In this document: positions 1 to 45,270 of the stretch, piece after piece
How the letters are laid out: the number at the start of each line of letters is the position of its first letter
How positions within the stretch are numbered: position 1 is the stretch's first letter
Source of the DNA: Escherichia phage Ioannina
Length of the DNA: 45,270 nucleotides
Direction: 5' to 3' (one strand)
Sequence record: OQ589852.1
The notes under the pieces: model-generated
Told to the model about the DNA's origin: nothing
The model's input: only the letters and a program-made list of their open reading frames with translations
Database searches by the model: none
Position numbers and translations under genes: made by a program

Positions 1-21
1 ATGCATAAAGGGGTTATTATC

Positions 22-573
22 ATGGCAGAAATCAAGGTAAAAGGCCGTCGTGCGAAGTTAGACGGGCGAGTCGCAGTCACTCCACGCCGCAAACCGGGCG
101 AGCAAACCGAACACACCAATCTCGGACCTGAAATCGAGTACGGCAAACGCCGGAAAGGGGGCAAGTGTGGCCGTCCTACTGATTATCGGTCTGTTTATTG
201 TCGCCAGTTGCGAGATTATTTTGCTTCAGCCGACGCATGGCAAGTCAACTACTCGGACAAGGGTGCGGCGCAAGTTATCCCACGTAACAAGATGCCAACA
301 CTTGGGCGCTTTGCGGCGGAAATCGGGGTAGGCGTAGCATGTCTGTATCGCTGGGCGCGTAAGCACGAAGAATTTGCCGAGGCGATGGCGGACGCGATGG
401 AACTGCAAAAGACCTTTCTCATGGAAGCGGGTGGCGTGACTATTGCTGCGGGATTTGCTGCATTCCTGCTTAAAGCCAACCACGGCGTACGCGACGATGC
501 ACCGCTGGAAGATGACGACGATGATAACGGCGACGTCACTGTGGAGCCAGCCGGTAAAGGGCAGGGCGAGTAA
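22..573 (+). CDS. terminase small subunit (putative)
   Basis: ORF immediately upstream of and overlapping the large terminase start (TAATG); HTH-like segment (ACLYRWARKHEEF), acidic C-terminus; AGGGG RBS before ATG at 22. The ATG at 1 is an alternative start. Confidence 0.55.
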   Translation: MAEIKVKGRRAKLDGRVAVTPRRKPGEQTEHTNLGPEIEYGKRRKGGKCGRPTDYRSVYCRQLRDYFASADAWQVNYSDKGAAQVIPRNKMPTLGRFAAEIGVGVACLYRWARKHEEFAEAMADAMELQKTFLMEAGGVTIAAGFAAFLLKANHGVRDDAPLEDDDDDNGDVTVEPAGKGQGE

Positions 574-1958
574 TGCGTAACTACGCGGCAGAGCACCGCG
601 CACTAGATCGCAAGCTGGCGAAACGCAACCGTCCGCCTAAACCTACCCGTGTAGCGCAAGCGGTCCGGCTATACCAGCCGGATTGCCTGCCGCACCAGGT
701 AGAGCTACTCCGCGACACGAAGACCAAAATCCTCGGCCTGTGTTCCGGCTTCGGCGGTGGAAAGTCATGGTCGGCGGCCCGTAAAGTCGTCCAGCTTCTG
801 TGCCTGAATCCTGGCTATGACGGCATTGTGACCGAGCCGACAATCCCGCTTCTGGTTAAAATCATGTACCCGGAGCTAGAGAAGTCTTTCGACGAGGCCG
901 GTTTGCGCTGGAAGTTCAATAAACAGGATAAGATTTATAACGTACTGGTGAAGGGTAAATGGACCCGCGTGATTTGCGAGTCAATGGAGAACTACACCCG
1001 CTTGATCGGTATTAACGCCGCGTGGATTGTTGCCGATGAGTTCGACACCACGAAGCAGGACGTCGCTATGGCGGCGTATCACAAGCTACTCGGTCGTTTG
1101 CGTGCTGGTAATGTGCGTCAGTTCGTCATCGTATCCACGCCAGAAGGCTTCCGGGCGATGTATCAGATTTTCGAAGTGGAGAAGGATAGCCAGAAACGTC
1201 TGATCCGGGCGAAGACTACCGACAACTTCCACTTACCGCCAGACTTCATCGACACGCTGCGAAGCCAGTACCCGGCAAACCTGATTGACGCATACCTGGA
1301 CGGTAAATTCGTCAACCTTACATCAGGTGCGGTGTACAAGATGTTCGACCGTGAGCAGAACGCCAGTACCGAGGAAGTGCAGCCAGAAGACACGCTAATC
1401 ATTGGCATGGACTTTAACGTCACGAAGATGGCGGCTGTGGTGTACGTCAGACGGCAGCGAGTCACGGAGGCGAAGGAGTTCCGCGACGAAATCCACGCAG
1501 TCGATGAGTTTGTTGACTTGTTCGATACGCCTGCAATGATTGACGAGATTGAGGCACGCTACCCCGATCATTGTGCTGCCGGTAAGGTGGTGATTTACCC
1601 GGATAGCAGTGGCAAGTCCCGTAAGACGGTCAACGCGTCCTCTTCGGATATTGCACAACTGGAAGACGCAGGCTTTGAGGTGGAATATGACAGCGTTAAC
1701 CCGCCGGTAAAAGACCGCCTGATTGCCATGAATACGATGATGTGTAACTCGAAGGGTGTGCGTCAGTATTTTGTGAATATGGCTAAATGCCCTACACTGG
1801 CAAAATGTTTAGAACAGCAGGTTTACGACCTGAAGAAAGGCGAGCCGGATAAAACGGCCGGTGTGGACCACATGAATGACGCCGCGGGCTATCCGATTGT
1901 GCACCTGTTCCCTGTGATTCGACCGATTGCCGTTGTTCCGACCGTCGATTTCTACTAA
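573..1958 (+). CDS. terminase large subunit
   Basis: 461 aa; Walker A-like GFGGGKS near N-terminus, nuclease-like C-terminal half; sits between TerS and portal. Confidence 0.85.
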   Translation: MRNYAAEHRALDRKLAKRNRPPKPTRVAQAVRLYQPDCLPHQVELLRDTKTKILGLCSGFGGGKSWSAARKVVQLLCLNPGYDGIVTEPTIPLLVKIMYPELEKSFDEAGLRWKFNKQDKIYNVLVKGKWTRVICESMENYTRLIGINAAWIVADEFDTTKQDVAMAAYHKLLGRLRAGNVRQFVIVSTPEGFRAMYQIFEVEKDSQKRLIRAKTTDNFHLPPDFIDTLRSQYPANLIDAYLDGKFVNLTSGAVYKMFDREQNASTEEVQPEDTLIIGMDFNVTKMAAVVYVRRQRVTEAKEFRDEIHAVDEFVDLFDTPAMIDEIEARYPDHCAAGKVVIYPDSSGKSRKTVNASSSDIAQLEDAGFEVEYDSVNPPVKDRLIAMNTMMCNSKGVRQYFVNMAKCPTLAKCLEQQVYDLKKGEPDKTAGVDHMNDAAGYPIVHLFPVIRPIAVVPTVDFY

Positions 1959-1970
1959 GAGGATAATTTA

Positions 1971-3491
1971 ATGTCTGTAAACGTGGACAACCAACACCCA
2001 CTCTACGCGCGCATTGCGCCTGAGTGGAAGATGATCCGTGACTGCGTTGCAGGTGAAAGGGCCGTTAAAGCGTGCGGCCCGCTTTACTTGCCGTTTCCGT
2101 CCAGTGGCGACAACACCGACCCAAAAGCGAAGGCCCGCTACAATGCATACAAGCAACGTGCGGTCTTCCTGAACGCCACCGCTCGCACGCTTAACGCGTT
2201 GCTGGGTATCGCCTTTGCGAAGCCAGTCACCATGAAGCTGTCCGGTAAAATCGCCGAGCTTATCGACGACGTAGACGGCAGCGGAATGCCATTGCCGCAG
2301 TTACTGCGTGGAGCGATGTCGGAAGTGCTGCAATCCGGGCGAGCCGGTTTTATGGTGGACTATGACCGCCAGGCGCATTTTGACGAACTGGGTAACGTCG
2401 TGCCGCAAACCGCCGCAGAGATGGCGATGCACCGTCCGCTCATTAAGCTGTACACGGCAGAGCAGATCATCAACTGGCGACAGACCCACGGGCAGGACAC
2501 CTTGATCGTGCTGAAAGAGTGCGACGAAATCAGCACCGAAGATACCGACGATTTCGCAAACCACGAAGTTACGATATGGACCGAGCTACGAATGGTCAAC
2601 GGCAAAGCACACGCCCGCCGCTGGTTTTTCAACGCAGACACGTCCGAAGTGCAGATGGATTTACCGCGTGGCTTTACCAAAACCGACCTGGTGCCGCTGG
2701 TAGATTCTGCCGGTCGCGCACTGGATAGCCTGCCGTTTTGCTGGTGTGGTGCAGTCGATAACAACGCCACCCCGGACGCCGCGCCGCTGGCTGATATTGC
2801 GTCCATCAACATTAAGCACTACAACGCCGAAGCGGACGTTGCTGAGATTGCGCACATCGTAGGCCAGCCGACGCTAATCACTACCGGTCTGACCCAATCA
2901 TGGGCCGATAAAAACCTGAAGGGTGGTATCGCGCTCGGTGCGACGAAGGGTGTTATCTTGGGCCAGAACATGGACGCCAAACTGCTTCAGGCCGAAGAAC
3001 GCAACCTGTCCGTGGCATTGTGTGAACGCCGTGAGAAACAGATGGCTAAACTCGGTGCGGCGCTGGTGGAGAAGGGGAGCGCACCTAAAACGGCAACAGA
3101 AGCGGCCTACGACGCGCAGACTGATAACAGTATCTTGTCGCTGATTGCCGGTAACGTTGAGAAGGCATTCAACAAGGCGCTTCAGATCGTGCAGTTGTTC
3201 ACTGGTGACACCGCCGAGCAGACTGTAACCCTGAACAAGTTCTACACCGAAATCACGGTGGATGCGCAGTTGATGACCGCAATGATGAGCGGTGTACAGA
3301 CTGGGACGGTCCGTCTTTCTGATTTCATCAAATGGATGATGGCACAGGGTGTAATCGACGATTCGCAGACTGTAGACCAGGTGGAAGACGACTTGCGGAA
3401 TCAGAATCCGTTGCCGCAAATGTCACCGGATGCGGTAAACTTGGACGATGACGAATCGGACAAGGTAGATGACGATGCCGAGGAAAATTAA
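1971..3491 (+). CDS. portal protein
   Basis: 506 aa directly after TerL; acidic C-terminal tail (DDDESDKVDDDAEEN); size and position typical. Confidence 0.75.
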   Translation: MSVNVDNQHPLYARIAPEWKMIRDCVAGERAVKACGPLYLPFPSSGDNTDPKAKARYNAYKQRAVFLNATARTLNALLGIAFAKPVTMKLSGKIAELIDDVDGSGMPLPQLLRGAMSEVLQSGRAGFMVDYDRQAHFDELGNVVPQTAAEMAMHRPLIKLYTAEQIINWRQTHGQDTLIVLKECDEISTEDTDDFANHEVTIWTELRMVNGKAHARRWFFNADTSEVQMDLPRGFTKTDLVPLVDSAGRALDSLPFCWCGAVDNNATPDAAPLADIASINIKHYNAEADVAEIAHIVGQPTLITTGLTQSWADKNLKGGIALGATKGVILGQNMDAKLLQAEERNLSVALCERREKQMAKLGAALVEKGSAPKTATEAAYDAQTDNSILSLIAGNVEKAFNKALQIVQLFTGDTAEQTVTLNKFYTEITVDAQLMTAMMSGVQTGTVRLSDFIKWMMAQGVIDDSQTVDQVEDDLRNQNPLPQMSPDAVNLDDDESDKVDDDAEEN

Positions 3492-4578
3492 CCAACGACT
3501 GGCGGATCGCATGATTCGCCGTCACATCTTCACCCAGCGCCTGAGCAATGAGCAGGCGCGTAAAGTGCTGGCAATGTGGCAAAAATTCCGTCCTACGTTA
3601 CTGGGTAAGCTGACCGAATTACTTGAGGGCAAGAAGTCAATGAGCAATAAGGCGCTTACCACTCTGCTAACCCAAATCGACAAAACGGTTAAGACCGAAC
3701 TGCGCGACGAGTTTAAAGTGCTGGCTGAAGGTCTGGCGGAGTTTGCCGATACCGAGGCTGAATATCTGACCGACACATTAACGGCAGCACTGCAACCTGC
3801 GCTTTCAGTCCCTGCCGTTGAGGTGGTTGGTGTAGTGACCGGTGCGCAGATTGCAGCGACGGCTATGAAAAATCCATTCCAGGGCAACACGCTTATGCAA
3901 TGGCCTGATTCTCTGTCAGAATGGACCAGAACGCAGATCAGCAATCAGGTGCGCGCCGGATTTATCCAGGGCAAACCTACTATGCAAATTATTGCGGACG
4001 TCAAGCGCGCGTTGGGCGGTCGTAGCGCGCAGGCCATTTCAAGCGTGGTCAAGTCCGCAGTCAACCACTATGCGGCGACCGCACGCGAATTAATGGTAAA
4101 AGCAAATGATGATATTCTCGACGGTCGCCAGTGGCTTTCTACACTGGATACTCACACCTCAACGCTCTGTCAGTTACGCGATCGCCTGTTTTATCCGGTT
4201 GATGTTACCCCCGAAACAAAAGGGAAACGGGACGGGAAAGTGGTGGCTGGATCACAGTATGGCGCTGGTCCTGGCAAGCTACATTATTGTTGCCGTTCTA
4301 CCGAGACGTGGAAAGTCAAGGGTATGGAAGATTGGCCCAGTGGTAAGCGTCCGGCACTGAAGGCCGAAGCGGGTAAACTGCTAAGTGAGCAGGTCAGTGC
4401 TAAGACGGACTTCTTCTCCTGGGTACAGCGCCAGCCGCGGCATATCCTTGAGGAATTATACGGAGTGCAGCGCGCGGACCAGATCCTGCGAGGCGTGAAA
4501 GTTCCGACCATGTTTAACGACGCGGGCGAGCTTATGACGATTCAACAACCAAAAAATAAGGGGTTATGGCGTGATTAA
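3469..4578 (+). CDS. minor head / head morphogenesis protein (Mu gpF / SPP1 gp7-like)
   Basis: 369 aa following and overlapping the portal gene; start codon uncertain (several in-frame Met). Confidence 0.55.
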   Translation: MTMPRKINQRLADRMIRRHIFTQRLSNEQARKVLAMWQKFRPTLLGKLTELLEGKKSMSNKALTTLLTQIDKTVKTELRDEFKVLAEGLAEFADTEAEYLTDTLTAALQPALSVPAVEVVGVVTGAQIAATAMKNPFQGNTLMQWPDSLSEWTRTQISNQVRAGFIQGKPTMQIIADVKRALGGRSAQAISSVVKSAVNHYAATARELMVKANDDILDGRQWLSTLDTHTSTLCQLRDRLFYPVDVTPETKGKRDGKVVAGSQYGAGPGKLHYCCRSTETWKVKGMEDWPSGKRPALKAEAGKLLSEQVSAKTDFFSWVQRQPRHILEELYGVQRADQILRGVKVPTMFNDAGELMTIQQPKNKGLWRD

Positions 4579-4879
4579 ATACGCAGCAGCCGGATTGATT
4601 CTCGGCCTTGTAATTGGGTTCTGGCAAGGTGACAACTATCGTGCTGGCGTGGTGGCGGAGGCGGCGCAGGAAGCGCAAGCCAAAGCCCAACGGCAGCAAA
4701 CTAAGGTAATCCATGAGTCGGTACAGAAAGAGCAGGCCCGCGAAGTGGAGTTCCGCACAGTTGAGAAAGAGGTGATTAAATATGTCACGCGTCCTGATCG
4801 CGATAATTGTAAGTTTGATGCTGACCGCGTGCGGATCAAGCAACGTGCCGTTGATGCCGCTAACGGAATCAGCAATTAA
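4571..4879 (+). CDS. Rz-like i-spanin
   Basis: N-terminal TM helix (AAAGLILGLVIGFW), Q/A/E-rich coiled coil; an out-of-frame lipoprotein ORF overlaps its 3' half, the classic Rz/Rz1 arrangement. Confidence 0.6.
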   Translation: MIKYAAAGLILGLVIGFWQGDNYRAGVVAEAAQEAQAKAQRQQTKVIHESVQKEQAREVEFRTVEKEVIKYVTRPDRDNCKFDADRVRIKQRAVDAANGISN

Positions 4880-5012
4880 GCCGCCGTGTAAGTTTGAGTC
4901 GCCATCGGAAGATCCGGACGAAGATTTAGCGATTGATGTGCGAAATATGAAATGCGGGGCGGAGTTAAGGGCACAAGTGCTGGATTTGCAGAAATTAATT
5001 AAGGGGCCGTAA
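4782..5012 (+). CDS. Rz1-like o-spanin lipoprotein
   Basis: Signal peptide with lipobox LTAC, Pro-rich mature part with Cys; begins inside Rz in another frame and runs past its stop. Confidence 0.65.
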   Translation: MSRVLIAIIVSLMLTACGSSNVPLMPLTESAIKPPCKFESPSEDPDEDLAIDVRNMKCGAELRAQVLDLQKLIKGP

Positions 5013-5025
5013 TGGCCCCTTTCTA
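5002..5025. terminator. bidirectional rho-independent terminator (AAGGGGCC-loop-GGCCCCTTT)
   Basis: GC-rich perfect stem flanked by A-run and T-run; lies between convergent Rz1 and the minus-strand gene. Confidence 0.7.
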
Positions 5026-5787
5026 TTAGCGCGGAATACCGCAGATTTCGTTTAGTGTCTTCACGTCAAGCGCTACTGCCGTTGACTTCTTCTCTTCCTG
5101 CGGGATGAACTGTTTCACTTCAGGCCATGCCTTAATAAGTTTGGTGTCTGTAGTGTACTTATTCAGAGTACCCATAACTGACAATTTAAACTCATCGTAT
5201 TTAGCACGTAAATCGCGGCGCGCCTTGTCGTTCTTATCCAGACGTTTGCAAAATTCATGCTCTGCCGGGTAATCTGCACGACCGCGAGGCTTGTAGATCG
5301 GCACTTGCTCACCTTCCGCGTTAATTTCCACCAGCGCCGTAAGTAGCGCAGTTTCAAACCCAGGTACGATTTCGCCAATGTCCGGGGCCATCGAGTTATT
5401 GTAGCGGTCTTCCCAGTAGCCTCGGTGACAGCGGCTGCTGTAGTTATCACCGCTCAATGACAGTGTGCGGATGTTACCACCCATGTTGACTTCGAACGTT
5501 GCATCGTACACAGCACCAATGCCGTGGGGCATGTCCTTGTTATGGCTGAAGGTTGCACGGCTGGCGTACACGCTTATGCTAAACATGCCGTTATTTGTGT
5601 CTTGATAGCTGCGCATCATTTTCTGCAACCCAACGAAGCTGGTAACACCTTTCGGCATCTGATCCAGAGTGATATCCAGCGCCAGGTCGCGCGATTCGGT
5701 CATTAACTTTTTGGCCTGCTTCGTGATTTCGTGGCCTGCCAGGATGTTAGCCAGGATTTGCTTTTTAATGTCTTTAGTCAGTCTCAT
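5026..5787 (-). CDS. hypothetical protein, early-promoter-driven minus-strand gene inside the structural module
   Basis: About 253 aa from MRLTKDIKK with GAGGAAACAACA RBS; own promoter upstream and own terminator downstream; no recognisable motif. Confidence 0.5.
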   Translation of the reverse strand: MRLTKDIKKQILANILAGHEITKQAKKLMTESRDLALDITLDQMPKGVTSFVGLQKMMRSYQDTNNGMFSISVYASRATFSHNKDMPHGIGAVYDATFEVNMGGNIRTLSLSGDNYSSRCHRGYWEDRYNNSMAPDIGEIVPGFETALLTALVEINAEGEQVPIYKPRGRADYPAEHEFCKRLDKNDKARRDLRAKYDEFKLSVMGTLNKYTTDTKLIKAWPEVKQFIPQEEKKSTAVALDVKTLNEICGIPR

Positions 5788-5810
5788 TGTTGTTTCCTCG
5801 TTTGTTGGTG

Positions 5811-5885
5811 TGCAACCAATATATTGCAACCAATTAGCCAATGCAAGCAAATTTTGTGATTATTTTTATCACTGATAATATTAAG
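5811..5885. promoter_or_regulatory. divergent promoter region with tandem TGCAACCAAT repeats
   Basis: Minus strand reads TTGCAT-N17-TATATT, overlapping two ATTGGTTGCA copies; plus strand has TTGTGA-N16-TAATAT upstream of the scaffold gene. Confidence 0.55.
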
Positions 5886-5937
5886 GGCGTGAAGTCGAGC
5901 GGGTGGCCCGCTCTGCCACAATCCCTGGGGGATGTTA

Positions 5938-6641
5938 TGAAACTGACTAAAGCAGAATATGACGCGTTGCCTGAAGGCATGAAAGCATTGTTTGTTGCCG
6001 ATGGTGACGGGTACAAGGCGACGTTTATGACCGCCGAAGAAGTACAGGCCGAGATCAAAGGTCTGAAGGATAACAACGCGAAGCTGGTAGGCGAGAAAAA
6101 GGCAGAAGCCGAACGCCGTGCCGAAGCGGAGCGACTCGCTAAAGAGAAAGAGGAAGCCGCAGCGCGCAAGAACGGCGACCTTGAAGCGATCGATAAGTCC
6201 TGGCAGGACAAGTTTACTAAATACGATGCGGATACGAAGGGCAAAATCGAAGCCTACCGCAAACAGATTCACGATCTTACCATCGGCAGCACTGCCAAAG
6301 ACCTGGCATCAAAGCTGTTCGGTAAGAACGCTGGCATTATGCAACGCCACGTCATGGACCGCCTTGCGCTGGAAGAAGGCGAAGACGGCAGTCTGAAAGT
6401 GCGCGTATTGCAGGACGGCAAACCATCCGCACTGACTATGGAAGAACTGGAGAAAGAGTTCCGTAGTAACGAAGATTTCGCGTCCGTCCTGGCGGGTACG
6501 CCTGCCGGTGGTGCGCCGAGCAAACCGACCCATGTAATCGACGATCCGAAATCTAAGATTCAGATGGGTCATAGCTTCGGCATCACTGACTTGACCAAAC
6601 AGGCCAGCGATATTATCGCCAAACTGGGCGACGACGAGTAA
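5938..6641 (+). CDS. scaffolding protein
   Basis: About 234 aa from MKLTKAEYDAL; charged coiled-coil (AEAERRAEAERLAKEKEEAAARK); directly upstream of major capsid gene. The track's longer ORF from 5841 is probably an over-extension. Confidence 0.65.
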
Positions 6642-6644
6642 GCA

Positions 6645-6680
6645 GGTTGCCCGCGAAAGCGGGCAATTTTGCGAGCGTGA
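6645..6680 (+). terminator. rho-independent terminator/attenuator
   Basis: TTGCCCGC-GAAA-GCGGGCAA hairpin followed by TTTT. Confidence 0.6.
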
Positions 6681-6738
6681 AAAATTAGGGTAACATTAAA
6701 AGCACTGGGCGATTGCTCTCTACTCAAAGGATAAACTT

Positions 6739-7860
6739 ATGTCTTTAACAGTGTTCCAGCGTAAACTCGTCACCGCGGTTACGCAAATGATCCCCGACAA
6801 CTTGAACGTCTTCAACGCTGCCGCTAACGGCGCGGTCGTTCTCGGTACTGGCGAAGTGCTGAAAGATGTTGTCGAGAAGATGTCTGTAGGTCTGATCGCC
6901 AACCTGGTGTCTGACCGTAACGCATATGCCCCGGTTGGTACTCCTGCCGATGCGAAAGTGCTGGCGCGTATGCTGACCAACTCCGTTAACCTGTCCGCGA
7001 AAGTCGGTCCTGTTGCAATCACCAAAGCTATGATGGCTAAAATCGAAACCAACGTTAACAGCGTTGCGGCTGAGATTGCGGCACAGGCTACTCAAGCTAT
7101 CTTGCTGCACTACCTGAAAGCGGGTATCGGCGCTGGTAAAGCTGCGATCGACTCTAACGATGCGGCGAAATATACCCAACCGGCGCGCGTTGACGGTGTA
7201 GGCGGTCGTACCTTCCCGACCCTGGCAGACTTCCCGCTGGCGGCGGCTAAGTTCGGCGATCAGGCATCTCTGATTAAGTCCTGGTTTATGGACGGTGTGA
7301 CCTGGGCTAACTTCATTGCATATCAGGCGCTGCCTTCTGCTGAGCAGGTGTTCGCGATCGGCGACCTTCAGGTAATGGGTGATGGCTTAGGCCGCCGCTT
7401 TATTATCTCCGATGCCGCTGCCGATGCAATGGGCGCTGGCAAAATGCTGGGTCTTGTTCCGGGCGCGGTAGCAGTTACTACCAACGGTCTGGATATGCTG
7501 GCGCAGGAGCGTGGTGGTAACGAGAACATCGAGCGCTGGTGGCAGGGTGAGTTTGACTTTAACGTCGCTGTTAAAGGCTATCGCATGACCGCGGCAGCAC
7601 GCGCAGGCGTTGAAGGCGTCCGTTCCTTCAAACTGGCTGATATTACCAATACCAGTAACTGGGAACTGGATCAGGGCCAGGTCGATAACGCGCCGTACAC
7701 TACCTACGACGTTGGCGGCACGGATACTGAAGAGGGATCTACCACTTCACTGAAAGAGAAAGGTCGTCGTCGTAAGCAGGACGCGCAGGCCGTACCGACC
7801 CGCCACATCAAGGAAACTGCCGGTGTGTTGGTAACTCTGACGGCAACCACCGCATCTTAA
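6739..7860 (+). CDS. major capsid protein
   Basis: 373 aa, Ala/Gly/Val-rich; follows scaffold; strong terminator hairpin after the stop. Confidence 0.8.
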   Translation: MSLTVFQRKLVTAVTQMIPDNLNVFNAAANGAVVLGTGEVLKDVVEKMSVGLIANLVSDRNAYAPVGTPADAKVLARMLTNSVNLSAKVGPVAITKAMMAKIETNVNSVAAEIAAQATQAILLHYLKAGIGAGKAAIDSNDAAKYTQPARVDGVGGRTFPTLADFPLAAAKFGDQASLIKSWFMDGVTWANFIAYQALPSAEQVFAIGDLQVMGDGLGRRFIISDAAADAMGAGKMLGLVPGAVAVTTNGLDMLAQERGGNENIERWWQGEFDFNVAVKGYRMTAAARAGVEGVRSFKLADITNTSNWELDQGQVDNAPYTTYDVGGTDTEEGSTTSLKEKGRRRKQDAQAVPTRHIKETAGVLVTLTATTAS

Positions 7861-7867
7861 TCGGTGC

Positions 7868-7900
7868 ATACCCAAACGGGGCGGGCTTAAGCCCGCCTTT
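7868..7900 (+). terminator. rho-independent terminator
   Basis: GGCGGGCTT-AA-GCCCGCC then TTTTTT. Confidence 0.7.
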
Positions 7901-7917
7901 TTTATAGGAGCAATATC

Positions 7918-8418
7918 ATGTATGGCGACCCACAAACATTTGTAGATTATGCCAACGCGCGAGGCGTAGAAGTCACATTGGGAGATGCAACGCAGCACTT
8001 GACCGTCGTTAACGACTTCCTGAACGGCCTCGACTGGATCGGCGACCCTGCGGACCATCTCGGCGTCGATGCGTGGCCTCGTATGAATTTCACCTCCGAC
8101 GGTAAGCCAATCCGCGAAACGGACACGCTTGACATCACCACTATTCCGAAAGGCCAGCAAGTCGAGTTTTCTGCAATTCCCGTTGCCGTTGAGCAGGCGG
8201 TTTATCGACTTGCCTTGCTGGTGGCGGACGGCATTGATATTTCACCCATCGGCGGTGGTAAAGAAACAATCCGCGAAACGGTTGGCCCGATTACGATGGA
8301 ATATGACCCGTCTACCTTTGGCGGTTATGTTTCGTTCCCGTGGTGGGATGGTATGCTGAGCTACTGGTTGAACACCGAAGGCAACGCAGCCGGTAACTTT
8401 GACGTATACAGAGGTTGA
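7918..8418 (+). CDS. head-tail connector / head completion protein (putative)
   Basis: 166 aa; position between capsid and tail genes; AGGAG RBS. Confidence 0.4.
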   Translation: MYGDPQTFVDYANARGVEVTLGDATQHLTVVNDFLNGLDWIGDPADHLGVDAWPRMNFTSDGKPIRETDTLDITTIPKGQQVEFSAIPVAVEQAVYRLALLVADGIDISPIGGGKETIRETVGPITMEYDPSTFGGYVSFPWWDGMLSYWLNTEGNAAGNFDVYRG

Positions 8419-8420
8419 TT

Positions 8421-8882
8421 ATGAATCCTGCAATCATCGTAGCGATGCTGGCGGCGTTGGCTACTAAAGAAGACGAGCCAGAAGTAGAACAACCGGAGGC
8501 CGGAACAACCAGAAGGAGGCGAAAGAGGATGGCGGGCTTTGACTATCGGGCGTTGAAACGGAAAGTTAATCCGTTGATTAATAAATTTGGCATGAAGGTG
8601 ATGGCATCACGTCCAGGCGGCGTGGTGCGCGTGGGCGGCGAGGAAGTGGTGACGCCGCCGTTATCGTTTGAAATCGTCGGCCTGCGTGAAGAATACAAGC
8701 CGCATGAGATAGACGGAACGCGTGTCCTTTCCGGGGACGTTAAATTTTTATGCCAGGCTACCGAGCAGTTGCAGGTTGGTGACACGGTTAATCTGAATAA
8801 CATCGACTACCGCGTGGTGAATCCTAACCCCCTGCAACCGGCAGCTACAACAATGCTGTTCCAGTTACAGCTAAGGGGCTAA
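8421..8882 (+). CDS. head-tail joining protein (putative)
   Basis: About 153 aa from MNPAII with GAGG RBS; call by position only. Confidence 0.35.
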   Translation: MNPAIIVAMLAALATKEDEPEVEQPEAGTTRRRRKRMAGFDYRALKRKVNPLINKFGMKVMASRPGGVVRVGGEEVVTPPLSFEIVGLREEYKPHEIDGTRVLSGDVKFLCQATEQLQVGDTVNLNNIDYRVVNPNPLQPAATTMLFQLQLRG

Positions 8883-8883
8883 C

Positions 8884-9474
8884 GTGGCAGAACAGTATTC
8901 TTTCGCGGCTACGATCGCAACGTGGGTAGAGAAGACGAAAGAGAACAACGATAAGGCGGTGCGGGCGGTGGGTATGCAAATCCTCGGTCGCCTTATCGAG
9001 ATCTCGCCAGTTGGCGACCCGAAGCGCTGGAAGATTAACCGCGCTTTCGCCCTTGCGCGGGAACACGCTAACAGAGTTAACGCCGCACAGCGCAAGAAGA
9101 ACGGCGGCAAACTGAAGCGAGGCCAGAAGAAGCACGCAAGCGTACTGGTTAGCTTCACGACGAAGAAAGGGCAGGTGACTTTCCGCCAGCGTGGCTGGGC
9201 AGCTAAGAATTACACCGGCGGGCGCTTCCGGGGAAACTGGCAGGTGTCATTTGATCGCCCGGCTACCGGTACAGTTGACCGCATCGACAAGGCGGGGGCC
9301 GCCACACTTGCCGCAGGGCGTGAGATTCTGGTGCAGTATGATTCGGACACGTACGGGTCGATCTGGTTTACTAACAATGTGCCGTATGCGCAGCGACTGG
9401 AGTACGGCTGGAGTAAACAAGCGCCCGCGGGCATCGTCCGCGTAGTGGCGGCAGAAATTAATTCGAAGGTGTGA
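8884..9474 (+). CDS. neck / head-tail joining protein (putative)
   Basis: 196 aa, GTG start after AAGGGG; call by position. Confidence 0.4.
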   Translation: MAEQYSFAATIATWVEKTKENNDKAVRAVGMQILGRLIEISPVGDPKRWKINRAFALAREHANRVNAAQRKKNGGKLKRGQKKHASVLVSFTTKKGQVTFRQRGWAAKNYTGGRFRGNWQVSFDRPATGTVDRIDKAGAATLAAGREILVQYDSDTYGSIWFTNNVPYAQRLEYGWSKQAPAGIVRVVAAEINSKV

Positions 9475-9475
9475 T

Positions 9476-9898
9476 ATGAGCAATACTAAAATCCGGAAGG
9501 CGCTGAATAGCGTAGTGGAAGAGTTAGCCGCGGAATTGCAGACGGGTACGCGCATTATCCGCATCAACTGGGAGAATATTGCGGGCGACCACGCAGACGG
9601 CAACGGCATCTACCTAGAGCCGTACCTGCTACCGGCCCCGACCCAGTTTGTTGGCCTACAGCAGAAGGGACGGATCTACGCGGGCGTGTATCAGGTTGCC
9701 GTAGTGTTCCCCGCGGACACGGGCACGCAGTATGCCAGCGAACTGGCGGACACCATTGCCGAGTCGCCAAAGTGGCAGAACGTGAAAATTGACGGCATGA
9801 CGTTCCAGTTACAAGATGCACCGTACACCAGTCCGGTGACTGAAGATATTGACGCGGCGCGCATTGTAATCACGGTTATGTACCACGGTTGCGCCTGA
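9476..9898 (+). CDS. tail completion / tail terminator protein (putative)
   Basis: 140 aa immediately upstream of major tail gene. Confidence 0.4.
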   Translation: MSNTKIRKALNSVVEELAAELQTGTRIIRINWENIAGDHADGNGIYLEPYLLPAPTQFVGLQQKGRIYAGVYQVAVVFPADTGTQYASELADTIAESPKWQNVKIDGMTFQLQDAPYTSPVTEDIDAARIVITVMYHGCA

Positions 9899-9959
9899 TT
9901 TGGCGCAATTCAGCGTGTGCGGTATCATTAATCGGAATAACTAAACAGGAGCATTCATT

Positions 9960-10685
9960 ATGGGTTATCAACTTCCTAACGGGTCCAGCGTCCAAATCGG
10001 GTCCGTACAGGGTGCAGGCATCGCAGTTACGGCAGCGTCGAACGCGGCGGCATCTATCAGCGACCTGACTCAAGGTTGCGTAATCACCTGCGCCGCTTCA
10101 CATGGTCTGGCGGTTGGCGACGTGGTTATGTTCACGAAATCCCCGTGGGTCCGTGCGCTTAACCAGGCTTTCATCGTGGGTAAAGTAGACACCAACGACG
10201 TGACGCTGGCGCGCTTCGACACGTCTGATACGACTAAGTATCCGAACGGTGCGTTCCAGGCAGGCACACCGGGTGAGGTCGTGAAGATTTCGAGCTTTAT
10301 CGACTTCCCGTTTATCACCAACGTTGCCGTGTCCGGTGGCGACCAGCAGACGACGACCTTCCAGCCGTTGCAGGTGAATACCGCGATCAGTCTGAACACC
10401 ACGAAAAACCCGTTGGTACAGACCTATACCTTCACCCACGACGAAGAAGACCCGATCCGTCCGATTCTGGAAGACCTGGACGACACGCAGAAGACAACGG
10501 TAATTAAGTTCACTAACCCGGCAGCGTCCAGCGGTAAAGGTGAAATCCGTATCTATGCGGCTAAGGTGTCCTTCCAGAAGATTCCGTCTGCGGAAGTAAA
10601 CAACGTCGAAACGGTACAATCCACTCTGACCATGCAGTCGGAAATGATGATTTACCGCAAAGACCTTGTTGAAGCCTTATCCTGA
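9960..10685 (+). CDS. major tail (tube) protein
   Basis: 241 aa, Ser/Thr/Val-rich beta-type composition; followed by attenuator hairpin and the G/GT chaperone pair. Confidence 0.65.
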   Translation: MGYQLPNGSSVQIGSVQGAGIAVTAASNAAASISDLTQGCVITCAASHGLAVGDVVMFTKSPWVRALNQAFIVGKVDTNDVTLARFDTSDTTKYPNGAFQAGTPGEVVKISSFIDFPFITNVAVSGGDQQTTTFQPLQVNTAISLNTTKNPLVQTYTFTHDEEDPIRPILEDLDDTQKTTVIKFTNPAASSGKGEIRIYAAKVSFQKIPSAEVNNVETVQSTLTMQSEMMIYRKDLVEALS

Positions 10686-10717
10686 TTTGGTCGGGTAAAT
10701 GGCGAGTGTTAACATTG

Positions 10718-10742
10718 GGGGCGTAAGCCCCCTTTTTAATGG
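10718..10742 (+). terminator. attenuator hairpin after major tail gene
   Basis: GGGGGCGTAAGCCCCC followed by TTTTT. Confidence 0.5.
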
Positions 10743-10752
10743 AGAGAATATC

Positions 10753-11115
10753 ATGGCTAAACAATCCCTTTTCACCCTCGACCCAAAACCGACTTTCAAG
10801 CTGCCTATTGAAATCCCGCGTCCGGGCGAGAAAGAGCCGGGTAAGCTGACTTTCACCGTCCGCCACCGTCCGATCGACGAGTTCTCGCAGACCATGCAGG
10901 AGACTGAACGCAAGCTGTCAGAGTATGACCAGAATGACCCGGACGGCTTTAACGTTATGGTCGAGGCCATCATGCATGTGGCTGAAGGCTGGAATCTGCC
11001 GGATGAGTTCACTGAAGAGAACGTACGCCGCCTGGTGGTGAACTATCCGCGTGCGTTCGGCGTGTTCCATACGTCGTACTATCTCGAATTGATGGGCTTG
11101 CGTGAAAAAAACTAA
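10753..11115 (+). CDS. tail assembly chaperone (lambda gpG-like)
   Basis: About 120 aa from MAKQSLF with GGAGAG RBS; ends just after an A-AAA-AAC slippery heptamer; lies between major tail and tape measure genes. Confidence 0.65.
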   Translation: MAKQSLFTLDPKPTFKLPIEIPRPGEKEPGKLTFTVRHRPIDEFSQTMQETERKLSEYDQNDPDGFNVMVEAIMHVAEGWNLPDEFTEENVRRLVVNYPRAFGVFHTSYYLELMGLREKN

Positions 11116-11429
11116 TTGAGGCGGCGCGACGCTTCTATGGTCCGCCGCCACCGTCCGAAGACCTTGCCGCTAGTTTATGGGGTGCGGCCCCCGAAGATAT
11201 TTGTCCGCCAGTTGCATTATGGCCTGATAACGTACAGGTCGTTGCCGTTTTCACTGACTGCTCAACGCAGTGGCGCACCGGTTTTAACGGCGCATACGGC
11301 ATCGACTACGGCGTGCTGGAATGGCTATTTAAAATGCACGGCATCGAAAATGAGAAGCGAGCTTTTAAAGATATCAAGTTAATGGAGCGTATTGCACTCG
11401 ACGAAATTGCAGCACAACAGGCCGGGTAA
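10753..11429 (+). CDS. tail assembly chaperone GT fusion (via -1 frameshift)
   Basis: G frame joined to the -1 frame at the slippery site; the extension is not the track ORF 11116..11382, which is in another frame. Confidence 0.5.
11106..11112 (+). other. -1 programmed ribosomal frameshift slippery site (A AAA AAC)
   Basis: Heptamer sits three codons before the G stop; the -1 frame beyond it stays open for about 105 codons of protein-like sequence (…AYGIDYGVLEWLFKMHGIENEKRAFKDIKLMERIALDEIAAQQAG) ending near 11429. Confidence 0.6.
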
Positions 11430-11440
11430 TTCCGGCCTTT

Positions 11441-11770
11441 TTCATAGCGGGACAGCGGGACGTCCCGTTTTTATCCCGCTGTCCCGCCCAGCCAAAAACT
11501 GCATACCTATTCAGAAATACTGCATAAAACCAAAACGGGACAAAAACGGGACAAGCAGGACGTCCCGCCTCAAAAGTGCATATCTATGCAGTTTTCGTGC
11601 ATAAAACGAACGGGACAAAAACGGGACAAATTGCAAGCGGGACAGAGCGGGACGTCCCGCCGTCCCTGCCAGAGCTGCCGCGGGTTTCAGCCGATCGGGA
11701 CAGGCGGGACAAAGCCCAGTCTTTCAGACTAGACGGGGGTCAATGGCCCCCTCCGTCTGAGACTGAATAA
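11441..11770. repeat. GGGACA iteron-like array plus conserved hairpin, copy 1
   Basis: At least ten CGGGACA/GCGGGACA units in both orientations, GGGACGTCCC palindromes, TGCATAAAAC boxes and the inverted repeat CAGTCTTTCAGACTAGACGGGGG…CCCCCTCCGTCTGAGACTG; about 180 bp nearly identical to 40205-40380. Confidence 0.8.
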
Positions 11771-11832
11771 GGTTGGTTGCAAAATGACTGATACAATACA
11801 AACGGCAACTTGCATAAAAAGGGGACTGCATA

Positions 11833-14475
11833 ATGGCAGATCAAGCGGCAGGCATCACGCTAAAGGCGGATGTTGCACAAATCAGAACGGCGAATACTGT
11901 GCTTGATTCATTCGCACAGAAATCAGAGAACACAGAAAACAAGGTTAAGAAATTAAACAACACCCTCGGCAACTCTAAAAAGGTGACGAGTGATGCCGCT
12001 GGCGGAATGGAAAAGCTGGCGAACGAATCGCATCGAGCAGCCGATGGCATGACGAAACAGGAGCGACTCGCCAACCGGTTAGGCATGTCGACCAAAAACC
12101 TGGGCTTTGCCTCGCGTAACGCCGCATTCCAGTTACAGGATATAGCGGTTACGCTTGAGATGGGTATGCCGGTGCACCGCGTCATGCTTCAGCAGTTACC
12201 ACAGCTTACTGGGGCGTTCGGTGGGTTTGGTAACACGCTGCGTTATGTTGCTGGCTTCCTCGGCCCAGTAGGGATCGGAATTGCAGCACTAACGGCAACG
12301 TTAGGCGTAGGGGTGGCAATTACGTCACGTGCCGAAAACCAGGTAGCAGCGCTTAACAAGACGCTGGCGCTATCCGGTAACATTTCCGGCCTAACTGCAA
12401 ACCAGATCCTGGTGCTATCCGAGAACGCCGAGCGCATGGGCGGGTCGTTCCGCAAGACGCGTGACACAATCCAGGCGCTGGCGGCGGCGGGTGTGAAAGC
12501 GGGTGCAGACTTCGGCACGCTGGCGAAAGTGGTGAATGATTTTGCGAAGGCGTCCAGCCAGCCGATCGAGGATGTGGTCGCGGCGGTGGCGAAGCTGTCT
12601 ACCGACCCGGTAGGTGGCTTGCGAGCATTGGCTGATAAGTATCACGTCGTAAACGAAGCGCAGATCCAGCAGGTGCAGTCACTAGTGACGGCTGGTCGCG
12701 AAACCGAAGCGGTGGCGCTGGCTAACAAAACAGCCGCAGCGTCGTTTACCACTATGACCAATGAGATCAAGTCCAACATGGGTACGCTTGAGCGGTCGAT
12801 GAACGTCGTTACATCGGCAGCTAAATCTATGTGGGATGCCATCCTGGATGTTGGACGCGCGCAGTCCTCGAATGAGTCAGAGATGAAAGCGCGTGAATCA
12901 TTGCAGCGACTGACCACGGCTTACTATGCCGAGATGAAAGCGGTAAACGCTGCCGGTGGGGTGATGACCGAAGCGCAGAAATCGCGTATTAACATGCTTT
13001 ACAGCGAACTGGTCGCCCAGGAGAAGGTGGTGGCGTCGCTCACCCTGCGCAACCGTGCCGAGCGGGACAACGCCAGCGCCGCGGACGCAGCAGCAAAGGC
13101 GAACGAAGAGGCAAACCGCACCGCCCGCGACCGCGCTGCGTTTGAGAAGGAGTACGCAACCAACGCGAAGAGGCGCGCCGACGAGATCGCCCGCCTCAAT
13201 TTGCTTAATAAGCGCGGCGTGATTGACGAGAAAGAGCTTGCCGAGGCGGTGAAGCAGGTAAACGAGCGTTACAAAGACCCCGCCCCGAAGAAGGCCGCCG
13301 CTGTTCGAGTCGATGCCGGGCTGAAAATGCTGGAAGTAGCACGGAGCGAACTGGCACAGCTTCGTGAGTCTGGAAAGCAGATCGAAGCCAACTCCTCGAC
13401 GCAGACCCGAACGCAACGCGCGCAAGCGGCCCTGAACAAGCTGATCGCGGATAATGAGCAGTTAATCGCCGCAAGCAAAGAAAGAGCACTAACGGCAGCC
13501 GAAAAGCAGCAGATGGTCGAATTCGGACGCGTGAAGGAAGTACGCGAGCAGATCGTCGAAGAAGCCAAATTGCTGGACGCGAAAGAGAAGCAGGTCAAGG
13601 CGCACGTGCAGATCGACGCCTTCGTTAAGAACCAGAACGCCGAGCTAAAAGCCACCGCGGCGGGCTATGCGCTTTCCACTCGCGAAGCGGCAAACCTGCG
13701 TGAAGAATTGCAGCTAATTGACCGCCTGAAGCGGGTGGGCGCTAGTGATACCGATATTGATCTGGCGGTGTCTAAACTGCGCGAAGTGCAGGAAGCACAG
13801 ACCGGTGCTAACGCCTCACTATGGGATGGATTCAGCCGTGGGCTTAAGGATAGCGTGGATGAAATGGGTAACGGCTATACGCAGATGGTATCGGCAACGA
13901 AATTTACATTCGGCGCTATGATGGACACGATGAATGAATTTTTCGAGACTGGTAAATTCAACGCGAAGGAAATGATTAAATCCATCCTGAGCGAATTTAT
14001 CAAGCTGGCTACCTCGCAGGCGTTCAAGTCCGTAATCAACGCATTCGGCGGTGACGGTGGGAAGAATGGTCTGTTCGGGGCAATCTTCTCCGGTCTGACG
14101 AAGAATGCCGACGGAGGAGCGTACGCTGGCGGCAACCTGTCCGCATATTCCGGTCAGATCGTAAGCCAGCCAACCTTTTTCAATTACGGCGTTAAGGCGT
14201 TCGCTAACGGCGCGGGATTGATGGGTGAGGCTGGGCCGGAGGCCATCATGCCGCTGAAGCGCGGGCCGGACGGTAAACTGGGCGTTGCCGCAAGTGGGGC
14301 TGGTGGTGGAATCGTCGTGACAACGAACGTGAACATGGGTACAGGGCAGGCTTACACCAGCGTTAAAGGGACCGACCCGCGAATGGGGCAGGTATTCGGC
14401 AAGCAGATCACGGAAGCGGTTAAGGCCGAAATCGTGAAAGCGACTAAACCAGGTGGAGTACTTTACAAACGATGA
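11833..14475 (+). CDS. tail tape measure protein
   Basis: 880 aa, long Ala/Gln/Glu-rich coiled coil, Gly-rich C-terminal part; downstream of G/GT. Confidence 0.9.
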   Translation: MADQAAGITLKADVAQIRTANTVLDSFAQKSENTENKVKKLNNTLGNSKKVTSDAAGGMEKLANESHRAADGMTKQERLANRLGMSTKNLGFASRNAAFQLQDIAVTLEMGMPVHRVMLQQLPQLTGAFGGFGNTLRYVAGFLGPVGIGIAALTATLGVGVAITSRAENQVAALNKTLALSGNISGLTANQILVLSENAERMGGSFRKTRDTIQALAAAGVKAGADFGTLAKVVNDFAKASSQPIEDVVAAVAKLSTDPVGGLRALADKYHVVNEAQIQQVQSLVTAGRETEAVALANKTAAASFTTMTNEIKSNMGTLERSMNVVTSAAKSMWDAILDVGRAQSSNESEMKARESLQRLTTAYYAEMKAVNAAGGVMTEAQKSRINMLYSELVAQEKVVASLTLRNRAERDNASAADAAAKANEEANRTARDRAAFEKEYATNAKRRADEIARLNLLNKRGVIDEKELAEAVKQVNERYKDPAPKKAAAVRVDAGLKMLEVARSELAQLRESGKQIEANSSTQTRTQRAQAALNKLIADNEQLIAASKERALTAAEKQQMVEFGRVKEVREQIVEEAKLLDAKEKQVKAHVQIDAFVKNQNAELKATAAGYALSTREAANLREELQLIDRLKRVGASDTDIDLAVSKLREVQEAQTGANASLWDGFSRGLKDSVDEMGNGYTQMVSATKFTFGAMMDTMNEFFETGKFNAKEMIKSILSEFIKLATSQAFKSVINAFGGDGGKNGLFGAIFSGLTKNADGGAYAGGNLSAYSGQIVSQPTFFNYGVKAFANGAGLMGEAGPEAIMPLKRGPDGKLGVAASGAGGGIVVTTNVNMGTGQAYTSVKGTDPRMGQVFGKQITEAVKAEIVKATKPGGVLYKR

Positions 14476-14480
14476 TAAAA

Positions 14481-14510
14481 TGGCCCTCACACACAACGTG
14501 AGGGCTTTTT
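14481..14510 (+). terminator. rho-independent terminator
   Basis: GCCCTCAC-loop-GTGAGGGC followed by TTTTTT. Confidence 0.65.
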
Positions 14511-14511
14511 T

Positions 14512-15111
14512 ATGGCACAAGGTACAATCACAGTGACGAATGGTAGTAAGACCGTCACAGGCGCGGGCACAGCGTTTTTAAGCGCATTGGGTAAGGTATT
14601 CGTGCTGGCCACCATCGACGGCAACGACTACATTGCTAAAATCGCGTCATTCAACTCTAACACTTCAATCACACTGGTGGACAATTGGCCCGGACCGACT
14701 AAATCCGGCGCTGCATACGACTTGATTGAGGCGCACGACCAGCGGGCTAATGAGTGGCCCTACTATTGGCATATGCAATTGCAAGGCGGTGGCGACGTGC
14801 AGTTATCATTCCGCACCGAAGAATTGCAATTTGGCAACGGGTACGGGCAGAACATCTCAGATGGGCCGAACGCCGAGACGAAACAATTCCCGATCCAGTT
14901 TGTAGGCTTGACTAACGACAAGTGGAATAACCCTAAGCTGGTCTATAACTTCCTGCGCGCGCATTTTGTAAAGCCGTTTATTGTCACCGCGCCGGATGGG
15001 GAGAAGGGGCTTTACGTTGTAGAGCGGTCGAGCTTGTCGTACACTGACAACGGACACTATACGGCAACCGTATCAGCGACACTTAAAACAGCAATTGGAT
15101 TCGTGCAATGA
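14512..15111 (+). CDS. minor tail protein (gpM position) with fiber-like N-terminal module
   Basis: 199 aa, first gene after tape measure; N-terminus MAQGTITVTNGSKTVTGAGTAF closely resembles the N-terminus of the tail fiber at 21992. Confidence 0.55.
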   Translation: MAQGTITVTNGSKTVTGAGTAFLSALGKVFVLATIDGNDYIAKIASFNSNTSITLVDNWPGPTKSGAAYDLIEAHDQRANEWPYYWHMQLQGGGDVQLSFRTEELQFGNGYGQNISDGPNAETKQFPIQFVGLTNDKWNNPKLVYNFLRAHFVKPFIVTAPDGEKGLYVVERSSLSYTDNGHYTATVSATLKTAIGFVQ

Positions 15112-15896
15112 ATAAACTTTACCGTGAGGCAACGCGCTTCGACCCGTCCGGGCGCGTTCGACTGATTCACATTGATGCGCAGGACGTCGATCCTGGCGAC
15201 GGCGCTATCGGGGCAGGACACCACTATTTCCACTACTGCTTTATCCCACACACCGCGGAAGATATTGCCGCTGCCGGTGGGGATGAGTCGAAGCTGAAGC
15301 CTAAATCTCTGTTCTTTGACGGACAGGAGTATGAATTTTGGCCCTTTGATTTAACCGGCCTTAATTTCTCCACCTCAACGGCGGCAGATCCGCAGCTAAC
15401 TATCGTCGATATTGGCGGCGTTATCACTCGCCTGTCACTGAATCACGACCAGCTACTGGGCGCAAAGGTTGAGGTTATCGACACGTTTGCGAAGTTCCTG
15501 GACCACGGCGAAGATCCAGACCCAACACAAAAACGCGTACAGGAGTTTTACATTGATTCGCAGGTTGGTCGCAATCCGGGTAGACAAATTACGTTTGCGC
15601 TTTCCTCGCCTGCGGATATGGAAGGGCAGGTGGTCCCGCGCCGCCAGATCATGAATATGTGCGAGTGGGCGCTTAATGGCAAATACGCCAGCGGGGACGG
15701 GTGTACGTGGAATCTGGCGGCCCCCGGCATCAAGTATTACGACGAGCGGGGCAACGAAGTCATAGCGATGAACATGGACCGCTGCGGTGGCTGTTTGTCA
15801 GACTGTTATCTTCGTTTTGGTCAGGGGCTGGCTGACCCTAAATCGGCAGTGCTGGACTTCGGCGGCTTCCCCGGATCTAAACTTATCAAGGGGTAA
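15108..15896 (+). CDS. minor tail protein L-like
   Basis: 262 aa; C-terminal Cys cluster (RCGGCLSDCY) as in lambda gpL; synteny M-L-K-I-J. Confidence 0.65.
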   Translation: MNKLYREATRFDPSGRVRLIHIDAQDVDPGDGAIGAGHHYFHYCFIPHTAEDIAAAGGDESKLKPKSLFFDGQEYEFWPFDLTGLNFSTSTAADPQLTIVDIGGVITRLSLNHDQLLGAKVEVIDTFAKFLDHGEDPDPTQKRVQEFYIDSQVGRNPGRQITFALSSPADMEGQVVPRRQIMNMCEWALNGKYASGDGCTWNLAAPGIKYYDERGNEVIAMNMDRCGGCLSDCYLRFGQGLADPKSAVLDFGGFPGSKLIKG

Positions 15897-15898
15897 TC

Positions 15899-16639
15899 AT
15901 GTTAACTAAGAAAGTGAGAAGTGAGATTACCGCTCATGTCGCGTCTTGTCTGCCTGAAGAGGCCTGCGGGCTTGTCGTCATGGTCGGGCGCAAGCAGGTT
16001 TTCGTACCCTGCCTGAACGTGTTCGAAGACCCCACCGGCGCGCGCACCAGGAAAGACGCATTCACTATCAGTGATATGGCATGGATGGATGCCGAAGATA
16101 TGGGCGAAGTCGTACGCGTGGTGCACTCGCACCCCGGACAGCGCGAACTAACACCATCGTTAGGCGACGTCAACGGATGCAACGGCAGCGGCATTACCTG
16201 GACCATCGTTAACGAGTTTGGCGACCTTATCGAGATAGACCCGGAAGACCCGCCGCTGGTAGGCCGCCGTTTTGTGCTGGGTATTACTGACTGCTACGGC
16301 CTCGTCATGGACTGGCACAAGAAGAATGGCGTAAACCTGCCGGACTTCCGCGTGCCGTATAACTGGTGGGAGAGCGGGGAGAATCTCTACATGGACAACT
16401 GGTATAGCGCCGGTTTCCGTGAATGCGCTGAGAACACCCCAGGCGCAATGGTCATCATGCAGATTAGCTCCGAGGTGCCAAACCACGCAGGGATCTACCT
16501 TCCGGGCGACCAACTGCTACACCACATCTACGGCAGCTTGTCCAGTGTTATCCCGTTCCGGGCAGGCTTTTTCCGTGAAAATGTGGTTAAATGGGTAAGA
16601 CACAAAGACCTACCGGAGAAAATTGCGATATGGCAATGA
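15899..16639 (+). CDS. tail assembly protein K-like (JAMM/MPN plus NlpC/P60-like)
   Basis: 246 aa; HSHPG JAMM-type metal motif; position between L-like and I-like genes. Confidence 0.7.
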   Translation: MLTKKVRSEITAHVASCLPEEACGLVVMVGRKQVFVPCLNVFEDPTGARTRKDAFTISDMAWMDAEDMGEVVRVVHSHPGQRELTPSLGDVNGCNGSGITWTIVNEFGDLIEIDPEDPPLVGRRFVLGITDCYGLVMDWHKKNGVNLPDFRVPYNWWESGENLYMDNWYSAGFRECAENTPGAMVIMQISSEVPNHAGIYLPGDQLLHHIYGSLSSVIPFRAGFFRENVVKWVRHKDLPEKIAIWQ

Positions 16640-17247
16640 CCACGTTTAAATTATACGGCGTCTTAGGACGCCGTTTTGGTAAAGAGCATAAGCTGGACTG
16701 TTTCACACCAGGCGAGGGAATTACCGGTCTGTGTGTGAAATTGCCCGGCTTACAGGAATTTTTAATGTCTGCGCACCTGGACAATATGATGTTCAAAGTG
16801 CGTAAAGGCGGCCACACAATGGGAAGCACCGATGAACTGGGCGAATCCCACGGCAACCGCGTCATTACCATCGCGCCAGTTATGACGGGTGCAAAAAGCG
16901 GCTTAGGCCAATTGCTGGCTGGCGTGGCTATCGTAGTAGCCTCGTTCTATACGGGTGGTCTTGCAACTGCCGCTTTCGGAGCTTCCGCCGCCACCGCTGC
17001 CGCGATCGGGACCGCCACATTCTCATTCGGTATGTCAATGGCGCTGGGTGGTGTTATGCAGCTACTATCACCGCAACCGAAAGGATTGCAGACACGCCAG
17101 GATGTTGATAACAAAGCATCGTACGCGTTCGGCGGGCCAGTAAACACGACTGCGCAAGGGACCGCACTTGGTGTATTATGGGGCGAGCGTGAGATCGGCG
17201 GCGCTATTATTTCTGCCGGTATCGTAACTGAGGATTTACACGAATGA
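16591..17247 (+). CDS. tail assembly protein I-like
   Basis: Gly/Ala-rich hydrophobic C-terminal half; overlaps the K-like gene; the true start may be the downstream Met (MAMTTFKLYG). Confidence 0.55.
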   Translation: MGKTQRPTGENCDMAMTTFKLYGVLGRRFGKEHKLDCFTPGEGITGLCVKLPGLQEFLMSAHLDNMMFKVRKGGHTMGSTDELGESHGNRVITIAPVMTGAKSGLGQLLAGVAIVVASFYTGGLATAAFGASAATAAAIGTATFSFGMSMALGGVMQLLSPQPKGLQTRQDVDNKASYAFGGPVNTTAQGTALGVLWGEREIGGAIISAGIVTEDLHE

Positions 17248-20200
17248 CTATCGTCTATTCCGTAACGGGCCATAAGGGCGGTGGCGGGAAACAGCATACC
17301 CCGCAAGAAACACCCGACAGCCTGCACTCGCTGGCTAAAATCCGCATTCTGCTAGCACTGGGAGAAGGGGAATTTGAAGGAATCCCGTCGGCAGCCGAGC
17401 TACGCAAGCGTGTCTATCTGGACGGCACGCCGATCATGAACGAGGATAACTCGGAAAACTTCCCTGGCGCGCGCGTTGAGTTCCGCCCTGGCACACAGCA
17501 CCAGGACGTGATTCACGGATTTTCAGCCGTGGAAAGCGAGTCGTCGGTAAACGTCAAGCTGGAGCAGGGCGCACCGTGGGTACGTCAAATCACCGACACC
17601 AGTCTGGACGCGGTGCGCATTCGTATTGGCATTCCTGCGTTGTACACCAACGAAGATAACGGCGACCTGGTTGGTGGGCGTATCGACTATAAGATCGTGG
17701 TGTACACCGACAACGCCGATCCGCGTGAGTTTGCATTCGCTGCCGTTGGTAAAACAATGTCGCTGTATGAGCGCGACCACCGCATCGAATTACCGTCGAA
17801 CGTTAACACCGGCTGGCGCGTCGAAGTGCACCGCATCACCGCAGACTCCACCTCGGCGAAAGTGGTAAACGATATTCGCGTACAATCTATCACCGAGATA
17901 ATCGACGCCCGTTTGCGCTACCCGCTAACCGCGTTGCTGTTCGTTGAGTTTGATGCGAAGGCTTTCCAGGATATCCCGCGCGTGTCTATCAAGTGCAAAG
18001 GCCGCAAAGTGCTGATCCCGACCAACTACGACCCGATCGCACATACCTATAGCGGCGACTGGGACGGCACTTTCAAGCGTGCATGGACGGATAACCCTGC
18101 GTGGCACTGGTACGATATTTGTATTACGGAACGCTTCGGCCTCGGTCGTCGCATCAAGCCGCAGATGCTAAACCGCTATGCGCTTTACCAGATTGCACAA
18201 CGCTGCGATCAGATGGTTAGTGACGGCAACGGCGGACAAGAAATACGGTTTAAGAATGATATGTACATACAGTCGCAGACCGACGCATGGACCGTTCTGA
18301 AGGACTTAGCCGCCATCTTCGCCGGAATGACCTGGTGGGGCAATCAGATGCTGAATATTGTCAGTGACCAACCAGTCGCTGCGGTTTCGCACACCATTAC
18401 GAATGCCTCCGTTATTGATGGGCGATTCGATTATGCGTCTGGCAGCCAGAAGACTCGCTATTCAACATTCGCGGTGGCATACGGCAATCCGGCTAACCAC
18501 TACGATGACGCAATCGCAACGGGCCAGCGCGTGGAACTGGTGCGCCGCCACAAGATTAACCGCCTTGATATTACGGCGATCGGCTGTACGCGTGAATCTG
18601 AAGCGCAACGCCGCGGTCACTGGGCGCTTATTTCAAACCAGCTTGACCAGCAGGTTAGCTTTAAAGTAGGTATGGAAGGTCTGTTCTTCATTCCGGGGAG
18701 CGTGGTCGCTATCGCCGACACCAACATTTCCGGCGGTTTCGAGATTCGCGGCGGTCGCTTACTGGAAGACCCAGGCACGCGCACGGTGCTTAACACAGAC
18801 GAAGAAATCACATTCCGCCCAGGTGATAAATTCCTGGTGCGCACTGCGAACGGTAGTGTCGAGACTCGCGCAATATCAAGCGTCAACGGCAACAAGGTTA
18901 CGTTATCCAGTGCCCTGGACGCAGACCCGATCCCGTTCCAGCCGTTTTGCGTCGACGGTGATGATATTCAGGTGCAGAAGTTCCGCATCACCGATCTGGA
19001 GTATGACGACGCAACCAGCACTTTCTCGGTGCGCGGGATTGAGTACAACGACAGCAAATATGATGCCGTTGATAATGGCGCTCGTCTTGATCCTGGCATC
19101 TTTACGCAAATGCCGGACGGTGTGCTGAAGGGGCCGGAATCCGTAACCATTACCCCGTCGCAGATTTCAAGCCAGGGTCAGTTAATCACCAACGTGGATA
19201 TTGTCTTTCCACCGGTGAAAAATGCCGTTGTATATGAAATCCAGTGGCGAAGGACCAGCCTTCAGAATATGGCGTTGCAGTGGGGTAACGACTGGGTAAA
19301 CTTGCCGCGTACGCCGTCGAACGGTGCACACATCCCCAACGTGTTCTCCGGTAACTACCAGGCGCGCGTCCGCGCAATCGGTATGGGTGAAATCTCATCC
19401 CCGTGGGTAGAGTCTGCCATCACGCCGATCGAGGGTCGTTTAGGTGGGCTGAATGCGCCAATCATTACGGCGGCAGTTTCCGGTTTGCATCAGATCTTGT
19501 GGAAGTGGAATCACAACAACGCTGCGACCGATATTTCATACACAGAGCTTGAAGTGCGCAAGCCAGGGACTGAAGAGTGGCACTTCCTCACTAACGTGCC
19601 GTACCCAGGCGCGGAGTACGCGCAGACTTCGCTTGAGTTCGGGATTTACCAGCAGTTGCGAGCGCGCGTAGCAGATAAAATCGGCAACCTGTCCGATTGG
19701 TCCGCACCGTTTGAAGGCCAGGTGAGCGATAAAGTTGACGACTACATGAAGGGACTCGACGATGAGTTTCTTACTTCTGAAGACGGCAAGCACTTCCAGG
19801 AACAGATCGACACGTTCCCGCAAGGCATTTACGAGTCAATGCTTACGGACGCGCAGCAGTTGCTTAACGCACGTGCCGAGTATCAAGGTATTTACGCCGA
19901 GATCAAAGTGGCCTATAACGTTGCTGCCGATGCGCACCAGGCGGTCGCTGAACTGGAAACGCTGATCGGCACGCGCCTTGATGATGCGGAAGCCGCAATC
20001 CATACGCTACAGACTGCGCAGAGCACACACGAACAGGCGTTCGCTCAGTACCAGCAAACGGTGTCAGCTAAGTTTGGCGATCAGGAAGCCGCAATCCAGT
20101 CAGTGCAAACGGCAACGAGTGATGTAGCCAGCGCTCTGGCGACCTACAAAACACAGGTAGCCGCGCAGTTCGGGCAACAGTCCGCCGCGATCGAGCAGAA

Positions 20201-20690
20201 AATGACGTCTACGTTTAACCACTCTGGTGGTAACGCAACCTACAGCCTGAAAGCTGGAGTTACGTACAACGGGACGTATTATGATGCCGGTATGCAGCTT
20301 TCGGTAGTTGCCGAAGGGAACTCGGTTAAATCGCGCATCGCGTTCAAGGCGGACCAGTTCTACATCATGCACCCGTCGAACGGTACGCTATCCTCCGCGT
20401 TCATCGTTGACGGCGGGCAGGTGTACATCGACACGGCCCGAATCAAGAACGCGTCCATTAACTTTGCGCAGATCACGGACACGCTGCAATCCAACAACTG
20501 GCAGCCTGGCAGCCAGGGGTGGCGAATCGCGAAGGATGGCGGCGCGGAGTTTAACAACGTGACAATCCGCGGCAACGTGTATGCGCAGACTGGTAACTTC
20601 GGTTTTTCAAGTGGGTCGGTACAAATCGACTGGTCGGGGGTAAACGTGCCGTTGCCTGGCGGAGGGCGGGTTAAAGTGGGGGTGTGGTAA
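17244..20690 (+). CDS. host specificity / tip attachment protein J-like (central tail fiber)
   Basis: 1148 aa, last gene of the M-L-K-I-J series; size and position match lambda gpJ. Confidence 0.85.
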   Translation: MTIVYSVTGHKGGGGKQHTPQETPDSLHSLAKIRILLALGEGEFEGIPSAAELRKRVYLDGTPIMNEDNSENFPGARVEFRPGTQHQDVIHGFSAVESESSVNVKLEQGAPWVRQITDTSLDAVRIRIGIPALYTNEDNGDLVGGRIDYKIVVYTDNADPREFAFAAVGKTMSLYERDHRIELPSNVNTGWRVEVHRITADSTSAKVVNDIRVQSITEIIDARLRYPLTALLFVEFDAKAFQDIPRVSIKCKGRKVLIPTNYDPIAHTYSGDWDGTFKRAWTDNPAWHWYDICITERFGLGRRIKPQMLNRYALYQIAQRCDQMVSDGNGGQEIRFKNDMYIQSQTDAWTVLKDLAAIFAGMTWWGNQMLNIVSDQPVAAVSHTITNASVIDGRFDYASGSQKTRYSTFAVAYGNPANHYDDAIATGQRVELVRRHKINRLDITAIGCTRESEAQRRGHWALISNQLDQQVSFKVGMEGLFFIPGSVVAIADTNISGGFEIRGGRLLEDPGTRTVLNTDEEITFRPGDKFLVRTANGSVETRAISSVNGNKVTLSSALDADPIPFQPFCVDGDDIQVQKFRITDLEYDDATSTFSVRGIEYNDSKYDAVDNGARLDPGIFTQMPDGVLKGPESVTITPSQISSQGQLITNVDIVFPPVKNAVVYEIQWRRTSLQNMALQWGNDWVNLPRTPSNGAHIPNVFSGNYQARVRAIGMGEISSPWVESAITPIEGRLGGLNAPIITAAVSGLHQILWKWNHNNAATDISYTELEVRKPGTEEWHFLTNVPYPGAEYAQTSLEFGIYQQLRARVADKIGNLSDWSAPFEGQVSDKVDDYMKGLDDEFLTSEDGKHFQEQIDTFPQGIYESMLTDAQQLLNARAEYQGIYAEIKVAYNVAADAHQAVAELETLIGTRLDDAEAAIHTLQTAQSTHEQAFAQYQQTVSAKFGDQEAAIQSVQTATSDVASALATYKTQVAAQFGQQSAAIEQKMTSTFNHSGGNATYSLKAGVTYNGTYYDAGMQLSVVAEGNSVKSRIAFKADQFYIMHPSNGTLSSAFIVDGGQVYIDTARIKNASINFAQITDTLQSNNWQPGSQGWRIAKDGGAEFNNVTIRGNVYAQTGNFGFSSGSVQIDWSGVNVPLPGGGRVKVGVW

Positions 20691-20696
20691 AACGCA

Positions 20697-20718
20697 AGGG
20701 GCCGTTTGGCCCCTTTCT
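20697..20718. terminator. bidirectional rho-independent terminator (AAGGGGCC-loop-GGCCCCTTT)
   Basis: Same stem family as 5002-5025 and 25167-25190; between convergent J and the minus-strand gene. Confidence 0.7.
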
Positions 20719-21692
20719 TAATACATATTAGGAAGGACAATCAGCGGTGTTGGTACGACAACATTGCGGTTAGGCATCTGGAATTGCTGCCGTGAATAGT
20801 TGCCAATGACGCGGTTTTTCGCTGCACCAACGACGCTACCCGCCATGCGTATCCCGTTCATGCGTACGTGGTTATAACCGCTATTGTTTTCAATAAGCGC
20901 GCCCGTGTATGAAAGCTGAATAAGGCTGTTACCGATATTCTGCCACCCTGCGCTAAGGTCAACCGTCCCGTTAAACACAAACGGCTTATTGACGGTGGAG
21001 AATGTAACCTGGCCTGCGTTGTTGGTCATCGTGATACCGGTTCCGGGGCTTGGCGGTGTGTTATTGAATATAACCAATTCCATGTCAACGGCAGCACCCA
21101 CATCATCAATCCCGCCGTAAGCCGCATTGCGGACGATAATACTGCCTCCATCGAAGCCAACCGACACGTTAGGGTCATCCCAACGGGCGAACGGAACACC
21201 TCCTACCGGCAGCGGCATACTTCCGTTCACATGGACGCGCTGCGCGTAGCGACAGGTCATCAGCCGAGCGACGTTTGATATGGCGGTAAAGTCCGTCGAG
21301 TTAGCCACCAGAAGCCCAGCATTACGCGACCCCACCGGCAGCACTTCCATAATCGTTCCCGCCCAGGTTGGAAGCCCGCTATAAGCGCCCAGCGCGTCAG
21401 CACCGTGCAGCGTAATTCCGCCATCACCATTTCGAGATATTGACGTTACAAACATCGGATCGGGTATTACCAGTGTTTGGTCGAACACTTCCACCACTTC
21501 AACGGGATTAGTTAGCACGACTATAAGCTGCGATCCAGGCGTTAGCGGAGTATTGACTGTTAGCGTCTTGTCAGATTGGCAGCGCTGATTAAAATTGGTA
21601 CAAAAAGACGGAGCACGAAGCCCCGCCGTAATTTCCATTCTTGGACGTCCATCGTTGTATTCGATAAGGATACCTGCACCCATAATTACCAC
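20718..21692 (-). CDS. hypothetical beta-rich protein (possible receptor-binding or secreted partner of the lipoprotein)
   Basis: 324 aa, Gly/Asn/Thr/Val-rich; second gene of a minus-strand cassette antisense to the tail genes; no motif recognised. Confidence 0.5.
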   Translation of the reverse strand: MVIMGAGILIEYNDGRPRMEITAGLRAPSFCTNFNQRCQSDKTLTVNTPLTPGSQLIVVLTNPVEVVEVFDQTLVIPDPMFVTSISRNGDGGITLHGADALGAYSGLPTWAGTIMEVLPVGSRNAGLLVANSTDFTAISNVARLMTCRYAQRVHVNGSMPLPVGGVPFARWDDPNVSVGFDGGSIIVRNAAYGGIDDVGAAVDMELVIFNNTPPSPGTGITMTNNAGQVTFSTVNKPFVFNGTVDLSAGWQNIGNSLIQLSYTGALIENNSGYNHVRMNGIRMAGSVVGAAKNRVIGNYSRQQFQMPNRNVVVPTPLIVLPNMY

Positions 21693-21910
21693 TCCCGTGA
21701 TTTAACTGATACCGTACCAGAGAAGTTACCGTCTGAATCTGCCGCCAAACCGGTGAATCGCATGTCAATGCCTCCGGCAGCGACCTTTTGCCCGTCAACA
21801 TAACGCAACATGCAGCTTCCCGCAACGTAGGTAACGCAATCGCCATTATGACGCTCAACAGCACAACCACACACCATAGCAACGACTAAAATACTTAATA
21901 AAGTTTTCAT
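21686..21910 (-). CDS. small lipoprotein, candidate Cor/Llp-like superinfection-exclusion protein
   Basis: About 74 aa from MKTLLSILVVAMVCGC (signal peptide with Cys); AAGGAG RBS; early-type promoter upstream; sits beside host-range genes as cor does in lambdoid phages and llp in T5. Confidence 0.45.
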   Translation of the reverse strand: MKTLLSILVVAMVCGCAVERHNGDCVTYVAGSCMLRYVDGQKVAAGGIDMRFTGLAADSDGNFSGTVSVKSREW

Positions 21911-21935
21911 GGTATCATCTCCTTTGTTTTGACAA

Positions 21936-21975
21936 CTTAAATATAGTGCAACCAATACGTGATTGCAACCAATTT
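21936..21975 (-). promoter_or_regulatory. early-type promoter (TTGCAA-N17-TATATT) with tandem ATTGGTTGCA repeats
   Basis: Read on the minus strand: ATTGGTTGCAATCACGTATTGGTTGCACTATATT; drives the lipoprotein cassette. Confidence 0.55.
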
Positions 21976-21991
21976 ATGAGGAGTTTTCGCT

Positions 21992-24016
21992 ATGGCAGCG
22001 GGTACACTTAACGTAACAAACAACAGCAAGGCCGTAACGGGGTCGGGCACGACGTTTACGTCATTGAAAGCGGGCGACTTTTTATCGCTGGTGGTGGGGC
22101 AAGTCCCGTACACCGTCGCGATTGAGTCAATCCAGAGCAACACGGCGCTTACGCTGGCGCTGCCGTTTGACGGCCCAACGTCTACCGGTCTGGCGTGGGA
22201 CTCCGTATCCCGCGATACGATGTCGCTGGCGACTATGGGTGTGACCGTACAGGCGCAGAAAGCGCTACGCATGTTGATTGCTGACGAAAGCAACTGGCGA
22301 GCAATCTTCGGCGACGCAGAGCAAATCAGCGTGACACTGCCAAACGGCACGGTTATGCAGGGTATGTCGTGGGGCTATTTGTCCAGCCTTCTAAAAGACG
22401 TCGATCCGGTTGAGCTTCAGAATATTGCCAACCAGGCGGTTAACGCTAAAAACCAGGCTGTAACGGCGAAGAACGACGCCGTGTCTGCTAAGAACGATGC
22501 GCAGACTGCGAAGACTGCCGCAGAAACAGCGCGCACACAGGCCCAGTCGGCTAAGACCGCCGCAGAGTCAGCACGTGACGACGCGCAGACGGCTAAGACT
22601 GCCGCAGAAACAGCACGCACCCAGGCACAGACCGCGAAGACCGCCGCAGAAACCGCCCAGGGTGCGGCGGAAGACGCCCGCGATGAGGCGAAGCAATATG
22701 CAGAGCAAGCCGGAGCACCATATAAGCAGGTATTACAACCGCTACCAGACGTGTGGGTTCCGTTTAACGATTCGCTGGATATGCTCGCAGGCTTCGCGCC
22801 AGGATACAAGACGGTTACGGTAGCCGACGACGAGGTTATTATGCCTAGCGACAAGGTGGTGTCGTTCAAGCGCGCATCAACGGCAACATATATTAACAAG
22901 TCCGGCGAGTTTAAAATCGCAGATATTGACGAGCCGCGGTTCGAGAAATACGGCCTGCTTATCGAAGGCCAGCGCACTAACCACATCACCAACGGGGGCG
23001 CTCCGGCTGCCTGGGGCCGCAGCACATCGGTTGGAGTGGTTACGGGTACAGATGATTTCGGTTTCTTGTATGGAAAGTTTGGTATCGGCCAGGGCGACGT
23101 GGGCAGTACGACTGCGCGTAACCTGGCTTCCGTAACATCAGTAAACAGTCTGGATACTTCCGGCGACGATAAGTATGTAACGGCGTCATGCCGCTTTCGG
23201 TCCGACAAGGATGTACGTCTTCGTGTGCGTTTTGCAGAAGGCGCGGATCAAGGCAGCATAGCTTTCTCTGGCGACGCGTACATTAAATTAAGCGATTTGT
23301 CCGTGTCTAAGACGGGTGTCGCGGCAGACCGCATTACCGTAGAAGTAGAGAAAGACGAAGCCACCGGATGGAATCGTGCGGTGGTAATGCTGCAAGCTAC
23401 CACGGCGCTGGTGAACGCGCAGATCCAGATCTCGCCAGTGAGCAGTTATGCTGCCGGTGATTATATCGAACTGGCAACTCCGCAGGTTGAGTTAGGGATC
23501 GGGGCGTCTTCATATATAATCTCCGGAACATCTCCAACCACACGCGCCAGCGATATGGTGACGGTACCGGCTAACCGCAACCTGTATAACCTGCCGTTTA
23601 CGGTGCTTGTAGAAGCGCACAAGAACTGGTCTAAGGCGCCGAACGCAGCGCCGCGTGTATTCGACACCGGCGGTAATCAATCGGGTGCGGCTATTATCCT
23701 TGGATTCGGGTCTGGCGCTATTGACGGGTATCCGTACTGCAACATCGGCAGTGCTAACGGACGTGTGAGTGAAAACGCAGGGCTTAAGCATATGGTTATG
23801 GGTATGCGTGTGAAAGAAAACCAGAACACTTGCGCGGTGAGTAACGGCACTCTTTCGACCGAATCTAAAACCACATGGACCTACCTGCAAGGGTCTGCAA
23901 CGCTGCGAATCGGCGGGCAGACCACGAACGGAGACAGACACCTGTTCGGGCACGTCCGTAACTTCCGTATCTGGCATAAAGCACTGACCGACTTACAAAT
24001 GGGAGAATTAGTATGA
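21992..24016 (+). CDS. tail fiber protein
   Basis: 674 aa; fiber-type N-terminal module, Ala/Lys/Thr/Gln coiled-coil repeats (AKTAAETARTQAQ x4-5), beta-rich C-terminal domain. Confidence 0.75.
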   Translation: MAAGTLNVTNNSKAVTGSGTTFTSLKAGDFLSLVVGQVPYTVAIESIQSNTALTLALPFDGPTSTGLAWDSVSRDTMSLATMGVTVQAQKALRMLIADESNWRAIFGDAEQISVTLPNGTVMQGMSWGYLSSLLKDVDPVELQNIANQAVNAKNQAVTAKNDAVSAKNDAQTAKTAAETARTQAQSAKTAAESARDDAQTAKTAAETARTQAQTAKTAAETAQGAAEDARDEAKQYAEQAGAPYKQVLQPLPDVWVPFNDSLDMLAGFAPGYKTVTVADDEVIMPSDKVVSFKRASTATYINKSGEFKIADIDEPRFEKYGLLIEGQRTNHITNGGAPAAWGRSTSVGVVTGTDDFGFLYGKFGIGQGDVGSTTARNLASVTSVNSLDTSGDDKYVTASCRFRSDKDVRLRVRFAEGADQGSIAFSGDAYIKLSDLSVSKTGVAADRITVEVEKDEATGWNRAVVMLQATTALVNAQIQISPVSSYAAGDYIELATPQVELGIGASSYIISGTSPTTRASDMVTVPANRNLYNLPFTVLVEAHKNWSKAPNAAPRVFDTGGNQSGAAIILGFGSGAIDGYPYCNIGSANGRVSENAGLKHMVMGMRVKENQNTCAVSNGTLSTESKTTWTYLQGSATLRIGGQTTNGDRHLFGHVRNFRIWHKALTDLQMGELV

Positions 24017-24270
24017 AAGACTTAACGCTGAAGTTTGAAAACAAGGCCGCTTTTGCGGCCTTCAAAGCGCAGTTAAACTGGGACGAGAACGAAACGTTGC
24101 AAGATGATATTCTGCTTGATGTCATCGGCAACATGTATGATGGTGATGAGGATAATCTCGTTGCCGTTGAGGGCTACTTCGTTAACGTGCGCATTCTTGA
24201 CGACGACCACGGCATTAACTTTGAGCAGTATGCCGTTGTGTTAGACTCACCACTTCGTCAATGGGCTTAA
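24013..24270 (+). CDS. hypothetical acidic protein (possible fiber assembly factor)
   Basis: 85 aa, start overlaps the fiber stop (ATGA); no motif. Confidence 0.35.
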   Translation: MKDLTLKFENKAAFAAFKAQLNWDENETLQDDILLDVIGNMYDGDEDNLVAVEGYFVNVRILDDDHGINFEQYAVVLDSPLRQWA

Positions 24271-24340
24271 GAGGGTAAATCATGGTTACTAAAACAAACA
24301 TCCCAGCGGATATACGGCGCTGAAAAATTCTACTTCATCA

Positions 24341-25084
24341 TTGTCGTCTGACAAGATGGATAAGTCAGCCAATTTGTCGGACCTGGCAGACAAAACTGAG
24401 GCGCGAAGTCATCTTGGTTTAGGGTCAGCAGCCACGTTGGACGTAGGGGATAGCAGCGGAAACGCGATGAAGGTTGGTGATTTTGGATTGGGGCGACCTA
24501 ACGGCGCTAAGGTTTTCTATACTACCTCGCAAGACACGCTACTTGCTGGACTGGACCAATACGGTTTATGTGTGTTCAGGAACGACCTGCAGATCGCTGC
24601 GCCGTGGGATATATGGAACTATTCATCAAACCTGTTCTTCCGCGCCGGAGATACTTACAGTATGCTAAGCATACCGTTTGAGGCGGCTGGTAAGGTGAAG
24701 GTTTTCGGCGGTGCCGCGGGTTACGGGTGGAAGACAGGGCGAACACTGCTCGATAACACAACGACGACTATTGACACTAACGGATTTGTCAAGCAAGCAT
24801 CGCCGATTGTTAAAGTATTTGGTGATGGTAAATTTGAGGTTAATGAAGAGTCGAAAGGGGCTAGTGTAGATCGCATATCCGTCGGCGTTTATCGTATCTC
24901 TGGTGTTCTCGGTCTTAACTCAGATGCGGCCTGGGGTGGCGTAGGCGGTGGCTTCGAGATTCCGGTAGACATCAACAAGCAGCCGCGGGTGTGGGTTGAC
25001 TTCGAGGTTGAGCCTGAAGGGTCTATCATTCTTAAAACGTACCACCGGACACACGACACGGCTCCGTCTTTTGCAAAAACATAA
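24341..25084 (+). CDS. tail fiber-like protein (second fiber or receptor-binding module)
   Basis: N-terminal NLSDLADKTEARSHLGLGSAA motif is common in phage fiber proteins; Gly-rich beta C-terminus; start uncertain (TTG at 24341 or ATG near 24356). Confidence 0.5.
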   Translation: MSSDKMDKSANLSDLADKTEARSHLGLGSAATLDVGDSSGNAMKVGDFGLGRPNGAKVFYTTSQDTLLAGLDQYGLCVFRNDLQIAAPWDIWNYSSNLFFRAGDTYSMLSIPFEAAGKVKVFGGAAGYGWKTGRTLLDNTTTTIDTNGFVKQASPIVKVFGDGKFEVNEESKGASVDRISVGVYRISGVLGLNSDAAWGGVGGGFEIPVDINKQPRVWVDFEVEPEGSIILKTYHRTHDTAPSFAKT

Positions 25085-25166
25085 TTGACGGCGTTAATGA
25101 CGGCGATCCGGTAGATATTCCATCAGACGCTTTTATCTCAGTTCGCGTTAACATGCCGTAAGTGGA

Positions 25167-25190
25167 AAGGGGCCAAACGGCCCCTTTTTC
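25167..25190. terminator. bidirectional rho-independent terminator (AAGGGGCC-loop-GGCCCCTTT)
   Basis: Separates the plus-strand late module from the minus-strand early module. Confidence 0.7.
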
Positions 25191-25764
25191 ATTGTGCGGA
25201 TTCCCAGTCTATCTTTCGGCGTATTGTAGGACTTTCGAAATACTCTTTGCCGTCTACTTCAACCAAAGGCCAGTCGTTCACAATGGCGTATGGATCTGCG
25301 ACCTCTTCGATTATGCCGGTGGCTTTATGCTGACCAAACTCTACCAGCACCAGAATCACCCCGGCAACGTGACGCTCCATATACTCGTATGCGCAACGTG
25401 CTTCAACCAGACCGCGACGGATGCCGGTAGTGGCCTTCACTTCGTACGACCAGACGGCATCAATAACCTGGTCTTTGTAATCCGGCCCTACTTTCACTTT
25501 GCGCTTACCCAGCATTACCACATCGCCACGGTTCATGGTGTTGCCGCTAAATAATCCGGTGCGCTGGAGTAAGCCTTGCGGGATGCAACTGCGACCGCCG
25601 GTTTGCCCTTCCAGATACATCCCTGCGAACATCTCGCCCAGTACACCAACGAGACGGCTTTGCTTGCACGCGTCGGAACGGTTACGCCAGTAGTCAAACT
25701 CAATGCTTGCAATCAACGATGCCAGATGAAATGCTTTGCCAGATAATTCATATTCACCGTACAT
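25189..25764 (-). CDS. putative PD-(D/E)xK-type nuclease
   Basis: 191 aa; GPDYKDQVIDAVWSYEVK fits a PD…(D/E)xK signature; last gene of the leftward early operon. Weak call. Confidence 0.3.
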   Translation of the reverse strand: MYGEYELSGKAFHLASLIASIEFDYWRNRSDACKQSRLVGVLGEMFAGMYLEGQTGGRSCIPQGLLQRTGLFSGNTMNRGDVVMLGKRKVKVGPDYKDQVIDAVWSYEVKATTGIRRGLVEARCAYEYMERHVAGVILVLVEFGQHKATGIIEEVADPYAIVNDWPLVEVDGKEYFESPTIRRKIDWESAQ

Positions 25765-25808
25765 GATTAAACTCCTTCAGGTTGCGGGCCGAAGCCCGCG
25801 ATTAATGA

Positions 25809-26279
25809 TTATTTAAGTGCGCGAGTTACCAGTGTTTTTTCCATATTGCGGAAGTCTTCCTCGGTCATCTGGATTTTCGACCCGTCTTCACCGTACAGCG
25901 TCACCAGCGGTTGAGCTTTCGCTAAAACTCCCTTCGGCAGCGACCACGCATCAACCTGTTTCTTCAGGCTTTCCAACTGCGCTGCCGTTACGTCGATCTG
26001 GATCTCGTCATGCACAGTTGTGTAAGACTCACCCAGTAGCGCGGAATATGCCACTAAATCCACAATGTTATCTTCCTGGTGTTTACGGGTCTGGCGTACC
26101 AGCTTCAGGCAAATCATAAATACCCAGGCTTCTTGCTCGGTAAGGTCACGACCGGTTAGTGCGTTGAATACGGCAGCGATCTGTTTAGCGCTGCGTTCTT
26201 CTTTGCTGTCATATCCATTTTCTTTCCCGCGCTGTTCCATAGTGGTGGCGGCGTTTTTGCAGTATTCGAATGCTTTCAT
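25809..26279 (-). CDS. putative MazG-like nucleotide pyrophosphohydrolase
   Basis: 156 aa, all-alpha character; segment LKLVRQTRKHQEDNIVDLVAYSALLGE resembles the MazG/HisE family. Weak call. Confidence 0.3.
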   Translation of the reverse strand: MKAFEYCKNAATTMEQRGKENGYDSKEERSAKQIAAVFNALTGRDLTEQEAWVFMICLKLVRQTRKHQEDNIVDLVAYSALLGESYTTVHDEIQIDVTAAQLESLKKQVDAWSLPKGVLAKAQPLVTLYGEDGSKIQMTEEDFRNMEKTLVTRALK

Positions 26280-26321
26280 GGTTTATCTCCTTGAGGGGCG
26301 GCGGTATTGCCTCCCGATGTG

Positions 26322-26356
26322 GTTAATATAGTGCAACCAACCTATTGGTTGCAAGT
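26322..26356 (-). promoter_or_regulatory. early-type promoter containing perfect palindrome TGCAACCAA-N4-TTGGTTGCA
   Basis: Minus strand reads TTGCAA-N18-TATATT; the palindrome looks like a dimer operator. Confidence 0.55.
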
Positions 26357-27034
26357 AAATTTTGCAACGTTTATTGCGTAAATTTTCGGGACTAAATCGC
26401 TGCACGCCCGACGAATTGCCGCGATGTTCTTCGGGCAGTCCTCGATGATGACCAGTTCCGACACATCCGCATAGCAAACCATTTGGAACACGGCGCACGC
26501 CTTAAACTCTGGCGGCGGGGTGTCGTCCAGCATGTGGCGCATAAACAACCGGCCTACCGGGAAGACCTCCAATTGCTTGGCGGTGGTATCCCAACATTCT
26601 CGCTGCCGGTTGGTCAGATACGCTATCTCGAAGCCTTGCTCTTTGTACATGCGCAGCAGCGGCAGCATATCCATGTTAAGGTCTTCGCGTACGTGTGCTT
26701 TGTGCCACTTCGCCCAAAAGGTTGATTTGGTTTTTATGCCGGGCACCAGGTCAGCACGCGCATCACTTGAACCATTAATAACGCCATCCAGATCACAAAT
26801 CAGTAGTTTCATTTTTAAGCTCTCAATAAGGGTGTAGCGGGCGCTTCGCGCAGTAACGGAGTTGCATACAAAATGGCAACGCTTGGTTATGACAAGCCAG
26901 CCGGTGAGGTCCAGGCCCAGGATGTATTCCGGGCGGCTGGCGCGCATCACTCGGTCGCGGCGCGGGTCGATGTTATAGTCTCTTTGCATTTGGTCTACTA
27001 CCGCGGGGTCGCGGTCAACGATTAAGATATTCAT
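26342..27034 (-). CDS. HAD-superfamily phosphatase-like protein with N-terminal extension
   Basis: Internal MKLLICDLDGVINGS matches HAD motif I (DxDG); N-terminal 75 aa unassigned and may be a separate small ORF. Confidence 0.45.
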   Translation of the reverse strand: MNILIVDRDPAVVDQMQRDYNIDPRRDRVMRASRPEYILGLDLTGWLVITKRCHFVCNSVTARSARYTLIESLKMKLLICDLDGVINGSSDARADLVPGIKTKSTFWAKWHKAHVREDLNMDMLPLLRMYKEQGFEIAYLTNRQRECWDTTAKQLEVFPVGRLFMRHMLDDTPPPEFKACAVFQMVCYADVSELVIIEDCPKNIAAIRRACSDLVPKIYAINVAKFTCNQ

Positions 27035-27500
27035 GTAACTCACTCTCGCTCATTATTTCAATTTGTGCGCTGCCGATTGGCGGCGCTTCGTCAAAGATTA
27101 TCAATTGCTGGCACTTGTTATTGCTCGGCCCGACTTCACCGGTGACAGCGTGTATAAATCTCACCCGCCAGTCCAGAAGAATTATCAGGTTTGCAGTCTT
27201 CCGGGCCAGCCTCGCCCACTTCGTCGACGTGTCCTGATTCAGTAGCATGACCGTCCGGCGTCCGTGCGCTGCGCATTCGACCCACGGCAGCGGATCGGAA
27301 TACGGCGGATTGCACCACTTCCACCCTTTCAACTCTGCCCAGTCCACATCAAGCGCGCTATGTTCTGCCGTGAAGTAACGCGGTAGCAGGTGGTTGGCAT
27401 CGCTTGCCGCCATATCGTAACGGAATCGGTATTTCCGACGAAGCGGTTTGAATAAAGCTGGCGGCGTGCGCCAGCTATCTTTTTGCTCACTCTTCTGCAT
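27015..27500 (-). CDS. dam: DNA N6-adenine methyltransferase (phage Dam family)
   Basis: 161 aa; WRTPPALF N-terminus and catalytic WCNPPY motif. Confidence 0.85.
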   Translation of the reverse strand: MQKSEQKDSWRTPPALFKPLRRKYRFRYDMAASDANHLLPRYFTAEHSALDVDWAELKGWKWCNPPYSDPLPWVECAAHGRRTVMLLNQDTSTKWARLARKTANLIILLDWRVRFIHAVTGEVGPSNNKCQQLIIFDEAPPIGSAQIEIMSESELHEYLNR

Positions 27501-27954
27501 GACCTGGATCTATCGCGTATAAAGGGACTTTATTGCCGGTTTTCATAACGCGCTGGACGCGCTTTGACTCCTCGGCGCTCATTGGGCGCATATCAGTGCT
27601 ATAACCACCGTTTGATGTGTGCCGCCACGCTATCAGCACCAGATCTTTCCGGTCGATCTTAGACTGGCGGCCCTTCGGTCGCACGTACGCCTCGGCCCGT
27701 TTGCAATGCTCGCGCAGACCTTCGGCAGTGATGCGGTTTAGTGCAACGCTGGTTGTGTATCCGGTGCGCTGCATAATCCCCATCAATTCGAAAAGCAGTT
27801 CGAAGCGCTCCTCTAACTCCTTGCGCACCTTCTCCTCACCTTCATAGCTCGCAAGGTAGGTGTCTGCCAGCGCGTTCGCACGTTCGGCCTGTTCGCGGGC
27901 TTCGAGGCATTGCGCGGCCCAGTATGCTTTTTCTTCTTGTAAAATTTTCATCGT
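27487..27954 (-). CDS. hypothetical protein
   Basis: About 155 aa from MKILQEEKAYW with GGAGA RBS; coiled-coil-like; early-type promoter directly upstream. Confidence 0.4.
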   Translation of the reverse strand, partial: TMKILQEEKAYWAAQCLEAREQAERANALADTYLASYEGEEKVRKELEERFELLFELMGIMQRTGYTTSVALNRITAEGLREHCKRAEAYVRPKGRQSKIDRKDLVLIAWRHTSNGGYSTDMRPMSAEESKRVQRVMKTGNKVPLYAIDPGHAEE

Positions 27955-27997
27955 GTTGTCTCCAGGTATTAAAAAGGGCGTTCCCTTCAGAACACCC

Positions 27998-28032
27998 CCA
28001 ATATAATGCAACCAATCTCGCAATGCAACCAA
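27998..28032 (-). promoter_or_regulatory. early-type promoter (TTGCAT-N17-TATATT) with tandem ATTGGTTGCA repeats
   Basis: Minus strand: ATTGGTTGCATTGCGAGATTGGTTGCATTATATT. Confidence 0.55.
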
Positions 28033-28033
28033 T

Positions 28034-28357
28034 TTATTCGAAGAAATTTGGGTCGCTCATCACATCCACAAGATAAAGGTTGTTAAGGCGGTTGCCGTAA
28101 TGGCCTGGCGTGCGCTGACGGCACACAACAGCGTAACCAGGGGGGACGGTATTTCCGGTCGCCAGAATCCACGCCACGCGCGCGCCGTTTAGTGATTTAC
28201 CGTTGTATTCTATGCGGGTGCCGCCATCTGCAGTGTTAAGGCTGCCAATCTTCTGACCGGTAGAATTGAGACGGATAACACCAGTCTGGCTATCGTAATT
28301 AAACAGTTGTTTGGTCAGTGCTACCGAAAAATCAATTGGATCAAAGATAGTGTTCAT
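28034..28357 (-). CDS. HNH-like endonuclease (small, possibly degenerate)
   Basis: 107 aa; GHYGNRLNNLYL resembles the HNH H-x-GN-x-LNN-x-NL signature. Confidence 0.35.
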   Translation of the reverse strand: MNTIFDPIDFSVALTKQLFNYDSQTGVIRLNSTGQKIGSLNTADGGTRIEYNGKSLNGARVAWILATGNTVPPGYAVVCRQRTPGHYGNRLNNLYLVDVMSDPNFFE

Positions 28358-29070
28358 TTTAAATTTTCCTCATTGACTGCAATTGCGAAGCCGCGCGGTG
28401 TGAGCGACCTGATTAATTTAGTGCGGGCGGACTTACCACCGAGCAGACTATACTGTTTGGAGTAACCTTTTTCAACAAATACCGGCTTCTTCTCCGGCAT
28501 CCTGAAGCCGTTCCCCGTCCATAAGCAAGTCAGCTTCGGATATGAATCACGCGCGTTGATATATTCCGGGAATAGCGGGTGCACATCATCTTCCGGCAGG
28601 TAGCCGCCACACTCCCACGGGTTAAACGAGTGATCTGGCTTGCGCCACTGGGTGGATAGCACACTGCGCGGATTCTCTATCATATATGGCACTTCGAAGA
28701 AGTCACCGAGAAAGGCCGCTATCTTAGCGGTGCGCACTGCCTTAATCTGGAATGCTGGGTCTTTAGCGCGTTTGCGCGGGAAAGCTGGCGCGCCGCTAAC
28801 TGCCAGGTCGGTGCATGGCGGAAAGGCGTAAATAATATCGGGTGTGCCAAACTCGCCCGCCATAGCGCGGTCTACGAAGTCCAGATCGATAAACACGTTC
28901 TTATAGCGAATGCCGCGCCCATAAAGCCGGTAGTGGTTGTAGGAGCCGTGGTCGGCCCCGTCAAAGTTAAAGCAGGTGCACTTATGCCCCATCTCGGCAG
29001 CACGCTCGATCATAAGGCCGCTGCCGTCGAATAATGACCAGATGTTTAGTATCCTAACTCGCTTATTCAC
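28354..29070 (-). CDS. DNA cytosine-C5 methyltransferase-like protein (short, atypical)
   Basis: LFDGSG (motif I-like), FPPCTDLAVSG (PC catalytic motif-like), IENP (ENV-like); only 238 aa, so the target-recognition region is reduced or absent. Confidence 0.45.
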   Translation of the reverse strand: MNKRVRILNIWSLFDGSGLMIERAAEMGHKCTCFNFDGADHGSYNHYRLYGRGIRYKNVFIDLDFVDRAMAGEFGTPDIIYAFPPCTDLAVSGAPAFPRKRAKDPAFQIKAVRTAKIAAFLGDFFEVPYMIENPRSVLSTQWRKPDHSFNPWECGGYLPEDDVHPLFPEYINARDSYPKLTCLWTGNGFRMPEKKPVFVEKGYSKQYSLLGGKSARTKLIRSLTPRGFAIAVNEENLK

Positions 29071-30713
29071 TTGCGGCCTCGCTTCTTCTCTTTCATATAT
29101 TCCATCAGTTCATCCTGGATGTCGCGCTTACCATCACGGCGGCTTGCCACTAACTCGTCGAGCGTGCCGCGGGCCTGGATAATGTAGACGAATACCGGGC
29201 GCGGGTGTCCGGCCTGCATCTGGCGCACCGGTCCGATACGTTCGACGATCTGCGCGAAGTGCTCAAAGTTCCACGTATCCGAGAAGATAGCGAGGTGGTG
29301 TCCGCCGTCCTGTAAGTTAAGACCGTGGCCTGCCGATGCCGGGTGTGCAAACATGATCGGAATCTCGCCCCGGTTCCACGCTTCCATATCCTTAACGCCT
29401 TGCTTGCCCTTACCCATTGCGACACCCTGCGGGAATTTCTTCTTAAGGCGGGCTAGGTCGTGCTTGTACTGGTAGGCCACAAGCAGCGGTGCGCCGTTAA
29501 GTTCTTCTACGATACTTTCCAGGGCGTCAAGTTTGGCGTCGTGGATTTTCTCCCACTCGTCGGTCCGCTCGCCGTCGTCGTCAACCTTATACACAGCGCC
29601 AGATGCAAGCTGGAGGCATTTAATCGTCTTAGAGGCAGCGTTGGCGGCCTCCACTGTTCCGCTTTCCAGTTCGGCAAATAGCTCGCTCTCGAACTGGTCG
29701 TAAATCTTGCGGGCTTTCTTCGGCAGGTCAACCAGCACCGGCGTGTAAATCGGCTTGTCACACCCGAAGTATTCAGCCGCGTCAACCGTTAGCGAAATAT
29801 CAGCCAGCTTTGCGTGAATCTCTTTTTCGGAGTTTTTCAGCGGGGAGTGCTGCATAGTGAAGCTGCCAGGCGCAACCGGCTTACTTATGAACCAGCGGTC
29901 GGTGAATGCTTTATAGCTACTGCCGAGGCGTTCGCCACCGTCAACAAACCAGTTCTGCCCCCACACATCCTTAAGCCCGTTGGGTGCTGGCGTACCGGTC
30001 AGGTTAATCCAGCGCTTGACGTGCTTATGTGCGATCGCCGCCAGTGCGCGAGCACGTTTACTGCCCTGCTTACTGCGGTAGCCTTTCAGCTTAGTGGACT
30101 CATCGGCAACAACGACCGTAAAAGGCCACTCCTCGCCGCAATAGTTCACAAGCCACTCAACCACATCATAGTTGATGCACACGACGTTCGCGCCGCTCTC
30201 AAGCGCTGTAATGCGGTCCTTCTCCGGTCCGGTGCCGTCTACTACCTGAAGCGATGAGAATCCCCATTTATCTTGTTCCGGGGGCCACGTACCGGACGCA
30301 ACGCGCAACGGGGCCAGCACCAGCACGCGGTCTTCTCCGTGGTTCAGGATGCCGGTCTGGAACATCTTGTTCAGCGCCCACATGGTAGCGCCAGTCTTTC
30401 CCGATCCCATCGTCGCCCAGATATTACAGCGGGCGTGTTTAATGATGAAAGACGTGATTAACTTTTGGTACTCGCGCCTGCGAAAACGTGCCATCTTGTT
30501 ACGCCTTTTCCAGACTTCTGTTTCATGGTGCCAATTCCTCGTCGTAGCGGTCCAGTTAAATTCGTGCCCCACATGCACGCCGGTCGCCCGGAAGCCTTTA
30601 AACTTCTGCCAGCACACAGTTAACGGCAGCGGCTCGCGCATTGCGGCGATATACCATACGCGATCGCCGGGTTTGCAGTCGCCAAGTGTGGTAAGGCGGT
30701 AATGTTCTTTCAT
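29067..30713 (-). CDS. SNF2-like ATP-dependent helicase
   Basis: Walker A MGSGKTG, DEST box (VVADESTKLK), LTGTPAPNGL motif III; start taken at MKEHYRL after GGAGA RBS. Confidence 0.8.
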   Translation of the reverse strand: MKEHYRLTTLGDCKPGDRVWYIAAMREPLPLTVCWQKFKGFRATGVHVGHEFNWTATTRNWHHETEVWKRRNKMARFRRREYQKLITSFIIKHARCNIWATMGSGKTGATMWALNKMFQTGILNHGEDRVLVLAPLRVASGTWPPEQDKWGFSSLQVVDGTGPEKDRITALESGANVVCINYDVVEWLVNYCGEEWPFTVVVADESTKLKGYRSKQGSKRARALAAIAHKHVKRWINLTGTPAPNGLKDVWGQNWFVDGGERLGSSYKAFTDRWFISKPVAPGSFTMQHSPLKNSEKEIHAKLADISLTVDAAEYFGCDKPIYTPVLVDLPKKARKIYDQFESELFAELESGTVEAANAASKTIKCLQLASGAVYKVDDDGERTDEWEKIHDAKLDALESIVEELNGAPLLVAYQYKHDLARLKKKFPQGVAMGKGKQGVKDMEAWNRGEIPIMFAHPASAGHGLNLQDGGHHLAIFSDTWNFEHFAQIVERIGPVRQMQAGHPRPVFVYIIQARGTLDELVASRRDGKRDIQDELMEYMKEKKRGRK

Positions 30714-30721
30714 CGTCATGT

Positions 30722-30748
30722 CTCCAAAAAGGCGGGACTAGCCCGCCA
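30722..30748 (-). terminator. minus-strand hairpin terminator/attenuator
   Basis: GCGGGCTAGTCCCGCC followed by TTTTT on the minus strand, between the Zn-ribbon gene and the helicase. Confidence 0.5.
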
Positions 30749-30754
30749 TGTTGA

Positions 30755-30958
30755 TTATTCGCGTTCTTCACGATAGCGGCGCTGCCGTTCTCGTTCGGCC
30801 TTGTTCCGGCACGATTTACACTGCGCACGATACCCGTCGGGGCTACGTGCTGTTTTGCCAGTGTACTTATGAAATTGCGATAGCGGTTTAACACAGCCGC
30901 ATTGGCTGCAACGTTTTTCTTCAATCATCTTAAATGCCTCGTTAGTCCTAACCTGCAC
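30755..30958 (-). CDS. zinc-ribbon protein
   Basis: CSQCGC…CKSCRNK (two CxxC pairs), basic C-terminus. Confidence 0.4.
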   Translation of the reverse strand: MQVRTNEAFKMIEEKRCSQCGCVKPLSQFHKYTGKTARSPDGYRAQCKSCRNKAERERQRRYREERE

Positions 30959-30967
30959 ACTATAACT

Positions 30968-31246
30968 TTATGCGACCAATTCCGCAACCAATAAATCAGC
31001 GTCGTGAATGTTGTCGATTACGCGAACGTCGGCCCCGCGCTTCGCCATGCGCTCATGTTCACGTACCTGGTGCGGCTTCGGCTTACCACCGGGGCGCTTC
31101 ACTTCAACGAATACGACTCTGCCGTTGATGATGATAATCAGGTCGGGAGCGCCGGTACGCCCTTCCCATGCCATTTTACGGCAGAATCCACCTGCCTCTT
31201 TTACCTCTTTCATCAGGTGACTTTGCATCTTGCCCTCAGGAGTCAT
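30968..31246 (-). CDS. VRR-NUC domain nuclease
   Basis: 92 aa; GAPDLIIIINGRVVFVEVKRPGG is a PD-(D/E)xK core of VRR-NUC type. Confidence 0.65.
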   Translation of the reverse strand: MTPEGKMQSHLMKEVKEAGGFCRKMAWEGRTGAPDLIIIINGRVVFVEVKRPGGKPKPHQVREHERMAKRGADVRVIDNIHDADLLVAELVA

Positions 31247-33537
31247 TATTTTCTATACCTGTACATGATGTCGCCTTCAGCGGCGAGCGGGAAGCCCTTA
31301 GCCCACACCGGCAGATCGCACATTAACCGGCATAACTCTTCCGTCGTGTAATCGTCCGTGTCCGGCACTTCGGTGATTAATTCATCGTGCACCGACAGGA
31401 CGATTTCGTATCCCGCCGCTTCGACGCCAGGCATTGCCCATGCGAGAATATCGCGGCACAGCGCCTGTACAATGTTCTCTGTCAGTTTGCCGCCGTAGGT
31501 GTACTGGAAGCCCCACTGGCGCGTCGTCTGATTCTCGCCCTGATATTTAATGCGGGTGTTGGTTTTCTTCTTGCCGGTGTCTTCGTCAACTTCAGTAGTT
31601 ACTGACAGCGCAATGCCAGGATAGCTCATGATACGACCCGACGGCAACTCGACTTTCAGCCACCAGCCGGGCGCGTCTGGGTCGTCCCGCTCATCGTCAA
31701 ACGTCGGGTCGTGCTTAGCCTTCGTGCGCATGATTTTAAGCGCCTGTTTGCCGTCTGGACGCACGTTAGCACCGGCCCAGTATGATTTGCCCGGATTGCG
31801 GATTGCGCACAGCACAGCGTCTTCCAGTTCGGCCCAGAATCTAACCGTTTCCGGGTGGGACTCACGCCACATACGCTTGATCGCATCGCAGGTAAGCCAC
31901 ACGTTCTTCGGCAGGATGTAAGTCGGTCGCTCGTCTTTCTTGCCAGGCTTCGGCGGACGCTTCGCTTCATTAATCCTCGCGTACTCGTACCCGCGTTTCG
32001 CTGCGGCCCATATGTGATCCGGGAACGTGCCTTTCATCACGTCTGCCATCGCATACAGGTCAAGACCCAGGTTTTTGGCAAACTGCAAGAACGCCGCAAC
32101 GCCACCACCATAGCCGAGGCCCAATTCACAGGCCTTACCGATCTGGCGAAGGTCTTTGCGGTTGGCCTTGATATAATCCGGGTCGAGGCCGAACATCTTA
32201 CCGGCAGTTTCGCAATAAATATCGCGTCCCGCCTTAAAGACCATCAACGCAGTTTTCTCGCCCGCAATCCAGGCAAGGCCGCGTCCTTCCACGTTGGAGT
32301 AGTCCGCTACAACAAACTTCTTACCCTTAGCCGGGATAATGCAGCCGCGTACGGTCGATGCTGTCAGCTTAGATATGTCGTACGCCCAGTGTGCGGTCCC
32401 GCGTAATAGGGAATTGATGCCGTTGGTTAGCATGTGCGACCGGACCCAAAACGACACGTCGCTTTCACCATCACGGCGCTTGATCTTGCCTTCGTGGTCG
32501 TCGCTGTACTCGCCACGCGCCAGGTTTTGAGGCTGAAAACTTTTACCGGCCCAGCGCAATGTTCGTTTAGCACCACCATACTGAAGACAACCACGGCGGC
32601 GACCGTCAGACGACAGACCGTTAACGAGCGGATTGTATTTGGTCGACGCCGTTGATGACGCACCGAGGCGCATTTCAATCAGAACTTTGCCCTCGTCCGG
32701 GAAGTCCGGGTCTTCCAGCAAATCATTCAGTGTGGATTTCTGCGCGTTATGGATAGTGAAAGCTGGCGCAATATCTCGTAACAACGGCAGGAAATCATTT
32801 CCGGTCAGCTTACCGCCAAACTTCTCCATCGCTTCTTCTTTCAGTTCTTCCTTGTGCGCTTCAACGGCCTTGATGGCGGCGTAGGCCAGTTCGGTGTCCA
32901 CGTTGAAGCCGCGGTCATTGATCAACTGGTCAATTGCCAGTATCTGGTCTTCCTTCGGAGTATTACCCCAATCCGGGATACGCCAGTACACTTCACGCAT
33001 CGCGATAATATCGAAGCGTGCATACTTGAGGAATTTGGCCCACTCTTCCGGGTGAGTCTCGCGAGTGTAGCGACGGACTTTGTAAGTCTTCGGCGTTGGC
33101 TTACAGAATCGCTTAATCAGCGCCTTGCCCGCTTTATCTTTCGCATGTTCAGCGTCAACGCCCAATACCTGGCATTGCATGTCAAGGCTGCCGGGGAGGG
33201 CGTGGCGGAAGGCCATAATCATGGTGTCTTCGATCTGGCAAACCGGCAGGTCAATACCCCACTTCTCACGGATAACCAGGCGGTCAAACAGGAGGCCGTT
33301 AGCCATTACGATTTTTGCTTTCTTGCGGACTACCGCACGCAATGCCTTACGCAGTTCACTCGGCATCTTCGGCGATTCAGTAGCGTCCCACGTCTGAACA
33401 CGGCCTTCATCAATGGCGTAGGTGCAGATCATGATTTCCGTGGTTGGGTGTTCTGCATACGCGTATGCGCCGACCTTCTTCAGATCAACGCCGCTAAACG
33501 TTTCGGTATCGAGGAATAGTCGTTCGAAGTTCATTGT
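31246..33537 (-). CDS. DNA polymerase, family A, with 3'-5' exonuclease domain
   Basis: Exo I motif FLDTETFSG; Pol motif A DYSNVEGR; motif B RQIGKACELGLGYGGG; motif C SVHDEL; start at MNFERLF with RBS. Confidence 0.9.
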   Translation of the reverse strand, partial: TMNFERLFLDTETFSGVDLKKVGAYAYAEHPTTEIMICTYAIDEGRVQTWDATESPKMPSELRKALRAVVRKKAKIVMANGLLFDRLVIREKWGIDLPVCQIEDTMIMAFRHALPGSLDMQCQVLGVDAEHAKDKAGKALIKRFCKPTPKTYKVRRYTRETHPEEWAKFLKYARFDIIAMREVYWRIPDWGNTPKEDQILAIDQLINDRGFNVDTELAYAAIKAVEAHKEELKEEAMEKFGGKLTGNDFLPLLRDIAPAFTIHNAQKSTLNDLLEDPDFPDEGKVLIEMRLGASSTASTKYNPLVNGLSSDGRRRGCLQYGGAKRTLRWAGKSFQPQNLARGEYSDDHEGKIKRRDGESDVSFWVRSHMLTNGINSLLRGTAHWAYDISKLTASTVRGCIIPAKGKKFVVADYSNVEGRGLAWIAGEKTALMVFKAGRDIYCETAGKMFGLDPDYIKANRKDLRQIGKACELGLGYGGGVAAFLQFAKNLGLDLYAMADVMKGTFPDHIWAAAKRGYEYARINEAKRPPKPGKKDERPTYILPKNVWLTCDAIKRMWRESHPETVRFWAELEDAVLCAIRNPGKSYWAGANVRPDGKQALKIMRTKAKHDPTFDDERDDPDAPGWWLKVELPSGRIMSYPGIALSVTTEVDEDTGKKKTNTRIKYQGENQTTRQWGFQYTYGGKLTENIVQALCRDILAWAMPGVEAAGYEIVLSVHDELITEVPDTDDYTTEELCRLMCDLPVWAKGFPLAAEGDIMYRYRK

Positions 33538-33664
33538 TTCACCCTTACCACGGCCTCGGCGTTCTGTTTCACTTCGGCAACCGTGAAGTATTCGCCCAGG
33601 AATTTGGACCACACGCGCATTCCCGGTTTCACATCTTTAGCTTTAATTCTCATTACATTGTCCT

Positions 33665-33690
33665 ATGAAAAAGCCCGCATAAAGCGGGCT
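33665..33690 (-). terminator. minus-strand rho-independent terminator after the SSB gene
   Basis: AGCCCGC-TTTATG-CGGGCTT followed by TTTT on the minus strand, just after the frame-B stop. Confidence 0.6.
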
Positions 33691-33709
33691 TGAGTAGTGG
33701 GCTTTGCCC

Positions 33710-34482
33710 TTAGCGGCGTCGACGTTTACGTGGTGCTTCGTCTTCGTCATCATCGTCATCTTCATCGCGTGACTTGCGACGTTTACGCGGCTTATCGTCT
33801 TCATCGTCGTCATCTTCATCACGGCGGCGCTTAGACTTGCGCGGTTTTTCATCTTCATCATCGTCGTCACGACGTTTTGACTTTTTGGATTTACGCGGTG
33901 CTTCGTCTTCGTCATCATCCAGGTCGTCGTCAGAGCAATATGCACCGCGCCGCCACCGAAGGAATCCCCATCATCACGGAAGCGCATACCCAGCAGACCA
34001 CAGCCTAAGCCTTTGCCGTTGGTATTGTTCCAGGCCCAAATATCTAAGGAAACGTTGCAATAGCAACCGGAATAGATTTCCTTCCCTTCGATTTCGTCGC
34101 CGTCGATGGTCAGACCCTGCTCCGTCTGCTTCTCGCCTTCGGAAGTCTGGATGATCGGCTGTTTGAATGATTTAGCGTTGATATACAGCTTACCTTCAAA
34201 CTCTTCCGTTACTTCTTCACGCTCATCACCATCTCGAACGGCACATTCTTTCGAATCCTGCGCGTAGTGGCGGTCCATCCACTTATCGGCGTTCTTCTCA
34301 GACTTCAGTTTTTCGGTGAGCACTGCGCGTGCCGCCGCTTCCACTTTGTCCACCTGCGGATCTTCTTTATCAAGAATAATCACCGCACGATATGCCGGTT
34401 TTTGTCCATCCTGTTTAGGGGTATCACGCTCCCAAATTTTCAGGAAGCATACACGTACATTTTTCAGGTTGACTTTAGCCAT
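33710..34482 (-). CDS. ssDNA-binding protein with tandem acidic/basic C-terminal repeats; two halves in different frames
   Basis: N-terminal domain from MAKVNLKNVRVCF (GAGGA RBS) is open in one frame; the C-terminal tail (four DDDDEDE-PRK-KRR units) is open only in the -1 frame and ends at 33710 ahead of the terminator. Confidence 0.5.
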
Positions 34483-34578
34483 TTTCCAATTCCTCATTTC
34501 ACATGTATCGGGGTTATTAGAAGCCACCCCGTCCGGCTTGGTTGCTAATGTACTTGGTTGCGTTTCCGCGGTCAAGTG

Positions 34579-34812
34579 TTATTTATCAAAAAGTTTTAAA
34601 ATCAGGTCGAGATATTTGTGCAGCCACACCAGTGGAGGGCGGTGCACGTTGTTTTCCATCCAGTTCAAACAGGCTTCGTTATAGCCGTCGTCCCATAAGC
34701 GGGATGGGTGGCGAATCATCCAGGCCAGCGCCAGCAGACCGCCGCAGGTATGTACTACGAATCCCAGCGCCGCAAGCGGCAGCACCATAATCATTGCCAG
34801 AATCTTATTCAT
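34579..34812 (-). CDS. small membrane protein
   Basis: About 77 aa from MNKILAMIMVLPLAALGF; two predicted TM helices. Confidence 0.4.
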   Translation of the reverse strand: MNKILAMIMVLPLAALGFVVHTCGGLLALAWMIRHPSRLWDDGYNEACLNWMENNVHRPPLVWLHKYLDLILKLFDK

Positions 34813-36235
34813 CGCCCAAATCCTCGTCTCTTGCTTCTTGCCATTCCGGGCGCGGGTCGTCAACTGGTGCCAGGACCGGTTTCGCCGGCGCACGCGTGAT
34901 TTTATCTTGCAGTTTCGCCCACACTTTCGGTTTCTCATCCTTCAGCACCTTCTCGGCATCAGTAGGGCTGATTAATGATTCCTTGTACATCAGGTCGCGC
35001 TTGATCCGGGCCGTTGTGAATACTGCGATAACTTCGCTTTCATCCTTCCACTTACGCGCACCTTCACGACCAGCTACCAGCTTCAGGCCCAGCGCTTCGC
35101 CGTCACCGGCTAACACTGCTTTGAATACGGCAGCCTCGATCGCTTTGATGTGCTGGCGCATGGTTTCCAGGCCGTCGTAAGCCTTCTTCAGTTCTTCCGT
35201 GGTCATAGCACCGGCTGGCGCTTCTTTCTTTCCACGCTTCGCACGTCGGGCAGCTTTCCGGGCTTCGAGGTCCATGTTCAGGTCGTGGTTTTTGCATTCT
35301 TCCTCGGCGGCAATGCTTACATCGTCGCCCAGGTCTTCGTCGGTTGCCGTTGGTGGCGTCATTGTGTCGATGGCGGCTTTAGCGCGGGCACTACATTGGT
35401 CCGCAAATCGACACCACTGACACGCATCGGCGCTCGGACGGAAGTCTGCACGGGTGAGATTCTTCTTACCCTTAGCGAGGGCATCCAGGGCGGCTACTGC
35501 GCGTTTTGCTGCGTACTTGGCGAAGATTTCCAGTGCTTCCACCGAAATATCCCACTCCGACGCCCCGCCGCAATACGGCTGGAATATGACCAGGCGCACG
35601 GTTGTTATGTCGTACATCTTTTGCAGCTTGCGCAGCAGTCCGAGCGCATACAGCATAAGCTGTTTGTTCTCTTTCGCCTCGACCTTATGGCGTCCGGTCT
35701 TCAGGTCGCCCACAATGAGCATGTACGTGCCGTCGGTCTTCTTCATTACCATAACCATATCGGCAGTACCGAAGGTCTTGATCGCTTCGCCGTCAATCTC
35801 GTAGCCTTTGTGCAGGACGCGAGTCAGATCCGCGCGCATCTCAAGCTGGACAAACTCGGCAACTTCAAGCAGCGGTCGCCAGTGGTCGATGTACGCGTCG
35901 CACTGTTTCACCATGTCGTCAGTTACCAGGATGGCGTCCTTAGGTGCTTTCGCTGCCGCTTTAACTGGTCCTTTACCCTGATTTTCGACGTAGCACCCTT
36001 TATATGTCTTCGCCGTGATGTGGTCTTCGCCTGCAATGATGCGGTTTAGTACCACTTCAGATACGGTGTGCATACTCGTACCGTTGATCGCGGCTTGCCC
36101 GGATTCGTTCGGAATACCTTTCTCCACCACCAGGGCGGCGGGACACCCCATCCATTTTTTAGCGCCGGATGGGCCGAGTAATGAGTGTTCTGTATTACTG
36201 CCGGATTGCGTCTTGCGCTTCGCTTTGATAGCCAT
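34805..36235 (-). CDS. Cas4-like PD-(D/E)xK exonuclease with Fe-S Cys cluster and long C-terminal extension
   Basis: N-terminal Cys plus GDLKTGRHK and QLMLYALGL core motifs and C-x2-C-x5-C (CQWCRFADQC); about 200 aa charged C-terminal region of unknown role. Confidence 0.65.
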   Translation of the reverse strand: MAIKAKRKTQSGSNTEHSLLGPSGAKKWMGCPAALVVEKGIPNESGQAAINGTSMHTVSEVVLNRIIAGEDHITAKTYKGCYVENQGKGPVKAAAKAPKDAILVTDDMVKQCDAYIDHWRPLLEVAEFVQLEMRADLTRVLHKGYEIDGEAIKTFGTADMVMVMKKTDGTYMLIVGDLKTGRHKVEAKENKQLMLYALGLLRKLQKMYDITTVRLVIFQPYCGGASEWDISVEALEIFAKYAAKRAVAALDALAKGKKNLTRADFRPSADACQWCRFADQCSARAKAAIDTMTPPTATDEDLGDDVSIAAEEECKNHDLNMDLEARKAARRAKRGKKEAPAGAMTTEELKKAYDGLETMRQHIKAIEAAVFKAVLAGDGEALGLKLVAGREGARKWKDESEVIAVFTTARIKRDLMYKESLISPTDAEKVLKDEKPKVWAKLQDKITRAPAKPVLAPVDDPRPEWQEARDEDLGDE

Positions 36236-36438
36236 TATTCGACCCTCGTAAATTGAGCAATATAATAATCATGCTTAATTCCTGCTTTCGCCGCGGCGTT
36301 ATTCATTGTCGCTGCCAGTTCTTTCGCTTGCATCCAGCAACAATTCCAGTTCTGATTCATAATTATTTCCGGCTGTTCGTCGCCGGTGTTACGGCAGCGA
36401 AATAAAATAAAGAAAATACTCATTATGGCGTCTCCCAA
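36235..36438 (-). CDS. hypothetical small protein
   Basis: 67 aa ORF in early operon; no motif. Confidence 0.3.
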   Translation of the reverse strand: MGDAIMSIFFILFRCRNTGDEQPEIIMNQNWNCCWMQAKELAATMNNAAAKAGIKHDYYIAQFTRVE

Positions 36439-36674
36439 CGGTCAATAGTTTTTGCTTCAGACCCAACTGCAAAGCGAACATATTCGTGATTCGAGTCCGC
36501 CCATAAATAAAAGTCTGGATTAGCGAAGGTCGTGCGTTTAATTTGTGCCGGTGTTTCCCGCTTCTTACTAATTACGGCAACGCGGGATTGAAAGGGGCCG
36601 GTGCGCTCGAATAGCCAGTAGTACGGGCGCTGGTCGCGCGAGTCCACCGCTTCAATTAATGTGAATCGTGCCAT
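36423..36674 (-). CDS. hypothetical protein
   Basis: 83 aa; second gene of the leftward early operon. Confidence 0.35.
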   Translation of the reverse strand: MARFTLIEAVDSRDQRPYYWLFERTGPFQSRVAVISKKRETPAQIKRTTFANPDFYLWADSNHEYVRFAVGSEAKTIDRWETP

Positions 36675-36689
36675 TGTCTCGTCTCTTTA

Positions 36690-36712
36690 AAAATAGGCCC
36701 GCAGAATAGCGG
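36690..36712 (-). terminator. minus-strand attenuator hairpin after first early gene
   Basis: GGCCCGC-TATTCT-GCGGGCC followed by TATTTTT on the minus strand. Confidence 0.5.
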
Positions 36713-36722
36713 GCCGGGTATA

Positions 36723-37225
36723 TTAGTCTTCCAGTTCGAAATAGGTTTCGACTATTTCTTTCAGTTCGGTGTGGAAGTCTTCAACGTCGTCATCTTCCAG
36801 CTTAGCCACAGTCTTGATTTCGAACGATTCCAGCAGGTCGTCAAATTCGTCGTTCGCGTCGTCATCGTCACCGCCTGCAATGATTGCCGCGTATTGTGCA
36901 ATTTCATCGCGCATTTCTTTCAGTGGATCGGCGTCTTTCTTAGCCTTCACTTTGCCCTTGCCTTTGGCTGGCTTTTCTTCCGGTTCGTCTTCGTCGTCGT
37001 CATCTTCTACGACTTCTTTTTTCGCCTTGCCCTTAGCCGTGGACTTCTTAGCAGGTTTCTTATCTTCCTGCTCGTTATCTTCGTCTTTGGCTTCTTCTTT
37101 CTTAGCCTTAGACGGTTTCTTATCTTCCTGCTTACCAACGGCAGCGCCCTGGGTTTCGTAATGTTTAGCGATGGTTTCCAGTGCTACTACGCCGCGAGTA
37201 ATCAGATTCAGGATTTGCTCAAACA
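36723..37225 (-). CDS. first early protein, highly charged low-complexity with very acidic C-terminus
   Basis: About 167 aa from MFEQILNL; lysine-rich blocks alternating with DDDDEDE-type blocks; promoter-proximal in the early operon. Confidence 0.45.
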
Positions 37226-37269
37226 TGGTGTGTCTCCGTTTAGTTAAAAGTGAATGTCGTTTCGACGAG

Positions 37270-37305
37270 GTGAATAATAGATTGGTTGCAGGATGGGTGT
37301 CAACA
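37270..37305 (-). promoter_or_regulatory. leftward early promoter (TTGACA-N18-TATTAT)
   Basis: Consensus -35 hexamer on the minus strand, with a TGCAACCAAT copy in the spacer. Confidence 0.6.
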
Positions 37306-37414
37306 ACTAATTTAAAAAAAAAATCCCCGAAGCAAAACGCAACGGGGATAACCATAAGAGACAATGAGACTGGTTTTATTATTACACGCGCGCGCACCCG
37401 TTTCAATATACAAA

Positions 37415-37450
37415 ACAGTTGACACCGGTTTAATTTGGGTGTAGTTTCTT
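37415..37450 (+). promoter_or_regulatory. rightward promoter for the HTH regulator and primase operon (TTGACA-N17-TAGTTT)
   Basis: Plus-strand TTGACA about 55 nt upstream of the ATG; GGTGTCAAC…GTTGACACC inverted repeats flank the divergent region. Confidence 0.5.
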
Positions 37451-37477
37451 TGGTCATTAACCAACAGGAGACGGATT

Positions 37478-37807
37478 ATGAATATCAACGAAGCAATTGA
37501 AGTGTTATCTAATGCAATCCGCGGCGAGACGGGTAAATCCTGGTATTACACGAATGCGGTGGGTACTCTGCTATTTGAGGTGTCCCGATTATCGCGTGTC
37601 GAGAAAGAGCTTACCGCCAAACTTGAATTGCTGAACGGTACGGCGGCGAGCAAGCTGCAAAAGCATAACGAAGAAATGGAAGAATACAAAAAGCAGGTTA
37701 TCAGACTGCGTGAAGAAGGTAAGTCCTGGGCGATGATTGCCGAGTTAACGGGTATTAATCAGAGCACCGTTCGTTCTTGGGTCCGCAATACTAAAACTGC
37801 TAAGTAA
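37478..37807 (+). CDS. HTH DNA-binding regulator
   Basis: 109 aa; C-terminal helix-turn-helix (SWAMIAELTGINQSTVRSWV); first gene of the rightward operon beside the divergent promoters. Confidence 0.6.
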   Translation: MNINEAIEVLSNAIRGETGKSWYYTNAVGTLLFEVSRLSRVEKELTAKLELLNGTAASKLQKHNEEMEEYKKQVIRLREEGKSWAMIAELTGINQSTVRSWVRNTKTAK

Positions 37808-37819
37808 GGAATTGAGACA

Positions 37820-40084
37820 ATGAGAAATATAGAATTTGCGATCACACCCCCCGCTAAGAAAGGCGAATCTGCGGTAGCTCATAACCAGTCCATGACTACC
37901 GCCGAGTTTTTCGAATTTATCCAGGATGCACCGGTAGTGTCGTCAGTTTGCATTAACGGTACTGAAGATAAAAAAGAATATGCGCGACGTAAGCGTAAAG
38001 GCGACGGCATTGTGGCTACAACCGCCGATGGCACGCGTAAAAAGACTGGCGTGGTTAGCCGCTCGATCCTGTTCTTCGACCTGGACCGTGCTGACAACCG
38101 CACACTTACCCGCTGCCGCAGGGCTTTCCGCAAGTCCGGCCTGGAATATGTCTACCACACCACCACCGGCGACCGCCACCCGTTGAAAGACGGCAAGCGC
38201 TGTGTGCGTTTCCTGGTGCTGACAAACAAGCCAGTTCCGGCGGAAGACTTGGGTCGCGCGCAGGCTGCACTGCTTGAGCAACTGGGTCTTACCGACGCGG
38301 GCTTTGATGACTGCTCGAAAGACACAAACCGCCTTATGTACCTGCCCCACCAGCAGGCTAAGGTCGAGTGTCATGAGGGTGAACGCGCTAACGTGCGTCG
38401 TCTGCTTCGCCTGGCTGACAAGATGGGTATTGAGCAGGAAACGTTTCGCCGTGAACTGGTGCAGGGCGACGACGAGCAGATGAACGGCATCCTCGACTGG
38501 TGTTTCCAGGCTGGTTTTGAGCCGTTACCATCCGGGCGCGGTTATGAAGTACCGTGCCCAAACGAACATCTGCACTCTGGTGAAGGGTCTACCGCTATCA
38601 TGCTTAAGGATGGCGAGATTCGTTTCAAATGTATGCACACCGGCAACGGATGCTGTTCTGAACTGAACAAACACCAACACCTGGCGCTGCGAATGATTGG
38701 TATCCCGGATATTTATAACGTGGAACCTCACAACATGTCGCGCAAACAGATCTCGGCAATCCTGCCCGGACTGGACGATGAAGAAGTGGACGCGCAGTAT
38801 GAGCACATGGTCGATCTGGTTGGCGAAGGTGAGGATTATGCGTCCTGTACTGACGCAGACCTGGAAGACGAACCAACGGCACTGTTCTCTAAACACGACC
38901 CGATCATCGAAGGTCTGATTAACTTCAAATCGACCTGGTACGCAGCGGGTGAGTCGAACATTGGTAAGTCCTTCTTCGTCCTGGGTCAGATGGCTGCCGT
39001 TGCCGCTGGCATCCCGTTCGGCGGCGCTAAGGTCGTCCAGTCCCATTGCTTCTACTTCGATGCGGAAGGTGGCGAGGCGTCCCACCAGCGTAAAGAAGCG
39101 TTGCAGATTAAATATGAGCACGACCTGGACAAGCTGCACATTATCGACCTTCAGGCACGCGGCTGGGATATTACGAGCAAATCCGGCCTGCGTGAAGTCA
39201 TCAGCTTTATCAACCGCACAGCGGATGGGGAACCGGTCGGCCTGGTGGCGTTCGACTCCCTTAACCAGACCGTGGCCCTGCGCTCGGCAGATGCCAAACC
39301 GTTCGACGAGAACAACGCAAGCGATATGGGTGAGATTGTCAAAGCGCTGAAGTCCATTGCGGAAAACACAGGCGGCAGTGCGGGCGTCATCCACCACCCG
39401 GCGAAGGGTGCAAACGGCAGCCGATCCCCGCGTGGGTCCGGTGCGCTACATGGCGCGGTGGATTCTGCATTCTTCCTGGAACAGCCAGACGAGAATCAGC
39501 CAGGCCAGCTTAACCTCTATCATGAGAAAGCCCGTAACGGCGTGAAACAGGGTCCGCGCGGCTTCGTGCTACTGAAGTGCAAAGTGTCCATTAACGAGCG
39601 CAAGTCCGACACGTTCGAAGCGCACCAGTCCACTAACCCTGGTCCAGACTTCGGCGATGTGGTTGCCGGTTGGGACGTCAAGCCAATCCAGGCCACCCCG
39701 CGTGATGAGACTCTGTACCTTGTACCGGTAGCTCTGGTCCCGTTCGCTATCGAACAGGCGAAGGCCGCGGGCAAGCAGGCTGTTAAGGAAGAAAACCCCG
39801 CCGGTCCGCGCAATGAAAAAGAGAAAGTGCTTTACGCAGCGCTCGAAGCGTTGATGGAAGAGAATCCGGGACACCATGGCTTCAGCAAATCGGCAATCGT
39901 CCGCAAAGCCGGACTGGCGAAAGGTGGCACATCGACGAAGCCAATAGACGATATGCGTGAGCGCGGAATAATCGGCTTTTACAAAGACCCGGACACCGGG
40001 GCCATTTACGGGTCGTCGAATCTGGTTATCAATTCACAAATACCTATGCAATTGACGGCGACGGATGATGATTTGAAAGATTAA
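37820..40084 (+). CDS. DNA primase / replicative helicase (bifunctional)
   Basis: 754 aa; N-terminal primase-like domain (FFDLDRADN), Cys/His cluster (CPNEHLHSGEG…CMHTGNGCC), C-terminal RecA/DnaB-like ATPase with Walker A GESNIGKS. Confidence 0.75.
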   Translation: MRNIEFAITPPAKKGESAVAHNQSMTTAEFFEFIQDAPVVSSVCINGTEDKKEYARRKRKGDGIVATTADGTRKKTGVVSRSILFFDLDRADNRTLTRCRRAFRKSGLEYVYHTTTGDRHPLKDGKRCVRFLVLTNKPVPAEDLGRAQAALLEQLGLTDAGFDDCSKDTNRLMYLPHQQAKVECHEGERANVRRLLRLADKMGIEQETFRRELVQGDDEQMNGILDWCFQAGFEPLPSGRGYEVPCPNEHLHSGEGSTAIMLKDGEIRFKCMHTGNGCCSELNKHQHLALRMIGIPDIYNVEPHNMSRKQISAILPGLDDEEVDAQYEHMVDLVGEGEDYASCTDADLEDEPTALFSKHDPIIEGLINFKSTWYAAGESNIGKSFFVLGQMAAVAAGIPFGGAKVVQSHCFYFDAEGGEASHQRKEALQIKYEHDLDKLHIIDLQARGWDITSKSGLREVISFINRTADGEPVGLVAFDSLNQTVALRSADAKPFDENNASDMGEIVKALKSIAENTGGSAGVIHHPAKGANGSRSPRGSGALHGAVDSAFFLEQPDENQPGQLNLYHEKARNGVKQGPRGFVLLKCKVSINERKSDTFEAHQSTNPGPDFGDVVAGWDVKPIQATPRDETLYLVPVALVPFAIEQAKAAGKQAVKEENPAGPRNEKEKVLYAALEALMEENPGHHGFSKSAIVRKAGLAKGGTSTKPIDDMRERGIIGFYKDPDTGAIYGSSNLVINSQIPMQLTATDDDLKD

Positions 40085-40087
40085 ATT

Positions 40088-40175
40088 TTGCGCGCATTGG
40101 TTGCCAATATGGTTAATTTGTGCGCGCATTGGTTGCCGGATTGAGCATTAAATTCATATCGTATTGGTTGCCGTG
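40088..40175. repeat. three direct repeats of (GCGCGC)ATTGGTTGCC spaced about 34 bp
   Basis: Immediately downstream of the primase-helicase stop. Confidence 0.7.
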
Positions 40176-40204
40176 TAGTGTTAAAGAAGTGAATAATTAT
40201 GCAA

Positions 40205-40380
40205 AATACGTGCATAAAACAAACGGGACAAAAACGGGACAAACGGCAAGCGGGACAAAGCGGGACGTCCCGTCGTCCCCGTCAGTCGTGGCGCGGGTTT
40301 GAGGCAAACGGGACAAGCGGGACAGACCACAGTCTTTCAGACTAGACGGGGGGTATTGTCCCCCCTCCGTCTGAGACTGC
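40205..40380. repeat. GGGACA iteron-like array plus conserved hairpin, copy 2
   Basis: Collinear with 11591-11770 (TGCATAAAAC, ACGGGACAAAAACGGGACAA, GCGGGACA-AGCGGGACGTCCCG, CGCGGGTTT, hairpin CAGTCTTTCAGACTAGACGGGGGG…CCCCCCTCCGTCTGAGACTG). Confidence 0.8.
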
Positions 40381-40529
40381 ATAAAATCTCTGGTTGCATA
40401 ATCAACGGCAGCATAGTGAAAAATGCGGCGGGGGTAGATCTCGGCAACCAATGCGAGTTGAAGAGTGGAGAGTGAAAAATGCAGTTTGCAATTGCAACTC
40501 ATAGCGATCAGCATTTTCATGCGCGTGAT

Positions 40530-40575
40530 TAATATTGGTTGCATCCAGCCTGGCACCTTGCTATATTGGTTGCAC
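40530..40575 (+). promoter_or_regulatory. early-type promoter (TTGCAT-N17-TATATT) with ATTGGTTGCA repeats
   Basis: Plus strand: ATTGGTTGCATCCAGCCTGGCACCTTGCTATATTGGTTGCAC, about 30 nt upstream of the ATG at 40596. Confidence 0.55.
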
Positions 40576-40595
40576 ACCAACATGAGGACTGAACG

Positions 40596-40901
40596 ATGAG
40601 AGCATTAATCTGGAATTACACAATGGCTGTGGCGAAGCTGTACGAAGCGAAGCACACAAACGGCAACGCAGACGACGCGCGCCAGGCTGTCATCCTGGCC
40701 CAGCAGGGAATCATGAACGCGTTCGACAATATGTTTGCCAGCCTAGACGAACTGGAACCGCTGCGCGTGGCAATCTGCGAATATGCGATGGCATTTGCCC
40801 GTGAACGCCTGGCATACCGGTTTGGTATCGGGAAAACGGCAGTGGCTAACATCGCCCGCATTCAGGCCCAGCGTGAGCTGCACGCCATACTCGCGAAATA
40901 A
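40596..40901 (+). CDS. hypothetical protein
   Basis: 101 aa, alpha-helical; no motif. Confidence 0.4.
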   Translation: MRALIWNYTMAVAKLYEAKHTNGNADDARQAVILAQQGIMNAFDNMFASLDELEPLRVAICEYAMAFARERLAYRFGIGKTAVANIARIQAQRELHAILAK

Positions 40902-40910
40902 GGGGCCAAA

Positions 40911-41180
40911 ATGGCACGCAGACGCGCTCAATGGCTTTCATGGCACATTCCCCTACATAGCATCCGTTTATGGGCGCAGAACGCGATTGAGGGCGATTCT
41001 GTGTTCTGGAGCTATCGGGATGACGTCAAGCCGCTGACGCAGACCAGAAAGCTGCACCAGTTCATGAACGAACACGGACTGCCGGTGAAAACATCATTGC
41101 AACCAATCGGCATCCGTATTACATTACGCCGTAAGCCAATCGTTGAGCAGGTTGGCAAACACAGGAGACTGACAAAATGA
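40911..41180 (+). CDS. hypothetical protein
   Basis: 89 aa, basic. Confidence 0.35.
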   Translation: MARRRAQWLSWHIPLHSIRLWAQNAIEGDSVFWSYRDDVKPLTQTRKLHQFMNEHGLPVKTSLQPIGIRITLRRKPIVEQVGKHRRLTK

Positions 41181-41773
41181 AATTGATCTTCCGCCATAAA
41201 CATAATGGGCGATTCCTTACCCCAATCCAGGTGCTGCCGAACTATGTGCGCCTGCACCACGAAGCCAGCGACCGCGTATTCTGGTTTAAGAAAGCCACTC
41301 TGCCGAAATATTTGCAGGTTGTGCATCATGACGTCCGCGTCGGCGATGTGCTGCGGGATATTCGGGACGGTGCGCTGTTCGTAGTCCAGCGTGTGACTAC
41401 CTTCGGCGTTGTACTGCAATGCGGAGCGATCCGACGCCGTCTATTTTCTGTCGGCCTGGTGAACTACACTCGCGTGGGCCGGAACTATGTGCCTAAGCTG
41501 TTCAAGCGCTACGACGCCAACCAGGTGCAAGCGAAGATGGGTCGCGCCGTACACAAAATCGTCAATCGCTTTGATGCCGTGACGAACGCACAGCGCCATG
41601 CGCAGGAATACGGTGTGGGATTCATCCGAGTAGAACGAGACGGCAGTATGACGTCCATCGACCCGCGCTCGACCCAACTGAAGATAGTCGAAGTGAGCAA
41701 ATGTTGCCGGGCAGAAGTTGTGCGCGACCCCGGCGGGCAAGCCTTCTGTCGCGAGTGTGTGGGTGTGATATGA
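41177..41773 (+). CDS. hypothetical protein with C-terminal CxxC…CxxC
   Basis: 198 aa; C-terminal SKCCRAEV…CREC. Confidence 0.4.
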   Translation: MKLIFRHKHNGRFLTPIQVLPNYVRLHHEASDRVFWFKKATLPKYLQVVHHDVRVGDVLRDIRDGALFVVQRVTTFGVVLQCGAIRRRLFSVGLVNYTRVGRNYVPKLFKRYDANQVQAKMGRAVHKIVNRFDAVTNAQRHAQEYGVGFIRVERDGSMTSIDPRSTQLKIVEVSKCCRAEVVRDPGGQAFCRECVGVI

Positions 41774-41910
41774 GCGCAACCATCCGTGATATGCTTATGC
41801 ACAACCGTTTTGAGATAGGCGGTCGGGTGTTTCGCAATTACTTCGTGGCGCGTGCCTGGGCGCGCCATATTGGCAAACCGGAGAAAGAGATAAAATGCTA
41901 TACGATGTGA
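41770..41910 (+). CDS. small hypothetical protein
   Basis: About 46 aa from MSATIRDM; overlaps neighbours; weak. Confidence 0.25.
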   Translation: MSATIRDMLMHNRFEIGGRVFRNYFVARAWARHIGKPEKEIKCYTM

Positions 41911-42182
41911 TATTTTGGTTCGGGTTATTCTGCGCAATCTTACTGGTTGGCGCTGTTACCCTGGTGATTGCAGTCTGGTTTATATGGCCTGCCGTTGAGG
42001 CCGTGAGCATTACCCGCATGACCTTCGCCTACTACAAGAAACACAGCATCACGCAACATTCCAGCAGGCTTAGGGTGTGGTGGCTGTGGTATCGCGATAT
42101 GCTCGGAGGCAGGCGGTTCGAGGCCATCAGGTCACACGGTTGGGAATGGCAAGGCGTAGGACGCTGGTCAATTTCAGAATAA
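41895..42182 (+). CDS. membrane protein
   Basis: N-terminal hydrophobic span (VIFWFGLFCAILLVGAVTLVIAVWFIW), Trp/Arg-rich C-terminus. Confidence 0.4.
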   Translation: MLYDVIFWFGLFCAILLVGAVTLVIAVWFIWPAVEAVSITRMTFAYYKKHSITQHSSRLRVWWLWYRDMLGGRRFEAIRSHGWEWQGVGRWSISE

Positions 42183-42203
42183 TTATGCAGTCGTGATATA
42201 GTC

Positions 42204-42233
42204 CCCAGTGAGGTTTAATCTTACTGGGGCTTT
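42204..42233 (+). terminator. rho-independent terminator
   Basis: CCCCAGT-loop-ACTGGGG followed by CTTTTT. Confidence 0.55.
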
Positions 42234-42235
42234 TT

Positions 42236-42538
42236 ATGGAAGTTTTCCACAAATTAGATGAATGGGTAATTATCGCCGCTGCCGGGGTGGCGGGTGGCTT
42301 CGTAGGTGCGCGTATGCACCCGGAAGCTGCACAAGGACCGGTAAACTTTGTGCTGTTCGTCGTCGTTGGCTTCCTGTGTGCGGTATTCGGCGCACCAGCC
42401 ATCGCCGAACTGACCGGATTGACCAGTCAGCGCATGATCGCAGGTCTTGGATTCGTAACGGCAATCTTCTGGATGCCGATTGCGGCACGGATCCGAGAGC
42501 TAATCGCTAATGCCCGCTTTCCGGGAGGTGCCAAATGA
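42236..42538 (+). CDS. holin-like membrane protein
   Basis: 100 aa, three predicted TM segments, charged C-terminus; directly upstream of the lysozyme gene. Confidence 0.5.
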   Translation: MEVFHKLDEWVIIAAAGVAGGFVGARMHPEAAQGPVNFVLFVVVGFLCAVFGAPAIAELTGLTSQRMIAGLGFVTAIFWMPIAARIRELIANARFPGGAK

Positions 42539-42801
42539 TTTTCGGCGTCGATGTTTGTGCGTGGTTTGGCGTTATGTTCTTCCTCATCGTCGGCGTGTCG
42601 TCGCTGTACAACGTCTACGCCGCATCCGTGAATGACGGCCTTGTTGGTCGTGTGCTCTATCTCTTAACGGCAGTCTTCTGCGTGGTCGGCTTGATGCAAA
42701 CCGGGCATGTGGAGAACGCCACTATCAACGCCATTTGCTGGCTGTTTGCATTGCGCACCCTGCGCAATGCTGTTTTGAAAGGTGTAAAACATGCAATTTA
42801 G
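42535..42801 (+). CDS. holin/antiholin-like membrane protein
   Basis: 88 aa, two or three TM segments; overlaps both neighbours. Confidence 0.45.
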   Translation: MIFGVDVCAWFGVMFFLIVGVSSLYNVYAASVNDGLVGRVLYLLTAVFCVVGLMQTGHVENATINAICWLFALRTLRNAVLKGVKHAI

Positions 42802-43276
42802 TGAGAATGGTTTGCGGTTTACTGCCGCATGGGAGACGTTTAGCCCGGTGCCCTACTTCGCCACGAAGAAAGAGCAGGAGCAAGGTCTTTATACCTGGGG
42901 CTTCGGTCATACGGGCACTAACCCGCCGCGCAGCATTACCCGCACTGAGGCAATGGAACTACTGCGCAAGGATATTGCCATTGCTGAGAAGTTTGTTCAG
43001 CGCGCAATGCCGATCGGGGCGTTCAACCAGGCCCAGTACGACGCGCTTGTGGATCTGGTCTTCAACGTAGGGCCGCGTGCCATCGGGGCTAATACCGGAA
43101 CTGGTCGTGCAGTTCGTGCCGGTGATATTCAGACGATCCGTGCTAAACTGCCTCAATTCCGTATGCAAGCCGGGGTTGTTGTCAAGGGTCTGGTGCGTCG
43201 CGCTAACGGACGCCTGGCACTGTTCGACGGTAAGCAGTGGGACGTTGCCGAGCGTATCGGTCGTAATTCAGCTTAA
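42791..43276 (+). CDS. endolysin (T4-type lysozyme, GH24-like)
   Basis: N-terminal ENGLRFTAAWE…YTWGFGHTG follows the T4 lysozyme E…D…T pattern. Confidence 0.75.
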   Translation: MQFSENGLRFTAAWETFSPVPYFATKKEQEQGLYTWGFGHTGTNPPRSITRTEAMELLRKDIAIAEKFVQRAMPIGAFNQAQYDALVDLVFNVGPRAIGANTGTGRAVRAGDIQTIRAKLPQFRMQAGVVVKGLVRRANGRLALFDGKQWDVAERIGRNSA

Positions 43277-43285
43277 GGGGGAGAT

Positions 43286-43693
43286 ATGTTAAAAAGTATT
43301 CTTGATCATAATGCGGACGCGCTTGACGCGTTGGCTAAAACGGACGACGCTGGCGCGCGTCGCATCATTGCAAACACCATCAGCCATGCTGGGGTGTTTG
43401 GTGCAAGCCTTCCGGGGCCTAAGCCGGATGTGAAGGTGTCAAGCGCCACAGTAACGGTAACACCAGAGGAAGTTACAATCGGCACCAAGTCTAAGGCTAC
43501 GGTGGCGGTGCAACCGGCAGGGGCGACCGATAAATCCGGTGTGTGGATTAGTGGGTCGCCAACCATCGCCACCGTTGACGCTTCGGGTAATATCGACGGC
43601 AAAACTCCCGGTTCTGTCGATATTATTTGGGTGGCTAAGGATGGAAGCGGGGTGTCGGGCCGAAAAACGGTAACTGTGGCAAACGCCGAGTAA
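43286..43693 (+). CDS. bacterial Ig-like (Big_2-type) domain protein
   Basis: C-terminal 80 aa (ATVAVQPAGATDKSGVWISGSPTIATVDASGNIDGKTPGSVDIIWVAKDGSGVSGRKTVTV) is a typical Big_2 fold; no signal peptide. Confidence 0.55.
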   Translation: MLKSILDHNADALDALAKTDDAGARRIIANTISHAGVFGASLPGPKPDVKVSSATVTVTPEEVTIGTKSKATVAVQPAGATDKSGVWISGSPTIATVDASGNIDGKTPGSVDIIWVAKDGSGVSGRKTVTVANAE

Positions 43694-43697
43694 AGAG

Positions 43698-43728
43698 CAA
43701 GCCCGCAACTATGGCGGGCTTTTTATTG
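43698..43728 (+). terminator. rho-independent terminator
   Basis: AGCCCGC-AACTATG-GCGGGCT followed by TTTTTATT. Confidence 0.65.
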
Positions 43729-43780
43729 CTTGACTTGCAACCAATTAATAGCTCATACTTCTGTCGCCGTGGTATATTGA
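43728..43780 (+). promoter_or_regulatory. promoter region (TTGACT plus TGCAACCAAT; downstream TATATT)
   Basis: TTGACTTGCAACCAATTAATAGCTCATACT and a TATATT hexamer upstream of the ATG at 43812; exact -10 unresolved. Confidence 0.4.
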
Positions 43781-43811
43781 TCGCGGTCAAACTGAATCAG
43801 GAAAATATACG

Positions 43812-44954
43812 ATGCACCCTCAAACCAAAATTACAGACGAGCAGTTGATCGCCGAAATCCAGGCGGGAACGACCGCGAAAGATATTGCTAAGAAATACGG
43901 GATTGCACTGCGCAATGTTTATATGCGCAAAGCACGCTTATCTAAAAAGGGGATTGGGCACGGTAACGATGCCGTAATTCGTAAGCGGGTTGCCGATGGC
44001 TTCGGCGTGAAACGTGTATCCGCCCTGGTACGAGGCAATGGCGAAGAGGTCATGTCGTGGGTTATCACCGAGCAGGACAAAGAGCGCCAGCTTGAGGCGA
44101 TGCGTGCAGTGCTGGACGGCATGAACAGCGAAATCACACCGGCAGCACCCGTAAGCGCGCCACCAGTCCCGATCCAGGCGCTGGACCTGCTAAACCTGTA
44201 CACCGTGTCCGACTTCCACCTGGGGATGCTGGCATGGGGAGAAGAGACTGGCGAGGATTGGGATATGGCTATTGCCGAAGACCTGTTCTACCGCTGGTTT
44301 GTCGAAGCCTTTGCCCGCGCCCCGGATGCCGGAACAGGCGTGATTAACATCCTCGGTGATATGGCCCACTTTGACAGCCTGGATGCCGTTACCCCCGCAA
44401 GTGGTCACGTCCTGGATGCCGATACCCGCTATCAGAAGCTGGTGCGCTACATGATTCGCATGGTCCGCCGCGTTGTCGAACTGGCATTGCAGAAACACCA
44501 CAAGGTTAAACTGCTAATCGTGCAGGGCAACCATGACGAAAGCGGTATGATCTGGCTGGCGGAGATGTTCGCTACGCTGTACGAGAACGAGCCGCGCGTT
44601 GAGGTGGATACGTCGCCGGATGTCTATAAGATGGTCCAGCACGGTAAGACTACGCTGTTCTTCCATCACGGGCACAAGGCTAAATTCGACGCTATCGAGC
44701 CGGTCATGATTTCGAAATTTCGTGAGGCGTTCGGATCCAGCCAGTACAGCTATGCTCACGTAGGACACCTGCACCACCAGAAGATTATCGAATCGCGCAA
44801 CATGATTGTTGAACAGCACCGCACGCTTGCCGCGAAGGATGCCTACGCCAGCCGAGGCGGTTGGATGAGCGGACGCAGTGCAAACGTGATAACCTATAGC
44901 GCGAACTACGGTGAAGTAGCACGCTTAACCATTAGCCCGGAGATGTTGAAATGA
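43812..44954 (+). CDS. HTH domain fused to calcineurin-like metallophosphoesterase
   Basis: N-terminal HTH (TAKDIAKKYGIALRNVYMRKARL); metallophosphatase motifs GDMAHFD, GNHDE and HHGH. Confidence 0.55.
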   Translation: MHPQTKITDEQLIAEIQAGTTAKDIAKKYGIALRNVYMRKARLSKKGIGHGNDAVIRKRVADGFGVKRVSALVRGNGEEVMSWVITEQDKERQLEAMRAVLDGMNSEITPAAPVSAPPVPIQALDLLNLYTVSDFHLGMLAWGEETGEDWDMAIAEDLFYRWFVEAFARAPDAGTGVINILGDMAHFDSLDAVTPASGHVLDADTRYQKLVRYMIRMVRRVVELALQKHHKVKLLIVQGNHDESGMIWLAEMFATLYENEPRVEVDTSPDVYKMVQHGKTTLFFHHGHKAKFDAIEPVMISKFREAFGSSQYSYAHVGHLHHQKIIESRNMIVEQHRTLAAKDAYASRGGWMSGRSANVITYSANYGEVARLTISPEMLK

Positions 44955-45163
44955 TCAGACAAGTATTCATGAGCACGCAGGCCGCACGCCTGGCTGAATT
45001 ACGCAAACAACTGGAAGGACTGCGCCGATTCGAGCGCACAGCGGCAGCGGTAGGCATGAGTATGTCGGAACGGATCGAGATACTCACTCAAATTCGCCAC
45101 ACAGAGGGCGCAATCGAGGCAGTTAAGGCTATGCTAACCCGATACTACGGTCGACCCGTTTAA
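44951..45163 (+). CDS. hypothetical small protein
   Basis: 70 aa, helical; followed by terminator. Confidence 0.35.
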   Translation: MIRQVFMSTQAARLAELRKQLEGLRRFERTAAAVGMSMSERIEILTQIRHTEGAIEAVKAMLTRYYGRPV

Positions 45164-45171
45164 TCTCACCA

Positions 45172-45200
45172 CAGGCCCGCTTACGCGGGCTTTTTTGTGT
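45172..45200 (+). terminator. rho-independent terminator
   Basis: GCCCGC-TTAC-GCGGGC followed by TTTTTTGTG. Confidence 0.65.
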
Positions 45201-45270
45201 CTGCAATTCTCCCTGATATAATCGTGACAGGTGGTTGGGCCACCTCCTATGTTGCCGATGGTCGGCGCAT

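Follow-up and report, generated by a model that had tools for sequence, protein, structure and literature searches.

The two tail proteins encoded at 14512-15111 and 21992-24016 of the window, by which we mean the whole stretch of 45,270 nucleotides that was analyzed, begin with homologous copies of one module, a six-stranded beta-barrel of 72 residues. The first protein is a distal tail protein (Dit) with the barrel added to its N-terminus, and the second is a lateral tail fiber. The explanation that we lean towards, with some reserve, is that an old domain transfer gave rise to the two copies, that they now do different jobs, and that the copy on Dit is a decoration which is independent of the fibers.

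The window region is 99% identical to the Dhillonvirus LM40P1; its identity to KarlBarth, JL1 and over 150 further coliphages of this genus is 81-86%. Judged by its sequence, the source phage belongs to Dhillonvirus, and its tail module is lambda-like. The tape measure gene (11833-14475) is directly followed by the gene of a 199-aa protein with a PF05939 domain (14512-15111, plus strand), and then by gpL (262 aa, 15108-15896), gpK (15899-16639), gpI (16591-17247) and a J-like tip protein of 1148 aa (17244-20690). After a gene for a 324-aa protein on the minus strand (20718-21692) comes the lateral tail fiber of 674 aa (21992-24016, plus strand). The 324-aa protein is 82% identical to gp25 of Oekolampad, a receptor-binding protein for which binding to LptDE was shown (Oekolampad LptDE preprint, which concerns the receptor-binding protein only). 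In relatives a small lipoprotein gene follows the gene of the 324-aa protein on the same strand. By similarity, LptD is probably the terminal receptor of the window phage.

Two further observations concern the surroundings of the two genes. The gap between the stop codon of the tape measure and the ATG of Dit (14482-14511) is occupied by a terminator-like hairpin (GGCCCTCAC/GTGAGGGCT followed by T6), and its 3' stem arm provides the sole Shine-Dalgarno-like sequence, GAGGG. The hairpin is kept, with compensatory changes in the stem, in KarlBarth, Oekolampad, bov22_1 and a sister lineage described below; it may attenuate the dosage of the tip genes or control the translation of Dit. Downstream of the fiber gene, the segment 24013-25084 contains an ORF of 85 aa (phrog_1361, function unknown) and an ORF of 247 aa with a TTG start; in KarlBarth two short fiber ORFs are annotated at this position. 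The 247-aa ORF matches the tail fiber profile phrog_1591 only at positions 192-420 of 484, and as the barrel of this profile is located at the N-terminus, this second fiber gene has no anchor module of its own.

A pairwise comparison of the N-termini using BLASTP aligned residues 1-72 of Dit with residues 1-72 of the fiber without a gap. Within this stretch 31 of the 72 residues are identical (43%) and 57% are positives (E=8e-13), whereas no significant alignment was obtained beyond residue 72. The sequence-only reading of this DNA had described a common opening module of about 70 residues followed by complete divergence and had interpreted it as domain shuffling; all three points were borne out, with a homologous module in two otherwise unrelated tail proteins. 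The two barrels are encoded at 14512-14727 and 21992-22207, both on the plus strand. The first 78 residues of both proteins match the N-termini of the same PHROG tail fiber families (phrog_1980, 17834, 28473, 24607, 12714 and 1591), i.e. the N-terminus of Dit matches the family of the fiber and vice versa. When all six reading frames of the window were searched with a hidden Markov model of the module, exactly two copies were found, and no third one.

The two copies share 48% of their nucleotides overall and 31% at third codon positions, which shows that the duplication is old. A recent duplication or repeat and gene conversion were rejected, as the DNA identity is 48% and the two copies show no excess similarity within a genome. 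The paralogs are separated by 21 fixed differences, among them the K-A-G-D-F motif of the fibers. The position aligned with Arg30 of the pyocin side fiber, a residue that is discussed below, is occupied by K26 in the fibers and by G27 in the Dit copy. The Dit barrel of the window shares 43-47% of its residues with the fiber barrels, compared with 28-42% for the Dit barrels of other Dhillonviruses. It may have kept more of the ancestral residues, or an old partial conversion may have taken place.

Identification of the 199-aa protein as a member of the gpM family is based on three agreeing results: the score with PF05939 (Phage_min_tail, residues 86-187, 48.4 bits with a cut-off of 39), the position of the gene after the tape measure, and the tail-tube fold of the AF2 model. 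In the PDB sequence set the protein matches 23gd_B, "Distal tail protein gp20" (E=5.6e-116), and gp37 of phage T1 (9l9p_H, E=5e-12). Chain B of 23gd is identical to gp20 of Oekolampad (Bas18) over residues 1-198. This protein is the ortholog of the window Dit, with the same length of 199 aa, the same two-domain layout and the same gene position, but its barrel is only 74% identical, compared with about 90% for the Dit domain. The entry also contains "Hub protein gp21" and "J-like tail tip protein gp24", and the PDB sequence set holds no fiber chain alongside gp20. A literature search found no publication on PDB 23gd, 10lj or 10xw.

The AF2 model of Dit consists of two domains. Using Foldseek with a PDB library that comprised entries up to April 2026, without 23gd and 25ve, the C-terminal domain matched T1 gp37 (E=4e-5, TMt 0.70) and lambda gpM (8iyk_E, TMt 0.67). 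Confidence of the model is low in a hairpin at residues 85-122, and the pLDDT falls in the linker at residues 73-80 (EAHDQRAN; 14728-14751, plus strand). The extent of this linker is also indicated by the short Dits of a sister lineage (P0005-P0008), which start 2-4 residues upstream of the motif WPYW (residue 82 of the window protein), and the linker therefore comprises about 8 residues. The remaining part, residues 81-199 with the stop codon (14752-15111, plus strand), is the domain with the tail-tube fold according to PF05939, the PDB matches and Foldseek. Taken together, sequence and predicted structure identify the 199-aa protein as a gpM-type Dit with about 80 additional N-terminal residues, and the earlier label "post-tape-measure minor tail protein" was correct, though imprecise. 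The Dits of T1, N15 and the F2 pyocin have 117, 115 and 113 aa, and all of them are without an N-terminal barrel. With its tube-fold domain and an extra small beta-barrel that presumably faces outwards, the window protein has the composition of a decorated Dit. The tube-fold domain is predicted to place the protein in a hexameric ring after the tape measure, between tube and tip, and a protein located by its own tube-fold domain needs no docking module.

For the fiber copy the situation is different. A profile of the module matched the side fiber of the F2 pyocin at residues 5-76 (E=1.7e-9), and as both window copies had been used to build the profile, this match holds for both. [quoted passage not shown] As in the window fiber, the pyocin domain is located at the extreme N-terminus of a trimeric side fiber, and the particle has a J-type central fiber with a coiled-coil shaft. 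Cryo-EM of F pyocins demonstrated that three side-fiber trimers are attached to the central fiber, with the N-terminal domains docked on its trimeric coiled coil (10.64898/2026.02.24.707460; PMC12874032). Of the three barrels in each side-fiber trimer of the F2 pyocin, two touch the shaft (10.64898/2026.02.24.707460). In the F7 pyocin, Arg30, Lys80 and Arg87 lie opposite an acidic segment of the coiled coil (PMC12874032). The two preprints differ in the coiled-coil residues at which they place the contact (10.64898/2026.02.24.707460 versus PMC12874032).

Two of the three F7 contact residues, Lys80 and Arg87, fall in a neck that follows the barrel. In the window fiber this neck comprises residues 73-140 (22208-22411, plus strand). 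It is conserved together with the barrel in fibers and absent from Dit: among the proteins fetched, BLASTP found it directly after the module in 79 fiber representatives and in none of the Dits. The fiber at 21992 therefore shows the complete arrangement of barrel, conserved neck and fiber shaft, whereas the protein at 14512 has the barrel without the neck and is for this reason not classed as an anchor. The module had been described as an attachment module in both proteins. This part of the reading stands for the fiber, because of its homology to the N-terminus of the F2-pyocin side fiber, and it is not supported for Dit, which is positioned by its tube-fold domain and has no neck. The rest of the fiber gene (22412-24016, plus strand) encodes a variable shaft and the distal receptor-binding part, with matches to phrog_1419, phrog_5939 (tail protein) and NF048003. 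The match to NF048003 (GTA_spike_fiber) covers residues 323-519 (22958-23548) with 48.3 bits at a cut-off of 36, and residues 520-667 show a sub-threshold similarity to Laminin_G_3, a concanavalin-like lectin domain.

The candidate docking platform for the fiber module is the helical, coiled-coil-like shaft of the J protein (J residues 851-990; 19794-20213, plus strand). Residues 6-858 of the window J protein match the central fiber of the F2 pyocin with E=2e-226, and residues 892-1100 match residues 977-1185 of the same protein with E=1.4e-19 and gp33 of T1 with E=6e-28. The shaft is conserved in every examined genome with a module-type fiber (89%, 60% and 40% identity). As the module matches the pyocin anchor and the J shaft is homologous and conserved, we infer by analogy that the Dhillonvirus fiber docks on the J shaft, a mode of docking that has been demonstrated for F pyocins only.

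The module belongs to a large family for which no curated model was found in Pfam, in the NCBIfam copies searched or in PADLOC-independent scans. With a threshold of E<=1e-3, a profile of six module sequences matched 8,657 of 1.84 billion cluster representatives. A word-indexed homolog search returned 9 proteins with the full-length Dit and none with the 78-aa module, the latter because of a limit of the index. Of the best 153 module carriers, 84 have a single copy, which is at the N-terminus or close to it. Tail fibers (144-858 aa) make up nearly all of this class, and in them a conserved neck of 65 aa follows the barrel; the Dhillonvirus Dits also belong to the class. Another 68 of the 153 carriers contain 2-13 copies in tandem. 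In the proteins P0010-P0021, P0051 and P0056 the barrel is found either as 2-13 tandem repeats, in proteins of 1,000-2,900 aa with PKD domains, or as a pair, in proteins of about 360 aa with a C-terminal SU10-adaptor domain. A fusion of the module with Dit was found only in the Dhillonvirus clade among the best 153 carriers. Cultured phages with the fiber version are N15 (gp25), HK225, ES18 (gp33), Midgardsormr38, Nickievirus and phiES15. The fibers of N15, ES18 and HK225 (phrog_1980) have the same barrel and neck, and their barrels are 42-47% identical to the Dit barrel and 55% to the fiber barrel of the window. Unlike the window phage, these phages have the module on the fiber only. In the PDB sequence set the module profile matched only the F2-pyocin side fiber and 23gd_B.

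In the explanation that we prefer, the barrel and the neck of the fiber would form the virion anchor, and the fiber trimers would most likely dock on the coiled-coil shaft of the J-like central fiber, below the tip cone. In Dit the barrel alone would be grafted to the N-terminus of the tube-fold domain by the short linker. In Ur-lambda, residues K2 and W6 of gpM are exposed on the outside of the gpV/gpM junction and contact the collar of the side fibers there (PMC12617516). With an N-terminus exposed at the collar and a linker of about 8 residues, the Dit barrel should be found at the collar position, far from the J shaft. From this geometry we infer that six Dit barrels would form a crown at the junction of tube and tip, on top of the cone. 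The crown is most likely a peripheral decoration independent of the fibers, similar to the OB domain of pb9 from phage T5, and it would stabilize the junction and/or adhere weakly to the cell surface. The OB domain of pb9 is described as a decoration which possibly binds surface carbohydrate, and pb9 binds only tube-forming proteins (PMC10038345). Other decorated Dits are pb9 itself, with a tube-fold and an OB domain, and the Dit of phage Chi. In contrast to pb9, the window Dit has its barrel at the N-terminus; this barrel comes from another sequence family and is a paralog of the phage's own fiber anchor.

The selection pattern bears on the question whether the crown is exposed or tightly packed. 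Among Dhillonviruses the Dit barrel is 61-89% identical, compared with 87-95% for the Dit domain. The dN/dS ratio was 0.10-0.70 for the Dit barrel, 0.03-0.07 for the Dit core and 0.05-0.14 for the fiber barrel, with dS being saturated in several of the comparisons, and the Dit copy evolved 3-10 times faster than the fiber copy. An alternative, which we regard as unlikely, is that the Dit barrel is a purely structural clamp: it would pack on the last ring of the tail tube or on the N-terminal helix of gpL and make the junction rigid, without a role in host contact or fiber binding. The barrel is under purifying selection and kept in all Dhillonvirus Dits examined, and the linker is short, which agrees with such a role. 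A further point in its favor comes from the sister lineage, where gpL has 415 aa instead of 262 aa due to an insertion of about 150 aa after residue 57 (L002:10001-11609, L005:10001-11615), which suggests that something is wanted at the periphery of the upper cone. This insertion shows a weak similarity to the R4C "Megatron" protein at residues 502-617 (E=1.7e-4). It appears to be another way of decorating the upper tip cone, which suggests that the periphery of the upper cone is a permissive site for add-on domains. However, the Dit barrel changes much faster than the Dit core, with dN/dS values up to 0.7, which is easier to reconcile with an exposed surface than with a tight, conserved interface. 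Moreover, the clamp overlaps with the decorated Dit that we prefer.

A second alternative is a mixed collar, in which the six Dit barrels provide the docking site for the lateral fibers and the fiber barrels slot between or onto them, forming one ring at the junction of tube and tip. Its proposed analogs are the 12-mer StfN collar of Ur-lambda and the p132 collar of T5. Several facts speak for it: the two copies share fold and sequence family, the N-terminus of Dit is located where the fiber collar of lambda binds, and one barrel per fiber trimer is unused in the F2 pyocin. In addition, all Dhillonvirus records with a hit for the M protein among the 198 tblastn matches listed contain both copies, except TH11 with one place. 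StfN is an N-terminal side-fiber domain that fixes the fiber to the tail, at the gpV/gpM junction beside the N-terminus of Dit. It differs from the module in having a six-stranded sheet with a helix and in forming a 12-mer collar, and the Dit of lambda is without an extra domain; the module profile matched no Stf chain in the PDB.

The distribution of the two copies argues against the mixed collar and makes it a rather improbable solution. Metagenomic contigs of a sister lineage (L002-L006) show the same architecture of tape measure, K, I and J as the window. Their Dits have 122-125 aa, are 64-68% identical to the Dit domain of the window protein and contain no barrel. Their fibers nevertheless carry a barrel which is 83% identical to that of the window and 96-97% identical to those of Oekolampad and KarlBarth (dN 0.02-0.03). 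The fiber barrel can therefore do without the Dit barrel. In principle the insertion in gpL of the same lineage could replace a docking role of the Dit barrel, a possibility that weakens this argument. The same combination was found in N15, with the module on the gp25 fiber and a plain Dit of 115 aa (gene 17), and in the F2 pyocin, with a module-type fiber and a plain Dit of 113 aa. In bov22_1 the Dit barrel is only 61-68% identical to the others, whereas the fiber barrel shares 94-96% of its residues with the fiber barrels of KarlBarth and Oekolampad and 82% with that of the window; co-variation or co-evolution of the two copies was not found. The lack of a fiber chain together with gp20 in the PDB sequence set also counts against the mixed collar. 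The earlier suggestion of a common docking site or partner for the two proteins is thus not supported by these results: a plain Dit goes together with the fiber copy in the sister lineage, in N15 and in the F2 pyocin, and the copies do not co-vary.

A further point counts against the explanation that we prefer. In the F2 pyocin one barrel of each trimer is off the shaft and hence free for another partner. An improbable variant would make use of it, with the Dit barrels as a hexameric collar encoded in cis that captures the fiber barrel left unused on the J shaft. If this were true, each lateral fiber would be held at two points, the shaft and the collar. Movement of a fiber upon contact with the host could then reach the junction of tube and tip and be part of the trigger for infection, and in the sister lineage the insertion in gpL would serve as the second anchor instead. 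The remaining idea, that both barrels bind one tail component such as J or L at equivalent sites, is very improbable in spite of the homology of the domains and the proven function of the fiber-type barrel as a protein-protein docking domain in F pyocins, since the tube-fold domain determines where Dit is located, a barrel tethered by a linker of this length at the top of the cone should not be able to reach the distal coiled coil of the central fiber, the fixed paralog differences include the K-A-G-D-F motif of the fibers, and the neck with the F7 contacts is missing in Dit.

Both decorated Dits and the shuffling of domains between phage tail proteins are well known, and the structure of an ortholog has already been deposited. 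In the accessible literature we did not find a statement of the paralogy between a Dit barrel and a fiber anchor or of the size of this domain family without a model. The results describe ordinary modular evolution of a tail and reveal no new mechanism. For phage engineering they suggest that residues 1-140 of the fiber should be kept together with the cognate J shaft when fibers are swapped, and that the Dit barrel can probably be altered without loss of the fibers. The window provides a clear case in which a fiber-anchor domain was re-used as a decoration on a core protein of the tail ring, and it links three separately annotated items, the N-terminus of the Dhillonvirus Dit, the conserved N-termini of many side fibers from coliphages and Salmonella phages, and the solved anchor of the F pyocins, in one large family.

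Follow-up and report, generated by a model that had tools for sequence, protein, structure and literature searches.

The two minus-strand genes between the J gene and the lateral tail fibre gene of Escherichia phage Ioannina very probably form a terminal host-recognition module of the Dhillonvirus type, that is, a two-gene operon antisense to the tail genes that encodes a receptor-binding protein and an exclusion lipoprotein for LptD. This module is already known from genetic mapping (Maffei et al., 2021) and from structures (Dunbar et al., 2025), and our analysis goes only slightly beyond the literature, in a shared promoter motif and in the contrast to an unlinked arrangement in Webervirus. 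The window, by which we mean the whole stretch of 45,270 nucleotides that was analyzed (record OQ589852.1), is a complete Dhillonvirus genome. Its closest records are three unannotated genomes named 'Dhillonvirus LM40P1', which show 99.4-99.6% identity across the first 23 kb of the window. The locus contains the following features.

17244..20690, plus strand: J-like tail tip protein of 1148 aa with matches to Pfam FNIII-A_GpJ, Phage-tail_3 and Phage_Tail_Tip; the Oekolampad counterpart carries the annotation J-like tail tip
20696..20715, both strands: GC-rich hairpin with an 8-bp stem (AAGGGGCC/GGCCCCUU) and a 4-nt loop, terminator-like both ways according to folding
20718..21683, minus strand: predicted LptD-binding receptor-binding protein of the central tail fibre, 321 aa, DUF6453 (PF20051; PDB 9RPT/9RPW/9RQI chain C)
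21686..21910, minus strand: putative superinfection-exclusion lipoprotein precursor, 74 aa, ATG at 21910 and TAA at 21688-21686 (PF24052, phrog_4281, homology to Rtp45)
21692..21696, minus strand: ribosome-binding site GGGAG, read from the sequence, 8 nt before the ATG of the receptor-binding protein and within the end of the lipoprotein gene
21919..21924, minus strand: ribosome-binding site AAGGAG, read from the sequence, 8 nt upstream of the lipoprotein ATG
21940..21973, minus strand: predicted cassette promoter from a consensus scan, -35 TTGCAA (21968-21963), 17 nt, -10 TATATT (21945-21940)
21992-24016, antisense to the two-gene cassette: lateral tail fibre gene

On the basis of strong family matches and synteny, both cassette genes are judged to be real. 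They are tightly coupled and run antisense to J as well as to the tail fibre gene. The stop codon of the lipoprotein gene lies 2 nt from the start of the receptor-binding-protein gene, and the same gap is found in Oekolampad, Bas85, AV129 and EK99P-1. In all 21 IMG/VR loci that hold a lipoprotein homologue, a homologue of the 321-aa protein follows directly on the same strand, and the position beside J is common to Dhillonvirus and Rogunavirus. The ribosome-binding site of the lipoprotein gene is kept in relatives as AGGAG or AGGGG. The initial annotation, made from the sequence alone, had correctly placed two open reading frames antisense to the tail operon, with respect to both gene content and coordinates.

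The reading frame of the receptor-binding protein ends with TAA at 20720-20718. Its listed start, GTG at 21692, gives 324 aa and adds three residues to the form that begins with ATG at 21683 (MGAGILI...). Every annotated relative begins at this ATG, as does the Oekolampad structural construct. By this start, the length of 324 aa given initially is corrected to 321 aa. The protein had also been described as having no recognisable motif, but it belongs to DUF6453 (PF20051; 3.8e-123, 410.9 bits, cut-off 25). Its sole PDB sequence match at E <= 1 was the Oekolampad protein (E 8.5e-178), with residues 1-321 aligned end to end, and its identity is 82% over the full length to the protein of Oekolampad (Bas18) and 86% to those of Bas83/Bas85. 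We also compared an AlphaFold2 model (pLDDT 80.7, pTM 0.83) with the PDB by Foldseek. The model matched 9RPT_C (E 3e-32, target-normalised TM-score 0.88, rmsd 2.6 Å), and no other PDB fold was matched at E <= 0.001. Neither the PDB sequence search (E <= 1) nor the fold search (E <= 0.001) gave any likeness to T5 pb5. The structure prediction proposed earlier as a check thus points to a receptor-binding protein. Of the two roles that had been offered for this protein, that of a separate receptor-binding protein, as in the T5 oad-llp pair, agrees with the 82% identity to a protein solved on LptDE and with the TM-score, whereas that of a second exclusion factor is rejected, given that the homologue is a receptor-binding protein on LptDE.

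The Oekolampad receptor-binding protein was solved on LptDE by cryo-EM (PDB 9RQI, 9RPT, 9RPW; Dunbar et al., PNAS 2025), and its Gln299 contacts EL4 of LptD (Dunbar et al., 2025). This residue is kept in the protein of the window, which argues for LptD as its receptor. Receptor-binding-protein loci downstream of gpJ have been reported to match receptor specificity (Maffei et al., PLoS Biol 2021), and lptD mutations block seven phages with the module, namely Oekolampad and six others (Maffei et al., 2021). Judging from these homologues, the 321-aa protein most likely binds LptD, the outer-membrane LPS exporter, and the predicted receptor is not FhuA, BtuB or LamB, the receptors of the phages named in the earlier proposed check. 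We infer the LptD specificity of this particular allele from the identity of 82-86%. The differences to the solved protein amount to 18% of the residues, which counts against our case; they cluster at 235-256, 283-287 and 304-309, and these clusters could be contact loops. Compared with the closest genomes, the gene shows five synonymous and no non-synonymous differences.

Attachment of receptor-binding proteins to the J tip has been proposed (Maffei et al., 2021), and J is the presumed docking partner of the 321-aa protein on the basis of that study. In our data, the only hint of such an attachment comes from the family-invariant blocks 1-23 and 123-135, which lie where confidence in the model is low.

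For the lipoprotein, a word-indexed protein search gave only three close relatives, and it was replaced by an exhaustive representative search and a viral-contig scan. The protein matched PF24052 (Phage_lipoprotein) in Pfam (9.4e-20, 70.8 bits, cut-off 27), phrog_4281 in PHROGs (2e-27) and, by phmmer, chain D of PDB 9RPS, which is Rtp45 (E 3.4e-6). The predicted signal peptide comprises residues 1-15, followed by Cys16, the predicted lipidated residue, in a V-C-G-C lipobox with Ala at +2. A PROSITE-type lipobox rule was passed by MKTLLSILVVAMVCG followed by this cysteine, and Cys16 aligns with the lipid cysteine Cys20 of Rtp45, so that the signal peptide and lipobox proposed earlier as a check were both predicted. 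The lipobox itself is unusual, which counts against our reading. The closest relatives have LSGC, and the cysteine at position -2 is atypical, since each of the 21 relatives that came from the viral-contig scan has S, T or V there. Cys25 and Cys33 are the counterparts of the Cys30-Cys38 disulfide of Rtp45; all 22 close sequences have both, and among distant ones they are nearly invariant. Position 47 is Gly in the window and invariably Asp or Glu in 21 close relatives. We considered whether this might indicate an impaired lipoprotein, but the idea was dropped, as distant family members also have Gly, Ser or Ala there.

The initial annotation had proposed a small Cys-containing lipoprotein that excludes other phages from the phage's own receptor and had named Cor and Llp as its models. 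The exclusion role is supported by the homology to PF24052 and Rtp45, whereas membership in the Cor or Llp families by sequence was not found. At E <= 1, the lipoprotein matched only PF24052 in Pfam and only phrog_4281 and phrog_34128 in PHROGs, both of which are function-unknown families; no Cor family was among these matches. Llp was likewise absent from the phmmer matches over all PDB chains at E <= 10, which consisted only of Rtp45 and three chance beta-lactamase hits, and NCBIfam gave nothing useful. By its homology, the lipoprotein is a predicted functional analogue of Cor and Llp and a sequence member of neither. By analogy with Rtp45, its most likely action in infected cells is to block LptD.

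Rtp45 was solved on the periplasmic side of LptDE (PDB 9RPS) and contains the Cys30-Cys38 disulfide (Dunbar et al., 2025). Its binding and the displacement of an LptD loop were shown, and we found no in vivo exclusion assay in that paper; the Oekolampad lipoprotein could not be expressed by its authors (Dunbar et al., 2025). Our preferred model is as follows. The 321-aa protein would be a stand-alone protein, attached to the far end of the J-like tail tip without a covalent bond. It would insert into the LptDE lumen and contact LptD extracellular loops 3-5 and 11, and this contact would lead to irreversible adsorption. After export and cleavage before Cys16, the 74-aa product would receive its lipid and reach the inner leaflet of the outer membrane, where it may bind the periplasmic side of LptD and push a beta-hairpin up the barrel. 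EL4 would then be displaced and binding of the receptor-binding protein lost, so that infected cells and lysis debris would no longer adsorb progeny or rival LptD-dependent phages. For the cassette of the window, we infer the attachment to J, the exclusion in vivo and the timing of expression. If the model is correct, the likely terminal receptor of Ioannina is LptD, an essential and conserved outer-membrane protein, resistance mutations are predicted in its loops EL4, EL5 and EL11, and the gene pair to exchange for host-range engineering is identified.

We also considered other readings of the locus. It seems improbable that the module is the same but that this allele recognises another receptor, or an LptD variant other than that of Oekolampad, through its diverged variable loops. 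The concentration of the 18% residue differences in three short stretches would be consistent with such a change, as would the mosaic nature of receptor-binding-protein loci, which are horizontally exchanged (Maffei et al., 2021), and the loop variants of the window are shared partly with EK99P-1 and partly with Oekolampad. However, LptD is paired with Rtp44 as well as with the Oekolampad protein, and these two are only 33% identical to each other. In addition, the Bas83-85 proteins, at 86% identity to that of the window, are predicted to be LptD-specific, and the cognate lipoprotein belongs to the LptD-binding Rtp45 family.

We regard it as very improbable that the 321-aa protein is a non-virion protein, whether a second exclusion factor or a 'moron' of the membrane. 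Such a role is suggested by the label of phrog_1265 ('moron ... membrane protein') and by several GenBank records that read 'membrane protein'. It would also fit co-transcription with an exclusion gene and the promoter type, which is common to non-structural genes and unexpected for a virion protein, and this latter point counts against our own reading. Nevertheless, the 321-aa protein has no transmembrane-like segment (maximum Kyte-Doolittle value of 1.25 over 19 residues) and no signal peptide; its identity as a membrane protein was rejected for want of a hydrophobic segment. Moreover, cryo-EM places its homologue on the extracellular face of LptDE, and in Webervirus the homologue is encoded next after J in the tail operon. 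Least credible of all is a role of the small lipoprotein in lysis, as an o-spanin or u-spanin. Although it is a small outer-membrane lipoprotein and one GenBank record calls a homologue 'u-spanin', a separate i-spanin/o-spanin pair is encoded in the window at 4571-5009, with identities of 72% and 66% to the spanins annotated in Oekolampad, and spanin identity was therefore rejected. Its homologue Rtp45 was seen bound inside LptDE, and in the IMG/VR loci its gene always accompanies that of the receptor-binding protein and not holin or endolysin genes.

Next, we compared the cassette with named systems. The closest counterpart is the pair of gp25 (receptor-binding protein) and gp26 (lipoprotein) in Oekolampad (Bas18), which shares with the window the genus, the locus between J and the lateral fibre, the orientation, the 2-nt spacing and the hairpin. 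Its lipoprotein, 77% identical, has LSGC where the window has VCGC and Asp where the window has Gly47, and its receptor-binding protein differs in the loops 235-256, 283-287 and 304-309. Rtp44/Rtp45 of phage Rtp (Rogunavirus, Drexlerviridae) likewise form a two-gene cassette antisense to J, and Rtp45 belongs to the same family as the lipoprotein of the window and has its lipid cysteine and disulfide pair in common with it; the exclusion mechanism is taken from its structure with LptDE. The identity to this type is only about 33% for the receptor-binding protein and about 31% for the lipoprotein, as measured on IMG/VR locus L030. The 2006 paper on the Rtp genome reportedly proposed Rtp45 as an exclusion lipoprotein and is said to describe repeated sites for the regulator Rtp52.

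T5 Oad (pb5) and Llp resemble the proposed module in combining a separate tail-tip receptor-binding protein with a small outer-membrane lipoprotein that inactivates the receptor from the periplasm. However, the T5 receptor is FhuA, and Llp works by long-range allostery, in contrast to the physical loop displacement by Rtp45. The proteins of the window showed no sequence similarity to the PDB entries of pb5 and Llp and no fold match at E <= 0.001. The llp gene has its own early promoter and is not known to share a transcript with oad. Cor of T1, phi80 and N15 is also a small lipoprotein encoded beside host-range genes that blocks the receptor of the phage; unlike the lipoprotein of the window, it pairs with FhuA (or BtuB) and comes together with two genes for membrane proteins. 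Webervirus, as represented by Klebsiella phage FZ10, has homologues of both the receptor-binding protein (32% identity) and the lipoprotein (42% identity, LSGC lipobox). In this phage, however, the two genes are unlinked. The former lies next after J on the same strand in the tail operon, and the latter is 10 kb away, among replication genes.

The cassette promoter is sigma-70-like, agrees with the consensus at 9 of 12 positions and has a predicted transcription start at about 21933. The match alone is not above chance, with 2 sites found in the region against 1.7 expected. However, five other Dhillonviruses carry the -35 block AAATTGGTTGCA unchanged. The motif ATTGGTTGCA occurs twice in the promoter, at 21973-21964, where it holds the -35 element, and at 21956-21947, where it abuts the -10 element; the Oekolampad promoter has TGTAATACT in its spacer where the window has the second copy and TATATT. 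The same architecture of ATTGGTTGCA followed by TATATT is also found upstream of five other genes, all non-structural, and was seen before other genes both in the window and in Oekolampad. A genus-conserved promoter motif would serve the cassette and several non-structural genes. In a limited literature search we found no description of it, and the string matched only unrelated primer sequences. Given the invariant -35 block and the motif shared with non-structural genes, 'early-type' is a plausible label for this promoter class. Separately, we considered whether a promoter-like sequence on the plus strand at 21568-21595 (10/12), within the receptor-binding-protein gene, might serve the tail fibre gene; it was treated as a chance match, since its -10 element is not kept in six relatives. 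The 81-nt intergenic region was also inspected for a tail fibre promoter and contains a perfect TTGACA on the plus strand, with no usable -10 element at 16-18 nt, so that we propose no promoter there.

We tentatively raise the possibility, doubtful as it is at present, that in Dhillonvirus the receptor-binding protein and the receptor-blocking lipoprotein form one expression unit under a genus-specific ATTGGTTGCA promoter class, perhaps controlled by a phage DNA-binding protein. Promoters of this class would carry one copy of the motif over the -35 element and a second abutting or overlapping the -10 element TATATT, and a candidate regulator is the conserved 109-aa helix-turn-helix protein encoded at 37478-37807. 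If this speculation is true, a dedicated phage regulator would co-time receptor blocking and receptor-binding-protein synthesis, in contrast to Webervirus, whose two genes occupy late and early regions.

The initial annotation had bracketed the cassette with an early-type promoter and a bidirectional terminator. The promoter is upheld by the invariant -35 block in relatives, and folding supports a terminator-like hairpin, whereas the 'early' timing stands only as a plausible class label. J and the receptor-binding-protein gene converge on a gap of 27 nt, which the hairpin fills. It did not appear in the list from a terminator consensus scan, and the U-tract is moderate in either direction. Its folding energy is -17.4 kcal/mol (z = -3.4) for the minus strand and -16.3 kcal/mol (z = -2.6) for the plus strand. 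HK578 and Rogunavirus AHS24 show compensatory changes that preserve the stem, and the latter has an annotated terminator in the same place.

A megablast search with positions 20600-22100 retrieved three unannotated genomes labelled "Dhillonvirus LM40P1" at 99.5-99.7% identity and approximately 50 other Dhillonviruses at 75-78%. In the whole-genome comparison, positions 1-22981 were 99.4-99.6% identical to the LM40P1 genomes. These identities place the window in the genus Dhillonvirus, as the complete genome of a small siphophage of E. coli. The gene order is that of the annotated relative Oekolampad (Bas18): terminase, portal, capsid, tail, the J-like tail tip gene (J), the cassette and the lateral tail fibre gene, followed by minus-strand replication and modification genes. 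The initial annotation had described two minus-strand ORFs between J and the tail fibre, flanked by an early-type promoter and a bidirectional terminator, and its coordinates and anatomy were correct. The features of the locus are:

17244-20690 (+), J, neighbour of the cassette on one side
21992-24016, lateral tail fibre gene, neighbour on the other side
ATG 21910 to TAA 21688-21686 (-), lipoprotein ORF, 74 aa, AAGGAG ahead of the start
from GTG 21692 (-), second ORF as listed, 324 aa
from ATG 21683 (-), receptor-binding protein gene, 321 aa (MGAGILI...), GGGAG ahead of the start

ATG 21683 is the annotated start in Oekolampad, Bas85, AV129 and EK99P-1, and also the start of the solved Oekolampad construct. 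It lies 2 nt from the lipoprotein stop, a spacing that makes translational coupling of the two genes probable.

Over its full length, the 321-aa protein belongs to Pfam DUF6453 (3.8e-123). The PDB sequence search gave a single match, chain C of 9RPT/9RPW/9RQI ('tail fiber protein', E 8.5e-178), with residues 1-321 aligned to 1-321. This chain is the receptor-binding protein of Oekolampad, to which our protein is 82% identical (86% to those of Bas83/Bas85). Dunbar et al. located the Oekolampad protein by cryo-EM on the extracellular side of Shigella flexneri LptDE, deep in the barrel lumen and in contact with loops EL3-5 and EL11. An AlphaFold2 model of the 321-aa protein, for which 20 homologues were used as input (pLDDT 80.7), had 9RPT_C as its only PDB fold match at E <= 0.001 (target-normalised TM-score 0.88). 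Structure prediction thus agrees with the suggestion that the partner gene encodes a separate receptor-binding protein. The labels 'membrane protein' and 'moron' (PHROGs, GenBank) are misleading, because the protein has neither a signal peptide nor a hydrophobic segment.

Across the 20 homologues (identity down to 31%), blocks 1-23 and 123-135, including the motif NSTDFTAIS, are the most conserved. It is in these same places, residues 1-22 and 119-138 (21683-21618 and 21329-21270), that confidence in the model is lowest. Only 254 of the 321 residues are modelled in 9RPT_C, and the phage-proximal part of the Oekolampad protein was poorly ordered (Dunbar et al.). Taken together, this gives a hint, and only a hint, of a J-docking surface that might fold upon binding. 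By homology, the present allele would bind LptD, and the protein would presumably dock on J. Close or moderate homologues also occur in a Campylobacter-labelled phage, A120 (60% identity), and in records labelled Vibrio phage Vc1 (42%) and Pseudomonas syringae phage PsgS01F (40%); either these T1-like phages range far past the enterobacteria, or the host labels are doubtful.

The 74-aa protein scored 70.8 bits (cut-off 27) against Pfam PF24052, 'Phage lipoprotein family'. In the PDB it matched chain D of 9RPS (E 3.4e-6), which is Rtp45, the lipoprotein of the Rogunavirus Rtp. As the initial annotation had supposed, its N-terminus, MKTLLSILVVAMVCG followed by C, looks like that of a lipoprotein, with a single basic residue, a hydrophobic core 11 residues long and a lipobox. 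Cys16 is in register with the lipid cysteine of Rtp45, Cys20, and the invariant Cys25 and Cys33 align with the Rtp45 disulfide Cys30-Cys38. The residue at +2 is Ala. Under the Lol-avoidance rule, Ala at +2 predicts sorting to the outer membrane, and this is the predicted location of the protein. Compared with the LM40P1 genomes, the lipoprotein gene has three non-synonymous and no synonymous differences (L13V, S14C and D47G), whereas the 2-5 differences in the receptor-binding protein gene are all synonymous (five against OZ035746, with 100% protein identity); these numbers are too small for a claim of selection. L13V and S14C change the lipobox from LSGC to VCGC, which still satisfies the lipobox rule and occurs in none of the other family members compared. 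Gly47 is also present in distant family members.

The cassette follows the same functional logic as Oad/Llp of T5, and the lipoprotein matches Cor in its functional role. However, neither protein fell into the T5 Oad/Llp or Cor families in Pfam, PHROGs, or PDB sequence and fold searches, so that the Cor or Llp affiliation considered for the lipoprotein gives way to PF24052/Rtp45. We assign the pair to the Oekolampad/Rtp44 receptor-binding protein family (Rtp44 being the Rtp member) and the Rtp45 lipoprotein family. T5 Llp blocks FhuA by allostery, whereas Rtp45, and by homology the 74-aa protein, would block by steric loop displacement. In the Rtp45-LptDE structure, the ~6-kDa lipoprotein occupies a periplasmic site close to strands 5-8, between LptE and LptM, and its hairpin reaches up the lumen. 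EL4 is thereby moved by as much as 20 A, a position that is not compatible with binding of the receptor-binding protein. The 74-aa lipoprotein would be expected to exclude in vivo. For the window itself, the analysis establishes the homologies, the fold, the lipobox, the pair of cysteines, the synteny and flanks that look regulatory, and LptD dependence and both complex structures have already been demonstrated in homologues. The receptor is most likely LptD. Between a second exclusion factor and a receptor-binding protein beside an exclusion lipoprotein, the latter, preferred in the initial annotation, was right, and the cassette is an already described module.

In all 21 IMG/VR loci with a lipoprotein homologue, a receptor-binding protein homologue comes next in the same orientation, only a few bases on, and the cassette adjoins J in both Dhillonvirus and Rogunavirus. 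Maffei et al. reported that the loci downstream of gpJ agree with receptor specificity without exceptions and move horizontally, and that lptD mutations block seven phages having this module; the 2025 BASEL paper predicted LptD for Bas83-85. In Klebsiella phage FZ10 (Webervirus), however, the homologues are unlinked. Its DUF6453 gene (12001-12957) is part of the tail operon, where it comes after J in the same orientation, and its lipoprotein homologue (22417-22644; LSGC lipobox, annotated 'PDDEXK-like') lies 10 kb away among replication genes. Therefore, pairing in a single operon is not obligatory. In phiEco32-like podoviruses (Kuravirus and relatives, such as phiEco32, KBNP1711, MN05 and Bas86), residues ~108-299 find a weak, partial counterpart of DUF6453 type (~25% identity), and a PF24052-family lipoprotein (33-39% identity) is encoded at a distant genome position; this may be a sign of LptD use or of a domain in common.

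An 8-bp GC-rich hairpin (dG -17.4 kcal/mol on the minus strand and -16.3 on the plus strand) occupies the 27-nt gap between the cassette and J. Its stem is kept through compensatory changes in HK578 and Rogunavirus AHS24, and AHS24 has an annotated terminator at this place.

Upstream of the cassette, a consensus scan found TTGCAA-17-TATATT, a 9/12 match that alone is not above chance. Its -35 block belongs to a 10-mer, ATTGGTTGCA, with 12 exact copies in the window and 21 at <=1 mismatch. The expected number is 3.7, and a count as high as the observed one did not arise in any of 100 shuffles. The copies are usually paired, 14-31 nt apart. Six units share a layout directly upstream of a same-strand gene start, in which one copy provides the -35 TTGCA(A/T) and the second lies directly against the -10 or overlaps it. 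The -10 reads TATATT in all units but the one at 30992, which has TATAGT. The motif sites and the genes downstream of them are:

21973/21956 (-), span 21947-21973, lipoprotein/receptor-binding protein cassette
28033/28016 (-), span 28007-28033, 151-aa gene (27490-27942, no family match), then Dam-like methylase
26341 (-), span 26332-26353 (-/+), DUF6378 gene
5834/5820 (-), span 5811-5834, Nmad5 gene, within the structural block
30992/30980 (-), span 30971-30992, small gene
40534/40565 (+), span 40534-40574, small gene
37281-37290 (+), 41098-41107 (-) and 43736-43745 (-), further sites

Oekolampad retains the sites at orthologous positions. At the cassette, other Dhillonviruses carry an extended -10-like TGTAATACT in place of the second copy. 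Given the shared layout and this conservation, 'early-type promoter' is thus fair as a class label, with early timing being presumed only. The motif has the look of a class of promoters or operators specific to the genus, and a limited literature search found no description of the motif.

The Nmad5 (nucleotide modification associated domain 5) gene (253 aa, 5029-5787, minus strand) lies antisense inside the head-gene block and is driven by the same predicted promoter type as the cassette. The intergenic region after the helicase gene (40081-40320) contains three 25-nt direct repeats, TTAAATTTTGCGCGCATTGGTTGCC, spaced 32-35 nt apart and ending in a variant of ATTGGTTGCA, and four copies of AAACGGGACAA, with an inverted copy at 40442-40462. 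Oekolampad shares these repeats, and the region could be an origin or a regulatory hub. The gene at 37478-37807 (+) encodes a 109-aa protein that ends in a helix-turn-helix (HTH_23 1e-6; Sigma70_r4_2 1.3e-6). The protein is conserved in ~150 Dhillonvirus records, where its annotation varies between transposase, resolvase and Gam. The 10-mer occurs ~190 nt upstream of its gene, and we speculate that this protein is a candidate binder of the motif.

Mosaic hot spots of the usual kind occur in three regions. Two of the three LM40P1 genomes contain no DNA match to the C-terminal half of the lateral tail fibre (22981-23939). The stretch after the tail fibre, 24013-25084, has an 85-aa ORF and a 247-aa Phage_tail_C_2 domain protein missing from the Oekolampad layout, and 26340-27967 is replaced or only 78% identical in the LM40P1 genomes.

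Follow-up and report, generated by a model that had tools for sequence, protein, structure and literature searches.

The second lateral tail-fiber gene of Escherichia phage Ioannina has no obvious beginning. In the 45,270-nucleotide stretch of DNA analysed here (sequence record OQ589852.1; hereafter, the window), the initial annotation, made from the sequence alone, noted a tiny ORF at about 24282-24323, in a frame unlike that of the fiber sequence downstream (NLSDL…LGLGSAA), whose first start codons are TTG 24341 and ATG 24356. The tiny ORF was suggested to be a remnant of an older N-terminus, a leader peptide, or a second frame disruption. Which of these codons starts the fiber gene, and why does the reading frame change between them?

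The start of the second fiber gene

The layout first noted is borne out by the sequence. On the + strand, a 13-codon ORF runs from ATG 24282 to the TGA at 24321-24323 and encodes MVTKTNIPADIRR followed by a stop. Its start lies 12 nt past the stop of an 85-aa ORF (24013-24270). The fiber body (KMDKSANLSDLADKTEARSHLGLGSAA) occupies another frame, which is open from 24293. By itself, a length of 13 codons is no better than chance. Two features make the ORF non-random: the Shine-Dalgarno (SD) sequence ahead of it, and the fact that in every relative the orthologous gene opens with the same 11 codons. Specifically, the SD sequence GAGGG (24271-24275, + strand) stands 6 nt (24276-24281) ahead of ATG 24282 and is identical in all relatives. 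The anti-SD duplex energy for the 20 nt upstream of this ATG is -6.5 kcal/mol, a strength that about 5-9% of the 20-nt windows of the Ioannina genome attain; the genome mean is -2.6 kcal/mol, and only about 9% of windows reach -6 kcal/mol or below. No SD sequence is present in the 20 nt before TTG 24341 or before ATG 24356 (+0.4 and +0.5 kcal/mol, respectively). The ribosome-binding site of the tiny ORF is the sole one among the three starts. A promoter and terminator scan of 23900-25400 found none on the + strand, with counts not above those of shuffled sequences, and thus gives no evidence of a separate transcription unit. A search of IMG/VR with the exact DNA pattern across the start-codon region returned no match.

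Ioannina is a Dhillonvirus. Megablast of 23900-25200 recovers three genomes named "Dhillonvirus LM40P1" (98.5-98.7%), phage KarlBarth (82%), and phage rolling, the last over the first third of the query only. These genomes were compared together with six metagenome contigs from ENA and Logan assemblies, retrieved via protein (n=11 relatives). All 11 carry TT at the 24313 site, and the single T of Ioannina is unique among the 12 sequences aligned. The aligned break site reads GCGGATATTACGGCG in the relatives versus GCGGATA-TACGGCG in Ioannina. The missing T puts a frame break at 24313-24314 (+ strand), between codons 11 and 12; the site reads GATATTACG in relatives and GATATACG in Ioannina. Because this one T is absent beside T24313, Ioannina displays a 13-codon ORF that soon meets a stop, with the fiber body in the other frame.

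In all 11 relatives, the ATG equivalent to 24282 opens the fiber ORF, which crosses the deletion site uninterrupted, and the protein begins MVTKTNIPADITALKNSTSSLSSDKMDKSANLSDL. Counted from that ATG, the ORF has 293 codons in the LM40P1 genomes and in the metagenome contigs. In rolling it is open to the end of the record, and in KarlBarth it stops after 98 codons, at KarlBarth's own frameshift. ATG 24356 corresponds to Met26, which is internal in all orthologs. In the protein database, 293-aa proteins beginning MVTKTNIPADITALKN fall into clusters of 28 and 6 near-identical member sequences from public assemblies. Among the cluster members listed are 26 entries of 293 aa from NCBI, Logan, and ENA assemblies; the remaining listed members are Ioannina's own 242-aa product and the two fragments of KarlBarth.

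These alignments indicate that translation of the second lateral tail-fiber gene genuinely starts with the tiny ORF, which contains codons 1-11 of that gene. Within 24282-24323, these codons (MVTKTNIPADI) constitute the authentic 5' end, and the closing RR and stop are out-of-frame sequence made by the deletion. Of the origins first suggested, a frame disruption describes the locus correctly, in that one base present in 11 of 11 relatives has been deleted. The remnant idea holds insofar as codons 1-11 belong to the authentic gene; "older" may overstate the case, as the disruption is probably a consensus error (see below). The leader peptide has no counterpart, as a separate small ORF exists in none of the 11 relatives. 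The prospect, also raised then, that orthologs might start at ATG 24356 with no upstream extension is reversed: their start is the upstream ATG equivalent to 24282.

A second break and the repaired protein

The repaired Ioannina frame ended at 267 aa, whereas the LM40P1 ORF encodes 293 aa, and this discrepancy led to a second deletion. It lies in an A5 run at 25075-25079 (+ strand) that is A6 in nine close relatives, and it is unique to Ioannina. The equivalent KarlBarth sequence is divergent, yet it too is one base longer. The change from A6 to A5 makes a stop at 25082-25084, and the last 27 residues are lost. Residues around the break read SFAKNIIDGVNDGDPVDIPSDAFISVR in the intact protein. 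The initial annotation had missed both the T absent beside T24313 and this second 1-nt deletion at the 3' end of the gene.

The gene consequently lies in three frames on the + strand, a condition that sets Ioannina apart from LM40P1, KarlBarth, rolling, and the 293-aa proteins P0001, P0002, and P0124: among these, Ioannina alone is without both the T at 24313 and the A at 25075-25079. After codons 1-11, the body of the gene (24314-25079) comprises codons 12-266 and the first base of codon 267; this second frame contains the ORF that begins at TTG 24341, as well as the bulk of the PF25670 domain. The deletion cuts through codon 267 (AAC in relatives), of which A25079 and C25080 are left. The 3' end (25079-25161) follows in a third frame, with codons 268-293 (IIDGVNDGDPVDIPSDAFISVRVNMP) intact from 25081 and the true stop at 25159-25161. 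In tblastn of the repaired protein against the LM40P1 genomes, residues 1-266 match in one piece. In Ioannina, tblastn with the KarlBarth proteins gives a match that splits at the 3' end, where 25069-25158 matches in another frame.

The coding sequence deposited in GenBank (WFD55448.1, 24356-25084, + strand) is annotated as a 242-aa "putative tail fiber protein" and is CDS28 of PMC11430396. It extends from the internal Met26 to the frameshift-made stop. The deposited product is without the first 25 and last 27 residues and ends …SFAKT, Thr replacing Asn267. The PF25670 (Phage_tail_C_2) profile matches the intact protein with E=5.7e-57 over positions 2-132 of 133, versus only positions 2-105 of 133 in the deposited product. 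When both missing bases are restored, the 293-aa protein is 100% identical to P0124, with 0 amino-acid differences. P0124 occurs on at least four independent metagenome contigs. Measured against P0124, the fiber gene exhibits no further decay, that is, no nonsense or missense excess, beyond the two deletions.

In the intact gene, ribosomes would load at the GAGGG SD sequence, start at ATG 24282, and read a single 293-codon ORF, as in relatives. The N-terminus of the protein would be the module MVTKTNIPADITALKN…KMDKSANLSDLAD, which, by analogy, may anchor the second fiber either on the virion or on the first fiber. The protein would end in the PF25670 tail-fiber C-terminal domain, part of which the deposited record loses via the missing A. 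The architecture, again judged by analogy, probably combines a conserved docking peptide at the N-terminus with a distal module that can be exchanged. A product begun at Met26 would lose the best-conserved stretch of the docking peptide and also the final fifth of the C-terminal domain.

Consensus error or mutation

Could the GenBank start nonetheless be right? In that case, translation would begin at ATG 24356 to give the 242-aa product, and the 13-codon ORF would be a chance ORF or a regulatory leader peptide (uORF). In the body frame, no ATG precedes the one at 24356, which is also the deposited start of WFD55448.1, and the small ORF possesses an SD sequence, as a translated leader would. 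We consider this account very improbable. There is no SD sequence at 24356 or 24341, and Met26 sits inside every ortholog. A leader is hard to reconcile with relatives that all read through from 24282 and possess no separate small ORF, and a chance ORF with the fact that its 11 residues show the highest conservation within an N-terminal module that several phage families have in common. More improbable still is programmed -1 ribosomal frameshifting at …GAT ATA CGG…, which would join the two frames and regenerate the ancestral protein. A -1 shift at ATA/A does formally yield MVTKTNIPADI-TALKN exactly, but the overlap (24293-24323) contains no slippery heptamer of the form X XXY YYZ, none of the 11 relatives has the two-frame arrangement, and the break at 25075-25079 would require another recoding event of a different kind.

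The remaining question is whether the two bases are missing from the phage or only from its record. The rest of the genome bears on this point. In a whole-genome alignment, Ioannina and the three LM40P1 genomes are 97.5% identical. Eight 1-nt indels are unique to Ioannina: +G 8498, +A 8522, -T 24313, -A 25075-79, -T 30505, -A 30725, -C 33947, and -T 42230. The indels were polarised by the outgroups KarlBarth and/or rolling, the 25074 site via the alignment of relatives at the fiber locus, and five of the eight sites were re-checked against the six metagenome contigs. Half of the unique indels (4/8) are undercalls of 5- or 6-base homopolymers, and the genome contains only 13 runs of at least 6 bases. 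Six of the eight fall in coding sequence, roughly as coding density predicts. The same alignment shows a 445-nt insertion in Ioannina at 26341 (26341-26786) and about 240 nt absent at 27964, in the methyltransferase/homing-endonuclease region.

Several of these indels alter genes in ways unseen in relatives. In the head-tail region, +G 8498 and +A 8522, 24 nt apart, fuse the homologs of bas17_0011 (an ORF of about 40 aa) and bas17_0012 (a 117-aa structural gene) into a 155-aa ORF (8415-8882). KarlBarth and rolling keep the two homologs as separate genes, an ORF structure that the unannotated LM40P1 genomes share. On the - strand, -T 30505 (T5 to T4) falls near the end of a 73-aa ORF and fuses it in frame to an SNF2-type helicase, giving 550 aa (ORF 29067-30719); in relatives, the 73-aa ORF and the helicase are two separate genes. 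The -C 33947 deletion, in a GGC/CCG repeat, shifts the frame of an SSB-like gene (33643-34575, - strand) and converts the conserved charged tail (DDDLDDDEDE…PRKRRRR) of its product, a member of the Enc34 ssDNA-binding family, into more than 100 out-of-frame residues. Two further deletions are apparently non-coding: -A 30725 (A6 to A5 on the + strand, a T-run on the - strand behind a hairpin) and -T 42230 (T6 to T5, also behind a hairpin). Both of these runs come after GC-rich, terminator-like hairpins, and these undercalls fall into one error class with the coding indels. A tblastn scan with all 65 KarlBarth proteins finds Ioannina-specific frame breaks only in the fiber and SSB-like genes; the same 65 queries reveal no frame breaks at these two sites in the LM40P1 genomes.

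Ion Torrent sequencing has a well-established homopolymer indel bias. Ioannina was sequenced on an Ion Torrent S5, with reads under BioProject PRJNA941078, and assembled with Trinity and then CAP3, with no polishing described (PMC11430396). We infer, with a probability of roughly three in four, that both deletions in the fiber gene are consensus errors of the Ion Torrent data and the Trinity/CAP3 assembly rather than mutations. This reading is favoured because the indels are unique, the repaired protein equals the natural allele P0124, six more such indels exist, and the platform is error-prone. Indels that scramble the SSB-like tail and fuse ORFs are expected of random error and are not of the kind that purifying selection tolerates. 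Uncorrected Ion Torrent data would yield this pattern, including in genes expected to matter, in a plaque-purified, broadly lytic phage. If the deletions are artefacts, Ioannina makes a normal 293-aa fiber. The break at the start of the fiber gene is thus most likely an annotation problem, not new biology. Exact look-ups of proteins specific to Ioannina (P0140 and P0142) gave records from NCBI only, not from Logan.

It is much less likely that both 1-nt deletions are genuine and very recent mutations and that the second fiber gene is a fresh pseudogene. Such a gene would yield at best a doubly truncated fragment, through weak SD-less initiation or through reinitiation past the 13-codon ORF, whose stop (24323) lies 18 nt before the TTG and 33 nt before the ATG. 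Both the conserved N-terminal module and the final fifth of the C-terminal domain would be missing from this fragment. KarlBarth lends this account some weight, as its independent frameshift in the orthologous gene implies that real inactivation of the second fiber gene occurs, and lateral tail fibers are dispensable on rough hosts without O-antigen (PMC8594841; PMC10713586). The change from TT to T, moreover, affects a 2-base run and is no classic long-homopolymer Ion Torrent error. Two hits in one gene fit as well, the second being neutral once the first inactivates. Yet two of eight random indels in one gene is not improbable, a rough estimate being about 0.5-0.8 same-gene pairs expected over all genes. 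We considered two indels per gene as a sign of pseudogenisation and judged it not significant, given eight indels over about 65 genes and another such pair at 8498/8522. Mutation also sits poorly with a fiber protein that is 100% identical to a natural allele, the two indels aside, and with a platform and assembler prone to exactly such changes. The six further unique 1-nt indels, with their wrecked SSB-like C-terminus and fused ORFs, are unlikely in a viable plaque-purified phage. In addition, Ioannina, whose isolation host was E. coli ATCC 25922, lysed E. coli isolates of a broad range of genogroups (PMC11430396). Should the frameshifts be real after all, Ioannina and KarlBarth might be two independent cases of a loss of the second fiber that recurs in Dhillonviruses as they are isolated or propagated and that may be adaptive, and a residual SD-less reinitiation product might exist. 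We regard that scenario as doubtful, somewhat more so than mutation itself.

The fiber cassette and known systems

The second fiber gene takes its place in a conserved cassette on the + strand. The first lateral tail-fiber gene (21992-24016, 674 aa) matches tail proteins of phrog_1419 and phrog_1980. The 85-aa ORF between the two fiber genes belongs to phrog_1361 and is a conserved cassette partner. The T5-like phage IrisVonRoten encodes counterparts of both proteins: its lateral tail fiber bas32_0022 is 51% identical to residues 130-674 of the first fiber, and its bas32_0023 is 48% identical to the 85-aa protein. The 85-aa ORF also has a counterpart at the equivalent position in Seuratvirus SA126VB. 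Over its N-terminal ~70 residues (21992-22207), the first fiber resembles the N-terminus of a minor tail protein (14512-14721) whose gene comes just after the tape measure, with 35-44% identity via KarlBarth bas17_0020 and bas17_0028.

The N-terminal ~41 residues of the second fiber are homologous, from residue 1 (the annotated start) onward, to the N-terminus encoded by the second lateral-fiber gene of a set of T5-like phages and of Seuratvirus/Nonagvirus phages. T5-like carriers include IrisVonRoten (bas32_0024), AKFV33 (orf135), FFH_1, SP15, and others; Seuratvirus/Nonagvirus carriers include SA126VB (SA126VB_24), BRET, and phiG7. In a four-way alignment of Ioannina, rolling, bas32_0024, and SA126VB_24, the invariant residues are M1, T3, T5, I7, P8, D10, I11, T12, L14, K28, N31, L32, L35, and D37. 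Conservation within the module is highest over the first 12 residues. Sequence comparison finds the three-gene cassette, which spans 21992-24360 in Ioannina (the C-terminal ~545 aa of fiber 1, the ~85-92-aa protein, and the fiber-2 N-terminal peptide), at 48-60% protein identity in Dhillonvirus, T5-like (Tequintavirus), and Seuratvirus phages, a distribution that points to horizontal exchange of a lateral-fiber module.

These relationships alter how the record should be read. PMC11430396 presents CDS28 as a unique gene of intergeneric origin, unique also among Dhillonvirus genomes. Homology searches show otherwise for CDS28 (24282-25161): dozens of metagenome sequences carry the gene, as do at least five GenBank Dhillonvirus genomes, and LM40P1 (three genomes), KarlBarth, and rolling have a gene with the same start at the same locus. 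The N-terminus missing from CDS28 is precisely the part conserved within Dhillonvirus and common to the T5-like and Seuratvirus cassettes; only the C-terminal part is Kuravirus-like. A correction is due both to the OQ589852 record and to the published interpretation of CDS28, while the biology itself is ordinary. Before OQ589852 is used in receptor-binding-protein prediction, host-range modelling, or phage engineering, the second fiber gene should be repaired; the record's ORFs for the SSB-like protein, upstream of the helicase, and in the head-tail region are also suspect.

Among the closest known systems, LM40P1, KarlBarth, and rolling share with Ioannina the locus order (fiber 1, 85-aa ORF, fiber 2), the SD sequence, and the ATG. 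KarlBarth differs in its own loss of a G in a GTGTGTG run (GTG to GT; MZ501088, 24494-24501), which splits the gene into bas17_0030 and bas17_0031; the intact 293-aa version of the KarlBarth allele is P0002, found in metagenome assemblies. In rolling (MN850575, 45185-46017), the second fiber gene is unannotated and has the same start and N-terminal ~30 residues, but the distal part diverges after about residue 30.

The T5-like (IrisVonRoten bas32_0022-0024; AKFV33 orf135 type) and Seuratvirus/Nonagvirus (SA126VB_22-24) cassettes likewise consist of a large fiber, an ~85-92-aa protein, and a second fiber ~10-12 nt on. There, MVTKTxIPxDITxLK…NLSDLAD aligns with the Ioannina protein from residue 1, whereas the remainder is unrelated and the protein is 574-586 aa long, versus 293 aa with PF25670 in Ioannina relatives. 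A two-subunit, LtfA/LtfB-style lateral fiber architecture has been described for phage DT57C (PMC4728585, PMC10713586), and the Ioannina cassette resembles it by synteny and by the parts homologous with the T5-like and Seuratvirus cassettes. Residues 1-26 of the second fiber have no match in DT57C LtfB, and the DT57C match covers only residues 27-60, within ltfA. The N-terminus of phiEco32 phi32_15 (gp15) is not similar to that of the second fiber (18% identical). Homology of the N-terminus to LtfB or to phiEco32 gp15, as suggested by PMC4728585, is unsupported for residues 1-26. Attachment of the second fiber to the first would then be an analogy with LtfB rather than demonstrated homology.

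The C-terminal part, with its PF25670 domain, resembles the Kuravirus long tail fiber proximal protein (SU10 gp12, PDB 7z47; phiEco32 gp14). Residues 36-293 of the second fiber align with residues 527-784 of SU10 gp12, to the C-terminal end, with E=3e-127 for the whole sequence and 1.9e-126 for that stretch. SU10 gp12 differs in having another N-terminal part, and the second fiber is far shorter. The cryo-EM model of SU10 gp12 (7z47) was built for residues 1-90 only (PMC9509320), so it provides no solved structure for the PF25670-type domain that the second fiber matches. By tblastn, the repaired protein is 72-74% identical to its Kuravirus counterparts. Finally, lambda PaPa stf is the model for genuine mutation: a single-base frameshift, reportedly described by Hendrix and Duda in 1992 and verified, with a phenotype, is said to split the side tail-fiber gene in a laboratory phage stock. 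The Ioannina indel differs from it in that it is probably absent from the phage itself.

Follow-up and report, generated by a model that had tools for sequence, protein, structure and literature searches.

A conserved motif at predicted sigma-70-type promoters of Escherichia phage Ioannina and a candidate phage-encoded regulator

The window, 45,270 nucleotides from Escherichia phage Ioannina (sequence record OQ589852.1), is the complete genome of a Dhillonvirus, a member of the HK578-like virulent coliphage siphoviruses; its first gene is that of the small terminase, and it is collinear with the genomes of the BASEL phage PaulFeyerabend, Sodalis phage SO-1, HK578, and WFI. The site flagged in a preliminary description of this DNA, here termed P3, occupies 26325–26354 on the minus strand, reads TTGCAA-N18-TATATT, and has downstream of it a DUF6378 gene, with its start at 26279, and then the gene at 25189–25764. 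P3 holds the palindrome TGCAACCAA-CCTA-TTGGTTGCA (26332–26353), which is exact, as had been claimed, and is invariant in all six genomes compared. Dhillonviruses are common coliphages, represented in the BASEL reference collection and used in defense-system and therapy studies. Annotation in the HK578 record is limited to three generic sigma-70 promoters in the divergent region; that of SO-1 lists two repeat regions. Promoters go unmentioned in the Ioannina genome paper (PMC11430396), and our literature search returned nothing on the motif described here, on Dhillonvirus or HK578 promoters, on RNA-seq or transcript mapping, on binding or genetics, or on the SO-1 repeats.

The palindrome at P3 is built from a motif that recurs across the genome. 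When we searched the whole genome for ATTGGTTGCA with at most one mismatch, 21 matches were found against 3.7 expected, and none of 100 shuffles gave as many; 12 of the copies are exact (0.11 expected under an order-3 Markov model), and ATTGGTTGCA is among the two most over-represented 10-mers of the genome. The core TTGGTTGC has 22 matches genome-wide against 2.2 expected, again with none of 100 shuffles reaching that count. All but two of these 22 lie in ten promoter-like sites and in a 3+1 array that follows the primase-helicase gene. The conserved copies thus number 20, with 16 scattered at promoters over 38 kb and four in the array (40096–40452). The remaining two, a copy at 11772 (core at 11773) that is not conserved in relatives and a core match at 13156 inside the tape-measure gene, were dropped from the family as apparent chance or coding matches. 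The bipartite pattern TTGCAW-N17/18-TATATT occurs five times in the whole genome against 0.01 expected, at 5818–5846, 21940–21968, 26325–26354, and 28000–28028 on the minus strand and at 40539–40567 on the plus strand.

Information in the aligned copies is confined to A-TTGGTTGC-(A/C), the flanks being uninformative, so the recognized unit is asymmetric and about 9–10 bp long. A generic sigma-70 scan of the genome gave no overall promoter excess (12–17 matches against 8–15 expected), and the promoter family is distinguished only by the motif. The enrichment of AGAAAGAG and CTCTTTCTC proved to be a coding effect (Glu-Lys-Glu) and no motif. The genome-wide family proposed in the preliminary description is borne out by the motif excess, which in this genome stands far above base-composition expectation, by copies conserved in relatives, by the sigma-70-like anatomy of the sites, and by a site more constrained than the promoter hexamers. 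We conclude that the ATTGGTTGCA family is real and that it is apparently an undescribed regulon of a familiar type.

At the ten sites and at the rightward early promoter, PR, hexamers resembling TTGACA and TATAAT stand 17–18 bp apart, and a ribosome-binding site (RBS) and ATG follow 25–75 nt downstream of every -10 on the same strand. From this anatomy we infer that the sites are active sigma-70-type promoters. Together they make up a predicted map of eleven such promoters, ten of them with full or near-full copies of the motif, one copy-free late promoter, and one candidate regulator.

The promoters fall into two main layouts. In class A (P1, P2, P4, P5, and P6), the -35 hexamer is supplied by a forward copy, with ATTGG-TTGCA(A/T/G) at about -40 to -31; P1 belongs here by virtue of a degenerate upstream copy over its -35. 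A second forward copy is usual, either abutting the -10 (ATTGGTTGCAnTATATT, about -23 to -14; P1, P2, and P4) or lying over it (TATATTGGTTGCA, about -9 to +1; P1 and P5). P1 (5811–5850, minus strand) reads TTGCAT(5846–5841)-N17-TATATT(5823–5818), with forward copies at 5834–5825, abutting the -10, and at 5820–5811, over the -10 and +1. Its target is a minus-strand Nmad5-domain gene with its ATG at 5787, and in different phages P1 stands upstream of differing cargo genes. P2 (21940–21973, minus strand; TTGCAA-N17-TATATT) has forward copies at 21973–21964, over the -35, and at 21956–21947, in the spacer, and precedes a phage lipoprotein gene (ATG at 21910) and a DUF6453 gene; its spacer copy is unique to this phage, and relatives have the -35 copy alone. 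In P4 (28000–28033, minus strand; TTGCAT-N17-TATATT), the forward copies at 28033–28024 (-35) and 28016–28007 (spacer) are 17 bp apart, the target gene starts at 27951, and a terminator lies immediately after the promoter; in the relative L002, this site is made of three 17-bp units, each consisting of the motif, 1 nt, and a hexamer. P5 (40534–40574, plus strand; TTGCAT-N17-TATATT) precedes the operon starting at 40596 and has forward copies at 40534–40543 (-35) and 40565–40574 (over the -10 and +1). The preliminary description had placed a weaker member near 30960–31000; a site, P6, is indeed present there (30959–30992, minus strand; target gene starting at 30928), with the hexamers TTGCGG-N17-TATAGT and forward copies that are degenerate (ATTGGTTGCG at 30992–30983 and ATTGGTCGCA at 30980–30971).

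Class B (P8, P9, P10, and PR) combines a canonical TTGAC(A/T/C) -35 with inverted copies only. The leftward early promoter P8 (37274–37303, minus strand; TTGACA-N18-TATTAT; first leftward gene starting at 37226) contains a single inverted copy (37281–37290, plus strand) that fills the spacer from about -23 to -14. P9 (43730–43759, plus strand; TTGACT-N18-CATACT) would drive the metallophosphoesterase gene at 43812; its inverted copy, at 43736–43745, comes after the -35, and the whole promoter is swapped for unrelated sequence in some relatives. Both P8 and P9 lie immediately after terminators, that of P9 at 43699–43721. P10 (34537–34575, minus strand; TTGACC-N17-TACATT), upstream of the gene for the ssDNA-binding protein (ATG at 34482), has two inverted degenerate copies (GCAACCAAG), one on each side of the -10. 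PR (37419–37447, plus strand; TTGACA-N17-TAGTTT; 37419–37465 with the 5′ UTR copy) has an invariant weak inverted copy, TTAACCAAC (37457–37465), in the 5′ UTR of the helix-turn-helix (HTH) gene that it precedes. P3 and P7 share a further arrangement, an inverted copy whose TTGCAA is itself the -35. P7 (41097–41125, plus strand; TTGCAA-N17-TACATT; inverted copy at 41098–41107) is internal to the 40911–41180 gene and upstream of the gene starting at 41177, and in P3 the palindrome is created by a forward copy, at -23 to -14, that stands beside the inverted one.

Copy orientation tracks the type of -35, forward with TTGCA in class A and inverted with TTGAC in class B. Across all sites, copies range from -40 to +12 in both orientations at spacings of 9–35 bp without helical phasing; direct repeats at promoters are spaced by 12, 14, 17, or 31 bp, and the other loci have single copies or inverted pairs flanking the -10. 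Several elements of the preliminary description need to be narrowed in this light. The single promoter class with a TTGCA -35 has its five exact matches, but there are two layouts, and the TTGAC class carries inverted copies; at 37270–37305 and 43728–43745, both rightly listed as motif sites, the copy is inverted in the spacer and the -35 (TTGACA or TTGACT) is not taken from the motif. Three further loci had been missed: 34537–34575 (minus strand), 41097–41125 (plus strand), and the array at 40096–40452. For the early operon, said to be served by the family, the rightward promoter PR (37419–37447) is of the canonical TTGACA type, and the sole copy, in the 5′ UTR, is weak. The palindromic operator for a dimeric regulator exists at 26332–26353 only; elsewhere the copies are direct, single, flanking, or, in distant relatives, in 9-bp tandem. 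The family thus differs from lambda-type palindromic operators, having no two-fold symmetry with a fixed half-site spacing anywhere except 26332–26353.

Two regions mark the limits of the promoter family. Directly after the stop codon of the primase-helicase gene, three direct ATTGGTTGCC copies begin at 40096, 40128, and 40163 (40096–40172, plus strand), at spacings of 32 and 35 bp, and no convincing promoter features are present there; for this part of the family the promoter reading of the preliminary description finds no support. An inverted copy of ATTGGTTGCC at 40443–40452 (minus strand) completes the array, which brackets an origin-like block of CGGGACA repeats. At the other limit, an extended -10, TGATATAAT (45214–45222, plus strand), is the candidate for the structural-operon promoter, directly after the terminator at 45173–45192 and upstream of terS; its counterpart in relatives is TGTTATAAT, and no motif copy was found at this candidate promoter in any genome inspected. 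The claim that the structural genes stand outside the family agrees with this likely promoter.

Conservation separates the motif copies from the DNA around them. In at least 20 related genomes, down to about 67–72% gene identity, the copies are nearly invariant as spacers and even -10 bases drift, and in five annotated relatives they are invariant at syntenic positions as the intervening DNA changes. When 15 IMG/VR loci were retrieved by way of the HTH protein, to avoid selection on the motif itself, all TTGGTTGC matches in these loci fell at syntenic sites, with per-column conservation of about 100% for the copies against 0.4–0.9 for the P5 spacer. The -10 hexamers vary across loci, as TATATT or TAGATT at P5, TATTAT, TAATAT, or TATCAT at P8, and TA(C/A/G)ATT at P10; at orthologous positions the copies are more conserved than both the promoter hexamers and the surrounding non-coding DNA. 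Even inside the gene that contains P7, the codons TTG CAA CCA have invariant third positions, and adjacent wobble positions vary. In L018 and L020 (both at 67–72% gene identity) and in L035 and L036, the core is kept at the same syntenic promoters in a reshuffled arrangement: two tandem inverted copies 9 bp apart fill the P8 spacer of distant relatives, and a P4-like layout appears at P5. The exact 17-bp-spaced pair occurs in IMG/VR only on Dhillonvirus contigs of 42–45 kb. Constraint exceeding that on the hexamers, use of both orientations, varied positions and spacings, and the array lacking convincing promoter features together argue for a protein-binding site, as opposed to a polymerase element or a copied cassette; varying position and orientation with unphased spacing are typical of operators and not of an element recognized by polymerase.

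The gene at 37478–37807 (plus strand; 109 aa) opens the rightward early operon and lies directly upstream of the primase-helicase gene; its product matches a database protein of Escherichia phage Ioannina at 100% identity. We scanned about 30 non-structural proteins, a subset of the open reading frames, against Pfam, PHROGs, and NCBIfam, and the HTH of the 37478 protein was the sole DNA-binding domain among them. Its Pfam matches include HTH_23 (1e-6), Sigma70_r4_2 (1.3e-6), and HTH_28, among others; the Sigma70_r4_2 match scores 28.4 bits (cut-off 25.7) and overlaps equally good matches to HTH_23 and HTH_28. TIGR02937, the NCBIfam model for ECF sigma region 4, scores 22.5 bits (7e-5), below its cut-off of 42.9. 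Membership in the sigma-70 region 4 family was accordingly rejected, the curated sigma-factor cut-off not being reached and the similarity being generic to HTH folds. The AlphaFold model (pLDDT 87) comprises a helix at residues 3–14, a 59-residue helix at 21–79 that is probably a dimerization element, and an HTH formed by residues 84–91 and 95–107, which weakly appears to be of the sigma-region-4 or LuxR/GerE type. Foldseek against the PDB returned weak generic HTH matches for the model (LuxR/GerE, resolvase, IstA, and DeoR; E about 1), and a PDB sequence search returned generic HTH or coiled-coil matches only. The preliminary description had named two HTH proteins as candidates, and the domain matches and model sustain the one at 37478. 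The product at 43812 belongs to the metallophosphoesterase or "DNA repair exonuclease" family and has no detectable HTH, and that half of the proposal is not supported.

Among homologs of the 37478 protein, residues 47–106, including the HTH, are nearly invariant, and residues 1–45 are hypervariable, with a mosaic N-terminus. The HTH protein of L036 (P0025), 40% identical and the only full-length remote homolog, has the recognition helix STVRSWVRN in place of STIKNWIYRK, and the motif is unchanged; our search among remote homologs for covariation of recognition helix and motif thus returned a protein that uses the same motif, and with both motif and HTH conserved there is no covariation linking them. 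The weak copy in the 5′ UTR of the Ioannina HTH gene has as its counterpart in L018, L020, and L035 a full inverted (T)GCAACCAA adjoining the RBS, and this placement hints at autoregulation. The 37478 protein is the most probable binder of the motif, and other small phage proteins without recognizable domains could fill the role instead. Direct repeats at so many spacings are not an obvious match for a rigid coiled-coil dimer.

The explanation that we prefer, and to which we give about an even chance of being right, is that A-TTGGTTGC-(A/C) is the site of this phage regulator, which would occlude polymerase at early and middle promoters. The motif would then sit in essentially every sigma-70-type promoter of the non-structural genes, whether for replication, modification, early functions, lysis, or accessory ("moron") functions. 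Class A promoters should work with host sigma-70 by themselves, and those of class B are near-consensus. Host RNA polymerase would be excluded by protein bound over the -35 (about -40 to -31), in the spacer at about -23 to -14, or across the -10 and start site (about -9 to +4); since the copies overlap core promoter elements, occlusion is the simplest mechanism, and we infer that the regulatory effect is repression. As the 37478 protein accumulates, early and middle promoters would be turned down, and the promoter of its own gene would probably be damped as well through the 5′ UTR copy. The structural operon would escape, with late transcription continuing from the copy-free extended -10, an arrangement that fits early and middle shut-off. 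The array at 40096–40452, placed around the replication-origin-like repeats, may be a binding sink, or else an insulator or roadblock. The latent period is reported to be about 10 min (PMC11430396), which leaves little time for feedback.

Such an operator network has known counterparts. The operators of KorA and KorB in the IncP plasmid RK2 are palindromic. As in that system, a mobile element would equip the majority of its promoters with the operator of one HTH protein, variously positioned, for coordinated repression and autoregulation; the Dhillonvirus site is asymmetric, unlike those of RK2, and often supplies the -35 itself. Mycobacteriophage L5 is temperate, and gp71, its immunity repressor, acts at stoperators, sites set in a single orientation inside transcription units, where elongation is blocked. 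Like the L5 system, the one proposed here pairs an HTH protein with a short asymmetric site present in many copies (20 conserved ones in Ioannina) at promoters and intergenic regions, so that one protein would exert genome-wide control. Unlike L5, Ioannina is virulent, most of its copies lie over core promoter elements and in both orientations, and no sequence relationship was detected; L5-type stoperator placement fits only the 40096–40172 array. By sequence, the family belongs to none of the systems compared here, those of T4 and phi29 included. The regulon would be conceptually unsurprising unless the sigma-mimic possibility considered below holds true.

Activation or sigma appropriation is, in our view, an unlikely alternative. 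In T4 and phi29, one protein can switch promoter classes, and extended -10 promoters escape -35-based control. By analogy, the box at -40 to -31 would function as class II activator sites or T4 MotA boxes do, its protein recruiting polymerase or replacing sigma region 4 at TTGCA "middle" promoters, and the inverted copies in TTGAC promoters would repress early genes, giving a dual switch like that of phi29 p4. Ioannina may resemble T4 with MotA/AsiA and phi29 with p4 in being a virulent phage with a promoter-class box at or near the -35 and a good -10. The forward copy is stereotyped in position and orientation in P2, P4, P5, and P6 (degenerate in P1), the link between orientation and -35 type is retained in distant relatives, the likely late promoter is an extended -10 independent of -35 recognition, and the HTH of the 37478 protein weakly resembles ECF sigma region 4. 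The stereotyped forward box in five promoters, the orientation link, and the form of the late promoter would suit a dual or activating regulator equally well. That resemblance is, however, under the family cut-offs and generic to HTH folds, and no homolog of MotA, AsiA, or p4 was found among the roughly 30 proteins scanned. TTGCA(A/T)-N17-TATATT should, moreover, already be competent for sigma-70, with hexamers matching at 4/6 and 5/6 positions at optimal spacing, and the second copy in the spacer or over the -10/+1 of most such promoters should block polymerase. The Dhillonvirus box differs from those of T4 and phi29, too, in that it also turns up within spacers, across the -10, and in 5′ UTRs and keeps a usable TTGCA -35.

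A specific version of this idea, which we rate as improbable, would cast the 37478 protein as a stand-alone sigma-region-4 mimic, recognizing a -35-like box (the TTGCA within ATTGGTTGCA) and running a three-state program on the host polymerase. Canonical TTGAC early promoters would be blocked through inverted boxes, TTGCA-box promoters would be taken over or tuned through forward boxes, and the extended -10 late promoter, needing no -35 contact, would be left alone. If true, this would be a switch resembling sigma appropriation in a small virulent siphovirus, operated by one protein and one 10-mer.

Comparably doubtful is the notion that no dedicated regulator exists and that ATTGGTTGCA is simply part of a strong host promoter cassette spread by duplication, recombination, and gene conversion. 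P1, P2, and P4 do have a 38-nt repeat in common, P1 is found ahead of different cargo genes in different phages, and tandem duplication of the 17-bp unit, present three times in L002, itself makes a -35/-10 pair. Copied cassettes would nevertheless not be expected to leave copies that vary in orientation and in position with respect to the hexamers, or copies in canonical TTGAC promoters, which have no need of them, in 5′ UTRs, and in the array at 40096–40172 with its lack of promoter features, nor to be more conserved in their copies than in their -10 hexamers and spacers. The unit does suggest that promoters may originate by tandem duplication of 17 bp.

We consider it more improbable still that the copies are replication elements, that is, sites for an initiator or helicase loader (the HTH protein) with an origin at 40096–40452 and promoter copies that would couple transcription to replication. 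The HTH gene lies directly upstream of the primase-helicase gene, and the 3+1 array brackets an iteron-rich block that is annotated as a repeat region in the SO-1 GenBank record. Against this, promoters spread over 38 kb account for 16 of the 20 conserved copies, and clustering occurs at 40096–40172 only. The CGGGACA and GGGACGTCCC repeats found here, which are replaced by GGGGTGCCA in L018 and L036, are lineage-variable and make better candidates for origin iterons; ATTGGTTGC is constant between lineages, unlike the CGGGACA/GGGGTGCCA repeats. Least probable of all, and very much so, is binding by a host factor such as the flexible LacI-family protein CytR: GTTGCA, part of the octamer that forms the CytR half-site, is present in the core as well, and variable spacing and orientation are tolerated as by CytR, but the invariant TTGG lies outside that octamer, the motif pair in IMG/VR is restricted to Dhillonvirus contigs, nothing close to the P3 palindrome occurs in 5,426 E. 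coli genomes, and the hosts of the group include Escherichia, Shigella, Salmonella, and Sodalis.

Under the preferred explanation of repression by a phage protein, the short putative operator could serve as a target for mutation or as a compact part for building regulated promoters. The family also has a parallel in an unexplained repeat family of the T1-like phages, relatives of the Dhillonviruses. In TLS, T1, and Rtp, a 21-nt direct repeat, aaATAGCACnnnTTGnTAAAA, lies in intergenic regions upstream of genes; few other promoters are recognizable in these phages, and its authors suggest roles as stoperator, enhancer, or UP element (PMC11447400). That repeat differs from the Dhillonvirus motif in having another sequence and no candidate binder, and it is always co-oriented and located about 76 nt upstream of start codons (PMC11447400).

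The promoter-like site P4 (TTGCAT-N17-TATATT; minus strand, 28000-28033), which carries copies of the recurring 9-10 bp motif, is followed only 2-3 nt past its -10 by the start of a minus-strand terminator hairpin with a T-run (27971-27997). Because the hairpin begins so close to the -10, transcripts reading through from upstream would be stopped at this terminator, while those initiated at P4 would begin within the hairpin's 5' arm and thus escape it; together, the two elements would form an overlapping terminator-promoter insulator. At the P4 position of a related phage (L002, 26949-26999), the 17-bp unit ATTGGTTGCATAATCAT is present in three tandem copies. This unit consists of the motif, one further nucleotide, and a hexamer, so that its duplication automatically yields -35 and -10 hexamers 17 bp apart and offers a simple path to new promoters.

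P1, a second such site (minus strand, 5811-5850), seems to serve as a fixed slot from which accessory genes are expressed. The cargo behind it differs by phage (5026-5787 in the window, 5082-5600 in L003, and 5078-5500 in L004): the window has an Nmad5-domain protein there, SO-1 encodes one resembling RusA, and the ORF of HK578 is unrelated. Just upstream of P1, in the space separating the divergent Nmad5 and scaffold genes, lies the palindrome GTGATTATTTTTATCAC (5856-5872), which is nearly invariant in relatives except for a single variable arm base (GTGAT/GCGAT) and may be a second operator or a host-factor site.

Between the two predicted early promoters, a minus-strand promoter-like site (37406 to 37378) precedes a strong terminator with a T10 run (37349-37314), from which a leftward transcript of ~50 nt would be predicted. 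The minus-strand segment TTACACGCG(T/C)GCGCGCCCGTTTCAATAT within 37314-37406 is nearly invariant among relatives, and the transcript may be a small RNA. In four related phages (L002, 36424-36683; L003; L004; L005), a conserved insert of ~150 nt, absent from the window (37226-37274), separates the leftward early promoter P8 from the first leftward gene. One record annotates this insert as a tiny CDS; it could be a structured leader RNA.

Upstream of terS, the small terminase gene, an extended -10, TGATATAAT (45214-45222), is found directly behind a terminator (45173-45192) and is replaced by TGTTATAAT in relatives. It contains no copy of the motif, is followed by a conserved 5' leader, TATGTTGCCGATGGTCGGCGCAT, and is likely the structural-operon promoter. 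At the junctions of converging gene blocks on the plus and minus strands, the window contains three near-identical bidirectional terminators, AAGGGGCC...GGCCCCTT (5001-5021, 20696-20716, and 25167-25187).

A 178-nt repeat, 83% identical between its two sites, is shared by the gap preceding the tape-measure gene (11440-11760) and the region 3' of the primase-helicase gene (40187-40364), and is crowded with GGGACGTCCC palindromes and direct repeats of CGGGACA(A). In the equivalent region of two distant relatives (L018 and L036), GGGGTGCCA/TGGCACC repeats take the place of CGGGACA(A) and ATTGGTTGC stays the same; both repeat types probably serve as origin iterons and co-evolve with the replication protein. 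Within the lateral tail-fibre gene, at least four copies of a 42-nt tandem repeat (22464-22673) are probably coding, specifying a collagen-like or coiled-coil segment.

What the first reader, a model, noticed from the sequence alone, without database searches (positions are those of the whole stretch)
27015..29070. DNA-modification cluster: Dam methyltransferase, HNH-like gene, atypically short C5-MTase-like protein, with HAD phosphatase and MazG-like gene nearby
Within 3.5 kb of the early operon the phage encodes a Dam-family N6-adenine MTase (NPPY motif), a 238-aa protein with C5-cytosine MTase motifs I, IV and VI but a reduced target-recognition region, a small HNH-like gene between them, and nucleotide-metabolism candidates. 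Orphan methyltransferases are an established anti-restriction strategy; the truncated C5-MTase-like protein could have altered specificity or a different substrate.
Basis: partly seen in the sequence, partly recalled or inferred. Interest (0 to 1): 0.5.

Follow-up and report, generated by a model that had tools for sequence, protein, structure and literature searches.

The report
Dhillonvirus phage's two small DNA methyltransferases
This stretch of a Dhillonvirus coliphage genome encodes two unusually small stand-alone DNA methyltransferases, one for adenine and one for cytosine; both belong to known phage families and the same genes are already annotated in well over a hundred related phages, so the finding is real but ordinary.

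Summary
The window is a Dhillonvirus (HK578-like) coliphage.

- **Dam, 27015-27500:** a clear member of Pfam PF05869 (E 8e-35) with an NPPY motif.
- **Known family:** the protein belongs to a large family of short phage proteins found in 1,511 phage records. It is 54% identical to the "Dcm-like" enzyme of phage KarlJaspers. The near-identical enzyme of phage K42 deposits 5mC on retron Ec86 msDNA and so triggers that defence.
- **HNH-like gene:** the 107-aa protein is a truncated I-HmuI-like protein restricted to Dhillonvirus and Eiauvirus, so it is not a methyltransferase partner.
- **Other calls:** the HAD call holds at superfamily level. The "MazG-like" call is unsupported, since the only match is DUF6378.

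Anti-restriction is plausible but unproven. The one open twist is an unusual Lys213 in motif X. Interest is low.

The parts
28354..29070 (-). Short (238 aa) Dcm-like C5-cytosine DNA methyltransferase. The GTG start overlaps the helicase stop (GTGA). Motif I is SLFDGSG, motif IV is FPPC86, motif VI is E132-N-P, the motif IX-like segment is K179..W184..F189..P192, and the motif X-like segment is G211-G212-K213-S214.
28034..28357 (-). 107-aa truncated HNH-like (I-HmuI-type) protein. Its ATG overlaps the methyltransferase stop (ATGA).
   Evidence: phrog_99 E 1.8e-13. No Pfam HNH hit. AF2 pLDDT 73. The only meaningful Foldseek hit is I-HmuI 1u3e, E 0.048, prob 0.94. Found only in Dhillonvirus and Eiauvirus, 161 records.
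27998..28033 (-). Intergenic tandem pair of the phage-wide motif ATTGGTTGCA. It reads as a sigma-70-like promoter (TTGCAT, 17 nt, TATATT) and is followed by a short hairpin, so it separates the helicase/MTase/HNH unit from the next gene block.
   Evidence: Motif count is 21 against 3.7 expected; 0 of 100 shuffles reach it. Sequence read. A terminator is annotated at the equivalent site in WF5505.
27487..27951 (-). 154-aa protein of unknown function. It carries the PHROG label 'DNA ligase' without supporting evidence. The real start is the ATG at 27951, and the gene overlaps the Dam start.
   Evidence: phrog_10530 E 5e-97, aligned to residues 28-181 of the longer ORF. No Pfam hit. One relative is annotated 'Possible DNA ligase but no evidence'.
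27015..27500 (-). 161-aa minimal phage Dam-type N6-adenine DNA methyltransferase, with NPPY at residues 64-67.
   Evidence: Pfam PF05869 E 7.9e-35, 120.5 bits. phrog_111 E 2.3e-54. TIGR01712 scores 83.8 bits, below its equivalog cutoff of 97.
26342..27034 (-). 74-aa ORF (phrog_10685) fused in frame to a 156-aa HAD-superfamily phosphatase related to the PNK phosphatase domain. The HAD gene's own ATG is at 26812 and it carries a DLDGV motif.
   Evidence: phrog_10685 E 7.7e-43 on residues 4-77, and phrog_415 E 2.6e-37 on residues 77-231. Acid_phosphat_B scores 24.4 bits, below its cutoff. One extra A relative to welsh and WF5505 creates the fusion.
25809..26279 (-).
   Evidence: PF19905 DUF6378 E 2.8e-10. 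PHROG 'phosphofructokinase' labels. No PDB sequence match with either the single sequence or a profile.
29067..30719 (-). SNF2-family helicase immediately upstream. It is translationally coupled to the methyltransferase gene and is listed here as context.
   Evidence: PF00176 E 1.5e-9. phrog_62 E 9e-155.

Best explanation
This is the conserved DNA-methylation part of the Dhillonvirus replication gene block. It encodes two stand-alone ('orphan') minimal methyltransferases. No restriction partner was annotated or detected among the genes examined.

The 161-aa Dam (PF05869) transfers a methyl group from SAM to adenine N6, using its NPPY motif. GATC is the likely target by analogy with the family, but this is inferred.

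The 238-aa protein is a stripped-down C5-cytosine methyltransferase. Its Rossmann-type catalytic core resembles the DNMT3 catalytic domain. Cys86 would attack cytosine C6, Glu132 would protonate N3, and SAM would bind at motifs I and X. The target-recognition domain is reduced to a conserved loop of about 20-25 residues (158-178) plus a motif IX-like segment. The fold and the motifs are shown here; catalysis is inferred from a characterised homologue. That homologue, phage K42 Dcm, matches the window protein across its length and was enough when expressed alone to put 5mC on retron Ec86 msDNA.

During infection both enzymes presumably methylate replicating phage DNA, along with host DNA and msDNA. 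The expected benefit is protection from methylation-sensitive restriction at their target sites. The documented cost is activation of retron Ec86/Eco1, and for Dam-type enzymes of retron Sen2.

The HNH-like gene is a truncated homing-endonuclease relative that sits in this block. The HAD phosphatase and the DUF6378 protein are variable accessory genes. None of these three is needed for methylation.
For: - Identity of the phage and conservation of the block.
- Dam.
- Conservation across 61 diverse family members: Cys86 in 59, Glu132 in 60, Lys179 in 60.
- Some family members pass Pfam PF00145's own cutoff.
- The window protein is 54% identical over 231 aa to KarlJaspers bas06_0055. That gene is 711 bp, the same length as the K42 dcm gene, and K42's C82/E128/K175 map onto C86/E132/K179.
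- K42 Dcm alone gives 5mC on msDNA by LC-MS and triggers Ec86, while the catalytic mutant does not (bioRxiv 10.1101/2023.08.16.553469). The work was later published in Cell Rep 2024;43:114857, cited.
- BASEL curators already name the Dhillonvirus orthologue 'Dcm-like C5 cytosine methyltransferase'.
Against: - No activity data exist for this protein or for any Dhillonvirus orthologue.
- The window protein itself scores below every Pfam and NCBIfam threshold.
- There is no recognisable motif VIII (QxRxR).
- K42's fourth mutated residue, K176, is Leu180 here. That position is variable across the family.
- The sequence specificity of the family (CCWGG) was assumed from host Dcm plus msDNA mutants. 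It was not mapped.
- Dhillonviruses remain sensitive to the restriction systems tested in BASEL, so an anti-restriction benefit is unproven.
- CCWGG (observed/expected 1.01) and GATC (0.73) frequencies are uninformative.
Confidence: 0.78

Rival explanations
1. The short enzyme is, wholly or partly, a carboxymethyltransferase. It would use the host metabolite carboxy-SAM, made by E. coli CmoA, to write 5-carboxymethylcytosine rather than 5mC, or in addition to it.
For: - hhalign and pairwise alignments place Lys213 (GGKS) opposite DNMT3A R891 (GRS), which in turn aligns with HhaI N304 (GNS).
- That position is Arg350 in the natural phage carboxymethyltransferase CmoX, where it binds the carboxyl group of Cx-SAM (PMC12783734).
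- Changing the equivalent Asn to Lys turns M.MpeI into a carboxymethyltransferase (PMC13288465).
- Lys213 is invariant in the enterobacterial-phage clade.
- The K42 study reports only 5mC data and does not mention 5cxmC.
Against: - K42 Dcm clearly produced 5mC.
- DNMT3A has Arg at the same position and is a normal SAM methyltransferase.
- The phage has no cmoA and no CmoY-type ligase, whereas CmoX genes typically travel with cmoA.
- The motif is PPC, not CmoX's SPPC.
- Lys213 is present in only 30 of 61 wider family members.
- The C-terminal alignment is low-scoring, and the model coordinates could not be superposed.
Confidence: 0.07
2. The 238-aa protein is not a functional DNA methyltransferase. 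It would be a degenerate methyltransferase-like DNA binder, or it would act on another substrate such as tRNA, as Dnmt2 does.
Against: The catalytic Cys, Glu and SAM-binding motifs are nearly invariant across 750 clusters, which argues for retained catalysis. A 54%-identical homologue makes 5mC in DNA. The closest folds are DNA methyltransferases, not Dnmt2.
Confidence: 0.06
3. The short enzyme needs the adjacent, translationally coupled 107-aa HNH-like protein as a DNA-recognition subunit, in the manner of a split methyltransferase such as M.AquI.
For: The genes overlap by 4 nt (ATGA) and the pair is conserved throughout Dhillonvirus. The related Eiauvirus also places the HNH-like gene beside its methyltransferases. 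The enzyme's own recognition region is tiny.
Against: The methyltransferase family occurs in 1,511 phage records, while the HNH-like protein occurs in only 161. KarlJaspers/K42 lacks the HNH-like gene, and K42 Dcm was active when expressed alone. In Eiauvirus the neighbouring enzyme is a full-size PF00145 methyltransferase.
Confidence: 0.04
4. The methyltransferases are active, but their main role is not evasion of restriction. Possible alternatives are control of phage replication, packaging or mismatch repair, or interference with host gene regulation.
For: BASEL found Dhillonviruses comparatively sensitive to type I and II restriction, and in the related Drexlerviridae it found no simple link between methyltransferase genes and resistance. 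The genome instead avoids 6-bp palindromes strongly: GAATTC 0.13, CTGCAG 0.14, GATATC 0.24 of expectation. The genes sit inside the replication block. Some Dhillonviruses have lost most of the Dcm-like gene, for example Teewinot.
Against: BASEL did not test restriction enzymes that are blocked by Dam or Dcm methylation, such as EcoRII or MboI-type enzymes. Orphan phage methyltransferases are an established anti-restriction device (general knowledge).
Confidence: 0.25

Closest known systems
Phage K42 / KarlJaspers (Bas06) 'Dcm-like C5 cytosine methyltransferase', the trigger of retron Ec86/Eco1
   Same: Same family and same size (236 vs 238 aa). 54% identity over 231 aa, E 2e-85. The catalytic Cys, Glu and Lys are at corresponding positions. 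Both are stand-alone genes in a phage early region.
   Different: It comes from a different phage family (Drexlerviridae, Hanrivervirus) and is 46% divergent. K176 is Leu180 here. Activity, specificity and retron triggering have not been tested for the Dhillonvirus protein.
DNMT3A/DNMT3B catalytic domain (closest solved structures, e.g. 6u8p, 5yx2)
   Different: Only 13-16% identity. DNMT3 is about 285 aa and keeps a TRD loop and a motif VIII RxR, and it works as a dimer or tetramer with regulatory domains. The phage protein is about 45 residues shorter, and its oligomeric state is unknown.
Canonical bacterial C5-MTases (E. coli Dcm 472 aa, M.HhaI 327 aa; Pfam PF00145)
   Different: The window protein fails PF00145. 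It has no QxRxR motif VIII, no GN(S/A)V motif X and no separate small (TRD) domain. The sequence match covers only motifs I-IV, and only in some family members.
CmoX of Synechococcus phage S-B43 (8YF3) and engineered M.MpeI N374K (carboxymethyltransferases)
   Different: CmoX is 372 aa, has SPPC and Arg350, and travels with cmoA and often a CmoY ligase. None of these are present here, and the homologue K42 Dcm makes 5mC.
Phage Dam family PF05869 / TIGR01712 (small phage N6-adenine methyltransferases such as those of HP1 and Shiga-toxin phages; examples are from my own knowledge)
   Same: Strong profile match, an NPPY motif, a size of about 160-180 aa and no separate recognition domain.
   Different: It scores below the TIGR01712 equivalog cutoff (83.8 vs 97 bits). 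Specificity is untested. The sequence is only about 78% identical at nucleotide level to the Dam of the otherwise nearly identical phage LM40P1.
I-HmuI HNH homing endonuclease (1U3E)
   Same: It is the only meaningful fold hit for the 107-aa protein: 86 aligned columns, 20% identity. An Eiauvirus homologue has a weak NUMOD-like match. A His and Asn residues lie in the expected region (GHYGNRLNNL...DPN).
   Different: The protein ends where I-HmuI's C-terminal DNA-binding helices begin. The Asp before the catalytic His is Gly. There is no Pfam HNH hit, so nuclease activity is doubtful.

Membership tests
C5-cytosine DNA methyltransferase superfamily (PF00145-type) | Motif I (FxGxG) SAM-binding loop | tested here: met
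   SLFDGSG at residues 12-18 aligns to DNMT3A LSLFDGIATG in hhalign.
C5-cytosine DNA methyltransferase superfamily (PF00145-type) | Motif IV Pro-Cys catalytic nucleophile | tested here: met
   FPPC86TD. The Cys is conserved in 59 of 61 family members and aligns to DNMT3A C710.
C5-cytosine DNA methyltransferase superfamily (PF00145-type) | Motif VI ENV glutamate | tested here: met
   E132-N133-P134. The Glu is conserved in 60 of 61 and aligns to the DNMT3A ENV motif.
C5-cytosine DNA methyltransferase superfamily (PF00145-type) | Motif VIII QxRxR | tested here: not met
   No QxRxR is present. The corresponding segment reads GGYLPEDDVHP. Which basic residue replaces HhaI R165 could not be determined without the model coordinates.
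C5-cytosine DNA methyltransferase superfamily (PF00145-type) | Motif X (GN[SA]V) closing the SAM pocket | tested here: inconclusive
   GGKS (211-214) aligns to DNMT3A GRS and HhaI GNS. The pairwise scores are low, and an alternative register exists.
C5-cytosine DNA methyltransferase superfamily (PF00145-type) | Profile score above Pfam PF00145 gathering threshold | tested here: not met
   There is no hit for the window protein even at E 0.1-1. Of 61 family members, 11 hit at E<=1. Three members checked separately pass the 22-bit cutoff through motifs I-IV only.
C5-cytosine DNA methyltransferase superfamily (PF00145-type) | C5-MTase three-dimensional fold | tested here: met
C5-cytosine DNA methyltransferase superfamily (PF00145-type) | Separate target-recognition (small) domain between motifs VIII and IX | tested here: not met
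   Only about 20-25 residues (158-178) lie between the motif VIII-equivalent and the motif IX-like segment. By the hhalign register this compares with roughly 60 residues in DNMT3A and more than 100 in HhaI.
C5-cytosine DNA methyltransferase superfamily (PF00145-type) | Catalysis of 5mC formation in DNA | not testable with these tools
   Shown only for the homologue K42 Dcm, by LC-MS.
Short phage Dcm-like family (phrog_757; K42/KarlJaspers Dcm) | Full-length sequence similarity to family members | tested here: met
   phrog_757 E 2e-78 over residues 8-236. 54% identity and E 2e-85 to bas06_0055. 1,426 homologues, all about 226-259 aa.
Short phage Dcm-like family (phrog_757; K42/KarlJaspers Dcm) | Residues mutated in the inactive K42 enzyme (C82, E128, K175, K176) | tested here: inconclusive
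   Three of the four are conserved, as C86, E132 and K179. The fourth is Leu180, a position that varies across the family (K 25, R 9, E 5, T 5, L 3 of 61).
Short phage Dcm-like family (phrog_757; K42/KarlJaspers Dcm) | CCWGG specificity and triggering of retron Ec86 | not testable with these tools
   Only indirect literature evidence exists, for K42. CCWGG is neither avoided nor enriched in the window.
Phage Dam N6-adenine methyltransferase (PF05869) | Profile match above the gathering threshold | tested here: met
   120.5 bits against a cutoff of 28.1, E 7.9e-35.
Phage Dam N6-adenine methyltransferase (PF05869) | (D/N)PPY catalytic motif | tested here: met
   N64-P-P-Y67 in WCNPPYS (translation).
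Phage Dam N6-adenine methyltransferase (PF05869) | NCBIfam TIGR01712 equivalog cutoff | tested here: not met
   83.8 bits against a cutoff of 97.05.
Phage Dam N6-adenine methyltransferase (PF05869) | GATC-specific adenine methylation | not testable with these tools
   GATC is present 148 times, at 0.73 of expectation, which is uninformative.
HNH endonuclease (I-HmuI / HNH_3 type) | Profile match to an HNH family | tested here: inconclusive
   phrog_99 'HNH endonuclease' gives E 1.8e-13. No Pfam HNH or HNH_3 hit appears at E 0.1-1.
HNH endonuclease (I-HmuI / HNH_3 type) | Beta-beta-alpha-metal fold resembling a solved HNH enzyme | tested here: inconclusive
   The model has pLDDT 73. The single Foldseek hit is I-HmuI: E 0.048, prob 0.94, TM 0.48.
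HNH endonuclease (I-HmuI / HNH_3 type) | Catalytic His with flanking Asp and Asn metal ligands | tested here: inconclusive
   His88 and Asn93/94/104 are conserved, but the residue before the His is Gly rather than Asp. The correspondence to I-HmuI residues rests on my own recall.
HNH endonuclease (I-HmuI / HNH_3 type) | C-terminal DNA-binding modules of homing endonucleases | tested here: not met
   The protein ends at residue 107. The Foldseek alignment covers 86 columns of the 174-residue I-HmuI.
HAD-superfamily phosphatase | Motif I DxDx(T/V) | tested here: met
   D84-L-D86-G-V88 of the 233-aa ORF.
HAD-superfamily phosphatase | Profile match | tested here: inconclusive
   phrog_415 (polynucleotide kinase phosphatase-type) gives E 2.6e-37. 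Pfam Acid_phosphat_B scores 24.4 bits, below its cutoff of 27. The NCBIfam HAD models are far below their cutoffs.
MazG-type nucleotide pyrophosphohydrolase | Profile or structural similarity to MazG | tested here: not met
   The only match is DUF6378 (PF19905, E 2.8e-10). There is no NCBIfam hit and no PDB sequence match with either the single sequence or a profile.

The most novel reading that the evidence does not exclude
The short Dcm-like enzymes of enterobacterial phages carry an invariant lysine (Lys213, GGKS) at the motif X position where canonical C5-MTases have Asn. The natural carboxymethyltransferase CmoX has Arg at that position, and the engineered M.MpeI N374K has Lys. In an E. 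coli host, which makes carboxy-SAM through CmoA, these enzymes might write 5-carboxymethylcytosine alongside or instead of 5mC. Phage and msDNA would then carry a modification nobody has looked for. This would also change the reading of what retron Ec86 senses.
Probability: 0.07. Interest if true: 0.65.

Novelty: already known. Interest (0 to 1): 0.2.

Why it matters
For phage biology this is a routine annotation. The same Dam, HNH-like and Dcm-like genes are annotated in well over a hundred Dhillonvirus genomes, and the short cytosine methyltransferase family has a characterised member.

The case has three practical uses:
- The window's 238-aa protein escapes Pfam and NCBIfam, so automatic pipelines often leave it as 'hypothetical'. 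Fold comparison and family context name it confidently.
- Carrying this gene predicts sensitivity to retron Ec86/Eco1-bearing hosts, which matters for host-range prediction in phage therapy.
- The family, with DNMT3 as its nearest structural relative, shows how far a C5-MTase can be pared down and still work. Its sequence specificity has never been mapped directly.

If the Lys213/carboxy-SAM idea were true, it would add a new natural DNA modification to common coliphages.

Tried and rejected
- **Direct profile searches of the 238-aa protein.** Pfam, NCBIfam and PDB sequence searches, with the single sequence and with a profile, gave nothing significant. Structure prediction was needed.
- **hhalign against M.HhaI alone.** It was not significant (prob 0.5%) and mis-aligned the C-terminus. 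Only DNMT3A gave a usable alignment.
- **HNH-like protein as an obligate specificity subunit.** Rejected on distribution (161 vs 1,511 records) and because K42 Dcm is active alone.
- **Inferring target sites from k-mer statistics.** CCWGG is at 1.01 and GATC at 0.73 of expectation, which is uninformative. Only 6-bp palindromes are strongly avoided.
- **'MazG-like' label for the DUF6378 protein.** No support from Pfam, NCBIfam or PDB searches, including a profile of 16 homologues.
- **'DNA ligase' PHROG label for the 154-aa protein.** No supporting domain was found. One relative's annotation itself says 'no evidence'.
- **Published Cell Reports version of the K42 study.** It is not held in the library, so only the preprint was read.
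- **Literature on methylomes of Dhillonvirus or BASEL phages.** Searches found no direct mapping data.

Full report
**What the window is.** The 5.3-kb stretch around the finding is 84-87% identical at nucleotide level to more than 140 Dhillonvirus (HK578-like siphovirus) genomes. The gene order is the same as in phages welsh, WF5505 and GeorgBuechner. The closest record is Dhillonvirus LM40P1, at 98.7% amino-acid identity on the 238-aa protein. The finding therefore concerns a conserved part of the replication gene block of a well-sampled coliphage genus.

**Anatomy.** All genes lie on the minus strand. In transcription order they are:
- SNF2 helicase, 29067-30719.
- 238-aa methyltransferase-like gene, 28354-29070. 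Its GTG start overlaps the helicase stop as GTGA, and a GAGG sits 6 nt upstream.
- 107-aa HNH-like gene, 28034-28357, whose ATG overlaps the previous stop as ATGA.
- An 82-nt intergenic region. It holds two tandem copies of ATTGGTTGCA, which read as a sigma-70-like promoter, and a short hairpin.
- Dam, 27015-27500, overlapping the previous gene by 14 nt.
- A 74-aa ORF and the HAD phosphatase, 26342-27034.
- A second inverted copy of the motif, then the DUF6378 gene, 25809-26279.

The 'cluster' is therefore at least two or three transcription units, not one operon dedicated to DNA modification.

**Dam.** The 161-aa protein matches Pfam PF05869 at E 7.9e-35 and phrog_111 at E 2.3e-54. NPPY lies at residues 64-67. 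It falls short of the TIGR01712 equivalog cutoff. At 161 aa it is itself a minimal methyltransferase. From my own knowledge, E. coli Dam is about 278 aa and the PF05869 family lacks a separate recognition domain.

**The short cytosine methyltransferase: detection.** No Pfam, NCBIfam or PDB sequence search detects the protein. A family profile gives only marginal hits to M.HaeIII, CmoX and DNMT2 over motifs I-IV. It does match phrog_757, 'DNA methyltransferase', at E 2e-78. It has 1,426 homologues in the 5.8-billion-protein collection, essentially all 226-259 aa. It also has 750 clusters at 50% identity and occurs in 1,511 of 50,697 phage records. These span Dhillonvirus, T1-like Drexlerviridae, Jersey-like, rV5-like, Klebsiella, Vibrio and even Arthrobacter phages. 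Three family members pass Pfam PF00145's own threshold through motifs I-IV.

**The short cytosine methyltransferase: fold.** An AlphaFold2 model built from 61 diverse members is very confident, with pLDDT 95.6 and pTM 0.92.
- The Foldseek top 48 are DNMT3A/B/C.
- hhalign of the family against DNMT3A 628-912 gives 83% probability and E 8e-6.
- The alignment matches SLFDGSG to motif I, FPPC86 to the catalytic PC, E132-N-P to ENV, and LGGKS..IRS to DNMT3A LLGRSWSVPVIRH, which is motif X.
- Across the family, Cys86 is conserved in 59 of 61 members, Glu132 in 60 of 61 and Lys179 in 60 of 61.
- No QxRxR motif VIII is present.
- Only about 20-25 residues (158-178) separate the motif VIII-equivalent from a strongly conserved motif IX-like segment (K179, T181, W184, F189, P192).

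The nearest solved relative is the C5-MTase with the smallest known recognition region.

**It is a known family with a characterised member.** BASEL curators annotate the Dhillonvirus orthologue (GeorgBuechner, 91.8% identical) and the Drexlerviridae versions as 'Dcm-like C5 cytosine methyltransferase'.
- Wang et al. (bioRxiv 10.1101/2023.08.16.553469; later Cell Rep 2024;43:114857, cited) isolated escapers of retron Ec86 from phage K42, which is 95.4% identical to KarlJaspers Bas06. All four escapers disrupted a 711-bp dcm gene.
- Expressing that gene alone was toxic only in Ec86-bearing cells and raised 5mC on msDNA by LC-MS. A C82A/E128A/K175A/K176A mutant did neither.
- Of 35 Ec86-sensitive phages, 34 encoded the gene.
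- I fetched KarlJaspers. Its bas06_0055 is 711 bp and is 54% identical to the window protein over 231 residues, E 2e-85. C82/E128/K175 correspond exactly to C86/E132/K179. K176 is Leu180 here, at a position that varies across the family.
- The enzyme's CCWGG specificity was assumed from host Dcm and supported only by msDNA mutants. It has not been mapped.

**Role.** Anti-restriction is the textbook reading for orphan phage methyltransferases, but it is not established here.
- BASEL reports Dhillonviruses and Drexlerviridae as comparatively sensitive to type I and II restriction. [quoted passage not shown]
- The genome itself relies on avoiding 6-bp palindromes: GAATTC is at 0.13, CTGCAG at 0.14 and GATATC at 0.24 of expectation, and GAGCTC is absent. 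CCWGG (1.01) and GATC (0.73) are not informative.
- The best documented consequence of these enzymes is a cost. Msdna methylation by phage Dcm activates retron Ec86/Eco1, and Dam-type methylation activates retron Sen2.
- Some Dhillonviruses have lost most of the gene, for example Teewinot, which fits an accessory, conditionally useful function.

**The HNH-like gene.**
- The 107-aa protein matches phrog_99 (E 1.8e-13) but no Pfam HNH model.
- It has only seven homologous clusters and is confined to Dhillonvirus plus four Eiauvirus records.
- A moderate-confidence model (pLDDT 73) has a single meaningful Foldseek hit, the homing endonuclease I-HmuI: E 0.048, prob 0.94, 86 columns. An Eiauvirus homologue has a weak NUMOD-like match.
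- The protein keeps His88 and several Asn residues (GHYGNRLNNL...DPN) but ends where I-HmuI's C-terminal DNA-binding modules begin.
- It is best read as a truncated homing-endonuclease relative of doubtful activity.
- It is not a partner of the methyltransferase. The methyltransferase family is about ten times more widespread, KarlJaspers lacks the HNH-like gene, and K42 Dcm works alone.
- In Eiauvirus the same protein sits next to a full-size PF00145 enzyme and a PF05869 Dam, so its position in this block is old.

**Neighbouring genes.**
- HAD phosphatase: it has DLDGV and matches the PNK-phosphatase PHROG (E 2.6e-37). It is just under the Pfam cutoff. That supports superfamily level only.
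- The listed 233-aa ORF is a fusion. One extra A (TTAAAAATG, where welsh and WF5505 have TTAAAATGA) joins the 74-aa upstream ORF in frame to the HAD gene. The extra base may be a homopolymer sequencing error.
- The HAD segment is absent from LM40P1 and apparently from GeorgBuechner.
- The 'MazG-like' gene matches only DUF6378 and nothing in the PDB, so that label is unsupported.
- The 154-aa gene's 'DNA ligase' PHROG label has no domain support.

**The one loose end.** hhalign and pairwise alignments place Lys213 (GGKS) opposite DNMT3A R891 and, through the HhaI-DNMT3A alignment, opposite HhaI N304.
- In the natural phage carboxymethyltransferase CmoX that position is Arg350, which contacts the carboxyl of Cx-SAM (PMC12783734).
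- Asn-to-Lys at the same position converts M.MpeI into a carboxymethyltransferase (PMC13288465).
- E. coli makes Cx-SAM, and the K42 study reports only 5mC.
- Against the idea: K42 Dcm clearly made 5mC, DNMT3A has Arg there and uses SAM, and the phage has no cmoA or ligase. Lys213 occurs in only 30 of 61 wider family members, and the alignment is low-scoring.
- I rate this at about 7%.

**Verdict.** The feature is nonetheless a known, widely annotated module, and the short enzyme belongs to a family with published activity. Interest is 0.2 and the novelty category is already known.

Noticed in passing
window 5811-5834, 21947-21973, 26332-26353, 28007-28033, 30971-30992, 37281-37290, 40096-40172, 40534-40574, 41098, 43736: The 10-mer ATTGGTTGCA occurs 21 times with up to one mismatch, against 3.7 expected; 0 of 100 shuffles reach this count. 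Most copies come in closely spaced pairs just upstream of genes on the same strand. The pair at 28007-28033 reads TTGCAT, 17 nt, TATATT, like a sigma-70 promoter. This is probably a Dhillonvirus-wide promoter or operator element.
   Followed up: partly
window 26801-26824 (junction at about 26810): One extra A in a homopolymer run (TTAAAAATG, where phages welsh and WF5505 have TTAAAATGA) fuses the 74-aa ORF in frame with the HAD phosphatase gene. The result is a 230-233-aa ORF. It is either a real gene fusion or a homopolymer sequencing error.
   Followed up: partly
window 26341-27820 compared with L009 (Dhillonvirus LM40P1): The region is mosaic. The DUF6378 gene and the HNH-like/Dcm-like genes are 99.8% and 98.6% identical to LM40P1. 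The HAD segment is missing from LM40P1, and the Dam and 154-aa-gene region is only 77.7% identical. This indicates recombinational exchange of this sub-module between Dhillonviruses.
   Followed up: partly
whole window: Six-base palindromes that are common restriction sites are strongly avoided: GAATTC 1 vs 7.5 expected, CTGCAG 2 vs 13.8, GATATC 3 vs 12.3, GAGCTC 0 vs 1.5. CTAG is also low (14 vs 50). CCWGG is at expectation.
   Followed up: no
L007 (Edwardsiella phage eiAU-183) 2366-4388: The related Eiauvirus has the same block order: helicase, a homologue of the HNH-like protein (151 aa), a cytosine methyltransferase, then a PF05869 Dam. Its cytosine methyltransferase is a full-size 330-aa PF00145 enzyme rather than the short family.
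   Followed up: partly
window 30755-30958 (minus strand): A 67-aa Cys-rich protein matches PHROGs labelled 'Lar-like restriction alleviation protein' (E 1.9e-16) and endonuclease VII/HNH. It could be an anti-restriction candidate closer to that role than the methyltransferases.
   Followed up: no
H74, Escherichia phage vB_EcoD_Teewinot 25725-25892: This 41.8-kb Dhillonvirus retains only the last 56 or so codons of the Dcm-like gene next to an intact HNH-like gene. The methyltransferase is therefore dispensable and has been deleted in some lineages.
   Followed up: no

Follow-up and report, generated by a model that had tools for sequence, protein, structure and literature searches.

The SSB gene of Escherichia phage Ioannina (sequence record OQ589852.1; 45,270 nucleotides, the whole stretch being called the window in what follows) is split over two reading frames because a single G, found in none but this sequence to be missing, is absent from a glycine linker at position 33948/33949. 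The split does not belong to the biology of the lineage, and the gene itself is already known, as is its family. The missing G most probably is an error of the consensus or of the assembly, that is, a length miscall in a short base run; such a technical origin is suggested by the other differences between the window and its closest relatives.

The window is a Dhillonvirus, one of the E. coli siphophages of the HK578/SSL-2009a type. Matches to the 1-kb SSB region occur in 154 phage records, the best of them being 'Dhillonvirus LM40P1' (OZ035746) at 99.7% identity, followed by Escherichia phage rolling (96.8%) and Gluttony (91.4%), and over its full length the window shares about 98-99.6% identity with three LM40P1 assemblies. 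The SSB matches the Pfam family PF10991 (Enc34_ssDNA-bd, formerly DUF2815) with 109.2 bits against a cut-off of 26 (E 2.4e-31); the match places residues 3-192 on profile positions 2-170 of 176, almost all of it in the frame of the start codon (frame A) and upstream of the deletion. The protein also matches phrog_112 ('Gp2.5-like ssDNA binding protein and ssDNA annealing protein') over residues 2-254 (E 9.5e-55) and, at the sequence level, the solved structures 4KLK (E 5.7e-12), 4JG2 (E 1.2e-11) and 5ODJ, the Enc34 ORF6 (E 3.4e-8). No T7 gp2.5 chain figures among the PDB sequence matches to the SSB at E <= 0.01. Homology to the solved members suggests that the protein adopts the OB-fold variant of the T7-type SSBs, with its long helix. 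The tail has a weak PDB match to RNase E (4OXP, E 0.002), which is probably a similarity between charged low-complexity sequences, not homology. The gene is flanked upstream by a DUF2800/PD-(D/E)XK nuclease gene (ORF 34805-36235) and downstream by a family-A DNA polymerase gene (31246-33612); in relatives, these neighbours belong to the families PF10926/PF12705 and PF00476, respectively. To judge from these matches, the gene is an ordinary Dhillonvirus SSB of the Enc34/T7-gp2.5 type, normally carried as one ORF of about 257 aa.

In the window, the SSB ORF lies on the minus strand and begins with an ATG at 34482, with a GAGGAA ribosome-binding site 5' of the start. The promoter upstream (Table 1) is a consensus match only, at 9 of 12 positions, and the alignment shows that the site is kept in relatives. 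Frame A encodes the conserved SSB domain for ~178 codons, up to ...DSFGGG in translation. Past this point it reads AVHIALTTTWMMTKTKHRVNPKSQ..., an M/T/K-rich sequence that crosses the terminator hairpin at 33691-33671, giving a product of 279 aa as the sequence stands. The -1 frame has a pair of stops, TGA TGA, at 33976-33971, is open from position 33970 onward and encodes four acidic/basic units, DDDLDDDEDEAPRKSKKSKRR, DDDDEDEKPRKSKRRR, DEDDDDEDDKPRKRRKSR and DEDDDDDEDEAPRKRRRR, which form a charge-block C-terminal tail with RKRRRR at the terminus, and its TAA falls 19 nt ahead of the hairpin. Folding gives the terminator an MFE of -21.4 kcal/mol over a 56-nt stretch (z -3.3), and the equivalent site of phage WF5505 carries a terminator annotation. 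A simple terminator scanner did not call the hairpin after the SSB gene, which was found by folding, because the stem occupies part of the T run.

All the elements of the two-frame layout that the earlier note had described on the minus strand are present. The TGA said to lie about 40 nt upstream of the units is the TGA TGA pair, 40-45 nt from the first GAC at 33931. The tandem repeat that it reported holds in part: the four units are clear in the protein, on which they were delimited, but the DNA is degenerate, and Tandem Repeats Finder, applied to the tail DNA, returned just 6-nt and 9-nt micro-periods and no units of roughly 50-60 nt.

Table 1. Features of the SSB region and of the other altered genes of the window
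Feature	Position	Strand	Description
Sigma-70-like promoter match	34547..34575	-	TTGACC, 17-nt spacer, TACATT; upstream of SSB gene
SSB coding part, frame A	33949..34482	-	N-terminal ssDNA-binding domain (Enc34_ssDNA-bd, PF10991) and start of Gly linker, to last intact Gly codon
Single-base deletion site	33948..33949	-	GG doublet to G on coding strand; plus strand CACCG-CGCCGCC
True SSB continuation, -1 frame	33710..33947	-	Rest of linker (GAYCS), acidic/basic tail, TAA stop 33712-33710
Four acidic/basic units	33713..33931	-	D/E block of 7-10 residues, x-PRK, K/R/S block of 4-9 residues
Intrinsic terminator	33666..33691	-	8-bp GC-rich hairpin AAGCCCGC-UUUAU-GCGGGCUU, then U tract
Stop of frame-A read-through product	33643..33645	-	TAA; 3' of terminator, within next gene (its ATG at 33653)
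Small ORF between SSB and DNA polymerase genes	33531-33653	-	40 aa in window, 56 aa in most relatives
Small acidic ORF fused to structural gene	8421-8879	+	Extra G at 8498, extra A at 8522, 24 nt apart
Tail-fibre-like gene, broken twice	24283-25084	+	Sites 24313 and 25075; downstream of main tail-fibre gene
Small gene fused to helicase	30494-30713	-	Site 30506; homologous to rolling gp10

The earlier note had named a frame-disrupting indel as one explanation of the split and alignment with the SSB genes of related phages as the way to locate it. Such an alignment demonstrates the deletion, its position at 33948/33949 and its restriction to the window. In the linker, aligned between the window and six relatives, the window reads GGT GGC GGC GCG GT, and every relative inspected reads GGT GGC GGC GGC GGT. 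The site is within the (GGC)n glycine linker, outside the repeats and 17 nt upstream of the first acidic codon, and the one base is the only length difference between the SSB regions of the window and OZ035746. The extra G is present in 22 of 22 related sequences inspected, each of which has one continuous ORF of 239-263 aa: phages rolling (259 aa), Gluttony (257 aa) and Bas85 (263 aa), the three LM40P1 assemblies (257, 239 and 243 aa), CHD5UKE2, WF5505, Shigella phage 1b, Oekolampad, Teewinot and Pride (243-262 aa for these six), two metagenome contigs with P0011 (257 aa; on one of them the gene is at 81-854 and has a P-to-T change), and eight more contigs with P0001. Inserting one G into the window yields a single ORF for a 257-aa SSB that is 100% identical to the OZ035746 protein. 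A single-base difference that restores one ORF, which the earlier note had envisaged at the level of reads, is thus seen among near-identical genomes, not at the read level.

Sequence collections give the same picture. The exact repaired protein of 257 aa has been recorded on 11 contigs, which come from independent Logan, ENA and NCBI samples, and it falls in a 90% cluster of 537 members, of which the 15 listed are 257-266 aa long; an exact look-up of the 279-aa frame-A product returned no record. In eight of these independent contigs, from Logan/ENA, the one-base gap is the sole difference from the window in the 81 nt around the site. A 35-mer carrying the deletion allele has no exact match in IMG/VR or in the JGI metagenomes, and these scans say nothing on the frequency of the allele, since the intact 36-mer is equally absent there.

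The substitutions among relatives demonstrate the coding status of the -1 frame. Within the tail, the third codon position of this frame accounts for 7 of 7 substitutions relative to rolling, 32 of 49 relative to Gluttony and 32 of 39 relative to Bas85; the third positions of the D/E/K/R frame are the second positions of frame A. In the N-terminal domain the same third-position bias is found in frame A. By this bias, selection acts on the acidic/basic tail as the product and not on the M/T/K-rich reading. The assignment of the gene to the SSBs and of its true tail to the -1 frame, both made in the earlier note, was therefore right, as the PF10991 and PHROG matches and the third-position bias indicate. 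The domain has no nucleotide difference from OZ035746 over 525 nt (34482 to 33958), and in a tblastn search with 60 rolling proteins the SSB is the only gene of the window split across two frames, so that there is no sign of a decaying gene.

That search had suggested a generally sound assembly, a view overturned by other indels that appear in comparison with closer relatives; the rolling tblastn is blind to genes absent from rolling and to changes at gene ends. When the window is aligned with the three LM40P1 assemblies (four genomes in all), it shows 8 single-base indels that are private to it and have clean flanks; the private count is 0 for OZ035746, 2 for OZ035811 and 1 for OZ035780. All 8 are length changes in short base runs: the SSB deletion affects a GG doublet within GGCGGCGGCGG, and the other seven are G to GG, AA to AAA, TT to T, A6 to A5 (twice), T5 to T4 and T6 to T5. 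Six of them alter ORFs (8498, 8522, 24313, 25075, 30506 and 33948), and those at 30726 and 42231 lie between genes. At 24313, 25075, 30506, 30726 and 33948, independent short-read contigs are unanimous against the window, and phage rolling sides with the contigs wherever it can be aligned.

The genes hit are diverse. In relatives, the tail-fibre-like gene is unbroken, with an ORF of about 290 codons that is called as 293 aa and matches PF25670 (Phage_tail_C_2). At 24313 the window lacks a T (ATAT[T]AC), so that the product becomes MVTKTNIPADIRR followed by a stop, with the remainder of the gene in another frame; at 25075 the change from A6 to A5 truncates the C-terminus, which ends ...SFAKT instead of ...SFAKNIIDGVNDGDPVDIPSDAFISVRVNMP. 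Both bases are present in five independent contigs and in the three LM40P1 assemblies; rolling aligns at 24313 only of these two sites, and has the base there. At 30506, the change from T5 to T4, which is A5 to A4 on the coding strand, costs a 71-aa gene its stop and joins it, in frame, to the helicase, giving ...ETEVWKRRNKMARFRR where relatives have ...ETEVWKKA, a stop and a separate helicase start. At 8421-8879, relatives have a small ORF, MNPAIIVAML...EEDGGL with its stop, and a next gene starting MAGFDYRALK...; in LM40P1 and rolling, this small acidic ORF and the structural gene overlap in different frames.

A few further differences from the relatives were seen along the window. Intergenic runs differ in length at 30726 (A6 to A5), 42231 (T6 to T5) and 27971 (A6 to A5), and an A-run at 37314 is 10 nt long against 9-13 elsewhere, varying across all genomes; of these four sites the first two are private to the window, and its run length at 27971 recurs in one independent contig. 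The small ORF after the SSB gene carries a private in-frame deletion of 48 nt (…VKQN[DDIITITDGIYSLKGD]AEAV…). A Logan contig (L021) has a different in-frame deletion, of 21 nt, at the same place, and because two different in-frame deletions have occurred there the segment seems dispensable and prone to deletion. The main tail-fibre protein (21992-24016, plus strand) is 92.9% identical to that of rolling and only 63-75% identical to those of the LM40P1 assemblies; since LM40P1 provides otherwise the closest genomes, this pattern suggests that mosaic exchange has affected the host-range module.

The private indels bear directly on the origin of the missing G. By our estimate, indels placed at random in a phage genome so dense in genes would strike ORFs at roughly this rate, six of eight, and the private indels therefore show no sign of purifying selection. 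As read from these comparisons, the pattern fits base-run miscalls in the consensus, and not a viable lytic phage in which six independent frameshifts have survived. A sequencing or assembly error in a repeat had been among the origins raised by the earlier note; error is indeed the most likely origin, with 8 private indels against 0-2 in the other assemblies, but the site is the GGC linker and not the acidic/basic repeats. As a counterpoint, a GG doublet in a GGC repeat is a less typical site of error than the A5/A6 and T5/T6 runs.

A genuine frameshift mutation in this isolate is an unlikely alternative, although the deletion is present in the sequence as given. The mutant might make an intact DNA-binding domain followed by a nonsense M/T/K-rich tail, or little protein by way of a non-stop mRNA, and such a variant could be tolerated in the laboratory host or even be selected, for example as an escape from a defence that senses SSB. 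Phage SSBs are described, in references given in PMC12916289, as triggers of retron Eco8, so that loss or alteration of the SSB would be selectable in principle. Tolerance is made conceivable by the changes in length that the tail accepts, since it varies by whole units among near-identical isolates (239, 243 and 257 aa), and by the ability of Enc34 ORF6 to bind ssDNA without its tail (PMC5686142). The analogous tail of T7 gp2.5, however, mediates contacts with the polymerase and the primase-helicase (PMC5686142). Moreover, a real mutation would stand in the same sequence as seven further private single-base indels, five of them also ORF-altering, and six independent real frameshifts are improbable in a viable 45-kb lytic phage; nor does the allele occur in any other genome or contig examined. 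Were the deletion real, it would be a natural tail knockout of a T7-type SSB, and the role of the acidic/basic tail would be directly testable.

It is very improbable that the deletion is genuine and that a functional SSB is nevertheless kept, whether by a non-canonical -1 shift within 33970-33946 or because a tail-less or non-stop SSB suffices; a phage replicating on such a protein would imply that the conserved acidic/basic tail is dispensable. Programmed or unconventional recoding, in which a -1 shift by ribosomes or by RNA polymerase within 33970-33946 would join the domain to the tail, is rejected as having almost no likelihood: the -1 frame is open from 33970, so that a shift anywhere in this 25-nt stretch would give a near-normal protein, and there is a GGGG run at 33969-33966, but this is the only run in 33970-33946 and no homopolymer has the length that transcriptional slippage needs, frame A contains no X_XXY_YYZ heptamer from 34482 to 33900, the whole N-terminal domain included (the earlier note had seen none between the TGA and the repeats), 0 of the 22 related sequences, all single-frame, has a two-frame architecture, and one missing base private to the window fully explains the split.

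In practice, the annotation should correct the frame split or flag it (as a low-quality/frameshifted CDS), and record neither two genes nor a recoding event. The seven other positions in the same sequence, 8498, 8522, 24313, 25075, 30506, 30726 and 42231, need checking.

The consequences of the missing base for expression can be sketched from the layout. Without one linker G at 33948/33949, the tail lies in the -1 frame and the original frame runs on through the terminator. Frame A reaches the terminator without meeting a stop, so that any transcript ended by the hairpin would be a non-stop mRNA, and the gene as written would probably yield little stable SSB. In the repaired protein, what is known of the family suggests that the N-terminal domain binds ssDNA within the replication module and that the Gly-rich linker joins this domain to a tail that is disordered. 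The analogy of T7 gp2.5 and Enc34 ORF6 (PMC5686142) suggests that the tail would modulate DNA binding and contact the polymerase and the helicase.

The C-terminus differs between the two readings: in frame A it is M/T/K-rich, and in the repaired frame it is long and charged, with alternating blocks and a basic end, RKRRRR. The number of units and the lengths of the blocks vary in frame among the Dhillonvirus relatives, for a total of 239-263 aa. The number of units differs even within assemblies named as one species (239, 243 and 257 aa). The charge-block tail is the one mildly unusual trait of the gene; it is genus-wide and does not depend on the frameshift.

The SSB split bears a superficial likeness to programmed -1 ribosomal frameshifting, as in dnaX and the phage tail-assembly chaperone G/GT, in that the product would need two frames. 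Unlike these, it has no slippery heptamer, is not conserved in relatives and is due to a private one-base deletion. The proper comparison is with the other Dhillonvirus SSBs, among them those of LM40P1 (OZ035746), rolling (gp16), Gluttony (gp15), Bas85 (Bas85_0046), KarlBarth and Oekolampad, which are orthologues in the same position, with the DUF2800 nuclease gene on one side and a small ORF and the DNA polymerase gene on the other, and whose DNA identity is 84.3-99.7% among the 40 matches listed of the 154. The window stands apart from all of these in lacking the G at 33948/33949 and in having its SSB gene divided between two frames.

Beyond the genus, the Dhillonvirus SSB resembles T7 gp2.5 in its match to PHROG 112 and in its place in a replication module with a family-A DNA polymerase and a nuclease. 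It differs from T7 gp2.5 in the composition and the terminus of its tail, the T7 tail being purely acidic. The family is related to T7 gp2.5 via structure, Enc34 ORF6 having about 15% identity (PMC5686142). Enc34 ORF6 (5ODJ/5ODK/5ODL), shown by experiment to be an SSB and assayed for ssDNA binding by mobility shift, has an OB-fold and an unstructured acidic C-terminal segment, without which it gains the ability to bind dsDNA as well (PMC5686142). The two proteins share a layout in which the DNA-binding domain precedes a charged, disordered C-terminal segment (PMC5686142). In Enc34 this tail is short and purely acidic, D or E making up 16 of the last 29 residues (PMC5686142), whereas the Dhillonvirus tail extends over ~75 residues, is built of 3-4 units in which acidic blocks alternate with basic ones, and has RKRRRR at its end.

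Follow-up and report, generated by a model that had tools for sequence, protein, structure and literature searches.

A DUF2800-family nuclease of a Dhillonvirus: Cas4/AddB-like catalytic domain, conserved C-terminal domain, and an acidic tail resembling that of the neighboring single-stranded DNA-binding protein

Nucleases of family DUF2800 are known from a published phage gene module, duf2800-gp2.5-polA (PMC8093625). One member, Bas14_0045 (B14T) of Escherichia phage TheodorHerzl (Bas14), is the trigger of retron type IX; retron escape mutants map to its gene, and D177A/K179A abolishes its activity (bioRxiv 10.64898/2026.07.14.737667). The same preprint reports that purified B14T 18-295 is active and cuts retron msDNA at the base of the stem-loop, that the rest of the protein, linker included, was trimmed by proteolysis, that the proteolysed C-terminal region did not co-purify with the nuclease domain, and that Bas14 escapers with truncated B14T are viable; its authors label the C-terminus "predicted disordered" (AF3, pTM 0.66) (bioRxiv 10.64898/2026.07.14.737667). 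Papers on retron Eco7, retron Eco2 and OLD mention Dhillonvirus and contain nothing specific on the nuclease gene.

In the two-component recombinases lambda Exo-Red-beta and RecE-RecT, a gene for a PD-(D/E)XK exonuclease is accompanied by one of annealase class, and their logic is a specific hand-off from nuclease to annealase. For the DUF2815 proteins, ssDNA binding alone has been demonstrated (PMC5686142). In the crystal of the Enc34 SSB, the acidic tail inserts into a groove of neighboring molecules, and the tail of T7 gp2.5 binds polymerase and helicase (PMC5686142).

Here we analyze the DUF2800 gene of Escherichia phage Ioannina (sequence record OQ589852.1). The window, meaning the whole stretch of 45,270 nucleotides that was analyzed, is judged by DNA identity to relatives to be essentially a whole 45-kb Dhillonvirus genome. 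The gene lies at 34805..36235 on the minus strand and encodes 476 amino acids plus a stop codon from an ATG start, as established from the open reading frame list and from matches to PF10926 and phrog_69.

Family membership and the nuclease domain

The Pfam model for DUF2800 (PF10926) spans residues 17-463 of the protein over its entire length (profile positions 1-368 of 368, 1.5e-69), with a score of 235.4 bits against a gathering threshold of 21, while PHROG 69, annotated "exonuclease", matches residues 5-475 (5e-107). NCBIfam has no family for the nuclease and none for the neighboring SSB, and a PDB sequence search with the whole nuclease returned no match at E<=1. Homologs are abundant: an exhaustive search recovered 10,216 cluster representatives with E-values of 1e-3 or lower. 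A homolog is encoded in 1,217 of 50,697 phage records, in 974 of which the match extends over 80% or more of the protein, and the hosts of these phages include Proteobacteria, Firmicutes, Actinobacteria, and Bacteroidetes. Closer to the window, DNA identity over the nuclease region is 98.6-99% with three assemblies that bear the name Dhillonvirus LM40P1 and 94% with Escherichia phage rolling, and falls to about 82% with around 150 further Dhillonvirus genomes. The Dhillonvirus homologs found are 81-99.6% identical to the window protein, the upper value being that of LM40P1, and in annotated relatives the gene is of equal length and labeled "PD-(D/E)XK nuclease superfamily protein" or "exonuclease". 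The window nuclease is thus an unexceptional representative of a phage nuclease family that is itself very common, and both the family and its module were already known. It differs from typical DUF2800 proteins in its length, 476 residues versus about 390-440, because its linker is longer than the family norm (55 residues versus a median of 27), and in the residue at tail position 473, which is Leu here and Phe in 80% of the family.

The nuclease domain, of the PD-(D/E)XK Cas4/AddB type, occupies residues from about 17 to 290 (35366..36187, minus strand). Pfam PDDEXK_1 matches residues 50-281 (5e-09), the domain is modeled by AlphaFold2 at pLDDT 92-98, and Foldseek finds the Cas4-family protein ACE1 (9iac, 5e-07), AdnA (6ppu, 1e-06), and Cas4 SSO0001 (4ic1, 4e-05), followed by 5eax (6e-05) and 4cei_B (1e-04); MGME1, Dna2, AddB, Exo5, and RecE are also among its structural relatives. 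We aligned the window nuclease with 131 diverse homologs at 29-87% identity. Throughout this 132-sequence alignment, H56, E132, G156, D159, D177, K179, G181, Q192, and Y196 are invariant. The catalytic D177-L-K179 of motif III is encoded at 35699..35707 (minus strand). The protein has Cys residues at positions 31, 81, 112, 222, 272, 275, 281, and 314. Three of these, in the arrangement C272-x2-C275-x5-C281 (35393..35422, minus strand), are invariant columns, and Cys31 (36143..36145, minus strand) is at least 90% conserved.

The combination of C...C-x2-C-x5-C with D...DxK and QxxxY is the signature of Cas4 and AddB. The window protein shows all of it: D159, D177, and K179 supply the D...(D/E)xK pattern, Q192 and Y196 the QxxxY motif, and Cys31 with the three C-terminal cysteines the four-Cys pattern. 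The original prediction of Cas4-type motifs with one N-terminal and three C-terminal cysteines is therefore borne out. Judged from this sequence pattern, the nuclease is predicted to carry a 4Fe-4S cluster, with Cys31 as N-terminal ligand and C272, C275, and C281 as the other three.

A Cas4-like assignment of the nuclease domain is supported. With Cas4 (SSO0001, 4ic1; type I-C, 8d3l) and the Argonaute-associated ACE1 (9iac), it shares the PD-(D/E)XK core, the QxxxY motif, and the four-Cys pattern; the fold matches have E-values of 5e-07 to 7e-04, at a sequence identity of only 13-16%. Unlike these proteins, it has neither CRISPR nor Argonaute context, and it carries an additional C-terminal module of 190 residues. 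The setting of a bona fide CRISPR Cas4, with cas1/cas2 nearby and a part in adaptation, was not found; the neighbors are phage replication genes, and we therefore call the protein "Cas4-like" only. With AddB, AdnA, Dna2, and Exo5 it shares the fold and the Fe-S "staple" arrangement, the cluster being a predicted one here. End- or flap-processing chemistry is presumably common to the window nuclease and the comparison set of AddB/AdnA/RecB, Dna2, MGME1, and Exo5, but the window nuclease stands alone, without a helicase motor.

B14T and the window nuclease are both DUF2800 proteins of Dhillonvirus with identical catalytic numbering (D177/K179); the likeness is drawn from genus, family, and residue numbering, the two sequences not having been aligned directly. 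The active B14T fragment, 18-295, fixes the boundary of the nuclease domain where the AlphaFold2 model has it (17-290). Since that fragment suffices in vitro for cleavage of msDNA, the C-terminal module is dispensable for catalysis, and since Bas14 escapers with truncated B14T are viable, the nuclease is non-essential in Dhillonvirus.

The C-terminal half of the protein

An extension of about 200 charged, Ala/Lys/Glu-rich residues had been noted beyond the nuclease motifs, and the description is accurate apart from its emphasis on composition. The approximately 195 residues after the last cluster Cys contain 15% Ala, 11.5% Lys, 11% Glu, and 10% Asp, and charged residues make up 39% of the C-terminal part versus 26% of the N-terminal part; Ala and Lys are only slightly above their levels in the N-terminal domain (13% and 10%). 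Residues 344-476 alone match positions 253-368 of the DUF2800 profile (78 bits, 8e-22). Most of the best 150 of the 10,216 representatives, which are mostly 390-480 residues long, align over two separate stretches, the nuclease domain at about 15-290 and the C-terminal domain at about 345-465, the latter often being the better-scoring of the two. The same two-stretch architecture occurs in ten of ten diverse phage proteins. The C-terminal region, lying within the DUF2800 profile and sharing this architecture, must therefore be viewed as a module of the family, and not as a lineage-specific addition.

This half of the protein is the standard DUF2800 module, in which a protease-sensitive linker is followed by a conserved alpha/beta domain of basic charge and then by a short acidic tail. 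The variable acidic linker comprises residues 291-345 (35201..35365, minus strand), the conserved basic domain residues 346-463 (34847..35200, minus strand), and the tail, EWQEARDEDLGDE, residues 464-476 (34808..34846, minus strand). Over the family, the linker has a mean majority frequency of 0.14 and a mean net charge of -4, and ranges from 7 to 60 residues. The nuclease domain, with a median length of 255 residues, has a mean majority frequency of 0.45 and a mean net charge of -11. The C-terminal domain is more conserved, at 0.53, and basic, with a mean net charge of +4.6 over a median of 117 residues. The tail, with a median of 19 residues, has a mean majority frequency of 0.40 and a mean net charge of -4.6, and is net-negative in 98% of members. 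Ten positions of the C-terminal domain are at least 90% conserved: G377, K385, V387, G389, G392, R394, W396, P424, D460, and R462.

AlphaFold2, applied to the full protein with the 132-sequence alignment, gave a mean pLDDT of 90.2 and a pTM of 0.80. Confidence is low only at residues 291-345 (pLDDT 52-78), while residues 346-465 are modeled as an α/β domain at pLDDT 83-98, and the C-terminal domain predicted alone from a 50-sequence alignment reaches 95.2. The fold recurs in BFVD models of distant homologs (TM 0.5-0.71). Residues 346-463 are thus predicted to be a folded domain, and the basic charge would suit a module that binds DNA or a partner. The pTM of 0.80 alone might suggest that the two domains are docked together; despite this value, the absence of co-purification after proteolysis of B14T argues against tight docking. 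In BFVD, matches of the C-terminal domain to stand-alone phage proteins of about 130-165 residues, and to "Siphovirus Gp157", were weak and unconvincing (E 1e-3 to 0.7, TM 0.25-0.48). When the profile of the C-terminal domain was used to look for homologs, all that came back were split genes or short pieces of DUF2800 proteins, with no new domain architecture, and a PDB search with the sequence profile of the domain found nothing relevant.

Two other accounts of this region bear directly on these observations. The label in the retron IX preprint would make it an intrinsically disordered appendix of no functional importance, as the "C-terminal disordered region" of its AF3 model and the proteolytic product 18-295 suggest, and the pLDDT of 52-78 in the linker agrees with such a view. 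We consider it very improbable for the region as a whole, because residues 346-463 are modeled at pLDDT 83-98, or 95.2 in isolation, exceed the nuclease domain in conservation, with ten positions at 90% or above, and find a matching fold in models of distant homologs. The preprint on B14T thus has a disordered C-terminus where models and conservation of the window nuclease have a folded one at 346-463. The region is not fully disordered: it has a confidently modeled domain with abundant homologs, and low confidence is confined to the linker. The proposal made with the original prediction, that the last 200 residues are a fused annealing or recombination-partner module standing in for a missing annealase, fares worse. 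The length and charge of the region are in its favor, as is the fact that the adjoining SSB gene is frameshifted in its tail in this window. However, a domain search against RecT, Erf, and Sak recovered only DUF2800 at E<=10, and at that threshold no single-strand annealing protein (SSAP) family (RecT/Red-beta, Erf, Rad52/Sak, Sak3, Sak4, Gp2.5) was found in the region by profile, nor was structural likeness to an annealase or OB fold. The accompanying statement that no separate annealase gene was recognized does not hold, since a Gp2.5-like candidate is present among the ORFs, downstream of the nuclease gene (PF10991, 2.3e-30; phrog_112, 1.1e-47). That the C-terminal domain occurs alongside a separate gene of the SSB/annealase class argues against the domain replacing one, and we regard the fused-annealase proposal as largely refuted and its chances as minimal. 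Of the earlier reading as a whole, the Cas4-like nuclease stands and the annealase extension falls.

The neighboring SSB and polymerase genes

The next large gene downstream of the nuclease gene, two genes on, encodes a Gp2.5-like, Enc34-type ssDNA-binding protein of annealase class (33643..34482 within the ORF 33643..34575, minus strand), and is followed by the third module member, a family A DNA polymerase (31246..33534, minus strand; PF00476, phrog_17). A 77-residue ORF between nuclease and SSB matches only a PHROG family of unknown function. Family PF10991, formerly DUF2815, is the Enc34 ssDNA-binding protein, and the neighboring gene accordingly has the OB-fold domain. Relative to five relatives, the SSB gene in the window has a 1-nt deletion at about 33947 and hence a frameshift. 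The acidic C-terminal tail, intact in the five relatives, is out of frame in the window copy; in the relatives' frame it would end at 33710. Of 20 further window ORFs scanned against PHROG, located mainly in the early/replication region, none matched a RecT, Erf, Sak, or Sak4 family, and no FEN or RNase H gene was seen among the scanned ORFs. The polymerase shows matches only for the 3'-5' exonuclease region and the polymerase domain, and none to a FEN/5'-3' exonuclease family.

We examined the same arrangement in ten phages, of Yersinia, Caulobacter, Providencia, Bacillus, Rhodobacter, Blautia, Streptococcus, Paenibacillus, Corynebacterium, and Bacteroides. All ten encode a full-length DUF2800 nuclease (profile positions 1 to 365-368), and in every one the nearest sizeable downstream gene belongs to PF10991 (E 4e-16 to 6e-77); a polymerase is annotated next after it in most. 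Seven more phages fit the module by annotation, and the polA synteny is repeated in 12 annotated phage records. Compared with DUF2800/PHROG 69 in the published duf2800-gp2.5-polA module (PMC8093625), the window shows a full-length profile match, identical neighbors, and the same gene order.

The pairing of a PD-(D/E)XK exonuclease gene with an annealase-class gene recalls lambda Exo-Red-beta and RecE-RecT. Unlike in those systems, the partner is an OB-fold, Gp2.5-type SSB and no Rad52-like annealase, and contact between nuclease and partner in the window module is a matter of inference. Strand annealing is a known activity of T7 gp2.5. The separate SSB is likely to be the annealing partner of the nuclease, a role in which it would itself anneal.

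Shared acidic tails and the role of the nuclease

In what may be a new observation, the nuclease has an acidic tail similar to the motif found after the OB fold in the SSB encoded by the same phage. In Yersinia phage YeP4, the nuclease ends in ...NDFENVDETESAESLI and the SSB in ...DDFDEITEGADAESLI; in Rhodobacter phage RcCWillis both tails read DDFDDL, in Pantoea phage AH01 both read DDDLS, and in Achromobacter phage JWX both read ASDFA. The Dhillonvirus pair is DEDLGDE in the nuclease and DDDLDDDE in the SSB. We summed the best ungapped BLOSUM62 scores for cognate versus permuted nuclease-SSB pairs in 18 phages. The cognate sum is 436, versus 340 +/- 20 for permuted pairs (p about 1e-5); the p-value ranges from 1e-5 to 4e-4 across tail-length settings and is 2e-4 in the 15-phage subset without close relatives. 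The peptides are short and compositionally biased, the sample is 18 phages, and part of the likeness could come from shared acidic composition.

A D-D/E-D-L acidic motif is also found at the C-terminus of the Dhillonvirus primase-helicase, TATDDDLKD (40055..40081, plus strand). The protein ends ...ATDDDLKD in three Dhillonvirus genomes, with conservation seen in phages rolling and JLBYU60. A Streptococcus phage has primase and SSB both ending in DFL[DN]; the primase-helicase tail motif is clear only in Dhillonvirus and this one Streptococcus phage. Both gp2.5 and gp4 of T7 bind the polymerase through their acidic tails. The phage proteins described here resemble T7 gp2.5/gp4 and bacterial SSB in that acidic tails, short and with a hydrophobic or aromatic residue at the terminus, are present on several of a single phage's replication proteins; they differ from T7 gp2.5/gp4 in that the motif is found on the nuclease as well and the binding partner is a predicted one. 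From this analogy, and from that with the tail of the Enc34 SSB, we infer a shared docking peptide. The comparison suggests that the tails of the nuclease, the SSB, and the Dhillonvirus primase-helicase are a shared docking motif, whose partner would most likely be PolA or the SSB groove.

Taken as a whole, the locus is probably best explained as a DUF2800 nuclease working within a nuclease-SSB/annealase-PolA module, in which the C-terminal half is no annealase and the tail is a putative docking peptide. The Cas4/AddB-type domain would cut or resect DNA at single-strand/duplex junctions and would thereby produce 5' single-stranded DNA, or trim it back, at ends or at flaps, with the polarity a presumed one. 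The Gp2.5-like SSB would coat this product and might anneal it for recombination-dependent replication with PolA. The basic C-terminal domain may bind DNA or a partner during this process, and the acidic tail may dock the nuclease to a common replisome partner.

A serious alternative is that the nuclease is mainly a Dna2-like flap- or primer-removal enzyme of the replisome that serves PolA, and not an end-resecting recombination exonuclease. The polymerase, in which only a 3'-5' exonuclease region and the polymerase domain were matched and no FEN/5'-3' exonuclease family, is consistent with this role, as is the lack of a FEN or RNase H gene among the scanned ORFs; Dna2 and MGME1 are structural relatives, the cut made by B14T at the stem-loop base is structure-specific, T5 FEN likewise triggers another retron, and the tail motif is common to nuclease, primase-helicase, and SSB. 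Against a mainly flap-removing role, a nuclease that has a Gp2.5-class annealase as its partner classically marks a two-component recombinase (PMC8093625), and B14T truncation mutants are viable. We think this role somewhat unlikely to be the main one, and the two functions, flap removal and resection, are not mutually exclusive. It is improbable that the nuclease chiefly degrades host DNA or counters defense, with the C-terminal domain targeting a host factor. Its homolog B14T does cleave retron msDNA and is sensed by a defense system, and the nuclease is non-essential in Bas14, but the synteny with SSB and PolA is kept in phages whose unrelated hosts belong to several bacterial phyla, the C-terminal domain is better conserved than one would expect of a host-specific targeting domain, and cleavage of msDNA activates the defense instead of evading it.

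The C-terminal third of DUF2800 emerges as a basic region that is predicted to be well folded, exceeds the catalytic domain in conservation, and has no relative among solved structures. Because it is set aside as disordered in the current literature, structure/function work on it is reasonable, and would also touch on how retrons sense DUF2800 nucleases. More tentatively, and as a possibility that we would put below even chances, the C-terminal module may be a coupler of replisome and recombination, in which the basic domain holds DNA or a partner and the tails dock nuclease, SSB, and primase-helicase at one site. If this is true, resection or flap cutting, coating of ssDNA, and synthesis would be handed off within one complex. 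The shared, phage-specific acidic tail thus offers a directly testable hypothesis for the cohesion of the widespread nuclease-SSB-PolA module.

[quoted passage not shown]

The gene for the Gp2.5-like ssDNA-binding protein (SSB; 33643..34482, minus strand) lacks one nucleotide at about position 33947 (window 33935-33957), within GGTGGCGGC[G]GCGGT, by comparison with the Dhillonvirus relatives rolling, JLBYU60, and three LM40P1 assemblies. The deletion puts the entire acidic/basic C-terminal tail out of frame; in the frame of the relatives, the tail would read DDDLDDDEDEAPRK...RRRR and reach its stop at 33710. The missing nucleotide could be a sequencing error or could mark a genuine tail-less variant. 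Different in-frame 54-nt deletions occur in the same repeat-rich tail in two relatives, L003 and L005, which makes the SSB tail a hot spot of length variation.

Charged regions in other proteins

Low-complexity acidic/basic repeats like those of the SSB tail are also found in an extremely charged protein rich in Lys, Glu, and Asp (36723-37457, minus strand; phrog_3127, of unknown function), which is encoded upstream in the same leftward operon and whose true start probably lies near residue 78. On the opposite strand, the primase-helicase gene (37820..40084, plus strand) ends in codons for TATDDDLKD (40055-40081). This terminal motif is kept in rolling and JLBYU60. Its acidic D-D/E-D-L pattern recurs in the tail of the DUF2800-family nuclease and where the SSB tail begins. 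The acidic end of the primase-helicase recalls the tails of T7 gp4 and gp2.5.

Small reading frames and probably broken DUF2800 genes

A hydrophobic 77-residue ORF (34579-34812, minus strand; phrog_11211, of unknown function) has its ATG in an 8-nt overlap with the end of the nuclease gene, across that gene's final codons and its stop (GCGATGAATAA); this arrangement suggests translational coupling of the two. Upstream of PolA, the family A DNA polymerase gene, lies a small ORF (33531..33653, minus strand) of 40 amino acids in the window, whereas the gene annotated at this position in rolling and JLBYU60 is 171 bp long (56 amino acids). The window is without 48 nt (16 codons, in frame) at about 33559 that all three LM40P1 assemblies contain.

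In Salmonella phage 35 (905-2241) and Streptococcus phage BV-0002 (4001-5662), DUF2800 is annotated as two CDSs or truncated, and the SSB beside it is odd or missing. These annotations probably represent frameshift errors or pseudogenes, and such cases could be the source of some matches to an apparently stand-alone C-terminal domain.

A doubtful Gam annotation and other genes for DNA-end processing

A 109-residue protein (37478-37807, plus strand) is annotated in relatives as "DNA recombination nuclease inhibitor gamma." In the window, the product matches solely helix-turn-helix families (HTH_23, Sigma70_r4_2) and phrog_9366, "transposase"; the Gam name looks like an annotation artefact. The phage also encodes an SbcD/calcineurin-like "DNA repair exonuclease" (43812-44954, plus strand; phrog_704, 3e-161) and a small endonuclease or Holliday-junction-resolvase-like protein (30968-31246, minus strand; phrog_93, phrog_5702). 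Its recombination hardware, therefore, exceeds the nuclease-SSB pair.
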